32,000 nt of DNA from Microcystis aeruginosa NIES-843. GTDB taxonomy: Bacteria > Cyanobacteriota > Cyanobacteriia > Cyanobacteriales > Microcystaceae. Location of the stretch: contig NC_010296.1 of assembly GCF_000010625.1 (NCBI RefSeq), positions 2,850,001-2,882,000 of the forward strand, given 5' to 3'. Under the pieces are notes generated by a model. That model saw nothing but the letters and a program-made list of their open reading frames with translations. It ran no database searches and was not told the DNA's origin. Each line of letters starts with the position of its first letter. Within the stretch, counting starts at the first letter, position 1. The position numbers were made by a program, and so were the translations under genes. This document shows positions 1-32,000 of the stretch, piece by piece.

Positions 1-240
1 GGAATCTTGCCCATACTGAGACATTCCCCGCAGTAAAAAAACCACTGCCCCCACCCCCGAAAGTGTCGCCAATGCTTGCACATTTCCCTCACCGATATAT
101 CTGGCCATTTGTCCGGCTAACCAAGCTAAAATCGGCCAAAATACCGTAAATCCGATCGTACAGATGAACGCCAAAATAATTGTTTGGGTTTGGGGACGGA
201 GATAGGGAATGAGGTTCCAATAACTAGAGCGAGATTTCAA
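1..240 (-). CDS. ABC exporter (MsbA-like permease/ATPase), N-terminal fragment running off the window
   Basis: The minus-strand frame is open from TTG 240..238 to the window edge, with an in-frame stop at 249..247. The translation KSRSSYWNLIPYLRPQTQTIILAFICTIGFTVFWPILAWLAGQMARYIGEG... resembles the first TM helix region of ABC exporter membrane domains. It is absent from the ORF track because it is truncated. Confidence 0.4.
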   Translation of the reverse strand, partial: MKSRSSYWNLIPYLRPQTQTIILAFICTIGFTVFWPILAWLAGQMARYIGEGNVQALATLSGVGAVVFLLRGMSQYGQDS

Positions 241-297
241 AATAATTTAGCGCCTTTAAATATAAGTATTCCTGCAAAATTAATTTGCTAGTCGAGA

Positions 298-378
298 CAG
301 TTATCAGTTATCAGTTATCAGTTATCAGTGGGTAAGTTATCAGTTATCAGTTATCAGTTATCAGTTATCAGTTATCAG
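298..378. repeat. Heptanucleotide tandem array (CAGTTAT)n, STRR-type
   Basis: Direct reading shows about 10 CAGTTAT units with one GTGGGTA interruption. Confidence 0.95.
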
Positions 379-430
379 ATTTAAGTTTTAAGTGAGCAGT
401 ATTAAATAGAAGTTTCCTACTGTCTTTTCA

Positions 431-514
431 CTGTTTACTGTTTACTGTTTACTGTTTACTGTTTACTGTTTACTGTTTACTGTTTACTGATCACTGATCA
501 CTGATTACTGTTTA
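431..514. repeat. Heptanucleotide tandem array (CTGTTTA)n grading into (CTGATCA)n
   Basis: Direct reading shows about 8 CTGTTTA units followed by CTGATCA variants. Confidence 0.95.
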
Positions 515-882
515 GACACTCTTTCACTTTGGCCAGAGGGGTTCTTCGGTTTGTGTTATGCAATGGACGGGAGTTATAAGGAGTGAAACCCTTATATAGA
601 AAGACATTGCTTCGATTTTTGCCAATTGTTTTCAATCTAGAACGAGCTAATCAATTAAGTCTTTTGCCAGATAAGGATTTAGCCGATTTCTGCCCCCTGA
701 TCGAACCATACCAAGTAACGAAGAACCGCCAGAGGTTTACTCAGAGGTATAATTAACTTTGCTTAGGTACTGAAGAAAAGGAGATTGACTAACAAATTTG
801 CTTAAGGGGTTAATCAGGATGTAGAGACGTTTGTAGTCCACGTCCCTACGATGTTTTCCAACAATACAAAGTTATGCTGCGA

Positions 883-1437
883 TTAAACCGCCACAGCTTG
901 ATGAATGTAGCCTAATTCCGTCAATTTGTTCCAGACTTTGGCGACACTTTCCTCTAAAGTCTCTAAATCGGTGCGGCATTCCACTTCCGGGTTAAAAGGT
1001 GGTTCATAGGGATCATCAATTCCCGTAAAAGACTTGATTTCGCCAGCACGCGCTCTTTTATATAATCCTTTCACATCGCGATCCTCACAGACGCTTAAGG
1101 GAGCATTCACGAAAACTTCGACAAAATTGCCGATTTTTCCCCGTACTTCCTCGCGAATCTCACGATAGGGAGAAATAGCCGAAACTAGGACAATTACACC
1201 GTGACGGGTGAGCAAATTAGACACAAAACCAATGCGACGGATATTTTCATCGCGATCCTCTTTACTAAATCCTAAACCTTTGGTGAGGTTCGTCCGTACT
1301 ATATCGCCATCGAGAACTTCAATGGAATAACCTTCAGCGATTAATTTTGCCTGTAATGCCTCGGTAATCGTGCTTTTCCCCGCACCGCTCAATCCCGTTA
1401 ACCAAACCGTCACGCCGCGCTGTTTCATAGCAACCAT
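883..1437 (-). CDS. cysC: Adenylylsulfate (APS) kinase
   Basis: 184 aa. It has the P-loop [16 protein letters not shown] and the typical APS kinase length and sequence throughout. Confidence 0.93.
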
Positions 1438-1477
1438 TAATAATACTTAAATCCTGTTTAGCGTACCATATCTCAGG

Positions 1478-1557
1478 GATCAGTGATCAGGAGATAGGAG
1501 ATAGGAGTCAGGAGATAGGAGTCAGGAGCCGGTCGTCAGGAGATAGGAGATAGGAGA
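1478..1557. repeat. Heptanucleotide tandem array (GGAGATA/GGAGTCA)n
   Basis: Direct reading of the sequence. Confidence 0.9.
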
Positions 1558-1572
1558 TTATTTTATTTATTC

Positions 1573-1728
1573 TCCCCACACCCCACCTCCCCATTCCCCC
1601 TCCCCACACCCCACCTCCCCACTTCCCACTTCCCCACTTCCCCACACCCCACTTCCCACTTCCCACTTCCCCACTTCCCACTTCCCCACTTCCCCACTTC
1701 CCACTTCCCCACTTCCCCACTTCCCCAA
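1573..1728. repeat. C-rich hexa/heptanucleotide tandem array (CCCCACT/TCCCACT/CCCCACA)n
   Basis: Direct reading of the sequence. The array generates three spurious G/W/K/E-rich minus-strand ORFs in the track. Confidence 0.95.
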
Positions 1729-1788
1729 CCTGATTGAAACAAACAACCTGTCACCACGATCACTGATAATGTATGTTGAGTTACTGTC

Positions 1789-3969
1789 TTGAATAAGGTA
1801 ATGTTTAAGAAATTCCCCCCTCACACCCCGCTCATTCTTGGACTAGGTTCTGGGGTTGCGCTTTTTACTCTCACCAGTCTCTTTCTCTTTCACCCGAAAA
1901 TTCTCGCTTGGCTCGATCGCAATAGTGCGTCGCTTCCTAGCCAAGATCCTAACCAACCCTCTGCCGTGGTTGATAGCGCTTCTTTACCACAAACCGAGCG
2001 AGATGTCAAGTTAAAAGATGTTGCCGATGCCAACGCGCCCTCTTTAGATCGTAGTCGCGCCCGCTATCTCCTGGCCATGGATTTATTGAGAAAATATGAA
2101 GGGGGTCCGGCTTTAAAACAATTAGAAGGCTTAGAAAAACAATATCCTGTCCTCGCTCCCCAGATTCTCCTCAAACAGGGACGCGCCCACGAATTAAGCA
2201 ACGATAGTGAAAAAGCGCAAGAAATTTGGCAAAAATTACTGGAAACCTATCCCCAATCGCCCGTAGTGGCCGAAGCTTACTACTCTTTGGGCAAATACGA
2301 CCCCAGTTATCATGAAAAATTGCTCAAGGAATACCCCCGACACCCGCGTACTTTGGCTTTAATTCGCCAACGTCTTCAAGAAAATCCCGATCAATTTCCC
2401 TTATGGTTGCAGTTAGCCAAGGCTAATCCTTTTGATCCTACCCTCAATCAGGCCCGCGATCGTTTGGTGAAAGACTACGCCGAGCAGTTAACTCCGGCGG
2501 ATTGGGCAATGATTGGGGCAGGTTATTGGCAGTCGGGATTGTACGAAAAAGCCTATAAAGCCTACGCTAAAGCCACTCCTAGCCCCGAACAAGCCTATCG
2601 TTACGCCCGCGGGCTACAAATTGCCAAAAAACTGCCAGAAGCTCGCAGCGCTTACCAAAAATTAATTAAAACCTATCCCCAGGCCTCAGAAACCGGTTTG
2701 GGATTACTGCGACTCGCCCAAATTTCTCCTAACCGCGATGCCATAGCATATCTCGATCGCATTGTCAAGCAATTTCCCGATCGCGCCCCGGAAGCTTTGG
2801 AAGCGAAAGCCAAATTACTCAACTCAACTAATGCCCAGGCCGCTAGTCAAACATGGCAAACTTTATTAAATAAATACCCAAAATCCGACGAAGCCGCCGA
2901 TTATCGCTGGTTAATGGCCCAAAGAGCCGCTAAATCCGGTGATTACGCCAAGGCGTGGCAGTGGGCGCAGCCAATTGCGGTTAATAATTCCGATAGTCAA
3001 ACTGCCCCGAAAGCAGCCTTTTGGGTGGGAAAATGGGCGCAAAAACTCGGCAAAAACCAAGAAGCAAAACAAGCTTTTACCTACACTATTTCTCGTCATC
3101 CCCATTCCTATTATGCTTGGCGCTCGGCGGTTTTATTAGGTTGGGACGTGGGGGATTTTACCACTGTCCGCTCCTATAATCCTACCACCGTCAAACCCGC
3201 CACTCGTAACGATCCCCCCGCTGGTTCGGAAGCTTTCAAGGAATTATATCGAATTGGTGAAGATACGGACGCTTGGAATCTCTGGCAAGCAGAAATTGTC
3301 GATCCTTGGAATTTAACCGTTGACGAACAATTTAACCTCGGTGTCTATAAACTCTCTCGCAATCAAAATTTAGAAGGAATTAACCTGATTTGGCGCTTGC
3401 GAGAAAGAGATACCCCGGAGGAAAAGAAAGCCTGGAAACTCCTGCGACAAAATGATAAATACTGGCACGCTTTATTCCCTTTCCCCTACTACGATACCAT
3501 CCTGCAATGGTCAAAAGATAGACAATTAAATCCCCTGCTAGTGACGGCTTTAATCCGGCAAGAATCCCGCTTTGAAAAAGAAATTCGTTCTCCTGTGGGG
3601 GCAGTGGGATTAATGCAAATTATGCCCGATACGGGTAAATATATCGCGGGTAATACTGGCAATAAAAGTTATTCTTTAACTAATCCCGAAGATAACATTA
3701 TGATGGGGACATGGTATCTCGATTATACCCACGGTAAATTCGCTGGAAATTCACTTTTTGCTGTGGCTAGTTATAACGCCGGACCTGGGGCAGTTTCCAA
3801 ATGGAGACAGCGTTTTGATTTTAGCGATCCCGATGAATTTGTTGAGAATATTCCCTTTAGAGAAACTAAGGGTTATATAGAATCGGTGTTTGGTAATTAT
3901 TGGAATTATCTCCAGATTTATAACCCCGAAATTCAAGAGCAAATGAACAGAATTGCTAACCCTTCCTAG
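1789..3969 (+). CDS. slt: Soluble lytic murein transglycosylase (Slt70-like)
   Basis: 726 aa. It has an N-terminal hydrophobic anchor or signal and a long helical-repeat region. The C-terminal SLT domain shows LIRQESRFE (catalytic Glu), GLMQIMP and SYNAGPG. The start could be Met5. Confidence 0.88.
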   Translation: MNKVMFKKFPPHTPLILGLGSGVALFTLTSLFLFHPKILAWLDRNSASLPSQDPNQPSAVVDSASLPQTERDVKLKDVADANAPSLDRSRARYLLAMDLLRKYEGGPALKQLEGLEKQYPVLAPQILLKQGRAHELSNDSEKAQEIWQKLLETYPQSPVVAEAYYSLGKYDPSYHEKLLKEYPRHPRTLALIRQRLQENPDQFPLWLQLAKANPFDPTLNQARDRLVKDYAEQLTPADWAMIGAGYWQSGLYEKAYKAYAKATPSPEQAYRYARGLQIAKKLPEARSAYQKLIKTYPQASETGLGLLRLAQISPNRDAIAYLDRIVKQFPDRAPEALEAKAKLLNSTNAQAASQTWQTLLNKYPKSDEAADYRWLMAQRAAKSGDYAKAWQWAQPIAVNNSDSQTAPKAAFWVGKWAQKLGKNQEAKQAFTYTISRHPHSYYAWRSAVLLGWDVGDFTTVRSYNPTTVKPATRNDPPAGSEAFKELYRIGEDTDAWNLWQAEIVDPWNLTVDEQFNLGVYKLSRNQNLEGINLIWRLRERDTPEEKKAWKLLRQNDKYWHALFPFPYYDTILQWSKDRQLNPLLVTALIRQESRFEKEIRSPVGAVGLMQIMPDTGKYIAGNTGNKSYSLTNPEDNIMMGTWYLDYTHGKFAGNSLFAVASYNAGPGAVSKWRQRFDFSDPDEFVENIPFRETKGYIESVFGNYWNYLQIYNPEIQEQMNRIANPS

Positions 3970-4031
3970 GGAATTGATGGGGATGGGTAATTAACTCATT
4001 CCCTTAAGTAAGTAGGGAGGCACAATTATTT

Positions 4032-4099
4032 GTAGGATGGGTTAGCGGTAGCGTAACATAATCGGGCGTTGGGTTTCATGCTTCAACCCAACCTACGTT
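4032..4099. repeat. REP-like doublet: two GTAGG-hairpin elements in inverted orientation
   Basis: GTAGGATGGGTT at 4032 pairs with AACCCAACCTAC ending at 4096. The right half (4063..4099) is the exact reverse complement of 19775..19811. The doublet is flanked by direct repeats CTCATTCCCTTAA at 3995 and 4100. Confidence 0.7.
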
Positions 4100-4110
4100 C
4101 TCATTCCCTT

Positions 4111-4270
4111 AAAGTTATAATTAAATTGAAGATATATCCCCCCTTAATCCCCCCTTAATAAGGGGTGTGCCGATCCCCCCTGCCCCCCTTGATAAGGGGG
4201 GTGCCGATAGGCGGGGGGATCCCCCTTAATAAGGGGGGCATCTGACAGTTTTTAACACCTAGCTACTTAC
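4111..4270 (+). mobile_element. MITE copy A (G/C-tract family: GGGGGGATCCCCCC / CCCCTTATCAAGGGG modules, TAAGTAG-type termini)
   Basis: Near-identical to the reverse complement of 5133..5300 and similar to 13165..13320 and 28642..28739+30158..30227. The left terminus appears degraded. Confidence 0.8.
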
Positions 4271-4287
4271 TAACTTTTTTCCTAATT

Positions 4288-5118
4288 ATGCAATCATTTA
4301 ACTGGCAAACCGTCGATCGAGATTCTCCTTTTACTCGCCTAGATTTTCGGACAAAATTAACCATGATGATCGTGGTTACTCTCATCGCTTTTACTTGGGA
4401 AAGTCCCCTCGCTGGCGGTTTGCTAACTCTTATTGTCGCTTTAGCTTGTCTCTGGGCTGGGGTAAAATGGTCTTATCTCCTCACCATTTTAAAATTCATG
4501 GCTCCTTTTTATCTATTCTTATTAATTACCATGGGATTTTTTAATGTAGAACAGGTAAAAGCTTTAACGGGAAAAACTGAATTAACTCCCTTATTAACTG
4601 TCGGTTCTACTCAAATGACTGTCGAGGGAACCCTCTACGGTTTAAATGTGATCTTTAAAACTCTCACCATGGTTTTAATTATTCCCCTCGCTATTTTTAC
4701 CACTGATATAAATCAGATGATGGTGAGTTTAACTAAAGCCAGAATTCCTTACAAAATAGTCTTTATTTTTTCCTCTACCCTGCGCTTATTTCCTCTCCTA
4801 GTAGAAGAATCCCGATCGATTATTTCTGCTCAAAGATTACGAGGATTAGCAATAGAAAAAATGGGTTGGTTACAAAAAGGAAAAATTTACGCTTCTATCG
4901 CTGTACCTTTAATTTTAAACGCTATGGCTAAATCGCAAAAATTAGAGGTAGTTCTACAAGCTAAAGCTTTCTCTGGTGATCCTAATCGCACATTTTTACA
5001 GGAATCAATCTTAACCAATAAAGACTATTTATTAATTATTGGCTTTCTATTTTTATTGGTTTTGGCAATTATTCTCTATGTAAAATTCGGGGTGGGAAAA
5101 TTTGCCTGGTTGTTTTAA
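4288..5118 (+). CDS. ecfT: ECF transporter transmembrane (T) component, CbiQ/EcfT family
   Basis: 276 aa and polytopic. It has the N-terminal LDFRTKL motif and the LRLFPLLVEESRSIISAQRLRG coupling-helix region characteristic of CbiQ/EcfT. No A or S component lies nearby. Confidence 0.75.
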   Translation: MQSFNWQTVDRDSPFTRLDFRTKLTMMIVVTLIAFTWESPLAGGLLTLIVALACLWAGVKWSYLLTILKFMAPFYLFLLITMGFFNVEQVKALTGKTELTPLLTVGSTQMTVEGTLYGLNVIFKTLTMVLIIPLAIFTTDINQMMVSLTKARIPYKIVFIFSSTLRLFPLLVEESRSIISAQRLRGLAIEKMGWLQKGKIYASIAVPLILNAMAKSQKLEVVLQAKAFSGDPNRTFLQESILTNKDYLLIIGFLFLLVLAIILYVKFGVGKFAWLF

Positions 5119-5132
5119 AATTAATCCCTATT

Positions 5133-5300
5133 GTAAGTAGTTAGGTGTTAAAAACTATCAGTTTCCCCCCTTATCAAGGGGGATCCCCCCGCCTATCGGC
5201 ACCCCCCTTATCAAGGGGGGCAGGGGGGATCGGCACACCCCTTATTAAGGGGGGATTAAGGGGGGATCTATCTTCAATTTAATTCTAACCAGCTACTTAT
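5133..5300 (-). mobile_element. MITE copy B (same family, inverted relative to copy A)
   Basis: The reverse complement aligns almost base-for-base with 4111..4270. Termini are GTAAGTAGTTAGGTG and CCAGCTACTTAT. Confidence 0.85.
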
Positions 5301-5873
5301 AGCTCGATCGATCTGGGTATATAAAGCTTCTAAATCCCCGGAATTGTCTAAAACAATATCAGCTAAGGCAATTTTTTCGGCTAAAGGCATTTGATTATTA
5401 ATCCGAGCGATCGCTTGTTCCCTAGTTAAGTTATTCCTAGTCATTAAGCGTTGAATTTGTTGCTCAAAACCGCAGGAAACCACCCAAATCTCTGTGACTA
5501 AATGGGTTAGTTTGGCTTCCAATAATAAAGGAACAGAAAAAACAACTATCGGGGCTTCTAACTGCTCTAAATGCCGCTTAAAACATTCTCTAACGTAGGG
5601 ATGAATCTGACTTTCTAACCAGATTTTTTCCTCGGGATTATTAAAAATAATCTCTCCTAACTGTTGGCGATTAAGGGAATTATCCTCAGTTTTAACTTTT
5701 CTGCCATAACGCTGAAAAATTCTCTCTAAAATTGCCGAACCTTTTTCCACTGCTTCCCGGGCATAAATATCCGCATCAAGGACAGGAATTTTGTAGATAT
5801 TTTCTAAATAATTGGAAACCGTGGATTTACCACAAGCTATTCCCCCTGTTAACCCGATAATTCTTCTCGACAT
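5274..5873 (-). CDS. coaE: Dephospho-CoA kinase
   Basis: 199 aa with IGLTGGIACGKST P-loop and family-typical length and sequence. The last 8 codons plus the stop lie inside MITE copy B. Confidence 0.9.
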   Translation of the reverse strand: MSRRIIGLTGGIACGKSTVSNYLENIYKIPVLDADIYAREAVEKGSAILERIFQRYGRKVKTEDNSLNRQQLGEIIFNNPEEKIWLESQIHPYVRECFKRHLEQLEAPIVVFSVPLLLEAKLTHLVTEIWVVSCGFEQQIQRLMTRNNLTREQAIARINNQMPLAEKIALADIVLDNSGDLEALYTQIDRAISSWLELN

Positions 5874-5899
5874 AAATTATTAAATTGCTAATCTCAATT

Positions 5900-6107
5900 A
5901 AGGTGCGTTACGCGCTCGCTAACACACCCTACGGTTATAAACTCTCTATCTAAGGTGCGTTACGCGCTCGCTAACACACCCTACGGTTATAAACCCTCTA
6001 TCTAAGGTGCGTTACGCGCTCGCTAACACACCCTACGGTTATAAACCCTCTATCTAAGGTGCGTTACGCGCTCGCTAACACACCCTACGGTTATAAACTC
6101 TCTATCT
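5900..6107. repeat. 52-bp tandem repeat x4, each unit a 35-bp GTAGG-hairpin element plus a 17-bp copy of the purC 3' end
   Basis: Units lie at 5900, 5952, 6004 and 6056. The unit is AAGGTGCGTTACGCGCTCGCTAACACACCCTACGG+TTATAAAC[T/C]CTCTATCT. The last unit contains the real purC stop at 6091..6093. Confidence 0.95.
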
Positions 6108-6834
6108 GTTGTAAAACTCTTGCTTGTACTTGTTGATAGGCAGTTTCCACATCTCCTAAATCGCGACGAAAACGATCCTTATCGAGAATGCGCGCTTGGG
6201 CATCCTCTTGGGTTTTATCCCAGAGACGACAGGTATCGGGGCTAATTTCATCACCTAGATAAATTTTGCCCGTTTTATCAACTCCAAATTCTAACTTGAA
6301 ATCGACGAGAATAATCTGGCACTTATCGAAAAATTCTTGCAGATATTGATTGATTTGCAGGGCTAAATCTCGTAACTGATTGACTTGCTCCTCGCTGGCA
6401 ATATCGATCACTTTTATGCGATCGGGCGTTAACAAAGGATCGCCTAAAGCATCGTCCTTGAGATAAAATTCTACAAGAGGAAAAGGTAAAACTTTCCCCT
6501 CCTTTAATCCCGTTTGCTTGCACAAACTCCCGGCAGCGATATTTCTGACTACTACCTCCAAAGGAATAATTTTAATCGCCTTGACGCGCATTTCCCTAGA
6601 ACTAGGGCGATCGATATAATGGGTAGGTATTCCTAGGGATTCTAACCATTGAAATAGGGCAGTGGAGACAGTACAGTTAATTTCCCCTTTACCGACAATT
6701 TGCCCGCGTTTTTGGGCATTAAAAGCGGTGGCATCGTCTTTGTAATAAGTGAGGAGAATATCAGGATCATCGGTTTGATAGAGAATTTTGGCCTTACCTT
6801 CATAGAGTTTTTCCATAGTTATCATCCTCGGCAA
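6091..6834 (-). CDS. purC: Phosphoribosylaminoimidazole-succinocarboxamide (SAICAR) synthase
   Basis: 247 aa. It shows LYEGKAKILY, the DDATAFN region and family-typical sequence throughout. Confidence 0.93.
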   Translation of the reverse strand: MPRMITMEKLYEGKAKILYQTDDPDILLTYYKDDATAFNAQKRGQIVGKGEINCTVSTALFQWLESLGIPTHYIDRPSSREMRVKAIKIIPLEVVVRNIAAGSLCKQTGLKEGKVLPFPLVEFYLKDDALGDPLLTPDRIKVIDIASEEQVNQLRDLALQINQYLQEFFDKCQIILVDFKLEFGVDKTGKIYLGDEISPDTCRLWDKTQEDAQARILDKDRFRRDLGDVETAYQQVQARVLQQIESL

Positions 6835-7153
6835 TTGATAAACGAAAATCGATGGTTAATCAGATAGTGGCGGCAGTAAATTTTGGCGATCAACCCAGGC
6901 AAAAAGTCTCTATCATTGGGTAGATGATCGTTGAGAAAAATAATGTATAATTGCAGCTTAAAGATAACTGTCAACATTTGACGATCGAACCTTAACCTAT
7001 AACCAAAAAGTGTCACGATACCAGGGGTCAACTTTTGGCGAATCAGCCAAGTTTTTACTTAAATCCTCAATCATAGCCAACAATTGATATTATCTCCCAT
7101 TACCATTACCGAAAAATCTAAAGAAATTCCGAAAAATTACCCGCCGTCGCCCT

Positions 7154-7450
7154 ATGAATCAGAATCCTCCTAACGATGATAACCCGAATCTCCCCGATCG
7201 CCGCAAGGAGGATTTTCTCTATCCTCGCGCGCCCTACTATGGGGAATTTAAGCCAGAAAACTTGCTATTTAACGCCAATTTACAGGAATTTGCCCAAAAA
7301 GTCAGTTTTATTTGTAATCTGGAAACGGGGGGCAAAATCAGTTCTCTAGAAGCCTATCAAAAAATTAAAGCCCTCTGGAAAGACTTAAAACAGAGCAAAA
7401 AAGGCCTAGGCATTGGGGAAAATCCCTTTCAAAAAGATGACGATACCTAA
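7154..7450 (+). CDS. Small hypothetical protein (98 aa)
   Basis: A clean ORF with a plausible globular C-terminal half. No family was recognised. Confidence 0.45.
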   Translation: MNQNPPNDDNPNLPDRRKEDFLYPRAPYYGEFKPENLLFNANLQEFAQKVSFICNLETGGKISSLEAYQKIKALWKDLKQSKKGLGIGENPFQKDDDT

Positions 7451-7467
7451 AGGATAATCAAGAAAAA

Positions 7468-8777
7468 TCGGGTGCATCTCAATTTTGTAGAAATATCTAT
7501 ACTTTAGACGTTCATAATCTGAGATTTATTAAACTTCTGAAATCGTAGAGTCAGCAAGGAATCCAGTTCTTTTTTATGTTTCAAATGGGCATCATTCAAA
7601 CATTCATAAATGGCTGAAGAAAAGTCAGAAAAGTTTTCATAATATTTACCATATAAACATTTCTTTTTGACCAATTTCCACAGCCTTTCAATTAAATTTA
7701 GATTAGGTGAATAAGACGGCAGATAGAGCAGTTCTATTGACAAAGAAAGAGCTAATTCTTCAACAATTTTACATTTTTGATAGCGGGCATTATCTAAGAC
7801 TAGAGTGATGGGAATCATTAGTCCTAAAGCAGCTATTTTTTCAAGGAGTTCACAGACTTGAGTTGCCGTAATATAAGTGTCATTCGTAACCAGAATAACT
7901 TCATGAGTTATTGCATTTAATGCTCCTAAAACATTGAAGCGTTTACGCCCGCTCGGTGACTTAACAAAAAGTCTCTCAAAACACCAAACAAAACCGAGAA
8001 ATGCTCCCATGACGAAGTGAGCGGCATCAACAAAAAAAACAGCCCTTTTTCCTTCTTTAGCCTCATTTAGTCTGGGTTCTAGCTTTTTTTCTTTGTAGTC
8101 CTCTTGTTCATCTGGGTCAGCTTTAGAAGGAAGAGAACCTACTTTTAAACATTTCATTCCCATTGATTTTAAAAATTTTCTCACTTGGGTAGGACTTCGT
8201 TTTATTCCCGTCAATTCTTCTCTCCTATATACAGCTTCATTTATTGTGGCTGGTGGATTTTTCTCGAAGTATTTTTTGAGGGTTTCTTTTTGAGACTCTA
8301 ATTCACTTTTAGGGCGATAGAAGTTGATTTCTTTTAATTTTTCTATTCCGCCCTCTTGATAATCTCGAAGATAGGTTAATAAGGTATTTGGCGAGATTCC
8401 TGCTAACTGACAAATTTTTTGGTGCGGTATCTTTTGGCTTTTTAACCAGAGAACTTCCATCTTCAGTTGAACCCGGGGATGGGGATGATGAAATCTTTCA
8501 TAATACAGTGAGTTCTTTTCTTCTTCCGTGAATTCTAGGTTAATCATGTTTTTAATGAGTGCTTTGCTTCTAATTATGACTCTTAAACTATATTATTGTC
8601 CTTGAGTAAAAAATGCAAGTTGTAGCCGTGCAAAGTATATATTACAGGGCGCACGCGGTGCGCCCCTACTATTGGCGCAATAATATTATTGTAGGGGCGA
8701 ATTGCATTCGCCCTCTTTGAATAACTGCTGCTGCTCACCATAAGTGAGAGAAAGTCACAAATATCAGATGCACCCGA
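7468..8777 (-). mobile_element. IS630-family insertion sequence (approximate ends)
   Basis: Imperfect terminal inverted repeats TCGGGTGCATCT occur at 7468..7479 and as the reverse complement at 8766..8777. They enclose the transposase gene and a 230-bp leader. No clear TA duplication was seen. Confidence 0.6.
7504..8547 (-). CDS. IS630-family DDE transposase
   Basis: 347 aa with an N-terminal HTH. The DDE-type motifs are FFVDAAHF, LVLDNARYQ and LPSYSPNLNLIERLW. Confidence 0.9.
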   Translation of the reverse strand: MINLEFTEEEKNSLYYERFHHPHPRVQLKMEVLWLKSQKIPHQKICQLAGISPNTLLTYLRDYQEGGIEKLKEINFYRPKSELESQKETLKKYFEKNPPATINEAVYRREELTGIKRSPTQVRKFLKSMGMKCLKVGSLPSKADPDEQEDYKEKKLEPRLNEAKEGKRAVFFVDAAHFVMGAFLGFVWCFERLFVKSPSGRKRFNVLGALNAITHEVILVTNDTYITATQVCELLEKIAALGLMIPITLVLDNARYQKCKIVEELALSLSIELLYLPSYSPNLNLIERLWKLVKKKCLYGKYYENFSDFSSAIYECLNDAHLKHKKELDSLLTLRFQKFNKSQIMNV

Positions 8778-8794
8778 AAAATCTCCTCGCTTGA

Positions 8795-8828
8795 TAAAAA
8801 ATGCTGGGACAGAAATATTTTCTGTCCC
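8795..8828 (-). terminator. Rho-independent terminator of thrS (copy 1)
   Basis: On the minus strand, 23 nt after the thrS stop, lies GGGACAGAAA-ATA-TTTCTGTCCC. It is followed by AGCATTTTTTAT. Confidence 0.75.
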
Positions 8829-8851
8829 CATAGAATGAGATGAGCAAACGC

Positions 8852-10651
8852 TTAAAAATTACCGTGATTTTGGATGGCACTTTCTAATTTTGCCACCACT
8901 TCCTCGACGCTAATTACCCCTAAATCGCCCGTGGCACGGGTGCGAATACTTAAACTATTACTTTCCATTTCTTTTGCCCCCACCACTGCCATCACGGGGA
9001 TTTTTGCGGTTTCAGCATTGCGAATCATTTTACCCAAACGTTCGCCACTGGTATCGGTTTCGGCGCGAATTCCTAACAATTGCATTTTCGCTGTCACCTC
9101 TTTAGCGTAATCCAATTGAGTATCACTAACCGGTAATAATCGTATCTGGACAGGGGCTAACCAAAGAGGAAAATCCCCCGCGTATTCTTCGATTAAAATA
9201 CCGATTAAACGTTCCAAAGAACCAAAAGGTGCGCGATGAATCATCACCGGACGTTTACGATTACCATCTTCGGCAACATATTCTAGTTCAAAACGTTCGG
9301 GTAAATTATAATCTACCTGTACCGTTCCTAACTGCCATTCTCTTTCGAGGGCATCTTGGAAAATAAAGTCTAATTTTGGACCATAAAAAGCCGCTTCTCC
9401 GGGGGCTTCAAAATAATCCATCCCCAAAGTTTGCACCGCTTTTCTAATCGCTGATTGTGCCTTTTCCCAAGCTTCATCGGAACCGATATACTTATCCGAT
9501 TCGGGGTCACGAAAACTCAATCGCGCCTTAAAATTCTTTAATTGTAAACTCTTAAACACCGTCAAAATTAAATCAACAACGCTTAAAAATTCCTTGTCTA
9601 ATTGTTCGGGAGTGACAAACAAATGGGAATCATCGACGGTAAAACCGCGAACTCTAGTTAACCCCCCCAATTCTCCCGATTGTTCGTAACGATAAACTGT
9701 CCCGAATTCTGCCAGACGCATCGGCAATTCCCGATAGGATCTCAAATCACTTTTATAGATTTGAATATGAAAAGGACAGTTCATCGGTTTGAGGACAAAT
9801 CCTATTTCTTTACCAGCAGATTCCTCATCGTCTGCCATCATGGGAAACATATCTTCTTTGTACTTTTGCCAGTGACCGGAAATTTTAAACAAATCCACGC
9901 GAGCAATATGGGGAGTAACTACGGGTAAATAACCGCGTTTTAACTGTTCTTTTTTGAGAAAATCTTCTAACAAAGAACGAATTAAAGTTCCTTTGGGGGT
10001 CCATAAAGGCAACCCCGGCCCGACAGAATCAGAGAAAATAAATAAACCTAATTCTTTGCCTAATTTGCGATGGTCTCGTTTCAGTGCTTCTTCCTTGCGG
10101 CGCTTGTATTCGGCTAATTGTTGGGGATTTTCCCAAGCTGTGCCGTAAATGCGCTGTAATTGGGCTTTATTCTCATCCCCACGCCAATAAGCACCCGCTA
10201 CCGTCTCTAATTCGATCGCTTTTGGGTCTAGTTCGCTTGTATTATCTAGGTGCGGACCGGCGCACAAATCCCACCAAGCGTCACCAAGATGATAAAGGGT
10301 GATGGGTTCTTGAATTCCCGCCAGAATTTCCAGCTTATAGACCTCATTAATCGCTTTAATGCGCTTTTCCGCTTCTTCCCGAGAAACTTGCTCGCGAATC
10401 ACCGGCAGTTTTTTATTGATAATTTTGACCATCTCTTTTTTGATGTCCTTGAGATCCTTATCGGTAAAAGGTTCCGGCACATCAAAATCGTAGTAAAATC
10501 CGGTTTCAGTCCAAGGTCCGATAGTAACTTGGGCTTTTGGGAATAATTTTTGCACCGCCATGGCCATCACATGGGAGGTGGTGTGACGAATGCGCTTGAG
10601 GTGGTCGGATTCGCTGGTTTTCGGTAGTTTAATCGGGGCTTGGTTATCCAT
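8852..10651 (-). CDS. thrS: Threonyl-tRNA synthetase, paralog 1 (no upstream Fur/Zur-type box seen)
   Basis: 599 aa. Editing-domain motifs are HTTSH and WWDLCAGPH. Catalytic Zn-ligand contexts are MNCPFH, FTVDDSH and MIHRA. An anticodon-binding domain is present and there is no TGS domain. Confidence 0.95.
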   Translation of the reverse strand: MDNQAPIKLPKTSESDHLKRIRHTTSHVMAMAVQKLFPKAQVTIGPWTETGFYYDFDVPEPFTDKDLKDIKKEMVKIINKKLPVIREQVSREEAEKRIKAINEVYKLEILAGIQEPITLYHLGDAWWDLCAGPHLDNTSELDPKAIELETVAGAYWRGDENKAQLQRIYGTAWENPQQLAEYKRRKEEALKRDHRKLGKELGLFIFSDSVGPGLPLWTPKGTLIRSLLEDFLKKEQLKRGYLPVVTPHIARVDLFKISGHWQKYKEDMFPMMADDEESAGKEIGFVLKPMNCPFHIQIYKSDLRSYRELPMRLAEFGTVYRYEQSGELGGLTRVRGFTVDDSHLFVTPEQLDKEFLSVVDLILTVFKSLQLKNFKARLSFRDPESDKYIGSDEAWEKAQSAIRKAVQTLGMDYFEAPGEAAFYGPKLDFIFQDALEREWQLGTVQVDYNLPERFELEYVAEDGNRKRPVMIHRAPFGSLERLIGILIEEYAGDFPLWLAPVQIRLLPVSDTQLDYAKEVTAKMQLLGIRAETDTSGERLGKMIRNAETAKIPVMAVVGAKEMESNSLSIRTRATGDLGVISVEEVVAKLESAIQNHGNF

Positions 10652-10785
10652 GTCTTTTGAATTTACACCTTCTCTATTCTCTATTTTAATGGTAAAAGGA
10701 GTCTTTAGTCAGGAAAAAAATCAAGATAGATATCAATGCCATTTCCCCCCATCTCTAACCTCTAAACCCTCATCTCTATTTCCCG

Positions 10786-11706
10786 ATGAAAAAACTAATT
10801 TTATCCTGTTTATTTTTGGGATTGGTTGCTTGTAATGATGCGGTTAATACCACCGATAACCAAAAACCTAAGGTAATCTCCACTAGCACAATTATCGCCG
10901 ATTTAACCGCACGAGTAGGCGGTGAAGAAATTGACCATCAAGACATTTTAAAACCAGGGGATGATCCCCACGTTTATGAACCAGTTCCCGCCGATAGTGT
11001 GGCTTTAGAAAAAGCCGATTTAATTCTCTATAACGGTTATAATCTCGAACCGGGGTTAATTAAAATGATCGATTCTACGGCAGTTAAAGCGAAAAAAGTG
11101 GCTGTGGGAGAAGCCATTACACCTTTACAACTGGAAAAAGAAGGGCAGAAAGTACCCGATCCCCATGTTTGGGGTTCGGCAAAAAATGGCATAATCATGG
11201 TGAAAAAAATCCGAGATCAATTGATTGAATTAAGTCCCGAAGATAAAGAGATTTTTACTGAAAATGCCGCCCAATTAATCAGGGAATTAGAAAATCTTGA
11301 TCGCTGGATTACTGCGGCTATTAAAACTATCCCCCCTTCCCAAAGGCAATTAGTCACCACTCATGACGCTTTTCAGTATTATGCTCATGCCTATGGTTTA
11401 AAAGTTGCAGGAACTTTAATTGGCATTAGTACCGAAGAACAACCTAGCGCCCAAACGGTGAAAAATTTAGCCGATGCTATTAAAAATCTCCAGGTTCCTG
11501 CTATCTTTGCCGAGACCACTATTAATCCCGCTTTAATTACCACTGTAGCCGAAGAAGCGGGGGTAAAATTAGCACCAAAACAATTATATTCTGATTCGAT
11601 CGGCGCGGTGGGTACTAGGGGGGATAGTTATGTAAAAATGCTCAGGGAAAATACTCGCTCGATCGTGGAATCTTTAGGGGGAAAAGTACCTCAAGAAGGT
11701 CAATAG
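10786..11706 (+). CDS. Metal ABC transporter substrate-binding lipoprotein (ZnuA/TroA/MntC cluster A-I family)
   Basis: 306 aa with lipobox LGLVAC. Ligand contexts are DPHVYEP, DPHVWGS, THDAFQYY and YSDSIG. It has no His-rich loop, and no cognate permease or ATPase gene is adjacent. Confidence 0.85.
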   Translation: MKKLILSCLFLGLVACNDAVNTTDNQKPKVISTSTIIADLTARVGGEEIDHQDILKPGDDPHVYEPVPADSVALEKADLILYNGYNLEPGLIKMIDSTAVKAKKVAVGEAITPLQLEKEGQKVPDPHVWGSAKNGIIMVKKIRDQLIELSPEDKEIFTENAAQLIRELENLDRWITAAIKTIPPSQRQLVTTHDAFQYYAHAYGLKVAGTLIGISTEEQPSAQTVKNLADAIKNLQVPAIFAETTINPALITTVAEEAGVKLAPKQLYSDSIGAVGTRGDSYVKMLRENTRSIVESLGGKVPQEGQ

Positions 11707-11837
11707 ACCTCTTGTAAAAATCAAAAAATTGTCCTTAGAGTCAGGAGTTAGGAAGGCAGAAATACCGACAATCAGCAATTATCGGTGACTTTTAGATGAT
11801 GACAAATGGATCAGCAGCTGCCTGTAAGCATCCCACC

Positions 11838-11918
11838 GAAAAGCTAATGCGCGGGGGGTTTGGGGGCGGCGCCACGCCCCCAACGGGGGGTTTGGGGGGT
11901 AGAACCCCCCAAAAGCTT
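11838..11918. repeat. G/C-tract palindromic element bounded by AAAAGCT / AGCTTTT
   Basis: GGGGGGTTTGGGGG occurs twice. Hairpins are GGGGGCG-GCGCCA-CGCCCCC and GGGGGG-TAGAA-CCCCCC. It lies between convergent genes. Confidence 0.6.
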
Positions 11919-12008
11919 GGATTGAGGGAAAAAATCGAAAGTAACGCCCGACTTTAGCAGAGAGTTTCCCCTTAAAAATCCCAACTTAGTAGATTTACAA
12001 AGCGGGGT

Positions 12009-13112
12009 TTATTTCCCAAATCCTTTACCGCGATTGACAGCAGGTAAAATGAGACAACTGTTAATCTGTTCTTTTAGGGTTTCATGATCGAGATTTTGAC
12101 CGATAAGAACTAGCTGATTTTTGGGAGTACCTTTCCATTCGTCATCTTCGAGAGTAAAACGTTTGCCACTGAGGTGAAAAATATGACGTTTAGGACTTTC
12201 ATCAAACCAGAGAATACCCTTAGCGCGGAAAACGCTTTCCGGTAACTGATTATCGAGGAAATATTGGAACTTCCGAATCGAAAAAGGTTGGTCACTAGCA
12301 AAGGAAATAGAAGTAAATCCATCCACCTCTAAATGATTGGAATGGTCGTGATGATCATGATCGTGATCGTGGTGGTGATCATGGTCGTGATCATGATCGC
12401 AATGGTCGTGATCGTGGTCGTGGTGATCATGGTCGTGGTGTTCTTCTTCTGTGTCGAAATATTTATCCGATTCAAATAGTCCGACGCTGAGAATTAAGGG
12501 TAAAGGAACCTGACTTTTGCTAGTACGAAGAATTCTCGCTCCTTGCTTCATGTCCCGGATTCTTATTTCTAAAGAATCCACATCCGCTTCATCCACTAGA
12601 TCGGTTTTATTGAGAACAATAATATCACCGTAGGTGATTTGACTTAAGGCCGCTTGCGAGTTGAATAAATCGAGACTAAAATTGGCACAATCCACCATAG
12701 TGACAATGGAATCTAAACGGGTCATTTCCCGTAATTCTGTACCTAAAAAGGTTAAAGCTACCGGTAAAGGATCGGCTAATCCCGTGGTTTCTACGACTAA
12801 ATAATCGATTTTTTCGGGACGTTCGAGAATTTTATAAACTGCTTGAATTAAATCCTCGTTGATCGTGCAGCAAATACAGCCATTATTTAATTCTACCATG
12901 CTGTCATCACTACTGATAATCAGTTCATTATCGATACCGATTTCACCGAATTCATTGACAAGAACAGCAGTTTTTAATCCCTGTTGATTGCTGAGAATAT
13001 GATTGAGGAGAGTAGTCTTACCACTACCAAGAAACCCAGTAATAATTGTTACCGGTAGCCCTTTTTTTGGCACTGACATCGTGTTAATAGCTTGTGATTC
13101 GACGGTTTGCAT
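12009..13112 (-). CDS. COG0523-family metallochaperone GTPase (CobW/ZigA/YeiR-like) with His/Asp-rich tract
   Basis: 367 aa. Motifs are P-loop GFLGSGKTT, GCICC, ETTGLADP and LNKTD, plus a CobW_C-like C-terminus. A 36-residue tract, HHDHDHHDHDHDHCDHDHDHDHHHDHDHDHHDHSNH, lies at residues 225-260. Confidence 0.92.
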   Translation of the reverse strand: MQTVESQAINTMSVPKKGLPVTIITGFLGSGKTTLLNHILSNQQGLKTAVLVNEFGEIGIDNELIISSDDSMVELNNGCICCTINEDLIQAVYKILERPEKIDYLVVETTGLADPLPVALTFLGTELREMTRLDSIVTMVDCANFSLDLFNSQAALSQITYGDIIVLNKTDLVDEADVDSLEIRIRDMKQGARILRTSKSQVPLPLILSVGLFESDKYFDTEEEHHDHDHHDHDHDHCDHDHDHDHHHDHDHDHHDHSNHLEVDGFTSISFASDQPFSIRKFQYFLDNQLPESVFRAKGILWFDESPKRHIFHLSGKRFTLEDDEWKGTPKNQLVLIGQNLDHETLKEQINSCLILPAVNRGKGFGK

Positions 13113-13164
13113 AATGATTTGGGGGTGAGTATTCTGTCACTAAAAAGCGATTTTTCGGGATGAG

Positions 13165-13320
13165 ATAAGTAAGTGGTTTCAATTAAATTGAAGATAGATT
13201 TTGTCTTTGATCCCCCCTGCCCCCCTTGATAAGGGGGGTGCCGATAGGCGGGGGGATCCCCCCTTAATTCCCCCTTGATAAGGGGGGGGGATGTGACAAT
13301 TTTTAACATCCACTTACTTA
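13165..13320 (+). mobile_element. MITE copy C (same G/C-tract family)
   Basis: Termini are ATAAGTAAGTGG and CCACTTACTTA. The internal CCCCTTGATAAGGGGGGTGCCGATAGGCGGGGGGATCCCCCC matches copies A and B. Confidence 0.85.
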
Positions 13321-13367
13321 GCTAGTTTTTTTCGATCAAACAGTCTCCACTTGATCGCCGACTATTT

Positions 13368-13805
13368 TTATTGTAGATATTTTTGGACCACATCCCATCC
13401 TGTTAGGGTAACAAAAAGAAAACCCAGAAACAATAAAAGATTAGTGCCGATGTGGAGAGACCGCGCTAGAGGTGGACGAGTTGTAATGTTCAGGCCGCTA
13501 ATTGCCGAAACAAAAACCAGAAAAACCACCGATAAACCCGCTATCAGGTGGGAAGAGTGGCCTAAACTGCCATAATGACCGATTGTTCCCACTAATCCGA
13601 TTCCCAGCAGAATTAAGACCAAAGCAACCATGATCAGGCCGCTGAGGAGATGAAAGGATCTTAACCATTTCGGTCGAGATTGGCCCGCGAGTCGTCGATA
13701 ACCCATGTTTACCCCCGAAACCGCTAGTAAAAAATAGGCAAAGAGGGTAAATCCCATCGACCAAGCGGCAATTTTCCATAACCAGAGAAAGGAAGGGAGA
13801 TTCAT
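13368..13805 (-). CDS. Small four-TM membrane protein (possibly DUF4079-like)
   Basis: The ORF-track frame is used, with the start moved to Met23 (ATG 13805..13803). This avoids overlap with pepN and gives a hydrophobic N-terminus, MNLPSFLWLWKIAAW. The family call is from memory only. Confidence 0.6.
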   Translation of the reverse strand: MNLPSFLWLWKIAAWSMGFTLFAYFLLAVSGVNMGYRRLAGQSRPKWLRSFHLLSGLIMVALVLILLGIGLVGTIGHYGSLGHSSHLIAGLSVVFLVFVSAISGLNITTRPPLARSLHIGTNLLLFLGFLFVTLTGWDVVQKYLQ

Positions 13806-13893
13806 AGGGGTGGGATTATTATTAGCAAGGAAAGGGACGACCGATCGTGTTAATTTAAGTTTACCGGACAAAAATCAGCAAGTTAGGGCTAAT

Positions 13894-16446
13894 ATGTCTC
13901 ATCTCACCATCGACACAGAAAATAATCAGCGTCAACCCTTTGAGTTACCCGGGGCTAAACCCCATTATAACCCCGATCGACCCGGACAAGTTAATCATAT
14001 TTTTCTCGATTTAATTATTGATATTCCTCAACAAAGTTTTCAGGGCAGCTGTCAGATTACCCTCACCCCCATTCGTCAGGGAATTAGCAGTTTAACTCTG
14101 GACGCGGTGGATTTAAATATTAATTCTGTGTTCATTGAAGGTATCAGTCAACCCTTTGACTATGATCGTTCTCTTCTGACCATTCATCTGCTGCAACCCA
14201 CCACCGATAAACCGATTATCCTGACGATTAACTATCAGGTTAACCAACCACAACGGGGATTATATTTTATCGGCCCCGACGAATATTATCCCGATAAACC
14301 GATGCAAGTTTGGACCCAGGGAGAAGATGAAGATTCTCGCTTTTGGTTTCCCTGTTTTGATTACCCTGGCCAATTAGCCACTTCCGAAATTCGGGTTAAA
14401 ATTCCCCAACCCTATATCGCTATTTCTAACGGGGAATTAATCTCGGTGGAACCCGTTGGTGAGGACAGAATTTATCACTGGTCACAAAAGCAAATTCATC
14501 CCACCTATTTAATGACTCTTGCGGTGGGAGATTTTGCTGAATTATGCGACTCATGGAATGGTGTTCCTGTCACTTATTATGTGGAAAAAGGACGGGAAGA
14601 AGAGGGCCAAAGAAGTATGGGTAAAACTCCCCGCATGATCGAGTTTTTTAGCCAAAAGTTTGGTTATCCCTATCCCTATCCTAAATACGCACAAGTTTGT
14701 GTAGATGATTTTATTTTTGGTGGGATGGAAAATACTTCTACCACAATTTTAACCGATCGCTGTTTAATTGATCAAAGAGCCAGCATCGATCATACTTGGA
14801 CAGAAAGCTTAGTTGCCCATGAATTAGCTCATCAATGGTTCGGTGATTTAGTGGTGATTAAACACTGGTCTCACGCTTGGATTAAAGAGGGAATGGCCTC
14901 CTATTCTGAGGTTTTATGGACAGAATCGGAATACGGAAAAGCTGCTGGTAGTTATTATTTATTAGGGGAAGCAAGAAGTTATTTAGAAGAAGATACTTCC
15001 CGCTATCGTCGTCCGATTGTTACTCATGTTTATCGAGAAGCGATCGAACTTTATGATCGTCATCTCTACGAAAAAGGCGCTTGTGTTTATCACATGATCC
15101 GCTCTATTTTAGGGGAAGATTTATTCGGAAAAGCGATTCAGACTTTTGTGCGAGATAATGCCCATAAAACCGTGGAAACTGTGGACTTATTACGGGCGAT
15201 CGAAAAAGCGACCGGGTACAATTTATTATTCCTCTTTGATCAGTACGTTTATCGCGGTGGTCATCCCGATTATAAGGTGGCCTACAGTTGGGACAATCAG
15301 AATAATTTAGCCCAATTAACTGTCACCCAAACCCAGGACGAAAAAGAACTATTCGACTTGAAAATTCCCGTCGCTTTTGCCTATCTCAACTCTGAGGATA
15401 TTACCTACAATCTGCGGATTCACCAAAAAGAACAAACTTTCTATTTTCCCCTAGCACAAAAGCCCGATTTTGTCAAGTTCGATCGGGGTAATAATTTCCT
15501 CAAAACCGTCACTCTTGAGTATCCCATCGGTGAATTAAAAGCGCAATTACAACAGGATACCGATCCAATTTCCCGTATCTATGCAGCCATAGCCATTGCT
15601 AAAAAAGGCGGTTTAGAAGCGATCGAAGCTTTAGGGACATCCCTAGAAAATGAGCCTTTTTGGGGGGTGCGTGTGGAGGTGGCCAAACAGTTAGCAACTC
15701 TTGGTTTAGATCAGGCAGTTACTGCTTTAATTAAAGGTTTAAACGATGAAAAAGCACAAGTACGTCGGGCAGTTGTCGAGGGATTAAGTGAAATTAAAAC
15801 CTTAGATAGTTATAATGCGCTTAAATCCCTATTAGAAACTGGAGATGCTAGTTATTATGTGGAAGCGGCCGCGGCGCGAGGATTAGGCTCCATGGCCGTG
15901 GGACAATTGCAAAATAAAGAAGGGGAAATTATTGACCTGCTCAATCATGTTTTACAGTCAAGAAAGGGGTGGAATGAGGTAGTAAGAGCGGGCGCAATTG
16001 GCGGTTTAAGCCAGTTAAAAACCTCCCCGGCGGCTTTGGAGTCAATTTTGACCTACACAGCTTTAGGCACGCCTCAACCCCTGAGATTAGGGGCTATTCG
16101 GGCCCTGGGAGCGATTTCTTCGGGACAAAGCACGGATAAATTAACCGTAATTTTGGAACGTTTAGAAACCATTGCCAAGGAAACTTTTTTCTTGACGCAA
16201 GTGGCAGTGTGTAACGCTTTAGGACAGATAGAAAATGCCAAAGCTATCGTTATTTTACAAGCTTTGAGCGATCGAACTCCCGATGGTCGTGTCCGTCGTG
16301 TAGCCGAGGAAGCAGTACAAAAAGTCCAGAAAAAATTGGGTTCCGAGAAAGCAATTCAGGAAATTCGCGAGGAATTAGAAAAAATGAAACAGGAAAATCA
16401 GGAACTTAAAAGTCGTTTGACCAAATTAGAGGCGAAAAATGGTTAG
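13894..16446 (+). CDS. pepN: Aminopeptidase N (M1 family) with C-terminal HEAT-repeat region
   Basis: It has the GGMENTS exopeptidase motif and HELAHQWFGD...WIKEGMA (HEXXH-18-E). The C-terminal region carries repeated HEAT-like helices and a coiled-coil tail. ATG 13894 is preferred over the GTG at 13810. Confidence 0.9.
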   Translation: MSHLTIDTENNQRQPFELPGAKPHYNPDRPGQVNHIFLDLIIDIPQQSFQGSCQITLTPIRQGISSLTLDAVDLNINSVFIEGISQPFDYDRSLLTIHLLQPTTDKPIILTINYQVNQPQRGLYFIGPDEYYPDKPMQVWTQGEDEDSRFWFPCFDYPGQLATSEIRVKIPQPYIAISNGELISVEPVGEDRIYHWSQKQIHPTYLMTLAVGDFAELCDSWNGVPVTYYVEKGREEEGQRSMGKTPRMIEFFSQKFGYPYPYPKYAQVCVDDFIFGGMENTSTTILTDRCLIDQRASIDHTWTESLVAHELAHQWFGDLVVIKHWSHAWIKEGMASYSEVLWTESEYGKAAGSYYLLGEARSYLEEDTSRYRRPIVTHVYREAIELYDRHLYEKGACVYHMIRSILGEDLFGKAIQTFVRDNAHKTVETVDLLRAIEKATGYNLLFLFDQYVYRGGHPDYKVAYSWDNQNNLAQLTVTQTQDEKELFDLKIPVAFAYLNSEDITYNLRIHQKEQTFYFPLAQKPDFVKFDRGNNFLKTVTLEYPIGELKAQLQQDTDPISRIYAAIAIAKKGGLEAIEALGTSLENEPFWGVRVEVAKQLATLGLDQAVTALIKGLNDEKAQVRRAVVEGLSEIKTLDSYNALKSLLETGDASYYVEAAAARGLGSMAVGQLQNKEGEIIDLLNHVLQSRKGWNEVVRAGAIGGLSQLKTSPAALESILTYTALGTPQPLRLGAIRALGAISSGQSTDKLTVILERLETIAKETFFLTQVAVCNALGQIENAKAIVILQALSDRTPDGRVRRVAEEAVQKVQKKLGSEKAIQEIREELEKMKQENQELKSRLTKLEAKNG

Positions 16447-16583
16447 TTAACCTGAGTTATCAGTTATCAGTCAATATAAACACCGAATTTTGAACAATTA
16501 TGCAACAATTTATTCAACAGTTAAAAATCGATTTATCCTTGACAGTGATCTAGCAGTTTCATCATTTACTTTCCTAAATATCC

Positions 16584-17195
16584 TTAGCTAATCATCGCCA
16601 ATAAACCTTGATAAAAAATCTGAAAACTAGGAGAACAATTATGAGCAGGAGTCATAAATTGAGAAATTTCTCGGGCTGCTTTCACTTTTTCTAAACCTCC
16701 TCGATGATACCCAGCTTTTTGAAGTATCTTTTCTAAGTTTTCCCAAGTTCCCCCCGTAATTTCATCGGGTTTTCTGTATTTTGCTTGCTGTCCCACATTA
16801 GTAGAAACTTTGGGATAGGCTGAGACTATAGCCTGAATATCACCAAAAAACCAAGCTTCTAGTTCTTCTATAGCAATTCTATTTAACACCTGAAATGTTT
16901 TTTTATCTTCACTAATCGTTTTGGTGATCAGTCCTGTTTGTTGGGCAATATTTTCTAACTTTTCTTTGAGCATTTGACAATCTTCATTGTCTCTATCTAC
17001 AAGAATAATGATTCGATAATCATCGGGTATCCAGCATTGATAGCCTTTTAATCGCTCCGGTAGTTTTTTGATTAAATCGGATTTACCTCGAAAGGCATGA
17101 ATTTTATAGGTGACATTCTCAAATAATATTTTAGGTAAAATTTGATTTAAACATTCTTGGGTAGAAAATTCTTCAACTAAAAATTCAAGATGCAC
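16584..17195 (-). CDS. TOPRIM-like small protein (DUF4276-type), partner of the upstream ATPase
   Basis: 203 aa with a GTG start preceded by AAGGAGGG. It has an N-terminal strand plus acidic pair LVEEFS, then IILVDRDNED (DxD) and IEELEAWFFGD. The family name is from memory and is unverified. Confidence 0.6.
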   Translation of the reverse strand: MHLEFLVEEFSTQECLNQILPKILFENVTYKIHAFRGKSDLIKKLPERLKGYQCWIPDDYRIIILVDRDNEDCQMLKEKLENIAQQTGLITKTISEDKKTFQVLNRIAIEELEAWFFGDIQAIVSAYPKVSTNVGQQAKYRKPDEITGGTWENLEKILQKAGYHRGGLEKVKAAREISQFMTPAHNCSPSFQIFYQGLLAMIS

Positions 17196-17219
17196 TTTTT
17201 CCCTCCTTTGCTATTAAAC

Positions 17220-18407
17220 TTAAATGCTAGGATTACCCACATCAAAATAGTCCTCCATCCATAATTGACCCAACAAAGCACCATTTTGAATAAATTCCTT
17301 AACTCCTTGCATTGCTGAAGTACGTTTAGCTTGAGTAAAACCATTTTCATCTCGATAAAGTACCCAAACCTCCTCTGGTTTCAAACCATCTACAAAAAAG
17401 GGAGAATGAGTTGTTACCATTAATTGTGTACTTGCGGTCGCTGCCCGACATTCTTCTGCTAATTCAGGTAATAAACGGGGATGAAGATGATTTTCTGGTT
17501 CTTCTATTCCCAGTAATTGCGGAGGGCTTGGATCATATAATATAGTTAAATAAGCCAACATTTTTAAAGTGCCATCGGAGGCAAATTTGGCAAGAATTGG
17601 CTCTTGAAAAGGTGCGTCTTTAATTTGAAGTAAAAGCTGTCCATTCGGCATAATAGATGCTTCTACTTTTTCTAATCTGGGAATTCGACGAGAAAGGGTT
17701 TGTAAAATAGATTCTAATCGTTGAGGATGATCTTCTTTTAAATATTGAATAACATTAGGTAAATTGTCACCAGTTGGCGATAATCTTTCTTGCGCTCCTG
17801 CTTCTGGTTGAGTGCGAGTATTATCTGCGGTTAAGTAGGAAAGATACCAACTTGTGATAAAACGACGCAAAGCACTAACCCGGGGATGTTTGGCCAATTG
17901 TCCGAGGGTACTAACAGCTAAAAATTCCGGGGAGTCTAATCGTTCAGAAATTCGTTTATCTTTTGGTTTGGGATTTTCTCCACTAACCACTATTCCTCCC
18001 CCTTCTTTAAAGTCTAAAAAGCGATAAGGTTTGCCCTTCGCTCCTTGTCTCCACTGTAACCATTCTTCGGCAACATAAGGGCGATTGTTAGCTTCATTAA
18101 TAGCCAAATGATAGGTAATTAAAGGTGATGCCAATTTTTCTCGATATTTTAATTCGATAATGATGTAACCTTCTTGTCCTCTGGTTCTTAATTCTTTAAA
18201 TCTTCCCCGTCTGTCCCAAGCTTTTTTTAAACCAACAGTAAAACATTCAGAGAGGAAAGCAAAGACATCAAATATGGTAGATTTTCCGCTCCCATTAGGA
18301 CCGAGAAAAACGGTTAAAGGAGTAATGCTTTTTAATTCTAAGTCCTGTAAAGCTCGGTAATTTTGCACGCGCAGATTTTCGATTCGAGGTATAGAGTTTT
18401 TAGACAT
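17220..18407 (-). CDS. ABC-type AAA ATPase (AAA_15/AAA_21, OLD/AriA/PtuA-like)
   Basis: 395 aa. Walker A is GPNGSGKST, Walker B and D-loop are [13 protein letters not shown], and the H-loop is VTTHSP. A long insert lies between the N and C lobes. Confidence 0.8.
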
Positions 18408-18714
18408 TGATTGTTGCTCTCTGCTGCTTTTAGCTCGTCTTGTCCCAGATTAGCTGTTAATTTCGCCAGTTCCCCGAAAAAACTGGTCAATTTTTAGTAA
18501 TCTCTACTTATAATACCAAATCCAATCGGTGATCAGATACACCCATTTCTCTTTCCTGAGTTTCCCCATCATCTGCTTTGTCAAGACCAGAATCGGCCTT
18601 GACTTGGCTTTAAGGTTTATTTTATAGATGCCTTTGATGTTAACAGTAGGGAACTATGGCATAATCCAGTTATACTTCATCTTTATGAAAAACTCTTTAA
18701 TAAACCTAGAGTTT

Positions 18715-19755
18715 TTAAATTGAGTAATCGATAACTTTCTCACTTTTATTGTCAAAATCAGTGAGTAAAGTCGCTTTTCTCGGTTTTAAATGTACCGTTT
18801 GTTCTGGTTGTAACTGTAATTGCTTGTATTCCTCACGATTGAGATAAGCCACCACCATTTCCCCATCGGCTAACATTAATTCTACTTGTATTTCCCAGCC
18901 TAAATGAATAACTCTTTTTACCACTGCCCAACTATTCAAACCATCTTGTTCGGGCATAATTTCCAGGTCGTGGGGACGGATAAAAACGGTGGAATTATGA
19001 CCCTGATGATGTCCATTTCCTAATCCTGCTAAACTGGGTAAGATATTCACTTCCCCAATAAATTGCATCACAAAAGCTGTGGCTGGATGATCGTAAATTT
19101 CGGCGGGAGAACCCACCTGTTCAATTTTACCATGATTCATCACGACAATCGTATCGGCTACTTCCATTGCTTCCTCTTGATCGTGGGTAACAAAAACACT
19201 GGTAACGTGAACTTCTTTATGTAAATTTCTCAGCCATACCCTTAATTCTTTTCTGACTTTTGCATCTAAAGCTCCAAAGGGTTCATCTAATAATAATACA
19301 TTCGGTTGAATAGCTAAAGCGCGGGCTAAAGCTACTCGCTGCCGTTGTCCTCCCGATAATTGGGCGGGATAGCGATCGCCTAATCCTTGTAATTGAATTA
19401 ATTCTAATAATTCCTCAACTTTTTTCTTAATTACTGGGGATTTTTGCTGGCGAATTTCTAGACCAAAAGCAATATTTTGACGGACAGTTAAATGTTTAAA
19501 TAGGGCATAATGTTGAAAAACAAAGCCGATATTTCTCCGTCTAGGATCCACATGGGTGGTATCTTGTCCGTTAATGATAATCGCGCCACTGTCGGGAGTT
19601 TCTAATCCGGCAATTGAACGTAATAAGGTGGATTTTCCCGATCCCGATGGTCCGAGGAGGGCGACTAATTTACCTTCAGGAATGGTTAAACTGATATTAT
19701 CTAAAGCCTGAAAATTGCCGAAACGTTTAGAAACTTGCTGGATGGTAATACTCAT
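18715..19755 (-). CDS. cysA: Sulfate/thiosulfate ABC transporter ATP-binding protein
   Basis: 346 aa with [17 protein letters not shown] and LLLDEPF. It has a C-terminal TOBE-like domain and lies last in the sbpA-cysTW operon. Confidence 0.92.
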
Positions 19756-19835
19756 ATTTTTAGGTTTTTTGTAGAACGTAGGTTGGGTTGAAGCATGAAA
19801 CCCAACGCCCGCTCATATTTTTAGGTTTTTTGTAG
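19751..19835. repeat. 37-bp GTAGG-hairpin element flanked by a 24-bp direct duplication of the cysW-cysA junction
   Basis: CTCATATTTTTAGGTTTTTTGTAG occurs at 19751..19774 and 19812..19835. The core at 19775..19811 is the reverse complement of 4063..4099. Confidence 0.95.
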
Positions 19836-20699
19836 TTAGGTAGTGTGAATTTTGTGGGCGGTTTTACGTTCGAGAATTTCTTTAATAATTAAAGTAACTC
19901 CCGCTAGTAAGGCGAGAATAGCCGCCGCACTAAAAGCGGCAGGAGTTAGATAATTTTTATAGGCCTGTTCTACGAAAATTGGCAGGGTAGCAGTTCTCCC
20001 TAAAATACTGCCAGAAACCACAGAAACCGCCCCAAATTCTCCCATCGCCCGGGCATTAGTTAACAGCACTCCGTACATCAATCCCCAACGAATATTGGGT
20101 AAAGTTATGCGCCAGAAAATCTGCCAATCACTTGCCCCTAAAGTGCGCCCCGCTTCCTCTTGTTCTAAGCCAATTTCTTCTAAGACTGGGATAACTTCTC
20201 TAGCGACAAAAGGCATAGTAACAAATATAGTTGCTAATACCATTCCGGGTAAAGCAAAAAGTATTTTTATATCGAAAAATTCTAGGAAAGAACCTAACCA
20301 ACCATTGCGCCCATAGAGCAGTACAATCATTAAACCCGCTACCACGGGAGAAACGGCAAAAGGTAAGTCAATTAAACTAATTAATAAAGTTTTGCCACGA
20401 AATTGATTGCGAGCAATTACCCAAGCTGCACAAAGTCCAAAAATTGTGTTTAAAGGTACAGTAATTAGGGCAATAATTACTGTTAATTTCACAGCTTCGA
20501 TAAAGTCAGAAGTTCCCGCCGCTTCTAAAAAAGCTTGGAATCCATTGCGAAAAGCATAGTAAAATACTGCCGCTGCTGGAATAAATAATAACAGTGCCAG
20601 ATAAACAAGGGCGATGATAATTAGTAGGGGTTTGTAATCCCACTCTTTCGGTTTAGTTGATTTTTTTAGACTCAGCATTTTTGATCTGTCTCCAGTCAT
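19836..20699 (-). CDS. cysW: Sulfate ABC transporter permease CysW
   Basis: 287 aa and polytopic, with the EAA-loop EEAGRTLGASDWQIFWRITLP. The call also rests on operon position. Confidence 0.9.
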   Translation of the reverse strand: MTGDRSKMLSLKKSTKPKEWDYKPLLIIIALVYLALLLFIPAAAVFYYAFRNGFQAFLEAAGTSDFIEAVKLTVIIALITVPLNTIFGLCAAWVIARNQFRGKTLLISLIDLPFAVSPVVAGLMIVLLYGRNGWLGSFLEFFDIKILFALPGMVLATIFVTMPFVAREVIPVLEEIGLEQEEAGRTLGASDWQIFWRITLPNIRWGLMYGVLLTNARAMGEFGAVSVVSGSILGRTATLPIFVEQAYKNYLTPAAFSAAAILALLAGVTLIIKEILERKTAHKIHTT

Positions 20700-20719
20700 A
20701 CTCTAATATTTTTTACTCT

Positions 20720-21562
20720 TTACTTAACTTTGTATTTTTGCCCCCATTGCTGCAGGAAATTAATTACTACTAACATGAACAAAGAAACCAGTAATAAAAC
20801 CATGCCGATTACTGTCGCACCTGTGTAATCATATTCCTCTAGTCTTTGGAAGATTAAAACTGGGGCAATTAAATCCTTAAAGGGAATATTAGATGAGATA
20901 ATAACTACGGAACCATATTCACCGATCGCTCTGGCAAAACCGAGGGCAACTCCTGTTAAAATAGCGGGTAGTATCGTGGGAAAAATCACTCGCCAAAAGA
21001 TTTGCCAAGAGGAAGCACCGAGGGATAAAGCCGCTTCTTCTACTTCTTTTTCCATTTCCTGTAAAACCGGCTGTAGGGTGCGGACAATAAAGGGTAAAGC
21101 GATAAATAACATCGCCACAAAAACCCCTAAAATGGTAAAGGATATCTTAATGCCAAAGGGGGCAAAAAATTGACCGAGCCAACCGTTATCACTGTAAACT
21201 GTGGCTAGGACTAAACCGGCAACAGAAGTGGGTAAAGCAAAGGGCAAATCTACACAAGCATCGACAATTTTTTTACCCGGGAATCGATACCGCACTAATA
21301 CCCAAGCGATAATAGTGCCAAAAACTCCGTCAATTAATCCGGCGATTAAGGAAGTAAAAAAAGTGACTTGGTAAGCGGATAAAGAAATCGGTAAAGTGGC
21401 AACACGCCAAAATTCAGCAAAACCAAGGGTTAGGGATTTAGCAAATAGTGCCGCTGCCGGTAAAACCAACAAAACCACTAGATAACTAATGGTAATTACC
21501 CAAGGAATAGAAACTTTTTTCAGGGGTTGACTGGGAGATAAAGATAATTGTGGGTTAGCCAT
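20720..21562 (-). CDS. cysT: Sulfate ABC transporter permease CysT
   Basis: 280 aa and polytopic, with the EAA-loop EEAALSLGASSWQIFWRVIFP. The call also rests on operon position. Confidence 0.9.
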   Translation of the reverse strand: MANPQLSLSPSQPLKKVSIPWVITISYLVVLLVLPAAALFAKSLTLGFAEFWRVATLPISLSAYQVTFFTSLIAGLIDGVFGTIIAWVLVRYRFPGKKIVDACVDLPFALPTSVAGLVLATVYSDNGWLGQFFAPFGIKISFTILGVFVAMLFIALPFIVRTLQPVLQEMEKEVEEAALSLGASSWQIFWRVIFPTILPAILTGVALGFARAIGEYGSVVIISSNIPFKDLIAPVLIFQRLEEYDYTGATVIGMVLLLVSLFMLVVINFLQQWGQKYKVK

Positions 21563-21581
21563 TGTTTATTATTGCTAGAGA

Positions 21582-21923
21582 TTACCAATTGTCCGCTTCT
21601 TCAAGAACTTGTGCTGAATCATACCAAACTTCTACATCTAAATCTGCCAGATAGGAAAGGGCATTTTCTATCCCTTGGGAGTTGCCTTGTAGTTGTAGAT
21701 CGAACCAGCCATCTTGATTATTATTTGCCGCTAACAAAGCGGAAAATATATTCACTTTTAGACCAGGAAAAGACCCTAAACGTGCTATAATTGGCTCGTT
21801 AATATATTGTTTAGGAATCCGAATTTTTATTCTTCGGGACGTGGGGCGATCGAGTCCTGATTGATCGAGATGTAAGTCACTTTGGGGATGATTAATAGTT
21901 TGCCATTGAGGTTGATTATCCAT
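21582..21923 (-). CDS. Stand-alone NIL-domain protein
   Basis: 113 aa. The segment KIRIPKQYINEPIIARLGSFPGLKVNIFSALLAANNNQDGWFDLQLQG...YLADLDVEVW resembles the NIL domain otherwise found at the C-terminus of MetN-type ATPases. Confidence 0.7.
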   Translation of the reverse strand: MDNQPQWQTINHPQSDLHLDQSGLDRPTSRRIKIRIPKQYINEPIIARLGSFPGLKVNIFSALLAANNNQDGWFDLQLQGNSQGIENALSYLADLDVEVWYDSAQVLEEADNW

Positions 21924-21934
21924 GGTTTTTCTCC

Positions 21935-22978
21935 TTAGGATTTACCAGCTTTAGTCAGAATTTTATCGAACAAGGCTCCATCATCAAAGAATTGCTTTTG
22001 TACTTTATCCCAACCGCCTAAATCCTGCACGGTAAAGAGATTTTTTATCTGAGGAAATTTACTCTCAAACTCTTTAAATACCGTCGGTTCAACGGGACGA
22101 AACCCCACCTGAGCAAATTCTCTTTGGGCTGCGGGAGTAAATAAAAACTGCACAAAAGCCTCGGCCACTTTTCTCGTACCTTTTTTATCCACATTGGCAT
22201 CAACAACCGCCACGGGATTATCAATAGAAATATTGTAATCGGTGGGAACAGTGTAGGACAACTTCTCGCCTTTTTGGTTAGCGAGAATCATCTCATTTTC
22301 GTAATTAATCAGCACATTTCCCTGGCCTTGTTTAAAAAATACATCACTAGATTCGCGAGCATCTCTAGGTAAAACTGGCGCATTTTTAAACACTTTTTCG
22401 ACAAAAGTTTGCGCCGCTTGTTCACTGCCTCCCGCTTGCGTCACCGAACCCCAAAGAGCGAGAAAATTCCAGCGCGCTCCGCCAGAAGTCTTGGGATTAG
22501 CGGTAATAACTTTAATATTATCCTTGGCTAAATCTGACCATTTATTAATTTTAATATTGGCATCACGAGGAACAAAAGCCACTACAGATTTATGAACAAT
22601 AGAGTCATTGGTTGCTTCTTTTTCCCAACCGGGTTGAATTAATCCCGCTTGCTCAATTTTCTTGGTATCCAAAGCTAAAGCCAACGCTACCACATCCGCT
22701 TCTAAACCATCGATAACGGCACGAGTTTGGGAACCGGAACCACCATAACTCTGTTCAAAAGTTACCTTTTGCCCCGTTTTTTGTTGCCATTCCTCGACAA
22801 ATTTGGGAATGATTTTTTCGTAGGCACTTTGGGTGACAGCATAGGAAACAAGCGTCACAGTCACGGGTTTTTGGCTGTCATTGCCGCTATTGGTGGGGGA
22901 TGGGGTGCAGGATACCAGCATCCCCCCCGTCAGGACAGTTGCCATTAGTAGGGATAAACAAGACTGGGATGACTGCAT
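21935..22978 (-). CDS. sbpA: Sulfate-binding periplasmic lipoprotein
   Basis: 347 aa with a signal peptide and lipobox MLVSC. It shows sulfate/thiosulfate-binding protein family sequence and is the first gene of the operon. Confidence 0.9.
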   Translation of the reverse strand: MQSSQSCLSLLMATVLTGGMLVSCTPSPTNSGNDSQKPVTVTLVSYAVTQSAYEKIIPKFVEEWQQKTGQKVTFEQSYGGSGSQTRAVIDGLEADVVALALALDTKKIEQAGLIQPGWEKEATNDSIVHKSVVAFVPRDANIKINKWSDLAKDNIKVITANPKTSGGARWNFLALWGSVTQAGGSEQAAQTFVEKVFKNAPVLPRDARESSDVFFKQGQGNVLINYENEMILANQKGEKLSYTVPTDYNISIDNPVAVVDANVDKKGTRKVAEAFVQFLFTPAAQREFAQVGFRPVEPTVFKEFESKFPQIKNLFTVQDLGGWDKVQKQFFDDGALFDKILTKAGKS

Positions 22979-23148
22979 CGGCGGCGCTCCTAAGATTTAC
23001 TCTAAGGTTGTATCTGTTTTTAGGCGTAGTTTAATCCTACAGCACAGGAAACAAAATTTCAATACATTTATAAAACAAATTGGGAATAAGGTGATAACAA
23101 GGGAAACTGTGAGAAGATGGAATCAGTGCTACATCTAGGTTTGAGACT

Positions 23149-23928
23149 ATGGGCAAGAGCGTCAAGGCCAAAAAAACAACCCTCCTACAACAACTGATTA
23201 ACCAGAGTTTTCTCTTTCGCGGACTAGAGGAAGCTTGGTTAAGTCAGTATCTCGATGCCGACAATCTCAAGCTAGAGACGCTATTTTCCAATCGTCCCGT
23301 CTATACGGCTTTTCTCCCCGATGAATTTCTAGATGTTTTGTATGTGATTTTGGATGAGGGTGTAATCGTCGTCCGCAGCACTCCCCTCGACCGGATTATT
23401 GCCATTAGCTACCCCGGTGGCTGTTTTGGCATGAGGAGTTTACCCTTTAGTTATGGTTTAGCCAGTCGCGCCTTTCCCTGTTTGGTGGAATCCTATAAAA
23501 CTACCCACGTCCTGAAAATTCCCTTATCGGCGCTAGAAAAGATTTACAACGATAACCAAAGTTTTCGTCAACGGTACTGTTTGTTATTTGAATTACAGCA
23601 AAAATTCGAGTATCATTTGCTTAATTGCAGTAGCTATCCACCCCAAGCTGTAGCCACTTTACTCAGAGCTTTAATCTATCAAGAAAGAGAATTAGGCAGT
23701 CAACCAGATGCCGAAAATATCTATACTTTTGATTTATCCGTCGATGTGATTGCTCGCGCTTGTCAACTCAATCAACGCACCGTCGAACAGGTATTAAAAG
23801 GATTGCAAACCGTGGGATTAATTGCCTCAGAATCGACGGGGGATTTAATTCGGGTACTAGATGCCGAGGGTTTAAAAGAAGTGTACAGTGCCACCCGGGA
23901 TAAAGTTAATTGGTGGCCCCTAAGATAA
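23149..23928 (+). CDS. Crp/Fnr-family transcriptional regulator (CysR-like by position)
   Basis: 259 aa. The cNMP-binding-like N-terminus starts at FLFRGLEEAWLSQYL, and the C-terminal HTH is QRTVEQVLKGLQTVGLI. It is divergent from the sulfate operon. Confidence 0.65.
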   Translation: MGKSVKAKKTTLLQQLINQSFLFRGLEEAWLSQYLDADNLKLETLFSNRPVYTAFLPDEFLDVLYVILDEGVIVVRSTPLDRIIAISYPGGCFGMRSLPFSYGLASRAFPCLVESYKTTHVLKIPLSALEKIYNDNQSFRQRYCLLFELQQKFEYHLLNCSSYPPQAVATLLRALIYQERELGSQPDAENIYTFDLSVDVIARACQLNQRTVEQVLKGLQTVGLIASESTGDLIRVLDAEGLKEVYSATRDKVNWWPLR

Positions 23929-24082
23929 GTGGAATTTGCTGAATAAATCTAAAAACTTTGTTGGATAAAAATTTTAGACTTTTTTCCCATCAAAAAGTAC
24001 CAGCCATTGGAGTGATCGGGGGGGAAATTTAGGCACTTTTTCCCCGAAAATTAGGTAATTGACCTCCTCAAAATCGGTAAAA

Positions 24083-24123
24083 CCCTACACCCTACACCCC
24101 ACACCCCACACCCTGCCCCCACG
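24083..24123. repeat. Short heptanucleotide array (CCCTACA/CCCCACA)n
   Basis: Direct reading of the sequence. Confidence 0.85.
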
Positions 24124-24148
24124 CAAAACTTTTTGCCGCAAACCCTAT

Positions 24149-24829
24149 TTACCCTTGCAATTGACAGCGCTTTAAGGCATCTTCGGCAGCCGCTTTGGTG
24201 GCATCCTGTTTTCGTTTACCCTTACCTGTACCGTAGAGAAGATTATTAACCCGCACTTCGGCAGTAAATTCCCTAGCGTGGGGGGGTCCTGTCACATCAA
24301 TGATCGCATATTCTGGATTAGAGGCAAAATTGGCCAGGGCCCACTGTTGAAAGAGATTTTTAGCATCGATAAAAGATGACGATTCCGATTGTTGAGAGAC
24401 TAAATGAGAGGCTACAGGGATAAAAAGCCCGTGCAGATAGTTTTTAACCGCATTTAACCCCGAATCTAGATAATAAGCCCCAATTATCGCTTCAAAAGTG
24501 TCCGCTAATAGGGTAGGATTCGATCGCCCCCGATCTTTAATTGCCCCCTTACCCAAACGCATTAACTCCCCCAGGCCGATTTCAAGGCCCAATTGCGCTA
24601 ATTGTTCTTCTTTGACCAAATTTGACCGCAAACGGGTTAATTCTGCCTCATTCATGGCGGGATATTTTTGATACAACAGTTCGCCCACCAAAAAAGCCAA
24701 AATCGCATCGCCCAAAAATTCTAGGCGCTCGTTATTTTCCGTCAATTCCGACTGTTCATTGACATAGGAACGATGGGTTAAAGCTTGGGTGAGAAGGAGA
24801 GCATTTTGAAAAGGAGGCAAACAAGACAT
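24149..24829 (-). CDS. rnc: Ribonuclease III
   Basis: It has the signature NERLEFLGDA and a C-terminal dsRBD (GPPHAREFTAEV...GKGKRKQDATKAAAEDAL). The start was moved to Met66 of the track ORF (ATG 24829..24827). This gives a typical 226 aa and removes the overlap with the divergent gene. Confidence 0.88.
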   Translation of the reverse strand: MSCLPPFQNALLLTQALTHRSYVNEQSELTENNERLEFLGDAILAFLVGELLYQKYPAMNEAELTRLRSNLVKEEQLAQLGLEIGLGELMRLGKGAIKDRGRSNPTLLADTFEAIIGAYYLDSGLNAVKNYLHGLFIPVASHLVSQQSESSSFIDAKNLFQQWALANFASNPEYAIIDVTGPPHAREFTAEVRVNNLLYGTGKGKRKQDATKAAAEDALKRCQLQG

Positions 24830-24887
24830 TACAGAAATGATCAAGTCAAGAGCATTTCTTATCTTAATCCGACCCCACCCCGAATAG

Positions 24888-25442
24888 ATGAGACGAACGA
24901 TCCTTTTTTTACTGTTTTTTCCGGCTAGTTTAGGCATAATCTCCCAAATCTTCTCACCGGAAAACCTATCCGCTGCTATTCTTGCCCTAGGGACCCTGGT
25001 GATGTGCATGGAACAGGCACGCATGGCGGCGGTGGACTTGGGAGAAATTGCCCAATTTCAGCAAAAAACCAGCGATCCTCGCCTCGATCGCTTTTTTATC
25101 GTCACAATTAGTACAATTGTTTTGGAATTATCGGGCTTTTATGTGGCTGCCCTCTGGATAGGATGGGGAGCTTTAATAGTTTTAGTCAGTCAAATTTGGT
25201 TTCATTGTTTAGCCAAAATTCAACTGCAGCCAAGCACGGGAAAAATTATTGACCATGGCATAGGGCCACGTTTACCCATCTTACTCGCTGACGGAATCGG
25301 CATAATCTTCGTGGCTTTCTGGTTAGCCAAAATCGCTCCCCTAATTATGGCCATGACTTTAACGACAATGTTATTAATCTACGGCTCTATTAAGTATAGA
25401 CCTCTTGTCAAAATCAAAAATCTTCCCTTGGTTGAGGAGTAG
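24888..25442 (+). CDS. Hypothetical polytopic membrane protein
   Basis: 184 aa with 4-5 hydrophobic segments. The last ~15 codons lie in a repeat module shared with 11701..11755. Confidence 0.5.
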   Translation: MRRTILFLLFFPASLGIISQIFSPENLSAAILALGTLVMCMEQARMAAVDLGEIAQFQQKTSDPRLDRFFIVTISTIVLELSGFYVAALWIGWGALIVLVSQIWFHCLAKIQLQPSTGKIIDHGIGPRLPILLADGIGIIFVAFWLAKIAPLIMAMTLTTMLLIYGSIKYRPLVKIKNLPLVEE

Positions 25443-25596
25443 GTAGCTAGTATTCGGTCGTCAGGAGAATCAAAAATGAGCTTTAATCAATTAAATTCTC
25501 TATTTAGAGATTTTATGCCTATTTTTCTCATTTTTGAACTCTCAAAAATTAATTATCGTTGAGCTTGCCGCTAGAGGATTTGAGCGCATTTTTTTC

Positions 25597-25624
25597 TTAG
25601 ACATCAGCCCTCCTTTGCTACAAT
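25597..25624 (+). promoter_or_regulatory. Putative sigma70-type promoter of thrS paralog 2 (-35 TTAGAC, 16-nt spacer, -10 TACAAT)
   Basis: The hexamers are at 25597..25602 and 25619..25624, 27 nt upstream of the ATG. Confidence 0.55.
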
Positions 25625-25639
25625 GATAATCATTATCAT
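25623..25639. promoter_or_regulatory. Fur/Zur-family operator, perfect 17-bp palindrome ATGATAAT-C-ATTATCAT
   Basis: The palindrome is perfect by direct reading. It contains AATGATAATCATTATC, which matches the classical Fur-box core and the 7-1-7 TGATAATNATTATCA type. It overlaps the -10 box. Confidence 0.8.
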
Positions 25640-25650
25640 CGTAGCTGGCA

Positions 25651-27507
25651 ATGGTCAATCAAATTAAGTCCCCCCGAGCAGAAAGCCCCGTTATCGAAGA
25701 AGATTCGCAAAAAATCGTAAAAATACGCCATACTTGCGCCCATATCTTAGCGATGGCTGTACAAACTCTCTTTCCTGAAACCAAAGTCGCTATTGGTCCC
25801 TGGACAGAAACGGGATTCTACTACGATTTCGATCGCCCAACACCCTTTACCCCCGAAGATTTGGAGAAAATAGCGGCAGAAATGGGGCGAATTATCGGGA
25901 AAAACCTGCCAATTATCCGAGAAGTGCTGGAAAGAAGCGAAATTACCGCAGAAATCGAGCGCCTTAATCAACCCTACAAACGGTCAATTTTAGAGAGAAT
26001 TCCCCCAGATGAAACCATTACCCGTTATTTTATCGGTAGTCCGGACGCAGGACGGAGCGATCGAGAACCCTCGTTAATTGATGGTGCTGTTTCTCCCCCG
26101 GAAGAATTTTGGTGGGATCTGTGCGCGGGACCGCATCTCAACTCGACGGGGGAAATTAACCCCGATGCTTTCGCCTTGGAGAGTGTAGCGGGTGCTTATT
26201 GGCAAGGAGATGAAAAACAGCCGCAATTACAGCGAATTTACGGCACAGCTTGGCAAACCCCCGCAGAATTACAAAATTATCTCCAACAAAAAGAAGAAGC
26301 GCAGCGACGAGATCATCGCAAATTGGGACAACAATTAAAATTATTTAGCATCCAAGAAGATGCAGGTGGAGGCTTAGTTTTTTGGCATCCCCGGGGTGCA
26401 ACAATGCGTTATTTAATCGAAGATTATTGGCGCCAAGCTCATTTAGAAGCGGGTTATCAATTTCTTTATACTCCCCATCTAGCTAATTTAGATTTGTGGA
26501 AAACTTCCGGACATTGGGACTTTTATCGCGACAATATGTTTGAGGCGATCGAGTTAGAACAGCAAAGCTATCAAATTAAGCCGATGAATTGTCCTTTTCA
26601 TGTTTTAACCTATCAAAATGACCTGCATTCCTATCGAGAATTTCCCCTCAGATGGGCAGAATTAGGCACAGTTTATCGTTACGAGCGATCGGGGGTTTTA
26701 CACGGATTAATGCGGGTGCGAGGATTTACTCAAGATGATGCTCATATTTTCTGTTTACCAGAACAAATTGCCGCAGAGATTCTAGGAGTTTTGAACTTAA
26801 CCGAGAAAATTCTCTCCGATTTTGGCTTTACTAATTATCAGATAAATTTATCGACTCGCCCCAGTAAATCCGTGGGTAGTGATAGTGTTTGGGAATTGGC
26901 AACGGCGGCTCTAATTGAGGCCTTAAATGCTAAAAAGTGGGATTATATTGAGGATCAGGGAGGTGGGGCTTTTTATGGTCCGAAAATTGATATAAAAATT
27001 CAAGATGCGATCGGTAGAATGTGGCAATGTTCCACGATTCAGGTCGATTTTAACTTGCCAGAACGCTTTGATATGCAATATGTCGCTAGGGATGGTACTC
27101 GGGAAAGACCGATTATGATTCATCGAGCTATTTTTGGCTCTTTGGAAAGATTTTTTGGCATTTTAATCGAGAATTATGCGGGAGATTTTCCTCTCTGGTT
27201 AGCACCTATTCAAGTCCGTTTATTACCCGTTAGTGATGAACAGCAGCATTATGCTTTAGGGGTGGCAATGCAGTTAAAACAAGCTGGTTATCGAGTGGAA
27301 ATCGATAAAACTGGTGAGCGTTTAGGTAAACAAATTCGTACAGGAGAACTAGAAAAAATCCCTGTCTTAGCTGTGATTGGAAAACGAGAAGTTAGCAGTA
27401 AAACTCTAAGTGTTCGCACTCGACAAGGGGGAGATTTAGGTTCGATGACGCTGGTAGATTTATTAGGAAAAATGCAAACAGCGATCCTATCTAAAACTAA
27501 TCTCTGA
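25651..27507 (+). CDS. thrS: Threonyl-tRNA synthetase, paralog 2 (operator-controlled)
   Basis: 618 aa. It has HTCAH, WWDLCAGPH, MNCPFH, FTQDDAH and MIHRA. It is collinear with paralog 1 except for a ~22-aa insertion before WWDLC. Confidence 0.95.
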   Translation: MVNQIKSPRAESPVIEEDSQKIVKIRHTCAHILAMAVQTLFPETKVAIGPWTETGFYYDFDRPTPFTPEDLEKIAAEMGRIIGKNLPIIREVLERSEITAEIERLNQPYKRSILERIPPDETITRYFIGSPDAGRSDREPSLIDGAVSPPEEFWWDLCAGPHLNSTGEINPDAFALESVAGAYWQGDEKQPQLQRIYGTAWQTPAELQNYLQQKEEAQRRDHRKLGQQLKLFSIQEDAGGGLVFWHPRGATMRYLIEDYWRQAHLEAGYQFLYTPHLANLDLWKTSGHWDFYRDNMFEAIELEQQSYQIKPMNCPFHVLTYQNDLHSYREFPLRWAELGTVYRYERSGVLHGLMRVRGFTQDDAHIFCLPEQIAAEILGVLNLTEKILSDFGFTNYQINLSTRPSKSVGSDSVWELATAALIEALNAKKWDYIEDQGGGAFYGPKIDIKIQDAIGRMWQCSTIQVDFNLPERFDMQYVARDGTRERPIMIHRAIFGSLERFFGILIENYAGDFPLWLAPIQVRLLPVSDEQQHYALGVAMQLKQAGYRVEIDKTGERLGKQIRTGELEKIPVLAVIGKREVSSKTLSVRTRQGGDLGSMTLVDLLGKMQTAILSKTNL

Positions 27508-27620
27508 AACTTTTGTATAAACCAGCAATAGTGGAGATCGATCCCTTTAGGGCGAATTTAACAGGGTTGAGAAAAGCCTATTTTCTGTCAATTAATTAAC
27601 TTACAAGTGGGTTAGCTGCC

Positions 27621-28652
27621 ATGAGTTCTTTGATAATTCCTCTCTCCGATTCTCTCCCTTGCTTGCCTAAATCGGGAATGCCTGTGACGATCATTACTGG
27701 TTTTTTAGGGAGTGGAAAAACCACCTTACTAAATCATATTCTTGACAATAAAGAAGGGTTAAAAGTTGCCGTATTAGTCAATGAGTTTGGGGATATTAAT
27801 ATTGATTCTCAATTGCTTGTTTCCATCGATGAAGATATGGTAGAATTGAGTAATGGCTGTATTTGTTGTACAATTAATGATAGTTTAATTGAGACAGTCT
27901 ATCAGGTCTTAGAAAAAGAAATACCCGTGGACTATCTAATCATTGAAACCACAGGATTAGCCGATCCTTTGCCAATTATCCTCACTTTCCTGGCCACGGA
28001 ATTAAAATATCTGACTCGCTTAGATTCTATTATTACCCTCGTGGATTCTGAAACCTTTACGGCGGATCATTTTGATAGTAACATTGCCCTTAGTCAAATT
28101 CGTTATGGTGACGTGGTAATTCTCAATAAAATAGATCGAGTCAGTGGCAAAAAATTAGATGATTTAGAAAAGTTTATTCGTCGAGAAAAAGAGGGTATAA
28201 GACTCCTAAAAAGTAGTTATGGTCAGGTTCCTTTGGGTTTATTGTTAGATTTAGGTTTAACTAAAGAAGAATTGTATAAAAACCAATTTAGAGACTTTCA
28301 AAAAAATCGCCAAAGCTCCAGTGATAATCAATCTCCTGAAGACTTTAATTTTGTCTCTTTTGTTAGCAATAAACCATTTAATCTAGATAAATTTGAACCT
28401 TTTCTCACGGAAAAAATGCCGATGAATGTTTTTCGAGCAAAAGGGATTCTCTGGTTTCAACAAAGCGATTTAAAACATATTTTTCAATTGAGCGGTCTCC
28501 GTTACGATCTGCAAGCGGTAGAATGGGATACATCTCCTCAGAATCAGTTAGTTTTTATCGGCAGAAATTTAAATAAAGAGGAAATCTTGACACAACTAAA
28601 CGAATGCTTGGCTAGTTCTCAAAAAATTAAAAAGGACAAACTAAGTAGGTAG
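27621..28652 (+). CDS. COG0523-family metallochaperone GTPase (no His-rich tract)
   Basis: 343 aa with GFLGSGKTT, GCICC, ETTGLADP and LNKID, plus a CobW_C-like C-terminus. It lies 113 nt after thrS paralog 2 with no terminator seen. The last codons and the stop lie in a MITE terminus. Confidence 0.92.
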   Translation: MSSLIIPLSDSLPCLPKSGMPVTIITGFLGSGKTTLLNHILDNKEGLKVAVLVNEFGDINIDSQLLVSIDEDMVELSNGCICCTINDSLIETVYQVLEKEIPVDYLIIETTGLADPLPIILTFLATELKYLTRLDSIITLVDSETFTADHFDSNIALSQIRYGDVVILNKIDRVSGKKLDDLEKFIRREKEGIRLLKSSYGQVPLGLLLDLGLTKEELYKNQFRDFQKNRQSSSDNQSPEDFNFVSFVSNKPFNLDKFEPFLTEKMPMNVFRAKGILWFQQSDLKHIFQLSGLRYDLQAVEWDTSPQNQLVFIGRNLNKEEILTQLNECLASSQKIKKDKLSR

Positions 28653-28739
28653 GTGTTAAAAGTTTTCAGACACCCCCCCCTTATTAAGGGGGGATTAAGG
28701 GGGGGACTAAGGGGGGATCGGCACCCCCCTTATCAAGGG
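28642..28739 (-). mobile_element. MITE copy D, left portion (interrupted by an IS)
   Basis: The terminus TAAGTAGGTAGGTGTTAAAAG and G/C-tract modules are present. The copy is broken after CCCCTTATCAAGGG. Confidence 0.8.
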
Positions 28740-30157
28740 TAGGGCTGTTTCATTCTCCCATCAGAATATCAAAAGTAAAAGCGATCAATATCAGGTAAAA
28801 TGATAAGTGACCGCCAACCTTTTAAATATATGTTGAGCTTAATAGAAAAACTGAAACAAGTCAAGGACTTTCGGAAAGATAAAGGAAAAAGACACCCTTT
28901 ATGGATAGTATTAGTAGTAATAATACTGGGAACAATGCTAGGATACTCAGGTTATAGAGAACTAGGAGAGTTTGCTAAAAATAATCGGCACAGGCTCAGT
29001 AAAGAATTTAACATAATTCCAGAAAGAGTCCCATCCTATTCAACAATTAGAAGGGTAATGATGGGAGTTGACTGGCAGAGTTTGTTAAAAATGTTTAATG
29101 AATGGGCATTAGAAGAATATGGACAAAGAGATGATATAAATTGGCTAGGTATGGATGGAAAAAGTCTCAAAAACACCCTAAAGAATCCTAATAATGAACA
29201 ACAAAATTTTATCATGTTTGTCTCATTGTTTAGTCAAGAAAGTGGATTAGTATTACACTTAAAAAGAATCGAAAACAAAAAAGGGTCTGAAATCGACGAA
29301 GGGCAAGCTATAATTGAGGATTGCTCTCTCCAAAATAAAGTTTTTACTGGCGATGCTTTACACTGTCAGAAAAAAACAATCAGCTTAATAGCCAAGAGTA
29401 AAAATGACTATGTTATCACCGTTAAAGGAAATCAGAAAAATCTTTATAAGCGAATACAAGACCTGAGTAATTCCTCAAAGCCAGAAAGTTGCTTTCTTGA
29501 ACAAGATAATAGTCATGGACGAAAAATATCAAGAAAAATAGAAGTTTTTAAAGTGAGAAAAAATGAAAGACAAGGGTTTGAAAATCTGCGAAGAGTTATT
29601 AAAGTAGAAAGAAAGGGTAGTCGCGGGGATAAAACCTATGAAGAAACAGCTTACTATATCAGTAGCCTAACCGAATCCGCTCAAGTATTTGCTAAAATTA
29701 TTCGAGGACATTGGAAAATAGAAAATCAGTTACATTGGGTAAAAGATGTAATTTTTGAGGAAGATAAAAGCGAGATAAGTGATTTTCAAGCGGCCAGCAA
29801 TTGGTCAATTCTCACAACTATAGGATTGAATCTTTTCAGAGGTTTGGGTTTTCTCTCAATAACAGAGGGACAGAGGTGGTTAGCTGAACGTTGGGAAAAA
29901 CTGATAGTTTTATCGACGTAAGAAGCAGAAAAATTAGCTAAATTAACAGGATGTACTCTCAGACAATTTCAAGAAAGATAGGCTTTTAGTGGCTTGGAAA
30001 CAGGCTTTATCAATTTATTCATAATCAATATTGGCAGAGGATTAAAGATTAGTTATTGTCACTAACTCTTTTGATTAGAAAAAGATAAACTTGAGAATTT
30101 TCATTCAAATTTATTGACTCAAAATCAGCTGTAATTAATTTAAATGAAACAGCCCTA
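28740..30157 (+). mobile_element. ISAs1-family insertion sequence (1418 bp)
   Basis: Terminal inverted repeats are TAGGGCTGTTTCAT at 28740 and ATGAAACAGCCCTA ending at 30157. The flanking duplication lies within CCCTTATCAAGGG. Its length is ambiguous at 7-13 bp because the target is palindromic. Confidence 0.85.
28800..29921 (+). CDS. ISAs1-family (H-repeat-associated) transposase
   Basis: 373 aa. It has N-terminal DFRKDKGKRHPLWIVLVVIILGTMLGYSGYRELGEFA and C-terminal RGHWKIENQLHWVKDVIFEED, both typical of ISAs1. Confidence 0.9.
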   Translation: MISDRQPFKYMLSLIEKLKQVKDFRKDKGKRHPLWIVLVVIILGTMLGYSGYRELGEFAKNNRHRLSKEFNIIPERVPSYSTIRRVMMGVDWQSLLKMFNEWALEEYGQRDDINWLGMDGKSLKNTLKNPNNEQQNFIMFVSLFSQESGLVLHLKRIENKKGSEIDEGQAIIEDCSLQNKVFTGDALHCQKKTISLIAKSKNDYVITVKGNQKNLYKRIQDLSNSSKPESCFLEQDNSHGRKISRKIEVFKVRKNERQGFENLRRVIKVERKGSRGDKTYEETAYYISSLTESAQVFAKIIRGHWKIENQLHWVKDVIFEEDKSEISDFQAASNWSILTTIGLNLFRGLGFLSITEGQRWLAERWEKLIVLST

Positions 30158-30227
30158 CCCTTATCAAGGGGGGCAGGGGGATCGAACCTAAAATCCATTT
30201 TTAATTTAATTATAACCAGCTACTTAT
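30158..30227 (-). mobile_element. MITE copy D, right portion
   Basis: The sequence continues CCCTTATCAAGGGGGGCAGGGGGATCG... through TAATTTAATTATAACCAGCTACTTAT. It matches the outer end of copy B. Confidence 0.8.
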
Positions 30228-30537
30228 GAATAATTTATGGATAAAAACTTTAAAATTTAACGAACCCTCGATCCCATGGTTTTACATCTCTTTGTTCTCC
30301 AAGTTCATTATCGCAAACCCTTGCACTTTACGGAAGCGGCGATCGATTAAGGGAACAATTAAAAACGAGGGGAATTACCTTAGTTGATTTACCCGATGGA
30401 CAAAGCCAATGGTATCCTAGAGAAAAGAGCCATAACCATGATTAATATCCCAAGAAACCGCCAATTTTTCCCAAAATAACCTGGCTAAGTCTAGAGGATT
30501 GGTTAAGGAAGATTACTTGCCCCAATCTGACTTATGC

Positions 30538-30557
30538 TAGAATGATTATCATTATCA
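30538..30557. promoter_or_regulatory. Second Fur/Zur-family operator (TGATTATCATTATCA) overlapping a -10 hexamer TAGAAT
   Basis: The 22-mer TGCTAGAATGATTATCATTATCA differs at only 2 positions from TGCTACAATGATAATCATTATCA upstream of thrS paralog 2. Confidence 0.75.
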
Positions 30558-30574
30558 CAGTAGAGAAGGAGCAA

Positions 30575-31354
30575 ATGATTATCGTGGTAACGGGGGGTAT
30601 AGCAGCGGGAAAAACCCACTGGATTCGCGAACAAATCGCCAAACAGACGCAGCCAAGTCTATATTTTAGTCCCCAGACGGAAACTTTTCCCATTGATCGC
30701 CTCACTTTAGAGAGTGACTTTCCCCAGTTGTCCTGTGTTTCTAGGGAAGAAGAAGACCTTTTGAGCAGTTTATCCATGGAAAACACGATCTATATGGAAG
30801 TACCATGGCATTTAGACACGCAATCCCTCGAAAGCTTTCTAAAACCCCTCAATTGTCATCGGGTAGCGATTACGTCTCCAGAAGCAGAAATCCCCGAAGG
30901 ACAAGTGCCCGTCGATGAAATTGTCTTCAGTCCCGTCAAAACAACCATAAAAGGCGATCAATGGTTAAAAAAACGAGAAATACAGATTTATAGAGCCGTT
31001 TTAACGGGAGAAGTCCTCGATTTTTCCAGTTTAACTACCTTTTGGACAGAATTAACCCAAGGGGCCTATGGGGAAGTGCTGCGGGTTAAAAGTATCTTCG
31101 ATATCATCGATGGTCAGTGTATTTATGGGGAATTTATGGATGAATGGCCAGAAAAAGACTTTCAAAGCTTAAATTTCCCCTTAAATCTCGATGGGAGACC
31201 GAATCGCTTTAGTGGGATTGAAATCGTCGGTCGCAATCTCGATAAACCGACAATTGCCGATACCCTGAGTGATTGTTGTCTGTCCGATGAGGCACTTTTG
31301 TATTATCAACAACAATTTCAAGAATCTTTAGAGCCAGAAATGGATTTAATCTGA
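30575..31354 (+). CDS. Degenerate COG0523-like P-loop protein lacking the CxCC motif
   Basis: ATG 30575 is preceded by GAAGGAG. The track start at 30542 would place the operator inside the CDS. The N-terminus is IIVVTGGIAAGKT, and CobW_C-like segments are GEVLRVKSIFDI and IEIVGRNLDKPTI. There is no GCxCC and no NKxD. Confidence 0.6.
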   Translation: MIIVVTGGIAAGKTHWIREQIAKQTQPSLYFSPQTETFPIDRLTLESDFPQLSCVSREEEDLLSSLSMENTIYMEVPWHLDTQSLESFLKPLNCHRVAITSPEAEIPEGQVPVDEIVFSPVKTTIKGDQWLKKREIQIYRAVLTGEVLDFSSLTTFWTELTQGAYGEVLRVKSIFDIIDGQCIYGEFMDEWPEKDFQSLNFPLNLDGRPNRFSGIEIVGRNLDKPTIADTLSDCCLSDEALLYYQQQFQESLEPEMDLI

Positions 31355-32000
31355 TGAAAATAGCCGTTTTATCCTGTATTCATGGCAATATGCCCGCTTT
31401 TAATGCTGTTTTGCGAGATTTAGGCCAACAGGGTTGTCAAGAAATCTACTGTTTAGGGGATTTGGTTGGGTATGGACCCCATCCTAACCAAGTGGTGGAA
31501 AAAATCCGTCAACTGGGTATTACCACGGTACAAGGGTGTTGGGATGAGGATATCGTTGAGGGATTAAATGCCTGTGAGTGCAGTTATCCGTCGCTTTTAG
31601 CAGAAAAACGGGGTAGATTAGCTCATGAGTGGACAAATCAAATAATTACCTCGGAAAACCGTAATTATTTGTCAAAACTGCCCGAAATTTTTAAGCTAGA
31701 TCACCTCTGTTTTGTCCATGGTAGTCCCCAAAGTAACCATGAGTACCTTTTAGCCGAAATGGACGCTTTTACGGCTTTAGAACGGGTTTTATCGGTAGAT
31801 ACAGAGGTTTTATTCTGTGGACATACCCACATCCCCTACATTCGCACTCTCGACGCGGGAAGCTTGCAAATAAAAGTGTATCAACCCGATGGGGAACAGT
31901 CGCGGCAATTTACCACACCGGTTAAACGTATCATCAACGTGGGATCGGTGGGAGAACCGCGTCACGGTCGTCCAAATGCCACCTATGTGATTTACGATCG
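31354..32000 (+). CDS. Metallophosphoesterase (Metallophos_2 / YfcE-MJ0936-like), partial, with Cys-substituted metal motifs
   Basis: The ATG overlaps the upstream stop (TGATG). The translation is MKIAVLSCIHGN...CLGDLVGYGP...VQGCWDED...FVHGSP...CGHTHIPY...NVGSVGEPRHG. The frame is open to the window end, so it is absent from the ORF track. Confidence 0.8.
   Translation, partial: MKIAVLSCIHGNMPAFNAVLRDLGQQGCQEIYCLGDLVGYGPHPNQVVEKIRQLGITTVQGCWDEDIVEGLNACECSYPSLLAEKRGRLAHEWTNQIITSENRNYLSKLPEIFKLDHLCFVHGSPQSNHEYLLAEMDAFTALERVLSVDTEVLFCGHTHIPYIRTLDAGSLQIKVYQPDGEQSRQFTTPVKRIINVGSVGEPRHGRPNATYVIYD

Follow-up and report, generated by a model that had tools for sequence, protein, structure and literature searches.

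A stand-alone HEC-01 pair of ABC ATPase and DUF4276 genes in Microcystis aeruginosa NIES-843 that travels as a 2-kb unit

The two-gene cassette located between pepN and cysA in Microcystis aeruginosa NIES-843 is an ordinary member of HEC-01, a catalogued candidate anti-phage system, and it moves from one chromosomal site to another as a unit of 2 kb. [quoted passage not shown] In the 32,000-nucleotide stretch of contig NC_010296.1 that was analyzed, referred to here as the window, the first gene of the cassette is matched by the PADLOC model HEC-01A (PDLC04182) at 1.6e-175 and 582 bits, with residues 7-392 aligned to profile positions 2-404 of 406, and the second by HEC-01B (PDLC04202) at 1.1e-99 and 331 bits, with residues 1-202 aligned to positions 1-201 of 204. 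The two families and the gene order are identical to those of HEC-01, and the genes are adjacent and co-oriented with a 24-nt gap. A preliminary description of this DNA had stated that no named system corresponds to the pair and that no characterized one has such a partner for the ATPase. The PADLOC matches overturn the former claim; the latter does not stand either, since HEC-01 has been published and both Mad3-Mad4 and NsnC of Menshen also use DUF4276. What is new here is the 2,028-bp unit with its copies between secA and ispF, the variation of the cysA-pepN slot among strains, and the contrast in dN/dS between ATPase and nuclease. The features of the locus, with the basis of each assignment, are the following.

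13810-16446, + strand: PepN-like flank gene, Peptidase_M1/HEAT (domain matches)
16477-18504, - strand: portable unit, 2,028 bp (blastn boundaries, contexts, and junction sequences)
16477-16493, + strand: unit-terminal 17 nt, TAAACACCGAATTTTGA (junction comparisons)
16584-17195, - strand: HEC-01B-type DUF4276 protein, 203 aa, GTG start (ORF, Pfam, PADLOC)
17196-17219, - strand: intergenic spacer of 24 nt, operon junction (direct sequence reading)
17220-18407, - strand: HEC-01A-type ABC ATPase, 395 aa, ATG start (ORF, Pfam, PADLOC)
18408-18503, - strand: upstream region of the unit, 96 nt, presumed promoter and 5' UTR (shared-DNA boundary)
18505-18714, - strand: locus-specific, strain-variable leader portion outside the unit (locus comparisons)
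18715-19755, - strand: CysA flank gene, ABC_tran/TOBE (domain matches)

Both genes are intact and arranged as an operon, and all of their catalytic motifs are kept. The stop codon of the ATPase gene occupies 17220-17222, and a Shine-Dalgarno sequence, AAGGAGGG, is located at 17201-17208, 5 nt ahead of the GTG start of the DUF4276 gene. The start residue is shared by the DUF4276 homologues (pattern MH[LIF]EFLVEE), and at other loci the gap between the two genes measures 0-32 nt or the genes overlap. Ahead of the ATPase gene lies a non-coding leader of 307 bp (18408-18714). The preliminary description had reported this leader, a GTG gene 24 nt downstream of the ATPase gene with a strong ribosome site, and pepN and cysA as neighbors, and the measured positions and the Peptidase_M1/HEAT and ABC_tran/TOBE genes on either side agree with it. 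Its impression that the cassette is AT-richer than its surroundings is confirmed by computed composition, as the GC content is 0.367 for the cassette block vs 0.411 for the window, and GC3 is 0.24-0.245 in the two cassette genes vs 0.28-0.39 in eight neighbor genes. No other defense gene is present in the window, whose further ORFs of at least 110 aa are all housekeeping genes or transposases. Neither a UvrD nor an HNH gene occurs among these ORFs, as had been stated, hence the pair is neither Gabija nor Septu, and no methylase or restriction gene is found in the window within 13 kb on either side of the pair. A promoter and terminator scan of 16300-18800 gave promoters no better than those of shuffled sequence and no terminators, and scanning the window for Rfam families and tRNAs gave no match.

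The 395-aa protein carries the four motifs of an ABC ATPase in order: Walker A (residues 36-44), the ABC signature SDGT (277-280), Walker B/D-loop (298-310), and the H-loop TTHSP (332-336); Walker A, Walker B/D-loop, and the H-loop had been recognized in the preliminary description. It also has a long inter-lobe insert, with a polymorphic hot region at residues 76-175. Pfam AAA_21 matches the protein along its whole profile (positions 1-304 of 304) at 1.2e-29 and AAA_15 at 1.7e-20, which places it, as proposed earlier, in the AAA_15/AAA_21 clade common to OLD, GajA, PtuA, and AriA. In a PDB search, weak, motif-level similarity to OLD (6p74) and PtuA was obtained. The AF2 model of the ATPase, built from a shallow alignment, has a low mean pLDDT (43.9) because the usable homologues are all at least 80% identical, and at this value the model was not used for fold claims. 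The published models of HEC-01A display an ABC fold (Payne et al.).

The partner of the ATPase is a DUF4276 protein, in keeping with the family named in the preliminary description. Pfam DUF4276 (PF14103) matches the 203-aa protein at 1.6e-31 and 110.5 bits against a gathering cutoff of 30.2, over nearly the full profile (positions 1-191 of 192), and the same family is matched by all of 77 diverse homologues. The protein carries the stretches LVEEFS, ILVDRDNED, and IEELEAWFFGD. In the 77 homologues, which are 35-52% identical, E113 never varies, and conservation is at least 90% at each of E8, D67, D69, and E111. The AF2 model of this protein (pLDDT 90, pTM 0.87) has strands at residues 2-7, 29-34, 60-67, and 103-108 with intervening helices, an order (b1-a-b2-a-b3-a-b4) that is the pattern of the TOPRIM core. 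Acidic residues are positioned at the strand ends, E8/E9 after strand 1 and D67-x-D69 after strand 3, so that the conserved Glu ending strand 1 and the DxD after strand 3 of a TOPRIM fold are both present; an additional acidic cluster, E110/E111/E113, follows strand 4.

The best PDB match of this model in Foldseek is 2p62_A (PH0156), with probability 1.0 and a TM score of 0.51, and 2P62_A is also the best reported PDB match of a PARIS AriB. A direct comparison with OLD TOPRIM domains and AriB, which the preliminary description had proposed, did not bring out either, as no OLD or AriB chain is among the top 50 Foldseek matches. Foldseek against BFVD gave no meaningful match, and a DUF4276 profile search of PDB sequences gave nothing relevant. 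When DUF4276 was aligned with P2 Old by hhalign, the alignment fell on the TOPRIM domain of Old with a probability of 0.6-1.7%. In a lenient Pfam scan of the 77 DUF4276 members, TOPRIM, DUF4435, and RloB were absent, and apart from DUF4276 itself DUF3226 alone appeared, in 3 of the 77. A published analysis places DUF4276 among the TOPRIM members and names Mad4 as a homologue (Menshen paper, 2025, PMC12065111), and HEC-01B shares the metal-binding site of OLD (Payne et al.). On the strength of the fold order, the motif placement, the indirect structural link through PH0156, and these two published structural analyses, the DUF4276 protein is predicted to be a TOPRIM-like, metal-dependent nuclease. 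The TOPRIM claim made earlier thus stands as far as the Glu...DxD residues are found where the fold needs them, while our own profiles and Foldseek searches gave no direct link to OLD or AriB. Likewise, the profile searches that had been suggested returned AAA_15/AAA_21 and DUF4276 but neither DUF4435 nor the OLD-type TOPRIM PF20469.

An ATPase coupled to a separate TOPRIM-like gene follows the PARIS-like or split-OLD-like logic that had been put forward for the pair. As in PARIS, the ATPase and the TOPRIM-like nuclease are split over a two-gene operon with the ATPase first, and the ATPase belongs to the AAA_15/21 clade. Unlike PARIS, the partner is DUF4276 and not DUF4435, no AriB/DUF4435 match was obtained at E up to 1 with Pfam and PADLOC, and AriA models score about 100 bits on the ATPase vs 582 for HEC-01A. 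In OLD (P2 Old, class 1) and GajA, an AAA_15/21 ABC ATPase is similarly coupled to a Glu...DxD metal-dependent nuclease, but there in a fused single chain, whereas the two are separate genes here; PF20469 matches P2 Old at 1.2e-17 and does not match the 203-aa protein. The window contains no GajB UvrD-type helicase as in Gabija and no HNH protein (PtuB), the partner in Septu, and PtuA models reach about 68 bits. Mad3-Mad4 of MADS have been listed with PARIS, OLD, and AbiL as ABC ATPase plus TOPRIM (PARIS paper, 2024), and deletion of mad3 or mad4 lowers MADS defense in Pseudomonas aeruginosa. The present pair resembles them in its AAA_15/21 ATPase and DUF4276 protein (PADLOC mad3 model, 2.7e-23) but reaches 117 bits with the NCBIfam MAD3 equivalog NF047739, whose cutoff is 420. 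Moreover, it is a two-gene unit and MADS an eight-gene system, of which the window has neither the methylase nor mad6-8, mandatory in the published detection model. Menshen (NsnA, NsnB, NsnC) likewise places DUF4276 as a predicted nuclease effector beside an ABC ATPase, NsnB (PADLOC NsnB, 4.5e-17), but as the C-terminal domain of NsnC (PMC12065111), and neither the NsnA nor the NsnC architecture occurs in the window. From the context in which HEC-01 was discovered the pair differs in that it stands alone between housekeeping genes, outside any Hma system.

The portable unit extends from 96-97 nt ahead of the ATPase start, through both genes, to 107 nt past the second one. Copies with 99.3-99.75% identity are located between secA and ispF in other Microcystis genomes, and no transposase or integrase is encoded inside the 2,028 bp. 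In addition, unit ends edge a scaffold gap in one strain, which suggests that this strain has two or more copies. The terminal 17-mer TAAACACCGAATTTTGA survives beside pepN in two strains without the pair at that site (L012 and L014) and, in the copies between secA and ispF, also makes up the unit's 3' end, occurring once per locus. It was considered as a native pepN flank or att-like site, and this was rejected, as in five Microcystis loci (L013, L015, L016, L117, and L111, only the last of which has the pair at cysA-pepN) homology to the window ends at 16459-16471, before the 17-mer. Because homology is lost there in all five, the 17-mer is better taken as the terminus of the unit and its occurrence in L012 and L014 as a scar. 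At the other end, the 96-nt upstream region, which presumably provides the promoter and 5' UTR of the unit, has an inverted repeat, CCAGTT-N9-AACTGG, at 18466-18486, and two loci (L105 and L106) retain just 18408-18459 of it. Beyond the unit, 18505-18668 is seen only in loci with the cysA context, and other strains have indels or replacements within 18505-18714.

Terminal inverted repeats and target-site duplications were also sought at the unit ends, and none was convincing: the best end match by eye is 8 of 12 positions, and a repeat search gave short matches at chance level. The fixed ends at 16477 and 18503/4, the two unrelated sites, and the probable presence of two copies in one strain prompt the thought that the unit could be a new type of autonomous mobile element whose own ATPase and TOPRIM-like nuclease drive a homing-like copying. 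We consider this highly improbable; if it were true, defense and self-mobility would be performed by the same two proteins.

The cysA-pepN gap is a strain-variable slot, a hotspot. It contains the HEC-01 pair in L111-L113, a type I HsdM/S/R restriction-modification system in L117, and a 424-bp filler with the 17-nt remnant in L014; the pair has been lost from this site in L012 and L014. L115, for a time regarded as an empty site, was withdrawn, as its 'filler' consists of 100 Ns and is a scaffold gap. Presence and absence at the pepN-cysA junction, a comparison that the preliminary description had called for, therefore varies by strain, and the pair is not a universal syntenic core, since its neighbors differ in each genus examined and a related strain has lost it. 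Selection on the two genes is unequal. The dN/dS ratio is 0.40-0.45 for the ATPase, 0.13 for DUF4276, and 0.10-0.15 for PepN and CysA, whose dS is similar to that of the pair. Accordingly, amino-acid changes build up in the ATPase, mostly in the insert, at three to four times the rate seen in the nuclease and the flanks, and 20 of 42 common ATPase polymorphisms fall within residues 76-175. As this insert evolves fast beside a constrained nuclease, residues 76-175 are a candidate trigger-sensing surface. The equality of dS between the pair and its flanks at cysA-pepN implies a long, stable, vertical residence at that site.

In every context examined, the ATPase and DUF4276 genes are adjacent and in the same order. 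Among cyanobacteria this was seen in Microcystis (two loci), Gloeothece, Scytonema, Sodalinema, and Richelia, and in most cyanobacteria examined the pair is flanked by housekeeping genes. On the Synechocystis plasmid pSYSM, genes for toxin-antitoxin systems, HNH proteins, and dnd-associated methylases adjoin the pair. A phage- or satellite-borne system, as in many PARIS loci, was rejected as an origin, given 1 distant match in 50,697 phage records and 1 locus in IMG/VR, the latter from a scan for two exact peptide patterns of the cyanobacterial clade, which could recover only close relatives.

The best explanation of these findings as a whole is probably that of a stand-alone HEC-01 pair acting in defense through an ATPase-gated DUF4276 nuclease. 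The proposed mechanism is modeled on that of PARIS (AriA-AriB) and on OLD or Gabija. An oligomer of the ATPase would serve as sensor and keeper of the DUF4276 nuclease, and once a trigger from the phage appears or the nucleotide state changes, ATP binding or hydrolysis would release or activate the nuclease. The acidic cluster formed by E8, D67-x-D69, and E111-E113 would bind Mg2+, and the nuclease may cut DNA or tRNA, with the outcome that phage replication would be blocked or the growth of the infected cell arrested. Published assays of HEC-01 differ. A representative gave no protection against any phage assayed in an E. coli host that has no restriction-modification systems (Payne et al.), and a cold-seep study, which reports neither fold reduction nor mutants for HEC-01, saw E. 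coli B protected by a representative against one or more of T4, T5, and T7. The negative assay counts against the defense explanation, as do the lack of other defense genes in the window and the outcome of our direct searches, which did not tie DUF4276 to a validated TOPRIM nuclease. So does the unusual conservation of the ATPase, which is 80-88% identical across cyanobacterial orders; PepN, at 66-75% between Microcystis and the other cyanobacteria compared, lies below it.

Other readings account for parts of this evidence. The pair could be a selfish addiction module in which a DUF4276 toxin is restrained by the ATPase and which persists and moves as its loss is costly, with no real antiviral benefit. 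Such a module would fit the occurrence of a nearly identical unit at two unrelated loci with no mobility gene, the suggested second copy in one strain, the HEC-01 assay in which no defense was seen, the Pfam label of AAA_21 ('putative AbiEii toxin, type IV TA system'), and the toxin-antitoxin neighbors (HicA, PIN, RelE/HigA) of some genomes. We nevertheless regard it as unlikely. The dS of the pair indicates vertical residence at cysA-pepN rather than rapid turnover, the fast ATPase insert suits a sensor of changing targets better than an antitoxin, relatives sit in restriction-modification and MADS systems, the latter of which needs them for defense, and one phage assay of HEC-01 was positive.

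That the pair is instead a domesticated cyanobacterial housekeeping factor, such as an ATP-dependent nuclease of DNA repair or RNA processing comparable to RecF/Rad50-type ABC ATPases with the TOPRIM proteins RecR or RNase M5, seems quite unlikely. The high identity of the ATPase, which drops roughly with taxonomic distance, the housekeeping flanks, a dS matching theirs, and strong purifying selection on DUF4276 would all be expected of such a factor. Against it, synteny is not conserved across genera, the site has lost the pair in two strains and holds restriction-modification genes in another, GC3 is markedly below that of the neighbors, and the raised dN/dS of the ATPase is concentrated in the insert. 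Neither protein has a housekeeping equivalog in NCBIfam, and the nearest non-cyanobacterial relatives are located on plasmids, beside or inside defense genes, the Meiothermus pair lying inside a type I restriction-modification operon between hsdS and hsdR. This last arrangement, together with an IMG/VR contig that has ORFs of sizes matching the pair, is also what recommends the view that the pair assists a restriction-modification system whose genes lie elsewhere and acts only jointly with it, as do Mad3-Mad4 in MADS and, in type I systems, RloB-type proteins. A Type ISP-like methylase-nuclease gene is located some 4 kb away from the secA-context copies, Mad3 and Mad4 have an accessory role in MADS, and HEC-01 alone gave no defense in the E. 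coli host described above. This view we hold to be distinctly improbable, for the surroundings of the pair in the window contain no methylase or restriction gene, the pair is alone in five cyanobacterial contexts, and the 2-kb unit moves with no such partner.

As any PADLOC run would call the pair HEC-01, the find itself is ordinary. Its value is that of a well-characterized natural case from a family with a putative mechanism and conflicting reports of activity. A bloom-forming cyanobacterium offers many closely related alleles of this clade, a cysA-pepN slot that alternates between the pair and a type I restriction-modification system, and a small, 2-kb unit whose ends are known and which is clonable with its native upstream region. 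Together these provide a practical start for asking whether HEC-01 is anti-phage in its native phylum and what the substrate of the DUF4276 nuclease is.

The ABC ATPase gene and the DUF4276 gene are a real feature, correctly characterized in the preliminary description and already catalogued as HEC-01 (Hma-embedded candidate 01), a PADLOC-DB candidate system. Against PADLOC-DB v2, the ATPase is matched end to end by HEC-01A (PDLC04182) at 1.6e-175 and the DUF4276 protein, also end to end, by HEC-01B (PDLC04202) at 1.1e-99; the models for AriA, PtuA, AbiLi, mad3, and NsnB reach much lower scores. Payne et al. [quoted passage not shown] In that study the representative did not protect E. coli from any tested phage. 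A subsequent metagenome study of cold seeps reports, with no fold values or mutants given, that its HEC-01 representative shielded E. coli B from one or more of T4, T5, and T7. In the MADS preprint, defence is weakened by mad3 or mad4 deletion. For one HEC-01 subtype, the A/B labels in PADLOC-DB appear swapped: PDLC04144, labelled HEC-01B, matches the ATPase at 1.3e-117, and PDLC04143, labelled HEC-01A, matches the DUF4276 protein at 1e-34.

Features of the pair
17220-18407, minus strand: ATPase ORF, 395 aa, ATG start
ATPase residues 36-44: Walker A
ATPase residues 277-280: ABC signature SDGT
ATPase residues 298-310: Walker B/D-loop
ATPase residues 332-336: H-loop TTHSP
16584-17195, minus strand: DUF4276 ORF, 203 aa, GTG start

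The two genes form an operon with intact catalytic motifs in both proteins. They are separated by a 24-nt spacer with AAGGAGGG at 17201-17208, 5 nt ahead of the DUF4276 GTG, and a 307-bp untranslated leader (18408-18714) extends from the cysA stop to the ATPase start. On either side lie a pepN-like Peptidase_M1/HEAT aminopeptidase gene (plus strand) and the cysA-cysW-cysT-NIL-sbp sulfate transport operon. The GC content of the cassette block is 0.367 versus 0.411 for the window, and GC3 is 0.24 in both genes of the pair versus 0.28-0.39 in eight neighbouring genes. In Pfam, the ATPase matches the full AAA_21 profile at 1.2e-29 and also AAA_15, and the DUF4276 protein matches its family at 1.6e-31, scoring 110 bits where the cutoff is 30 and covering positions 1-191 of the 192-position profile. 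The gene layout and its signals, the AT-richness, the flanks, and both family assignments thus stand as first proposed, and the split-OLD or PARIS-like logic is judged sound.

A TOPRIM-like fold is supported by strand order and motif placement; direct searches returned weak results. The DUF4276 protein was aligned with 43 cyanobacterial homologues and, separately, with 77 diverse representatives (35-52% identity) sampled from a family of ~1,400 clusters at 50% identity; in both alignments, conservation is 90% or higher at E8, D67, D69, and E111 and complete at E113, W115, and D144. An AF2 model (pLDDT 90, pTM 0.87) places strands at 2-7, 29-34, 60-67, and 103-108 with helices between them, and sets E8/E9 past strand 1, D67-x-D69 past strand 3, and E110-E113 past strand 4. 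As modelled, this strand order and acidic placement is the TOPRIM arrangement. The sole probability-1.0 Foldseek match of the model in the PDB is 2p62_A (PH0156, uncharacterised; TM 0.51), with no OLD or AriB chain among the top 50. For a lactococcal PARIS AriB, too, 2p62 is the listed best match, under the annotation 'TOPRIM domain of OLD nucleases', which links DUF4276 and AriB indirectly. In two hhalign runs against P2 Old, FLVEE...GK was aligned to Old residues 395-436/480, placed in its Pfam TOPRIM domain (389-455), at a probability of just 0.6-1.7%, and none of the 77 members matches a TOPRIM-type Pfam family. Because of the predicted fold order, the motif placement, and two published structural analyses, we accept the protein as TOPRIM-like. 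DUF3226 recurs weakly in DUF4276 proteins (3 of 77, best 6e-4, one of them at L099 5992-6627), and these matches together with that to PH0156 suggest that the two families are related.

Selection on the two genes differs. When window-type Microcystis alleles are compared with divergent ones, the ATPase has a dN/dS of 0.40-0.45, the DUF4276 protein one of 0.13, and PepN and CysA one of 0.10-0.15. Residues 76-175 of the ATPase, an insert from the Walker A helix to the second lobe, hold 20 of the 42 common polymorphisms among 85 Microcystis alleles, a purely descriptive count. Across cyanobacterial orders, identity is 80-88% for the ATPase and 61-85% for the DUF4276 protein, and a conserved ATPase scaffold with a few fast patches beside a conserved nuclease is the pattern expected of a sensor-effector immune pair; it resembles the one that the PARIS paper gives for AriA pores.

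Adjacency of the two genes is obligate: the order ATPase to DUF4276 is kept at every locus examined, with a gap of 0-32 nt or an overlap. The pair is no universally conserved syntenic core, as its neighbours differ between genera. The phage collection gave a single distant match only.

Neighbours of the pair and of its distant relatives (32-51% identity)
Gloeothece PCC 7424: pyrG, SnoaL
Scytonema: PIN, transposase
Sodalinema: nSTAND protein
Richelia: ftsH, Uma2
Synechocystis plasmid pSYSM, distant relative: among toxin-antitoxin, HNH, and dnd-associated methylase genes
Meiothermus plasmid, distant relative: between hsdS and hsdR
Sole IMG/VR contig found, distant relative: flanked by ORFs of 522, 447, and 1,085 aa

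In size, the IMG/VR ORFs would fit an hsdM-hsdS-pair-hsdR layout. About 3 kb from the pair in Gloeothece citriformis PCC 7424 (L092, 12260-14752), a second AAA_15/AAA_21 ATPase (367 aa) lies beside a 161-aa ORF without a Pfam match and a D12-class methyltransferase, and may be another ATPase-based defence candidate.

Within Microcystis, homologues of both proteins are 93-98% identical, the flanking pepN is 96-97% identical to that of five species representatives, and the window shares 98.6% identity with a complete chromosome (CP191409.1) across 9.7 kb. The identical 395-aa ATPase occurs in at least 10 other assemblies between secA and ispF. The DNA common to these copies corresponds to window 16477-18503/4 (2,027-2,028 bp, 99.3-99.75% identity by blastn), a unit with abrupt edges on both sides that consists of the two genes plus 96-97 nt ahead of them and 107 nt behind them; terminal inverted repeats and target duplications were not found at its ends. 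Alleles ~4% divergent in DNA are also located at cysA-pepN (L102-L106, L111-L113), and their synonymous divergence in the pair (0.07-0.12) equals that in cysA/pepN (0.06-0.10). The pair has therefore been at cysA-pepN since the lineages split, and the secA-ispF copy arose recently, when an allele like that of the window was relocated or duplicated. One locus (L115, HE973763.1) first looked like an empty site and was rejected, the filler at 13453-13552 being a 100-N scaffold gap; its edges at window 16476/16477 and ~18472 suggest that the unit is present in at least two copies in that strain and that the assembly broke there. In the secA-ispF context (L002-L006, ~200-3830), a 1,059-1,074-aa N6_Mtase + Type_ISP_C protein, a Type ISP-like restriction-modification enzyme, is encoded upstream of secA, ~4 kb upstream of the pair, and HicA/UPF0150 or DUF2281/PIN toxin-antitoxin pairs lie directly downstream of ispF.

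The cysA-pepN slot is variable and is also used by restriction-modification genes. A search for exact matches to the adjacent NIL-domain protein gave ten distinct Microcystis arrangements, which fall into four states. The pair occupies the gap in L111, L112 (with three similar places), and L113. In L117, type I HsdM and HsdS are contiguous with cysA and an HsdR-like helicase with pepN, with two scaffold gaps in the middle of this cargo. L014 has 424 bp of unrelated sequence in the gap and, of the unit, just the terminal 17 nt, which are also retained in L012, where a type I HsdM lies ~3 kb away; in five arrangements, cysA adjoins unrelated genes. Homology to the window ends at 16459-16471 both in loci without the pair at this site (L013, L015, L016, and L117) and in one with it (L111), so the 17-mer is best read as the unit end, which persists as a scar in L012 and L014. 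Among 80 cyanobacterial pepN loci from species representatives, none has the pair within 10 kb.

A ~40-47-nt repeat between cysW and cysA (19773-19819) has 96-100% identical copies in other Microcystis loci (L113 7048-7090; L117 6739-6777 and 19235-19281). In L117, one copy directly borders the restriction-modification cargo on its pepN side. The repeat may be a MITE or a small dispersed element that takes part in rearrangements. Beside the same breakpoint in a Microcystis MAG (L016, 12946-15891), pepN is followed by PALP (CysK-like), a hexapeptide transferase (CysE-like), and an SrpI-type encapsulin shell protein, a sulfur-starvation encapsulin locus.

The remaining genes of the window are housekeeping (APS kinase, CoaE, PurC, two ThrRS, ZnuA, two CobW, RNase III), and tRNA and Rfam scans of it found none. 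Two transposase genes lie ~8 and ~10 kb from the pair, and neither adjoins the cassette:
7504-8547, minus strand: IS630-like transposase (DDE_3 + HTH_23)
28800-29921, plus strand: IS4-like transposase (DDE_Tnp_1)
The latter is within an AT-rich stretch (GC 0.34-0.36, ~27500-30500). The threonyl-tRNA synthetase paralogues of 599 and 618 aa (8852-10651, minus; 25651-27507, plus) each adjoin a CobW-family GTPase, and one also adjoins ZnuA (CobW/ZnuA genes at 10786-11706, plus; 12009-13112, minus; 27621-28652, plus). A long stretch rich in His and Asp (HDHDHHDHDHDH...) is present in the first CobW, and the group looks like a zinc-sparing duplicate set. With its GTG at 13810, the longest pepN ORF shares 62 nt (13810-13871) with the beginning of the divergent DUF4079 gene (13368-13871), and PepN homologues outside Microcystis align only from ~residue 25-30; the true pepN start probably lies further downstream.

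By analogy with PARIS, OLD, and Gabija, we favour, with some reserve, a sensor-keeper ATPase whose DUF4276 nuclease aborts infection. An ATPase oligomer would hold or regulate the nuclease, a phage cue together with ATP binding or hydrolysis would free or activate it, and its acidic cluster would bind a divalent metal and cleave DNA or tRNA, thereby aborting infection. A selfish addiction module is an unlikely alternative account of the same operon. Slightly less likely is a domesticated housekeeping nuclease, for which high conservation and vertical co-divergence would speak, but which is at odds with loss and replacement at the slot, the low GC3, and relatives embedded in defence loci. Least probable of these is an accessory role in restriction-modification that depends on a partner from another locus. 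For this pair, the modest interest lies in a defined 2-kb unit that has moved without a visible mobility gene, in a cysA-pepN slot taken either by the pair or by type I restriction-modification genes, and in a fast-evolving ATPase insert.

Follow-up and report, generated by a model that had tools for sequence, protein, structure and literature searches.

Microcystis aeruginosa NIES-843 encodes a diverged COG0523/G3E homolog (hereafter X) whose gene overlaps that of a metallophosphoesterase with cysteines in place of two metal ligands (MPE1), and the pair lies behind a Zur-type operator. Together with the gene of an MPE1 paralog (MPE2), the two genes form a three-gene unit that is kept across the cyanobacterial phylum. 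Our leading reading, plausible but held tentatively, is that the unit encodes a phylum-wide, Zur-repressed three-protein module in which X, acting in a nucleotide-dependent way, would assist or help to assemble a thiolate-ligated hydrolase of MPE1 and MPE2 that is made when zinc is limiting. The strongly conserved and chemically odd partner is MPE1 rather than X. The following features of the unit lie in the window (the whole 32,000-nt stretch of DNA that was analysed), and MPE2 lies past its end.

30535..30543 (+), extended -10 element TGcTAGAAT, from direct reading (TG plus TAGAAT at 30538-30543)
30543..30557 (+), Zur-type operator, 7-1-7 palindrome TGATTAT-C-ATTATCA, from a consensus scan
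30565..30571 (+), Shine-Dalgarno sequence GAAGGAG, from direct reading; kept in other Microcystis strains
30575..31354 (+), gene X, 259-aa diverged COG0523/G3E homolog (ATG 30575, TGA 31352-31354)
31354..32000 (+), MPE1, Cys-substituted metallophosphoesterase, first 215 of ~269 codons (the window end cuts the gene)

X as a diverged COG0523 homolog

An earlier note on this DNA, made from the letters alone, had placed the start of a 259-aa product at ATG 30575 behind GAAGGAG, and direct reading and the starts of homologs confirm it: the N-terminus MI.. is found in 61/61 close X homologs. The same N-terminus, together with an in-frame stop 4 codons upstream in three other Microcystis strains, rules out a start at 30542. 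X consists of a trimmed P-loop domain (residues ~1-120), a CobW_C-like domain (~145-235) and a C-terminal helix. Its AF2 model has a pLDDT of 88.5, and Foldseek ranks YjiA first (E 6e-7, prob 1.0), followed by SIMIBI GTPases. Alignment to COG0523 with hhalign reached 93.6% probability (E 2e-7) and was colinear across both domains; with 8 COG0523 sequences only the C-terminal domain aligned, and a wider alignment extended the match to both. A profile HMM of X also aligned with canonical cobW+CobW_C proteins along two colinear segments, and Pfam CobW_C was weakly matched by 61/61 homologs (best 6.6e-7), with the window protein scoring 13.7 bits, under the 22-bit cut-off. A PDB search with the X sequence, whether alone or as a profile, returned chance P-loop matches only, and no NCBIfam model matched at E <=0.1, including the Mrf model NF047431. 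The structure and HMM comparisons that the earlier note had called for thus uphold its suggestion of COG0523 likeness in both domains and, as judged from sequence and a predicted structure, X is a real, diverged COG0523 homolog. It belongs to a separate, compact family (~157 clusters at 50% identity) that evolves much faster than its partner, with a median identity of 38% compared with 70% for MPE1 across the cyanobacterial phylum.

The absence of CxCC and NKxD, first remarked in the window protein, extends to the family. CxCC was found in 0/74 X relatives and in 28/28 canonical COG0523 proteins encoded at the same loci, and [NT]KxD in 1/74 (a chance match) and 28/28, respectively. The switch-I block is missing from all 74 relatives, and in the hhalign alignment S28-L-Y30-F of X sits at the CxCC position, preceded by a 32-residue deletion. 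No obvious metal site was found in X. The CC pair near its end, also pointed out earlier, is present in the window protein but is not a family feature (C234 in 66/74, C235 in 38/74). The Walker A motif of the window protein is GGIAAGKT; a full GxxxxGK[ST] is found in 66 of the 74 relatives and GK[ST] in 73. Residues G10, G12, K13, T14, D41 and E75 are 95-100% conserved in the 74 sequences, with E75 at 100%, positioned after a hydrophobic strand and followed by LG[FQ] in about half of the family and by VPW in Microcystis. Because a good Walker A and this invariant Glu are both retained in X, the label 'pseudo-GTPase' is not established for it. A surface motif on the CobW_C-like domain is strongly conserved.

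X shares the SIMIBI P-loop and CobW_C domains and Walker A with the COG0523/G3E GTPases (YjiA, ZigA, ZagA, Zng1 and CobW), has YjiA as its best structural match, and is likewise Zur-linked and adjacent to canonical COG0523 genes. In addition to its missing motifs and switch-I block (~32 residues), it differs from them in being ~80-100 residues shorter, in an altered ExxG and, unlike them, in being fixed 5' of one particular enzyme gene.

MPE1 and its predicted metal site

The downstream reading frame matches Pfam Metallophos_2 (1.1e-19, 71.4 bits; gathering cut-off 27), and its ATG at 31354-31356 overlaps the TGA of X (TGATG), as had been read from the window. Full-length MPE1 was read in another Microcystis strain (L007). 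Invariant residues in cyanobacterial MPE1 are C8, H10, D36, C62, W63, D64, C74, C76, H122, H157, H159, H265 and C267. Motif I is CxH (Asp to Cys) and motif III is GCWD (Asn to Cys), so that two ligands of the dinuclear site are replaced; GD, HGS and GHTH are kept, leaving the canonical set (DxH, GD, GNH[DE], H, GHxH) incomplete. A CxC insert and a C-terminal HxC tail are additional invariant elements, and the segments bearing them are the only low-confidence parts of the AF2 model. By its motifs, MPE1 is a member of the metallophosphoesterase superfamily with a predicted non-canonical site. In MPE2, the motif I, III and V ligands are absent.

The nearest structures are 3rqz, SapH (3qfm), 1nnw, 2gju and YfcE. 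SapH (Spr1479), an Ap4A hydrolase/phosphodiesterase, is the nearest characterised relative, and small metallophosphoesterases of the SapH and 3rqz type (YfcE/MJ0936 relatives) share with MPE1 the fold and motifs II, IV and V, but have DxH and GNHD where MPE1 has CxH and GCWD plus its invariant insert and tail. The motif-I substitution recurs in Dbr1, where the Cys binds Zn stably (PMC9202583) in the alpha pocket, giving an Fe/Zn centre. Dbr1 differs in being eukaryotic, in belonging to a different metallophosphoesterase clade with a lariat-recognition domain and in keeping the motif III Asn, and its homology to MPE1 is at superfamily level only. Relatives of MPE1 with canonical Asp/Asn ligands were found outside the cyanobacteria, and a thaumarchaeal Cys-type MPE1 adjoins ZIP and COG0523 genes.

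A three-gene unit kept across cyanobacteria

X lies directly 5' of MPE1 in 67/69 cyanobacterial species surveyed, including Prochlorococcus; across the 69 species, the two genes overlap by 4 nt in 40 and are separated by a gap of <=8 nt in 62, and MPE2 follows downstream in 64. The survey of the pair, which had been proposed from the window, thus shows that tight coupling is kept phylum-wide. In the reciprocal direction, MPE1 was carried by 9/9 loci fetched via X. One cyanobacterium (L052) has MPE1-MPE2 without X, so X is either dispensable there or encoded elsewhere. In Prochlorococcus, a HupE/UreJ-type Ni/Co transporter gene is located upstream of the trio. The earlier note had recognised no described system, and a literature search agrees: no described function of the trio was found, nor any system linking a metallophosphoesterase to Zur and COG0523.

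A Zur-type promoter and a zinc-related neighbourhood

The operator TGATTATCATTATCA at 30543-30557 has 1 mismatch to the cyanobacterial 7-1-7 Zur consensus TGATAAT-N-ATTATCA (Napolitano 2012, in the form given in PMC3323870). A scan for this box at <=2 mismatches returned 5 matches compared with 1.0 expected, and 5 were reached in 0/100 shuffles. By direct reading, the box and TAGAAT (30538-30543) have one base in common, so the operator does overlap the -10 hexamer as first described. A generic sigma-70 scan found no canonical -35/-10 pair at this promoter. A second Zur-box unit lies upstream in the same cluster.

25616..25638 (+), sister promoter/operator of thrS2, extended -10 plus perfect Zur box (25624-25638)
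25651-27507 (+), thrS2, from Pfam; neighbouring Zur-box unit in the same cluster
27621-28652 (+), canonical COG0523 gene, from Pfam; same unit as thrS2 (25651..28652)
28724..30173 (+), insertion sequence between the COG0523 gene and X, with 31-nt terminal inverted repeats and a transposase at 28800-29921 (DDE_Tnp_1)

The string TGCTAsAAT also stands in front of the box at the thrS2 promoter, and a 23-mer, TGCTA[C/G]AATGAT[A/T]ATCATTATCA, is common to 25616-25638 and 30535-30557 (0 expected by chance). The shared extended string reported earlier is thus present at both promoters, but it is 23 nt long and not 22. It is most simply read as an extended -10 element combined with a Zur box. Promoter duplication was rejected as its origin: these two elements suffice to explain the string, and Microcystis strains L007-L009 keep the X promoter despite different upstream genes. 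The insertion sequence is missing in strain L007, where the thrS2 and COG0523 genes directly abut X.

Across cyanobacteria, a Zur box (<=2 mismatches, within 250 nt upstream of X) is present in 37/49 non-picocyanobacterial species against a background of 1.7% per scanned window. Picocyanobacteria keep the trio and have a box upstream of X in 2/18 species, although the consensus scanned may differ from theirs. Over all 67 species the binomial probability of the enrichment is ~1e-50. [quoted passage not shown] The trio is embedded among thrS2, hemB2, folE, cysS and hisI paralogs, znuA and canonical COG0523 genes. The known cyanobacterial Zur regulon (Anabaena PCC 7120 all4725-all4721, znuABC; 23 published genes) has the same 7-1-7 box over the promoter and the same thrS2, hemB2, folE and COG0523 neighbours. 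In the literature read, X-MPE1-MPE2 was not found named as a member of a Zur regulon. In a review, alr1197 of Anabaena PCC 7120 is listed as a COG0523 gene; a search of neighbouring locus tags found nothing to link it to X, and Nostoc 7524 synteny is no help in equating the two, alr1200 being an HlyD-type gene.

Proposed role of the module and alternatives

When zinc falls, Zur would leave the 7-1-7 box on the extended -10 element, and X-MPE1-MPE2 would be transcribed. Translation of X and MPE1 would be coupled because their stop and start codons overlap, and the two proteins probably form a complex. X would descend from a COG0523 metallochaperone, having lost the switch-I block, CxCC and the guanine-specificity motif while keeping the P-loop, the Glu and the CobW_C-like surface, and would work as an accessory or assembly factor that depends on nucleotide, not as a metal carrier via CxCC. 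Its client would be MPE1, for which we infer substrate and metal by likeness: a putative SapH/3rqz-type phosphodiesterase with two thiolate ligands in the dinuclear centre, probably paired with the predicted catalytically dead paralog MPE2. By analogy with the motif-I Cys of Dbr1, the thiolates may favour tight Zn or Fe binding, through which MPE1 is proposed to stay metallated when zinc is scarce. A bolder form of the proposal, which we regard as doubtful, is that this is an unrecognised phylum-wide zinc-limitation module in which a CxCC-less COG0523 descendant assembles the first bacterial Dbr1-like thiolate metallophosphoesterase, a heterodimer with a pseudo-enzyme.

X might instead be an adaptor or regulator, induced by zinc starvation, that senses nucleotide and switches or targets MPE1-MPE2 with no metal delivery, a somewhat unlikely reading for which Mrf is the precedent: mycobacterial Rv0106/Mrf, a COG0523-like protein under Zur control, has no GTPase motifs and recruits Mpy, a hibernation factor (PMC2770081; PMC7431043). 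Mrf (Rv0106 / MSMEG_6069) resembles X in being a Zur-linked, degenerate COG0523-like protein that lacks the canonical metal and GTPase motifs, and it acts on a specific partner, the ribosome hibernation factor, in zinc starvation, whereas the proposed partner of X is a phosphoesterase pair. The universal lack of CxCC (0/74), the conserved surface motif on the CobW_C-like domain and the loss of NKxD, which permits other nucleotides, all accord with such re-use of a COG0523 descendant. X, however, does not match NF047431 and keeps Walker A, unlike Rv0106.

The trio could also be a housekeeping cyanobacterial enzyme system that is not specific to zinc, with Zur boxes as a secondary overlay in many lineages. 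Very high phylum-wide conservation of MPE1 would fit this, as would the presence of the trio in the streamlined genomes of Prochlorococcus and Synechococcus, few of which have a box that the scan recognises (2/18). In Synechococcus PCC 7002, a 'phosphoesterase' of unexplained function, G0129, and G0130 sit inside the Zur-controlled hemB-II/folE-II cluster, and neither G0129 nor G0130, both only possible counterparts of trio genes, was reported to be derepressed in a zur mutant (PMC4628125). We consider this unlikely overall: picocyanobacterial boxes may deviate from the scanned consensus, boxes in the other species far exceed background (37/49 versus 1.7%), the trio occurs repeatedly among zinc-sparing paralogs and znu genes, and MPE1 has a ZIP-COG0523 neighbourhood even in an archaeon.

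Less probable still is that MPE1 is a zinc-independent substitute for a zinc-dependent phosphoesterase, as in ThrRS2, HemB2 and FolE2, and that X loads it with Fe, Ni, Co or Mn. Classic paralog replacements are indeed its neighbours, the Prochlorococcus trio has its HupE/UreJ-type Ni/Co transporter gene upstream, and non-cyanobacterial relatives retain canonical Asp/Asn ligands; against this, a zinc-dependent counterpart of MPE1 was not found, Cys ligands stabilise Zn in Dbr1 (PMC9202583) and thiolates disfavour Mn. The SbcCD or Mre11-Rad50-type nuclease/ATPase pair without a metal link, raised in the earlier note and suggested by a P-loop protein coupled to a metallophosphoesterase, is highly improbable given the fold neighbours of MPE1 (neither Mre11 nor SbcD is among the best 50 matches), the 259-aa SIMIBI/COG0523 fold of X without ABC signature or coiled coil, the zinc-homeostasis context and a PADLOC defence search that returned no match to X, which also led us to reject a defence-system reading of the locus.

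To our knowledge, only a few COG0523-type zinc chaperones have known clients. A COG0523 descendant hard-wired to a single enzyme by codon overlap in nearly all surveyed cyanobacteria offers a testable candidate pair and, if X is the assembly factor of MPE1, would provide a defined chaperone-client pair in this family. Of the two Cys-for-ligand substitutions of MPE1, one had been reported as exclusive to the eukaryotic enzyme Dbr1. Should the module help cells to grow when zinc is low, it would bear on trace-metal limitation of bloom-forming Microcystis and of oceanic Prochlorococcus and Synechococcus. The genetically tractable Anabaena PCC 7120 has orthologs (X is BAB73154.1), which makes experiments straightforward.

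X is a compact family descended from COG0523 proteins

The 259-aa product of 30575-31354 (+ strand), here X, belongs to a compact, separate family that is a COG0523 descendant; fold, profile-profile and HMM comparisons all bear out the COG0523-like assignment of the earlier note. The AlphaFold2 model is confident (pLDDT 88.5, pTM 0.85); its best PDB match, spanning both domains, is YjiA, a COG0523 protein (E 6e-7), followed by the SIMIBI GTPases FtsY, FlhF and Ffh and, lower down, HypB and UreG. With hhalign, 74 X sequences aligned colinearly with ~30 canonical COG0523 proteins (X 1-246 onto COG0523 21-341; 93.6% probability, E 2e-7). An X HMM retrieved only 157 clusters from 1.84 billion representatives, the tail of the list being canonical cobW+CobW_C proteins with two colinear matching stretches. 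CobW_C was the sole, sub-threshold Pfam match of the window protein (13.7 bits) and was matched by 61/61 close homologs; NCBIfam gave no match. Database labels are 'GTP-binding protein' or 'CobW C-terminal domain-containing protein'.

Relative to COG0523 ancestors, ~32 switch-I residues are missing and S-L-Y-F occupies the CxCC position. The absence of CxCC and NKxD noticed in the window protein holds family-wide (0/74 and 1/74 X sequences, respectively, versus 28/28 neighbouring canonical COG0523 proteins for each motif), whereas the CC pair near its end, although present, is no family feature. G10, G12, K13, T14, D41 and E75 are 95-100% conserved across the 74 sequences; in the C-domain, D149, S152, L153, E159, A164-Y-G166, R170, K172 and G180 are invariant (100%), and W157 and G163 reach 92-93%.

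X is preceded by a Zur-type operator

Direct reading recovered every sequence element listed previously at X:

30535-30543, extended -10 element TGcTAGAAT
30543-30557, Zur-type palindrome TGATTAT-C-ATTATCA
30565-30571, GAAGGAG upstream of X
30575, X start ATG
31352-31354, X stop TGA, overlapping the ATG at 31354

The palindrome has one mismatch to the 7-1-7 box described as the binding site of Anabaena Zur (PMC3323870), and a perfect copy (25624-25638) lies immediately 5' of thrS2, the second thrS paralog; no shuffle of the window attained the observed number of box matches. The string common to both promoters has zero chance expectation and is 23 nt long, not 22 as first reported; it is most simply the extended -10 plus the box. 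Three further Microcystis strains retain the X promoter with different upstream genes. Because 61/61 close homologs begin MI.. and other strains have an in-frame stop four codons upstream, the start is 30575, and the alternative at 30542 falls away.

Using at most two mismatches within 250 nt upstream of X, the box was found in 37/49 non-picocyanobacterial species (background 1.7% per window; binomial tail ~5e-51 for all 67 X loci). X genes without an adjacent box often follow box-preceded genes, for example thrS2, hemB2 or COG0523-folE.

X, MPE1 and MPE2 form a conserved trio

As noted previously, the ORF overlapping the X stop is a metallophosphoesterase (Pfam; direct reading), here MPE1. 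X precedes it in every X-anchored locus (Crocosphaera, Pleurocapsa, Lusitaniella, three Microcystis strains and a distant metagenomic lineage) and in MPE1-anchored loci of Nostoc 7524, Chamaesiphon and Gloeothece 7424. A survey of one genome per species found at least 598 genome stretches with an MPE1 relative, the best 80 of which were analysed with our own HMMs. Among these 80, 69 were cyanobacterial, and the proposed pairing proved conserved: X lies immediately 5' of MPE1 in 67/69, overlapping by 4 nt in 40 and separated by at most 8 nt in 62. One exception is a contig edge and the other has znuA in that position. A third gene, MPE2 (232 aa in other strains; past the window end here), follows in 64/69 loci, within 300 nt in 54 of those. 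The trio is complete in 18/18 picocyanobacterial loci (Prochlorococcus, marine Synechococcus, Cyanobium). Outside picocyanobacteria, median identity to Microcystis is highest for MPE1 (70%), followed by MPE2 (57%) and X (38%).

Of the complete cyanobacterial loci surveyed, just one has no X upstream (L052 1269-7718, uncultured Cyanobacterium sp.); its gene order is znuCB, His-rich znuA, MPE1, MPE2, thrS2. In Lusitaniella (L004 9086-9835), MPE2 is detached ~1.5 kb downstream of MPE1 and has a separate Zur box (TGATTATCATTATCA) of the same sequence as the one in the window. In Prochlorococcus (L061 1811-2563), the trio has upstream of it a gene for a membrane protein of the HupE/UreJ family (Ni/Co-type). 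COG0523 (or CobW_C-only) genes are repeatedly paired with WD40 beta-propeller genes in zinc clusters:

L001 11631-12780, pair with a WD40 gene
L003 7691-9249, pair with a WD40 gene
L010 11424-12813, pair with a WD40 gene
L079 190-3318, pair with a WD40 gene

MPE1 has a predicted non-canonical metal site

The predicted metal site of MPE1 is non-canonical: motif I reads S-C-I-H in place of D-x-H and motif III G-C-W-D in place of G-N-H-D, GD, HGS and GHTH are retained, and an insert (N-A-C-E-C-S-Y-P-S) and a tail (D-D-P-T-H-V-C-E-R) are present. The Cys/His residues of both motifs, insert and tail are invariant across essentially all cyanobacterial orthologs. The AF2 model has low confidence only at residues 65-78 and 253-269, the invariant CxC insert and HxC tail, which would fit metal- or partner-dependent ordering and hints at either an extra metal site or a fold that needs a partner. 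MPE2 had no Pfam match but is a clear paralog (E 7.6e-8 to 2gju) whose motifs I, III and V have lost their ligands.

Cys-type MPE1 occurs without X or MPE2 in Verrucomicrobiales, Thaumarchaeota and Pseudobacteriovorax. In the Thaumarchaeota MAG (L079 190-4816), it is preceded by genes for WD40, ZIP zinc transporter and canonical COG0523 proteins, which independently associates Cys-type MPE1 with a zinc cluster beyond the cyanobacteria. More distantly related proteins, from Anaerolineae, Chloroflexia, Halobacteriales and Sumerlaeota, combine the canonical Asp and Asn with a retained CxC.

A possible accessory role for X

Because the stop and start codons overlap, synteny is strict and X derives from metallochaperones, we propose that X acts on MPE1. 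Under zinc limitation a thiolate-rich MPE1-MPE2 hydrolase would be made, which X would assist or assemble nucleotide-dependently; we put this accessory role at just short of an even chance, and favour it because X, though lacking CxCC, has retained both the P-loop and an invariant Glu. The chief alternative is that X serves as an adaptor or regulator like mycobacterial Mrf (Rv0106), which is COG0523-like and Zur-regulated but has no GTPase motifs (PMC2770081; PMC7431043), whereas X keeps its P-loop. Alternatively, the trio may be a housekeeping module under secondary Zur control: the box precedes X in only 2/18 picocyanobacterial loci, and in a Synechococcus PCC 7002 zur mutant a 'phosphoesterase' and its neighbour (putative MPE1/MPE2 orthologs) in the Zur-controlled hemB-II/folE-II cluster reportedly were not derepressed (PMC4628125). 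MPE1 could also be a zinc-independent replacement enzyme. Against this, its motif I has the Asp-to-Cys change of Dbr1, where the Cys binds Zn; the change was described as unique to Dbr1 (PMC9202583). The nuclease/ATPase pair raised earlier, taken here as SbcCD-like, is disfavoured by genomic context and fold: MPE1 is structurally nearest to the uncharacterised 3rqz, the Ap4A hydrolase/phosphodiesterase SapH/Spr1479, 1nnw, 2gju and YfcE, with neither Mre11 nor SbcD among the top 50.

A COG0523-type accessory protein within a Zur regulon is already known as a kind. What appears new is a CxCC-less form fixed, phylum-wide, to a Cys-ligated metallophosphoesterase and its pseudo-paralog; searchable literature yielded no metallophosphoesterase linked with Zur and COG0523.

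Apparent strain-level rearrangement around X

The closest X homolog is from M. aeruginosa (93% identity), hence the window is called Microcystis-like. A 1.45-kb insertion sequence separates X from the unit of thrS2 (25651-27507) and a canonical COG0523 gene (27621-28652):

28724-54 and 30143-73, 31-nt inverted repeats
28800-29921, DDE_Tnp_1 transposase

Strain L007 lacks the insertion sequence at this site; in L008, hisI- and cysS-like paralogs separate COG0523 from X. A 41-nt stretch (30225-30265) matches the L008 COG0523/PRA-CH junction (8101-8141) with 100% identity and looks like a remnant of strain-level rearrangement. G/C-rich palindromic repeat units (CCCCCCTTATCAAGGGG-like) occupy two intergenic regions (13200-13290, 28670-28745), one adjoining the left end of the insertion sequence. 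A second transposase (DDE_3 with HTH; 7504-8547, - strand) lies beside thrS paralog 1. Near that paralog, znuA and the gene for a His-rich COG0523 protein (8852-13112), no box occurs at up to two mismatches, in contrast to thrS2 and X; the nearest candidate, at 13294-13308, has three mismatches. An AAA_21 ATPase and a DUF4276 protein (16584-18407, - strand) match the candidate defence system HEC-01 in PADLOC (HEC-01A 1.6e-175, HEC-01B 1.1e-99).

Follow-up and report, generated by a model that had tools for sequence, protein, structure and literature searches.

The locus analysed here lies at the end of a 32,000-nucleotide stretch of the Microcystis aeruginosa NIES-843 chromosome, referred to in its whole length as the window, and encodes a metallophosphoesterase (MPE) in which cysteines seem to stand where other metal ligands are expected. 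Ligand sets of MPEs are among the most conserved in enzymology, and the locus raises the question of what such a protein does: whether it is still a hydrolase, equipped with a modified metal site for use when metal is scarce, or whether the fold now serves metal binding, cluster or redox chemistry, or nothing in particular. The features on which the following argument is built are collected in the table.

Table. Features of the X-MPE locus, with positions counted from the first nucleotide of the window.
Feature	Position	Strand	Basis or remark
Zur/Fur-type palindromic operator TGATTATCATTATCA	30543..30557	.	one mismatch to TGATAATNATTATCA
Gene X, degenerate COG0523/G3E-like P-loop protein, 259 aa	30575..31354	+	homolog names, fold match
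Cys-variant metallophosphoesterase (MPE)	31354..32000	+	residues 1-215 of ~269; the window end cuts the ORF
Motif I, Cys8-Ile9-His10 replacing Asp-x-His	31375..31383	+	alignment register; conserved in 120/120
Motif II, Gly35-Asp36 (bridging Asp), canonical	31456..31461	+	invariant
Motif III, Gly61-Cys62-Trp63-Asp64 replacing Gly-Asn-His-Asp/Glu	31534..31545	+	alignment register; conservation
CxC, Cys74-Glu75-Cys76, within a 7-residue insertion after motif III	31573..31581	+	invariant
Motif IV, His122, canonical	31717..31719	+	invariant
Cys155-Gly-His157-Thr-His159, canonical motif V and preceding conserved Cys	31816..31830	+	conservation
His204 in GEPRHG; Asp in canonical relatives (GQPRDG)	31963..31965	+	alignment

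Translation of the MPE reading frame gave a protein that starts with MKIAVLSCIHGN and contains the segments QGCWDED, NACECSYP, GDLVGYG, FVHGSP and CGHTH, in agreement with the motif strings listed in an earlier note on this DNA. The full length of 269 aa was taken from a homolog (P0001) that is 98% identical to the window protein. The protein is matched by the Pfam family Metallophos_2 (PF12850; E 1e-19, 71-74 bits against a cut-off of 27) and also by Metallophos (PF00149; 37-38 bits against 21.5), and its AF2 model shows a confident fold (pLDDT 92.6); both the profile of the calcineurin-like superfamily and its alpha/beta sandwich fold are therefore present. Using this model, a fold search returned 3rqz, SapH, YfcE, Vps29 and PP1, the closest folds being 3rqz and SapH, an active Ap4A hydrolase/phosphodiesterase. 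Membership in the YfcE family was rejected on the NCBIfam scores (28.4 bits against 56.25 for TIGR00040 and 44.2 against 117 for PRK09453). Membership in the Dbr1 family was rejected as well, given that Cys-x-His is the sole common feature, that motif III differs and that the protein has a length of 269 aa; Dbr1 was absent from the top 50 fold matches of the model.

The cysteines were placed by aligning the protein with 3rqz, the nearest solved structure (E 2.5e-25), where SCIHGN falls on SDVHAN and GCWDE on GNHDW. This register places Cys8 at the Asp position of motif I, and Cys62 and Trp63 at the Asn and His positions, respectively, of motif III, and the same register emerged from an alignment of 151 sequences including canonical relatives. 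Specifically, D-x-H reads C-I-H, with His10 retained, and G-N-H-(D/E) reads G-C-W-D, while G-D, the motif IV His and G-H-x-H are all found. The replacement of Asp and Asn-His by Cys8 and Cys62-Trp63, which had been proposed from the letters of the DNA, is thus confirmed by both alignments: in this comparison with family members, the cysteines do fall on ligand positions. GDLVGYG, FVHGSP and GHTH, described as conventional at that stage, indeed carry invariant canonical positions. The remaining five ligand positions are unchanged, and all seven canonical positions are occupied, invariantly, by residues of metal-binding types.

Conservation was counted over 120 cyanobacterial cluster representatives, corresponding to the top homologs. 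In every one of them Cys8, His10, Asp36, Cys62, Trp63, Cys74, Cys76, His122, Cys155, His157, His159 and His204 are present, and His265 and Cys267 occur in all 118 homologs that have the C-terminal tail. The CxC pair reported to follow motif III is accordingly a constant feature of the family; Cys155, His204 and the tail are further conserved features that had not been listed before. A second clade of Cys-variant proteins, about 40% identical to the first, has the same ligand replacements, retained ligands and CxC pair; its named members belong to Myxococcota, Oligoflexia and Alphaproteobacteria, and approximately 119 of 120 representatives keep the cysteines. Examination of how widespread the variant is, as suggested in the earlier note, hence showed that it is fixed in the cyanobacterial representatives and recurs in a second clade, and is no one-off. 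A chance or pseudogene origin of the substitutions was rejected on the basis of this invariance. The broader notion that they are neutral or degenerate, so that the protein would be an enzyme in decay or an oddity of annotation and its metal chemistry nothing special, could draw on the ligand loss seen within the gene family in the paralog MPE2 (see below); it is effectively refuted by conservation, since a relative is present in more than 531 species and the sequence is 70-80% identical between cyanobacterial orders.

The four thiols that had been described as clustered do not behave as one co-evolving unit. Trp63, His204 and the C-terminal (H/C)xC tail change together with Cys8 and Cys62, whereas the CxC insertion, missing in canonical relatives, is present in an 'intermediate' Asp/Asn/Tyr class (class ii) of the 151-sequence alignment; CxC thus occurs in relatives keeping Asp8 and Asn62, which have no metal-homeostasis neighbours in the loci examined. 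In the model, confidence is lower at the CxC loop (pLDDT 73, residues 71-80), and the tail, which lies past the window end, is flexible and terminates in HxC or CxC. At least five invariant cysteines (8, 62, 74, 76 and 155) together with a C-terminal Cys or Cys pair, and a loop and tail that are poorly ordered when modelled without a cofactor, might indicate that an iron-sulfur cluster, or else a redox-sensitive site, lies within or beside the active site, and hence an Fe-S or redox-switched phosphoesterase. We regard this as improbable, because every His and Asp ligand at the dinuclear site is invariant, which would be needless if a cluster had replaced the metals, because the cyanobacterial tail has His rather than Cys at one position, and because class ii relatives carry the CxC pair without the other cysteines. 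In addition, the genomic context described below is that of zinc (Zur box, ZnuA, COG0523) and not of Fe-S assembly.

Upstream of the MPE gene, the Fur/Zur-type operator that had been predicted was recovered as one of just two Zur-type boxes with two mismatches or fewer in the window, the other being a perfect box before thrS. The operator overlaps a -10-like TAGAAT (positions 30538-30543, picked by eye from the sequence) and sits 18 nt ahead of the start codon of X; a consensus promoter scan called no sigma-70 promoter at the operator. In a survey of 76 species, 74% had a box with at least 12 of 14 matches in the 250 nt before X, compared to 3.3% of random windows from the same loci, and on a Picosynechococcus plasmid a perfect box stands upstream of X. 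The X-MPE locus therefore has a Zur operator in its promoter, as is characteristic of the Zur regulon. The true start of X is likely the ATG at 30575, preceded by a GAGAAGGAG ribosome-binding site, rather than the ATG at 30542, all but the first base of which lies inside the operator, and the stop codon of X overlaps the MPE start (TGATG).

The neighbourhood of the gene points in the same direction. In cyanobacteria the Cys-MPE is found close to hemB2, folE, thrS2, COG0523 and znuA, and in the second clade to Fur-family regulators, COG0523, ZnuABC, a PyrC-like gene and an FeoB-like transporter. The proposed link to metal scarcity is strongly backed by these gene neighbourhoods in two deep clades, and so is zinc starvation as the context of the locus. 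As for expression, in Synechococcus 7002 both a zur mutation and TPEN induce the X homolog G0131, and G0129 and G0130 (the 'phosphoesterase') were reported not to be induced in the zur mutant (PMC4628125). Our literature search on Zur or zinc limitation and metallophosphoesterases found nothing further, only Ludwig 2015 naming a 'phosphoesterase' in the cluster, and the Synechocystis Zur paper makes no mention of the gene.

Gene X lies directly upstream of the MPE gene in 75 of 78 loci, in line with the expectation that a COG0523-like gene precedes it. Its homologs are annotated as G3E family GTPase or GTP-binding protein, and PF07683 (CobW_C) matches several of them; among the homologs G12 and K13 are invariant and T14 nearly so, so that both the P-loop and a CobW_C-type domain can be recognised. 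The AF2 model of X (pLDDT 88.5) has its best PDB matches in E. coli YjiA (4ixm and 1nij; E 5e-7), which supports the COG0523-like assignment. Structure prediction and a fold search were needed to reach this relation, because a sequence-profile search of X against the PDB gave no significant match and BLASTP against the COG0523 protein of the window gave only two short colinear matches; the window X protein itself has no Pfam match, including the cobW domain. X shares the two-domain architecture and the P-loop with the YjiA/COG0523 metallochaperone GTPases, but is about 90 residues shorter and lacks CxCC: among its homologs no Cys is invariant and no CxCC metal motif occurs, the C-terminal Cys235 being nearly invariant. 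On the other side, the gene usually next after the Cys-MPE encodes a ligand-less MPE paralog, MPE2, which, judged by its sequence, is clearly non-catalytic.

All together, we favour, with a probability of about 0.5, the reading that the Cys-MPE is a still-catalytic dinuclear enzyme in which each metal has a single thiolate ligand, that it can acquire its metals under zinc scarcity, and that it is repressed by Zur and assisted by X and MPE2 as partners. Specifically, the protein would be a dinuclear metallophosphoesterase of the ApaH/SapH/YfcE-like branch in which catalysis is retained, with Cys8, His10, the bridging Asp36 and His159 forming the putative first metal site and Asp36, Cys62, His122 and His157 the second. 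The thiolates would shift the metal preference from Mn2+/Mg2+ to such thiophilic ions as Zn2+ or Fe2+, possibly Co2+/Ni2+, and would raise metal affinity to an extent that makes metallation possible at very low buffered zinc. The MPE would be expressed from a Zur-repressed promoter, within the zinc-starvation response and translationally coupled to X; X and MPE2 are probably its loading or partner proteins, and the flexible (H/C)xC tail, perhaps with the CxC loop, may serve as a metal-capture or transfer arm. That the substrate might be Ap4A-like, or some other nucleotide phosphoester, is no more than a guess by analogy with the nearest characterised relative.

Several observations count against this explanation. 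Motif III has lost its general-acid His (now Trp63), and the reported absence of induction of G0129/G0130 in the Synechococcus 7002 zur mutant does not fit a Zur-repressed enzyme. A zinc-requiring enzyme made under zinc starvation would increase the demand for zinc, and paralogs belonging to the Zur regulon more often lose than gain cysteines. Moreover, CxC, Cys155, His204 and the tail are unaccounted for and could indicate a different kind of metal site.

These last residues bear on the possibility, which we consider rather unlikely, that the Cys-MPE is a non-catalytic, thiolate-rich module for the binding, buffering or transfer of zinc or another metal, with the COG0523-like X, or the FeoB-like transporter of the second clade, as partner and with the CxC/HxC tail handing the metal on. 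Up to six extra Cys/His residues are conserved beyond the five canonical ligands, and in 118 of 120 members of the second clade the flexible tail, which we take to recall metallochaperone tails, has CxC as its very last residues. The coupling to a P-loop NTPase gene, be it X in the cyanobacterial loci or the FeoB-like gene in the second clade, the loss of the general-acid His, and the adjacent MPE2, which as an apparently non-catalytic protein would show that the fold has a non-enzymatic use in the operon, are all compatible with such a module. Outright loss of catalysis is nevertheless argued against by the non-ligand catalytic and substrate-binding residues, which are kept as in the canonical enzymes (Asn12, Tyr40, Asp64, Tyr131, Asn195 and GSVG-P), and by the existence of active enzymes with Cys (Dbr1, CxH) or Trp (SapH, GNW) at the positions concerned; in addition, zinc storage during zinc starvation makes little sense.

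A more far-reaching proposal, which we put forward as doubtful, is that X, Cys-MPE and MPE2 (elsewhere Fur/Zur, Cys-MPE and the FeoB-like protein) constitute a dedicated metal-allocation device of the zinc-starvation response. If so, the Cys-MPE would be either the first client to be recognised for a cyanobacterial COG0523-type chaperone, its dinuclear thiolate site and C-terminal CxC arm capturing Zn or Fe at sub-picomolar availability, or a metal-transfer or metal-sensing protein and no ordinary hydrolase. A clade in which one oxygen donor per metal would be exchanged for a thiolate, with replacements that are invariant across more than 500 species and two deep lineages and confined to clusters of zinc-starvation genes, offers a natural experiment on the tuning of metal selectivity by first-shell ligands when metal is scarce. 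The Cys-MPE is also a concrete candidate for a partner or client of COG0523-type proteins, a group with few recognised clients, and a candidate new member of the cyanobacterial Zur regulon in a bloom-forming genus, with MPE2 as a candidate unannotated pseudo-enzyme partner.

By comparing the Cys-MPE with known systems, it appears that the MPEs of the 3rqz type (a structural-genomics protein of Sphaerobacter thermophilus), together with the wider COG0639 'ApaH/PP2A-like' group, are closest both by sequence (about 30% identity) and by fold (TM 0.73-0.82). They have GDxVGYGP, VHGSP, GHTH and the GSVG-PR-G motif in common with the Cys-MPE; they differ in having the canonical Asp8, Asn62, His63 and Asp204 in about 240 aa, with neither the CxC insertion nor the C-terminal (H/C)xC extension. 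SapH/Spr1479, the asymmetric Ap4A hydrolase and phosphodiesterase of Streptococcus pneumoniae (PDB 3qfm), shares the fold (TM ~0.72-0.78) and, like the Cys-MPE, carries Trp where motif III normally has His (GNWE), and it is active, so that Trp at position 63 is tolerated by an active enzyme. SapH is only 23% identical to the Cys-MPE: its motif I retains the Asp and its motif III the Asn, CxC and a Cys-rich tail are both missing, and it does not occur in zinc-regulon surroundings.

Among well-studied MPEs, only Dbr1, the RNA lariat debranching enzyme of eukaryotes, resembles the Cys-MPE in having Cys-x-His for Asp-x-His at one metal; it is active, the Cys is essential, with 7% activity left in the C11D variant (PMC5113202), and it contains stoichiometric Fe and Zn (PMC9202583). 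Dbr1 differs in retaining Asn-His in motif III, in being eukaryotic and in its lariat-recognition loop and C-terminal domain, and what the two share is a ligand swap reached by convergence, which does not place them in one family.

Finally, the cyanobacterial Zur-regulon paralogs (thrS2/T2, hemB2, folE2 and COG0523) share operons or neighbourhoods and the operator type with the Cys-MPE. Unlike the Cys-MPE, these are paralogs of known zinc enzymes; we know of no zinc-dependent counterpart that the Cys-MPE would replace. In the model proposed in one study, the T2 ThrRS remains dimeric and active at low zinc, when the housekeeping T1 loses its zinc and dissociates (PMC4787780), and T2 is a possible analogy for the behaviour of the Cys-MPE under zinc scarcity.

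Translation of positions 31354-32000 gives the 215 N-terminal residues of a calcineurin-like metallophosphoesterase, here called Cys-MPE, whose reading frame continues past the window end. The closest full-length homolog, P0001, has 269 residues and is 98% identical, and homologs across Microcystis spp. are 98-99% identical. The protein matches PF12850 with 71 bits (cut-off 27) and PF00149 with 38 bits (cut-off 21.5). In the alignment with the closest solved structure, 3rqz (E 2.5e-25), SCIHGN lies over SDVHAN and QGCWDE over IGNHDW, and the same register was obtained from a 151-sequence alignment including canonical relatives. The two alignments thus put Cys8 at the Asp position of D-x-H in motif I, and Cys62 and Trp63 at the Asn and His positions of G-N-H in motif III. 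Asp36, His122, His157 and His159 are canonical, while Cys74-x-Cys76 falls within a 7-residue insertion C-terminal to motif III. The earlier note, made from the sequence alone, had described these motifs accurately, and the cysteines do sit at ligand positions. Cys-MPE fails two of the five defining motifs; fold and profile place it in the superfamily. Membership of the YfcE family was rejected, as was identity with Dbr1, the eukaryotic RNA lariat debranching enzyme.

Among the best 120 cluster representatives (67-98% identical to Cys-MPE, every named one cyanobacterial), Cys8, His10, Asn12, Asp36, Cys62, Trp63, Asp64, Cys74, Cys76, His91, His122, His129, Cys155, His157, His159 and His204 are present in 120/120, and His265 and Cys267 in all 118 having the tail. 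Scanning one genome per species gave at least 531 species with a relative. This invariance refutes neutral decay as the origin of the substitutions, a reading that we regard as practically untenable.

We searched 1.8 billion 50%-identity representatives exhaustively and sorted the best 150 into three classes. Class i (102 of these 150) is canonical and 3rqz-like, with Asp8, Asn62, His63 and Asp204, about 240 residues and no insertion. Class ii (16 of the 150) combines Asp8, Asn62 and Tyr63 with the CxC insertion and is devoid of the C-terminal extension; P0132, P0140, P0150 and other members of this class carry the same CGC insertion and end without a C-terminal CxC. Class iii, with Cys8, Cys62, Trp63 and CxC, unites the cyanobacterial cluster with a second clade that shares only 39-45% identity with it and whose named members belong to Sorangium and Polyangiaceae, Pseudobacteriovorax and Kiloniellales. 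A dedicated search of this second clade returned 120 representatives, in which Cys8 is found in 111/111 non-gapped sequences, Cys62, Trp63, Cys74 and Cys76 in 119/120, His204 and Cys155 each in 111/120, and CxC as the final three residues in 118/120. Since these residues are conserved across both groups, the full sequence signature reads C-x-H...GD...G-C-W-D...C-x-C...H...C-G-H-x-H...P-R-H-G...C-terminal (H/C)-x-C; the conservation of Cys155, the change to His204 and the C-terminal tail go beyond what the earlier note had seen. As class ii carries the CxC pair alone, this pair can be separated from Cys8 and Cys62; the latter two co-vary with Trp63, His204 and the C-terminal motif, not with CxC. 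P0192 (468 residues) joins a sigma-factor-like N-terminal region to an MPE domain with Cys for the motif I Asp and a canonical GNHE motif III, by its sequence an independent bacterial Dbr1-like Cys-x-His swap.

The AlphaFold2 model of Cys-MPE, built on a 150-sequence alignment, has a pLDDT of 92.6 and a pTM of 0.89, with lower confidence only at residues 71-80 (the CxC loop, 73) and 261-269 (the tail, 57). In a Foldseek search of the PDB, 3rqz ranked top, followed by SapH, the Streptococcus pneumoniae Ap4A hydrolase (3qfm, an active Ap4A hydrolase/phosphodiesterase; TM 0.72-0.78), the Pyrococcus proteins 1nnw and 2gju, and then YfcE, MJ0936, Vps29, lambda phosphatase and PP1. In the superfamily, motif I (Asp and His) and the second motif V His bind one metal, the motif III Asn, the motif IV His and the first motif V His bind the other, and the motif II Asp bridges both. 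From the alignment and this scheme, we infer that Cys8 would contact one metal and Cys62 the other.

With regard to regulation, scanning the window for the palindrome TGATAATNATTATCA with up to two mismatches gave only two matches. One lies upstream of X, the gene directly preceding Cys-MPE, and bears out the Fur/Zur-type operator previously proposed; the other is perfect and precedes, by 13 nt, a threonyl-tRNA synthetase gene followed by a COG0523 gene. This pair looks like the zinc-starvation thrS2-COG0523 unit of Anabaena, an arrangement known to be Zur-repressed there (PMC4787780). An IS element parts the thrS-COG0523 unit from the X-MPE unit in this strain, the corresponding COG0523-X gap in other Microcystis genomes being only ~435-535 nt (loci L005-L010); regulation is probably unaffected, because X has kept its own operator. 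In a second cluster of the window, a ThrRS that contains a tRNA_SAD domain and shares 51% identity with the first stands beside a ZnuA-family binding protein and another COG0523 gene, which brings the window to two ThrRS paralogs and two COG0523 genes. Elsewhere, adjoining DUF4276 and AAA_21 genes may form a defence or toxin-antitoxin-type module unrelated to Cys-MPE.

Coordinates of the features discussed (window positions, or locus handle and position for loci of other genomes)
Feature	Position	Strand	Remark
Second ThrRS gene	8852-10651	-	
ZnuA-family binding protein gene	10786-11706	+	
Second COG0523 gene	12009-13112	-	
DUF4276 gene	16584-17195	-	
AAA_21 gene	17220-18407	-	AbiEii/OLD-like ATPase
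Perfect Zur-type box	25624-25638		TGATAATCATTATCA
Threonyl-tRNA synthetase gene	25651-27507		
Full COG0523 gene	27621-28652		with GCICC
IS element	28800-29921	+	DDE_Tnp_1 transposase; between COG0523 and X, flanks ~28650-30540
Fur/Zur-type box	30543-30557		TGATTATCATTATCA; upstream of X
X	30575-31354	+	likely start
X-MPE overlap	31352-31356		TGATG
Cys-MPE	31354-32000	+	continues past window end
MPE2, Microcystis	L008:10832-11530		
MPE2, other loci	L001:10665-11366; L003:9005-9754		
FeoB-like genes, second clade	L086:8803-10566; L097:3520-5262; L166:7869-9521; L089:6760-7911		FeoB_N/MMR_HSR1 + Gate
Zur boxes, Picosynechococcus PCC 7117 plasmid	L168:6044-6058; L168:10518-10532		perfect, FAD-X promoter; weaker, hemB start

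The stop codon of X overlaps the Cys-MPE start. The ribosome-binding site GAGAAGGAG and a conserved MIIVVTGG N-terminus make ATG 30575 the likely true start of X; the ORF-finder start, ATG 30542, has its first base just before the operator and the other two inside it. The X protein of the window has no Pfam match, and BLASTP against the window COG0523 protein aligned only the P-loop and an IGRNL segment. Its homologs, 93-94% identical within M. aeruginosa, are annotated as 'G3E family GTPase' or 'GTP-binding protein', with matches to CobW_C in several. The AlphaFold2 model (pLDDT 88.5) has E. coli YjiA as its only significant PDB match, over the full length (E 5e-7). In the X alignment Gly12 and Lys13 of the P-loop are invariant and Thr14 nearly so; the protein has neither an invariant Cys nor the CxCC motif. 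X diverges much faster than Cys-MPE (35-60% vs 70-80% identity) and is a degenerate COG0523-like protein.

Downstream, 24 nt past the Cys-MPE stop and just beyond window position 32000, Microcystis encodes a paralog, MPE2 (~233 aa, 32% identical to Cys-MPE, E 7e-28), without a Pfam match even at E 0.1. Its motifs I, III and V read SGIQGN, GWWEE and CGRAG, so that most ligands are lost and only the motif II Asp and the motif IV His are left. MPE2 is a pseudo-enzyme that has been conserved, and it is likely to act as a partner of Cys-MPE.

The neighbourhoods were compared in 80 species-level cyanobacterial loci. X is immediately upstream of Cys-MPE in 75 of the 78 loci with enough flank, which upholds the expected link with a COG0523-like gene, and MPE2 follows on the same strand in 65/76, within 600 nt in 43. 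One or more of COG0523, folE, hemB (ALAD), thrS and znuA occur within the fetched stretch in 59/80 loci, folE being adjacent in 24/80. Specifically, the Gloeothece PCC 7424 operon runs hemB2, X, MPE, COG0523, folE, MPE2, and Trichormus plasmid A carries thrS, DUF1636, COG0523, a methyltransferase, hisI, a hypothetical gene, X, MPE and MPE2. In 74% of 76 loci, the 250 nt upstream of X contain a Zur-type box (at least 12/14 matches), as against 3.3% for windows drawn at random from these loci and 0.5% for shuffles. No such box precedes X where it closely follows hemB2 or folE; a box before the first gene of these loci would fit a single operon.

In the second Cys clade, X and MPE2 were not detected, and the neighbours are Fur-family regulators, one or two COG0523 genes, ZnuABC, TonB-dependent receptors and a PyrC-like gene. 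In three loci, a FeoB-like gene abuts or overlaps MPE on its downstream side; such a gene is upstream in L089 and ~1.2 kb off in L095, and was not detected in L098; this adjacency is the position usual for FeoA, with Fur-family regulators nearby. It might encode a FeoB-type transporter under zinc control. In class ii, two proteins with Asp/Asn and CxC (loci L165 and L167) have no metal-homeostasis neighbours, and together with the Cys-clade contexts this indicates that the thiolate substitutions, not CxC, track the zinc-starvation context. That the cysteines form an Fe-S or redox site is very improbable, as the context is one of zinc and the His/Asp ligand set is fully kept. All together, the earlier interpretation is supported in part, namely in the ligand positions and, through the Zur-type boxes and the zinc-starvation neighbours of both Cys clades, in the link to metal scarcity; a single cluster of four thiols, like each of the functional options offered with it, is conjectural.

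A literature search returned no paper on Cys-MPE. On plasmid pAQ7 of Synechococcus PCC 7002, hemB-II, folE-II, G0131 and G0132 are induced by TPEN and in a zur mutant, whereas G0129 ('phosphoesterase, with homologs in other cyanobacteria') and G0130 are reported as not induced (PMC4628125). G0131 corresponds to X, being described as 'similar to GTPases' (PMC4628125). These data, the only direct ones, support Zur control of X; for MPE in that strain they are negative or unclear. The Picosynechococcus PCC 7117 plasmid (L168) carries a FAD gene (-), X, MPE and MPE2 (+), and folE and hemB (-), with 67 nt between X and MPE; its boxes, in the divergent FAD/NAD(P)-binding gene-X promoter and at the hemB start, agree with the set of genes for which Zur regulation is reported in Synechococcus 7002.

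In conclusion, Cys-MPE represents an uncharacterised, widespread thiolate-substituted MPE clade within zinc-starvation gene clusters, apparently accompanied by a degenerate COG0523-like and a pseudo-MPE partner. On the basis of its residues we argue for a working dinuclear hydrolase, not a dead scaffold, because all seven ligand positions are invariant with metal-binding side chains, the non-ligand active site (Asn12, Tyr40, Asp64, Tyr131, Asn195, GSVG-P) is common to canonical relatives, conservation is extreme, and the dead scaffold of the operon, MPE2, looks quite different. A non-catalytic metal-handling module would be in keeping with the many additional Cys/His, a tail like that of a chaperone, the lost general-acid His and the P-loop NTPase or FeoB-like gene to which MPE is constantly coupled, but the substrate-side residues are intact and Dbr1 and SapH are active precedents, which leaves this alternative rather doubtful.

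Thiolates prefer Zn2+, Fe2+, Co2+ and Ni2+ over Mn2+ and Mg2+ and raise affinity. A working hydrolase in the Zur regulon is read most simply as an enzyme metallatable at very low buffered zinc, which would either grip zinc very tightly or use Fe2+ instead. X could plausibly serve as a loading or partner protein and MPE2 as a non-catalytic partner, while the disordered (H/C)xC tail may act as a metal-capture arm. As for the substrate, our guess by analogy with SapH is a nucleotide phosphoester, Ap4A-like or other, and the frequent adjacency of folE makes dihydroneopterin triphosphate a candidate. To our knowledge, Cys in place of the motif III Asn is without precedent, and so is thiolate ligation of both metals. 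SapH is active though it carries Trp at the motif III His position. Very tight zinc holding has been proposed for the co-regulated T2 ThrRS, the zinc-scarcity paralog (PMC4787780). Dbr1 has Cys-x-His, its C11D mutant retains 7% activity (PMC5113202), and it binds stoichiometric Fe and Zn, with Fe2+ giving the highest activity (PMC9202583).
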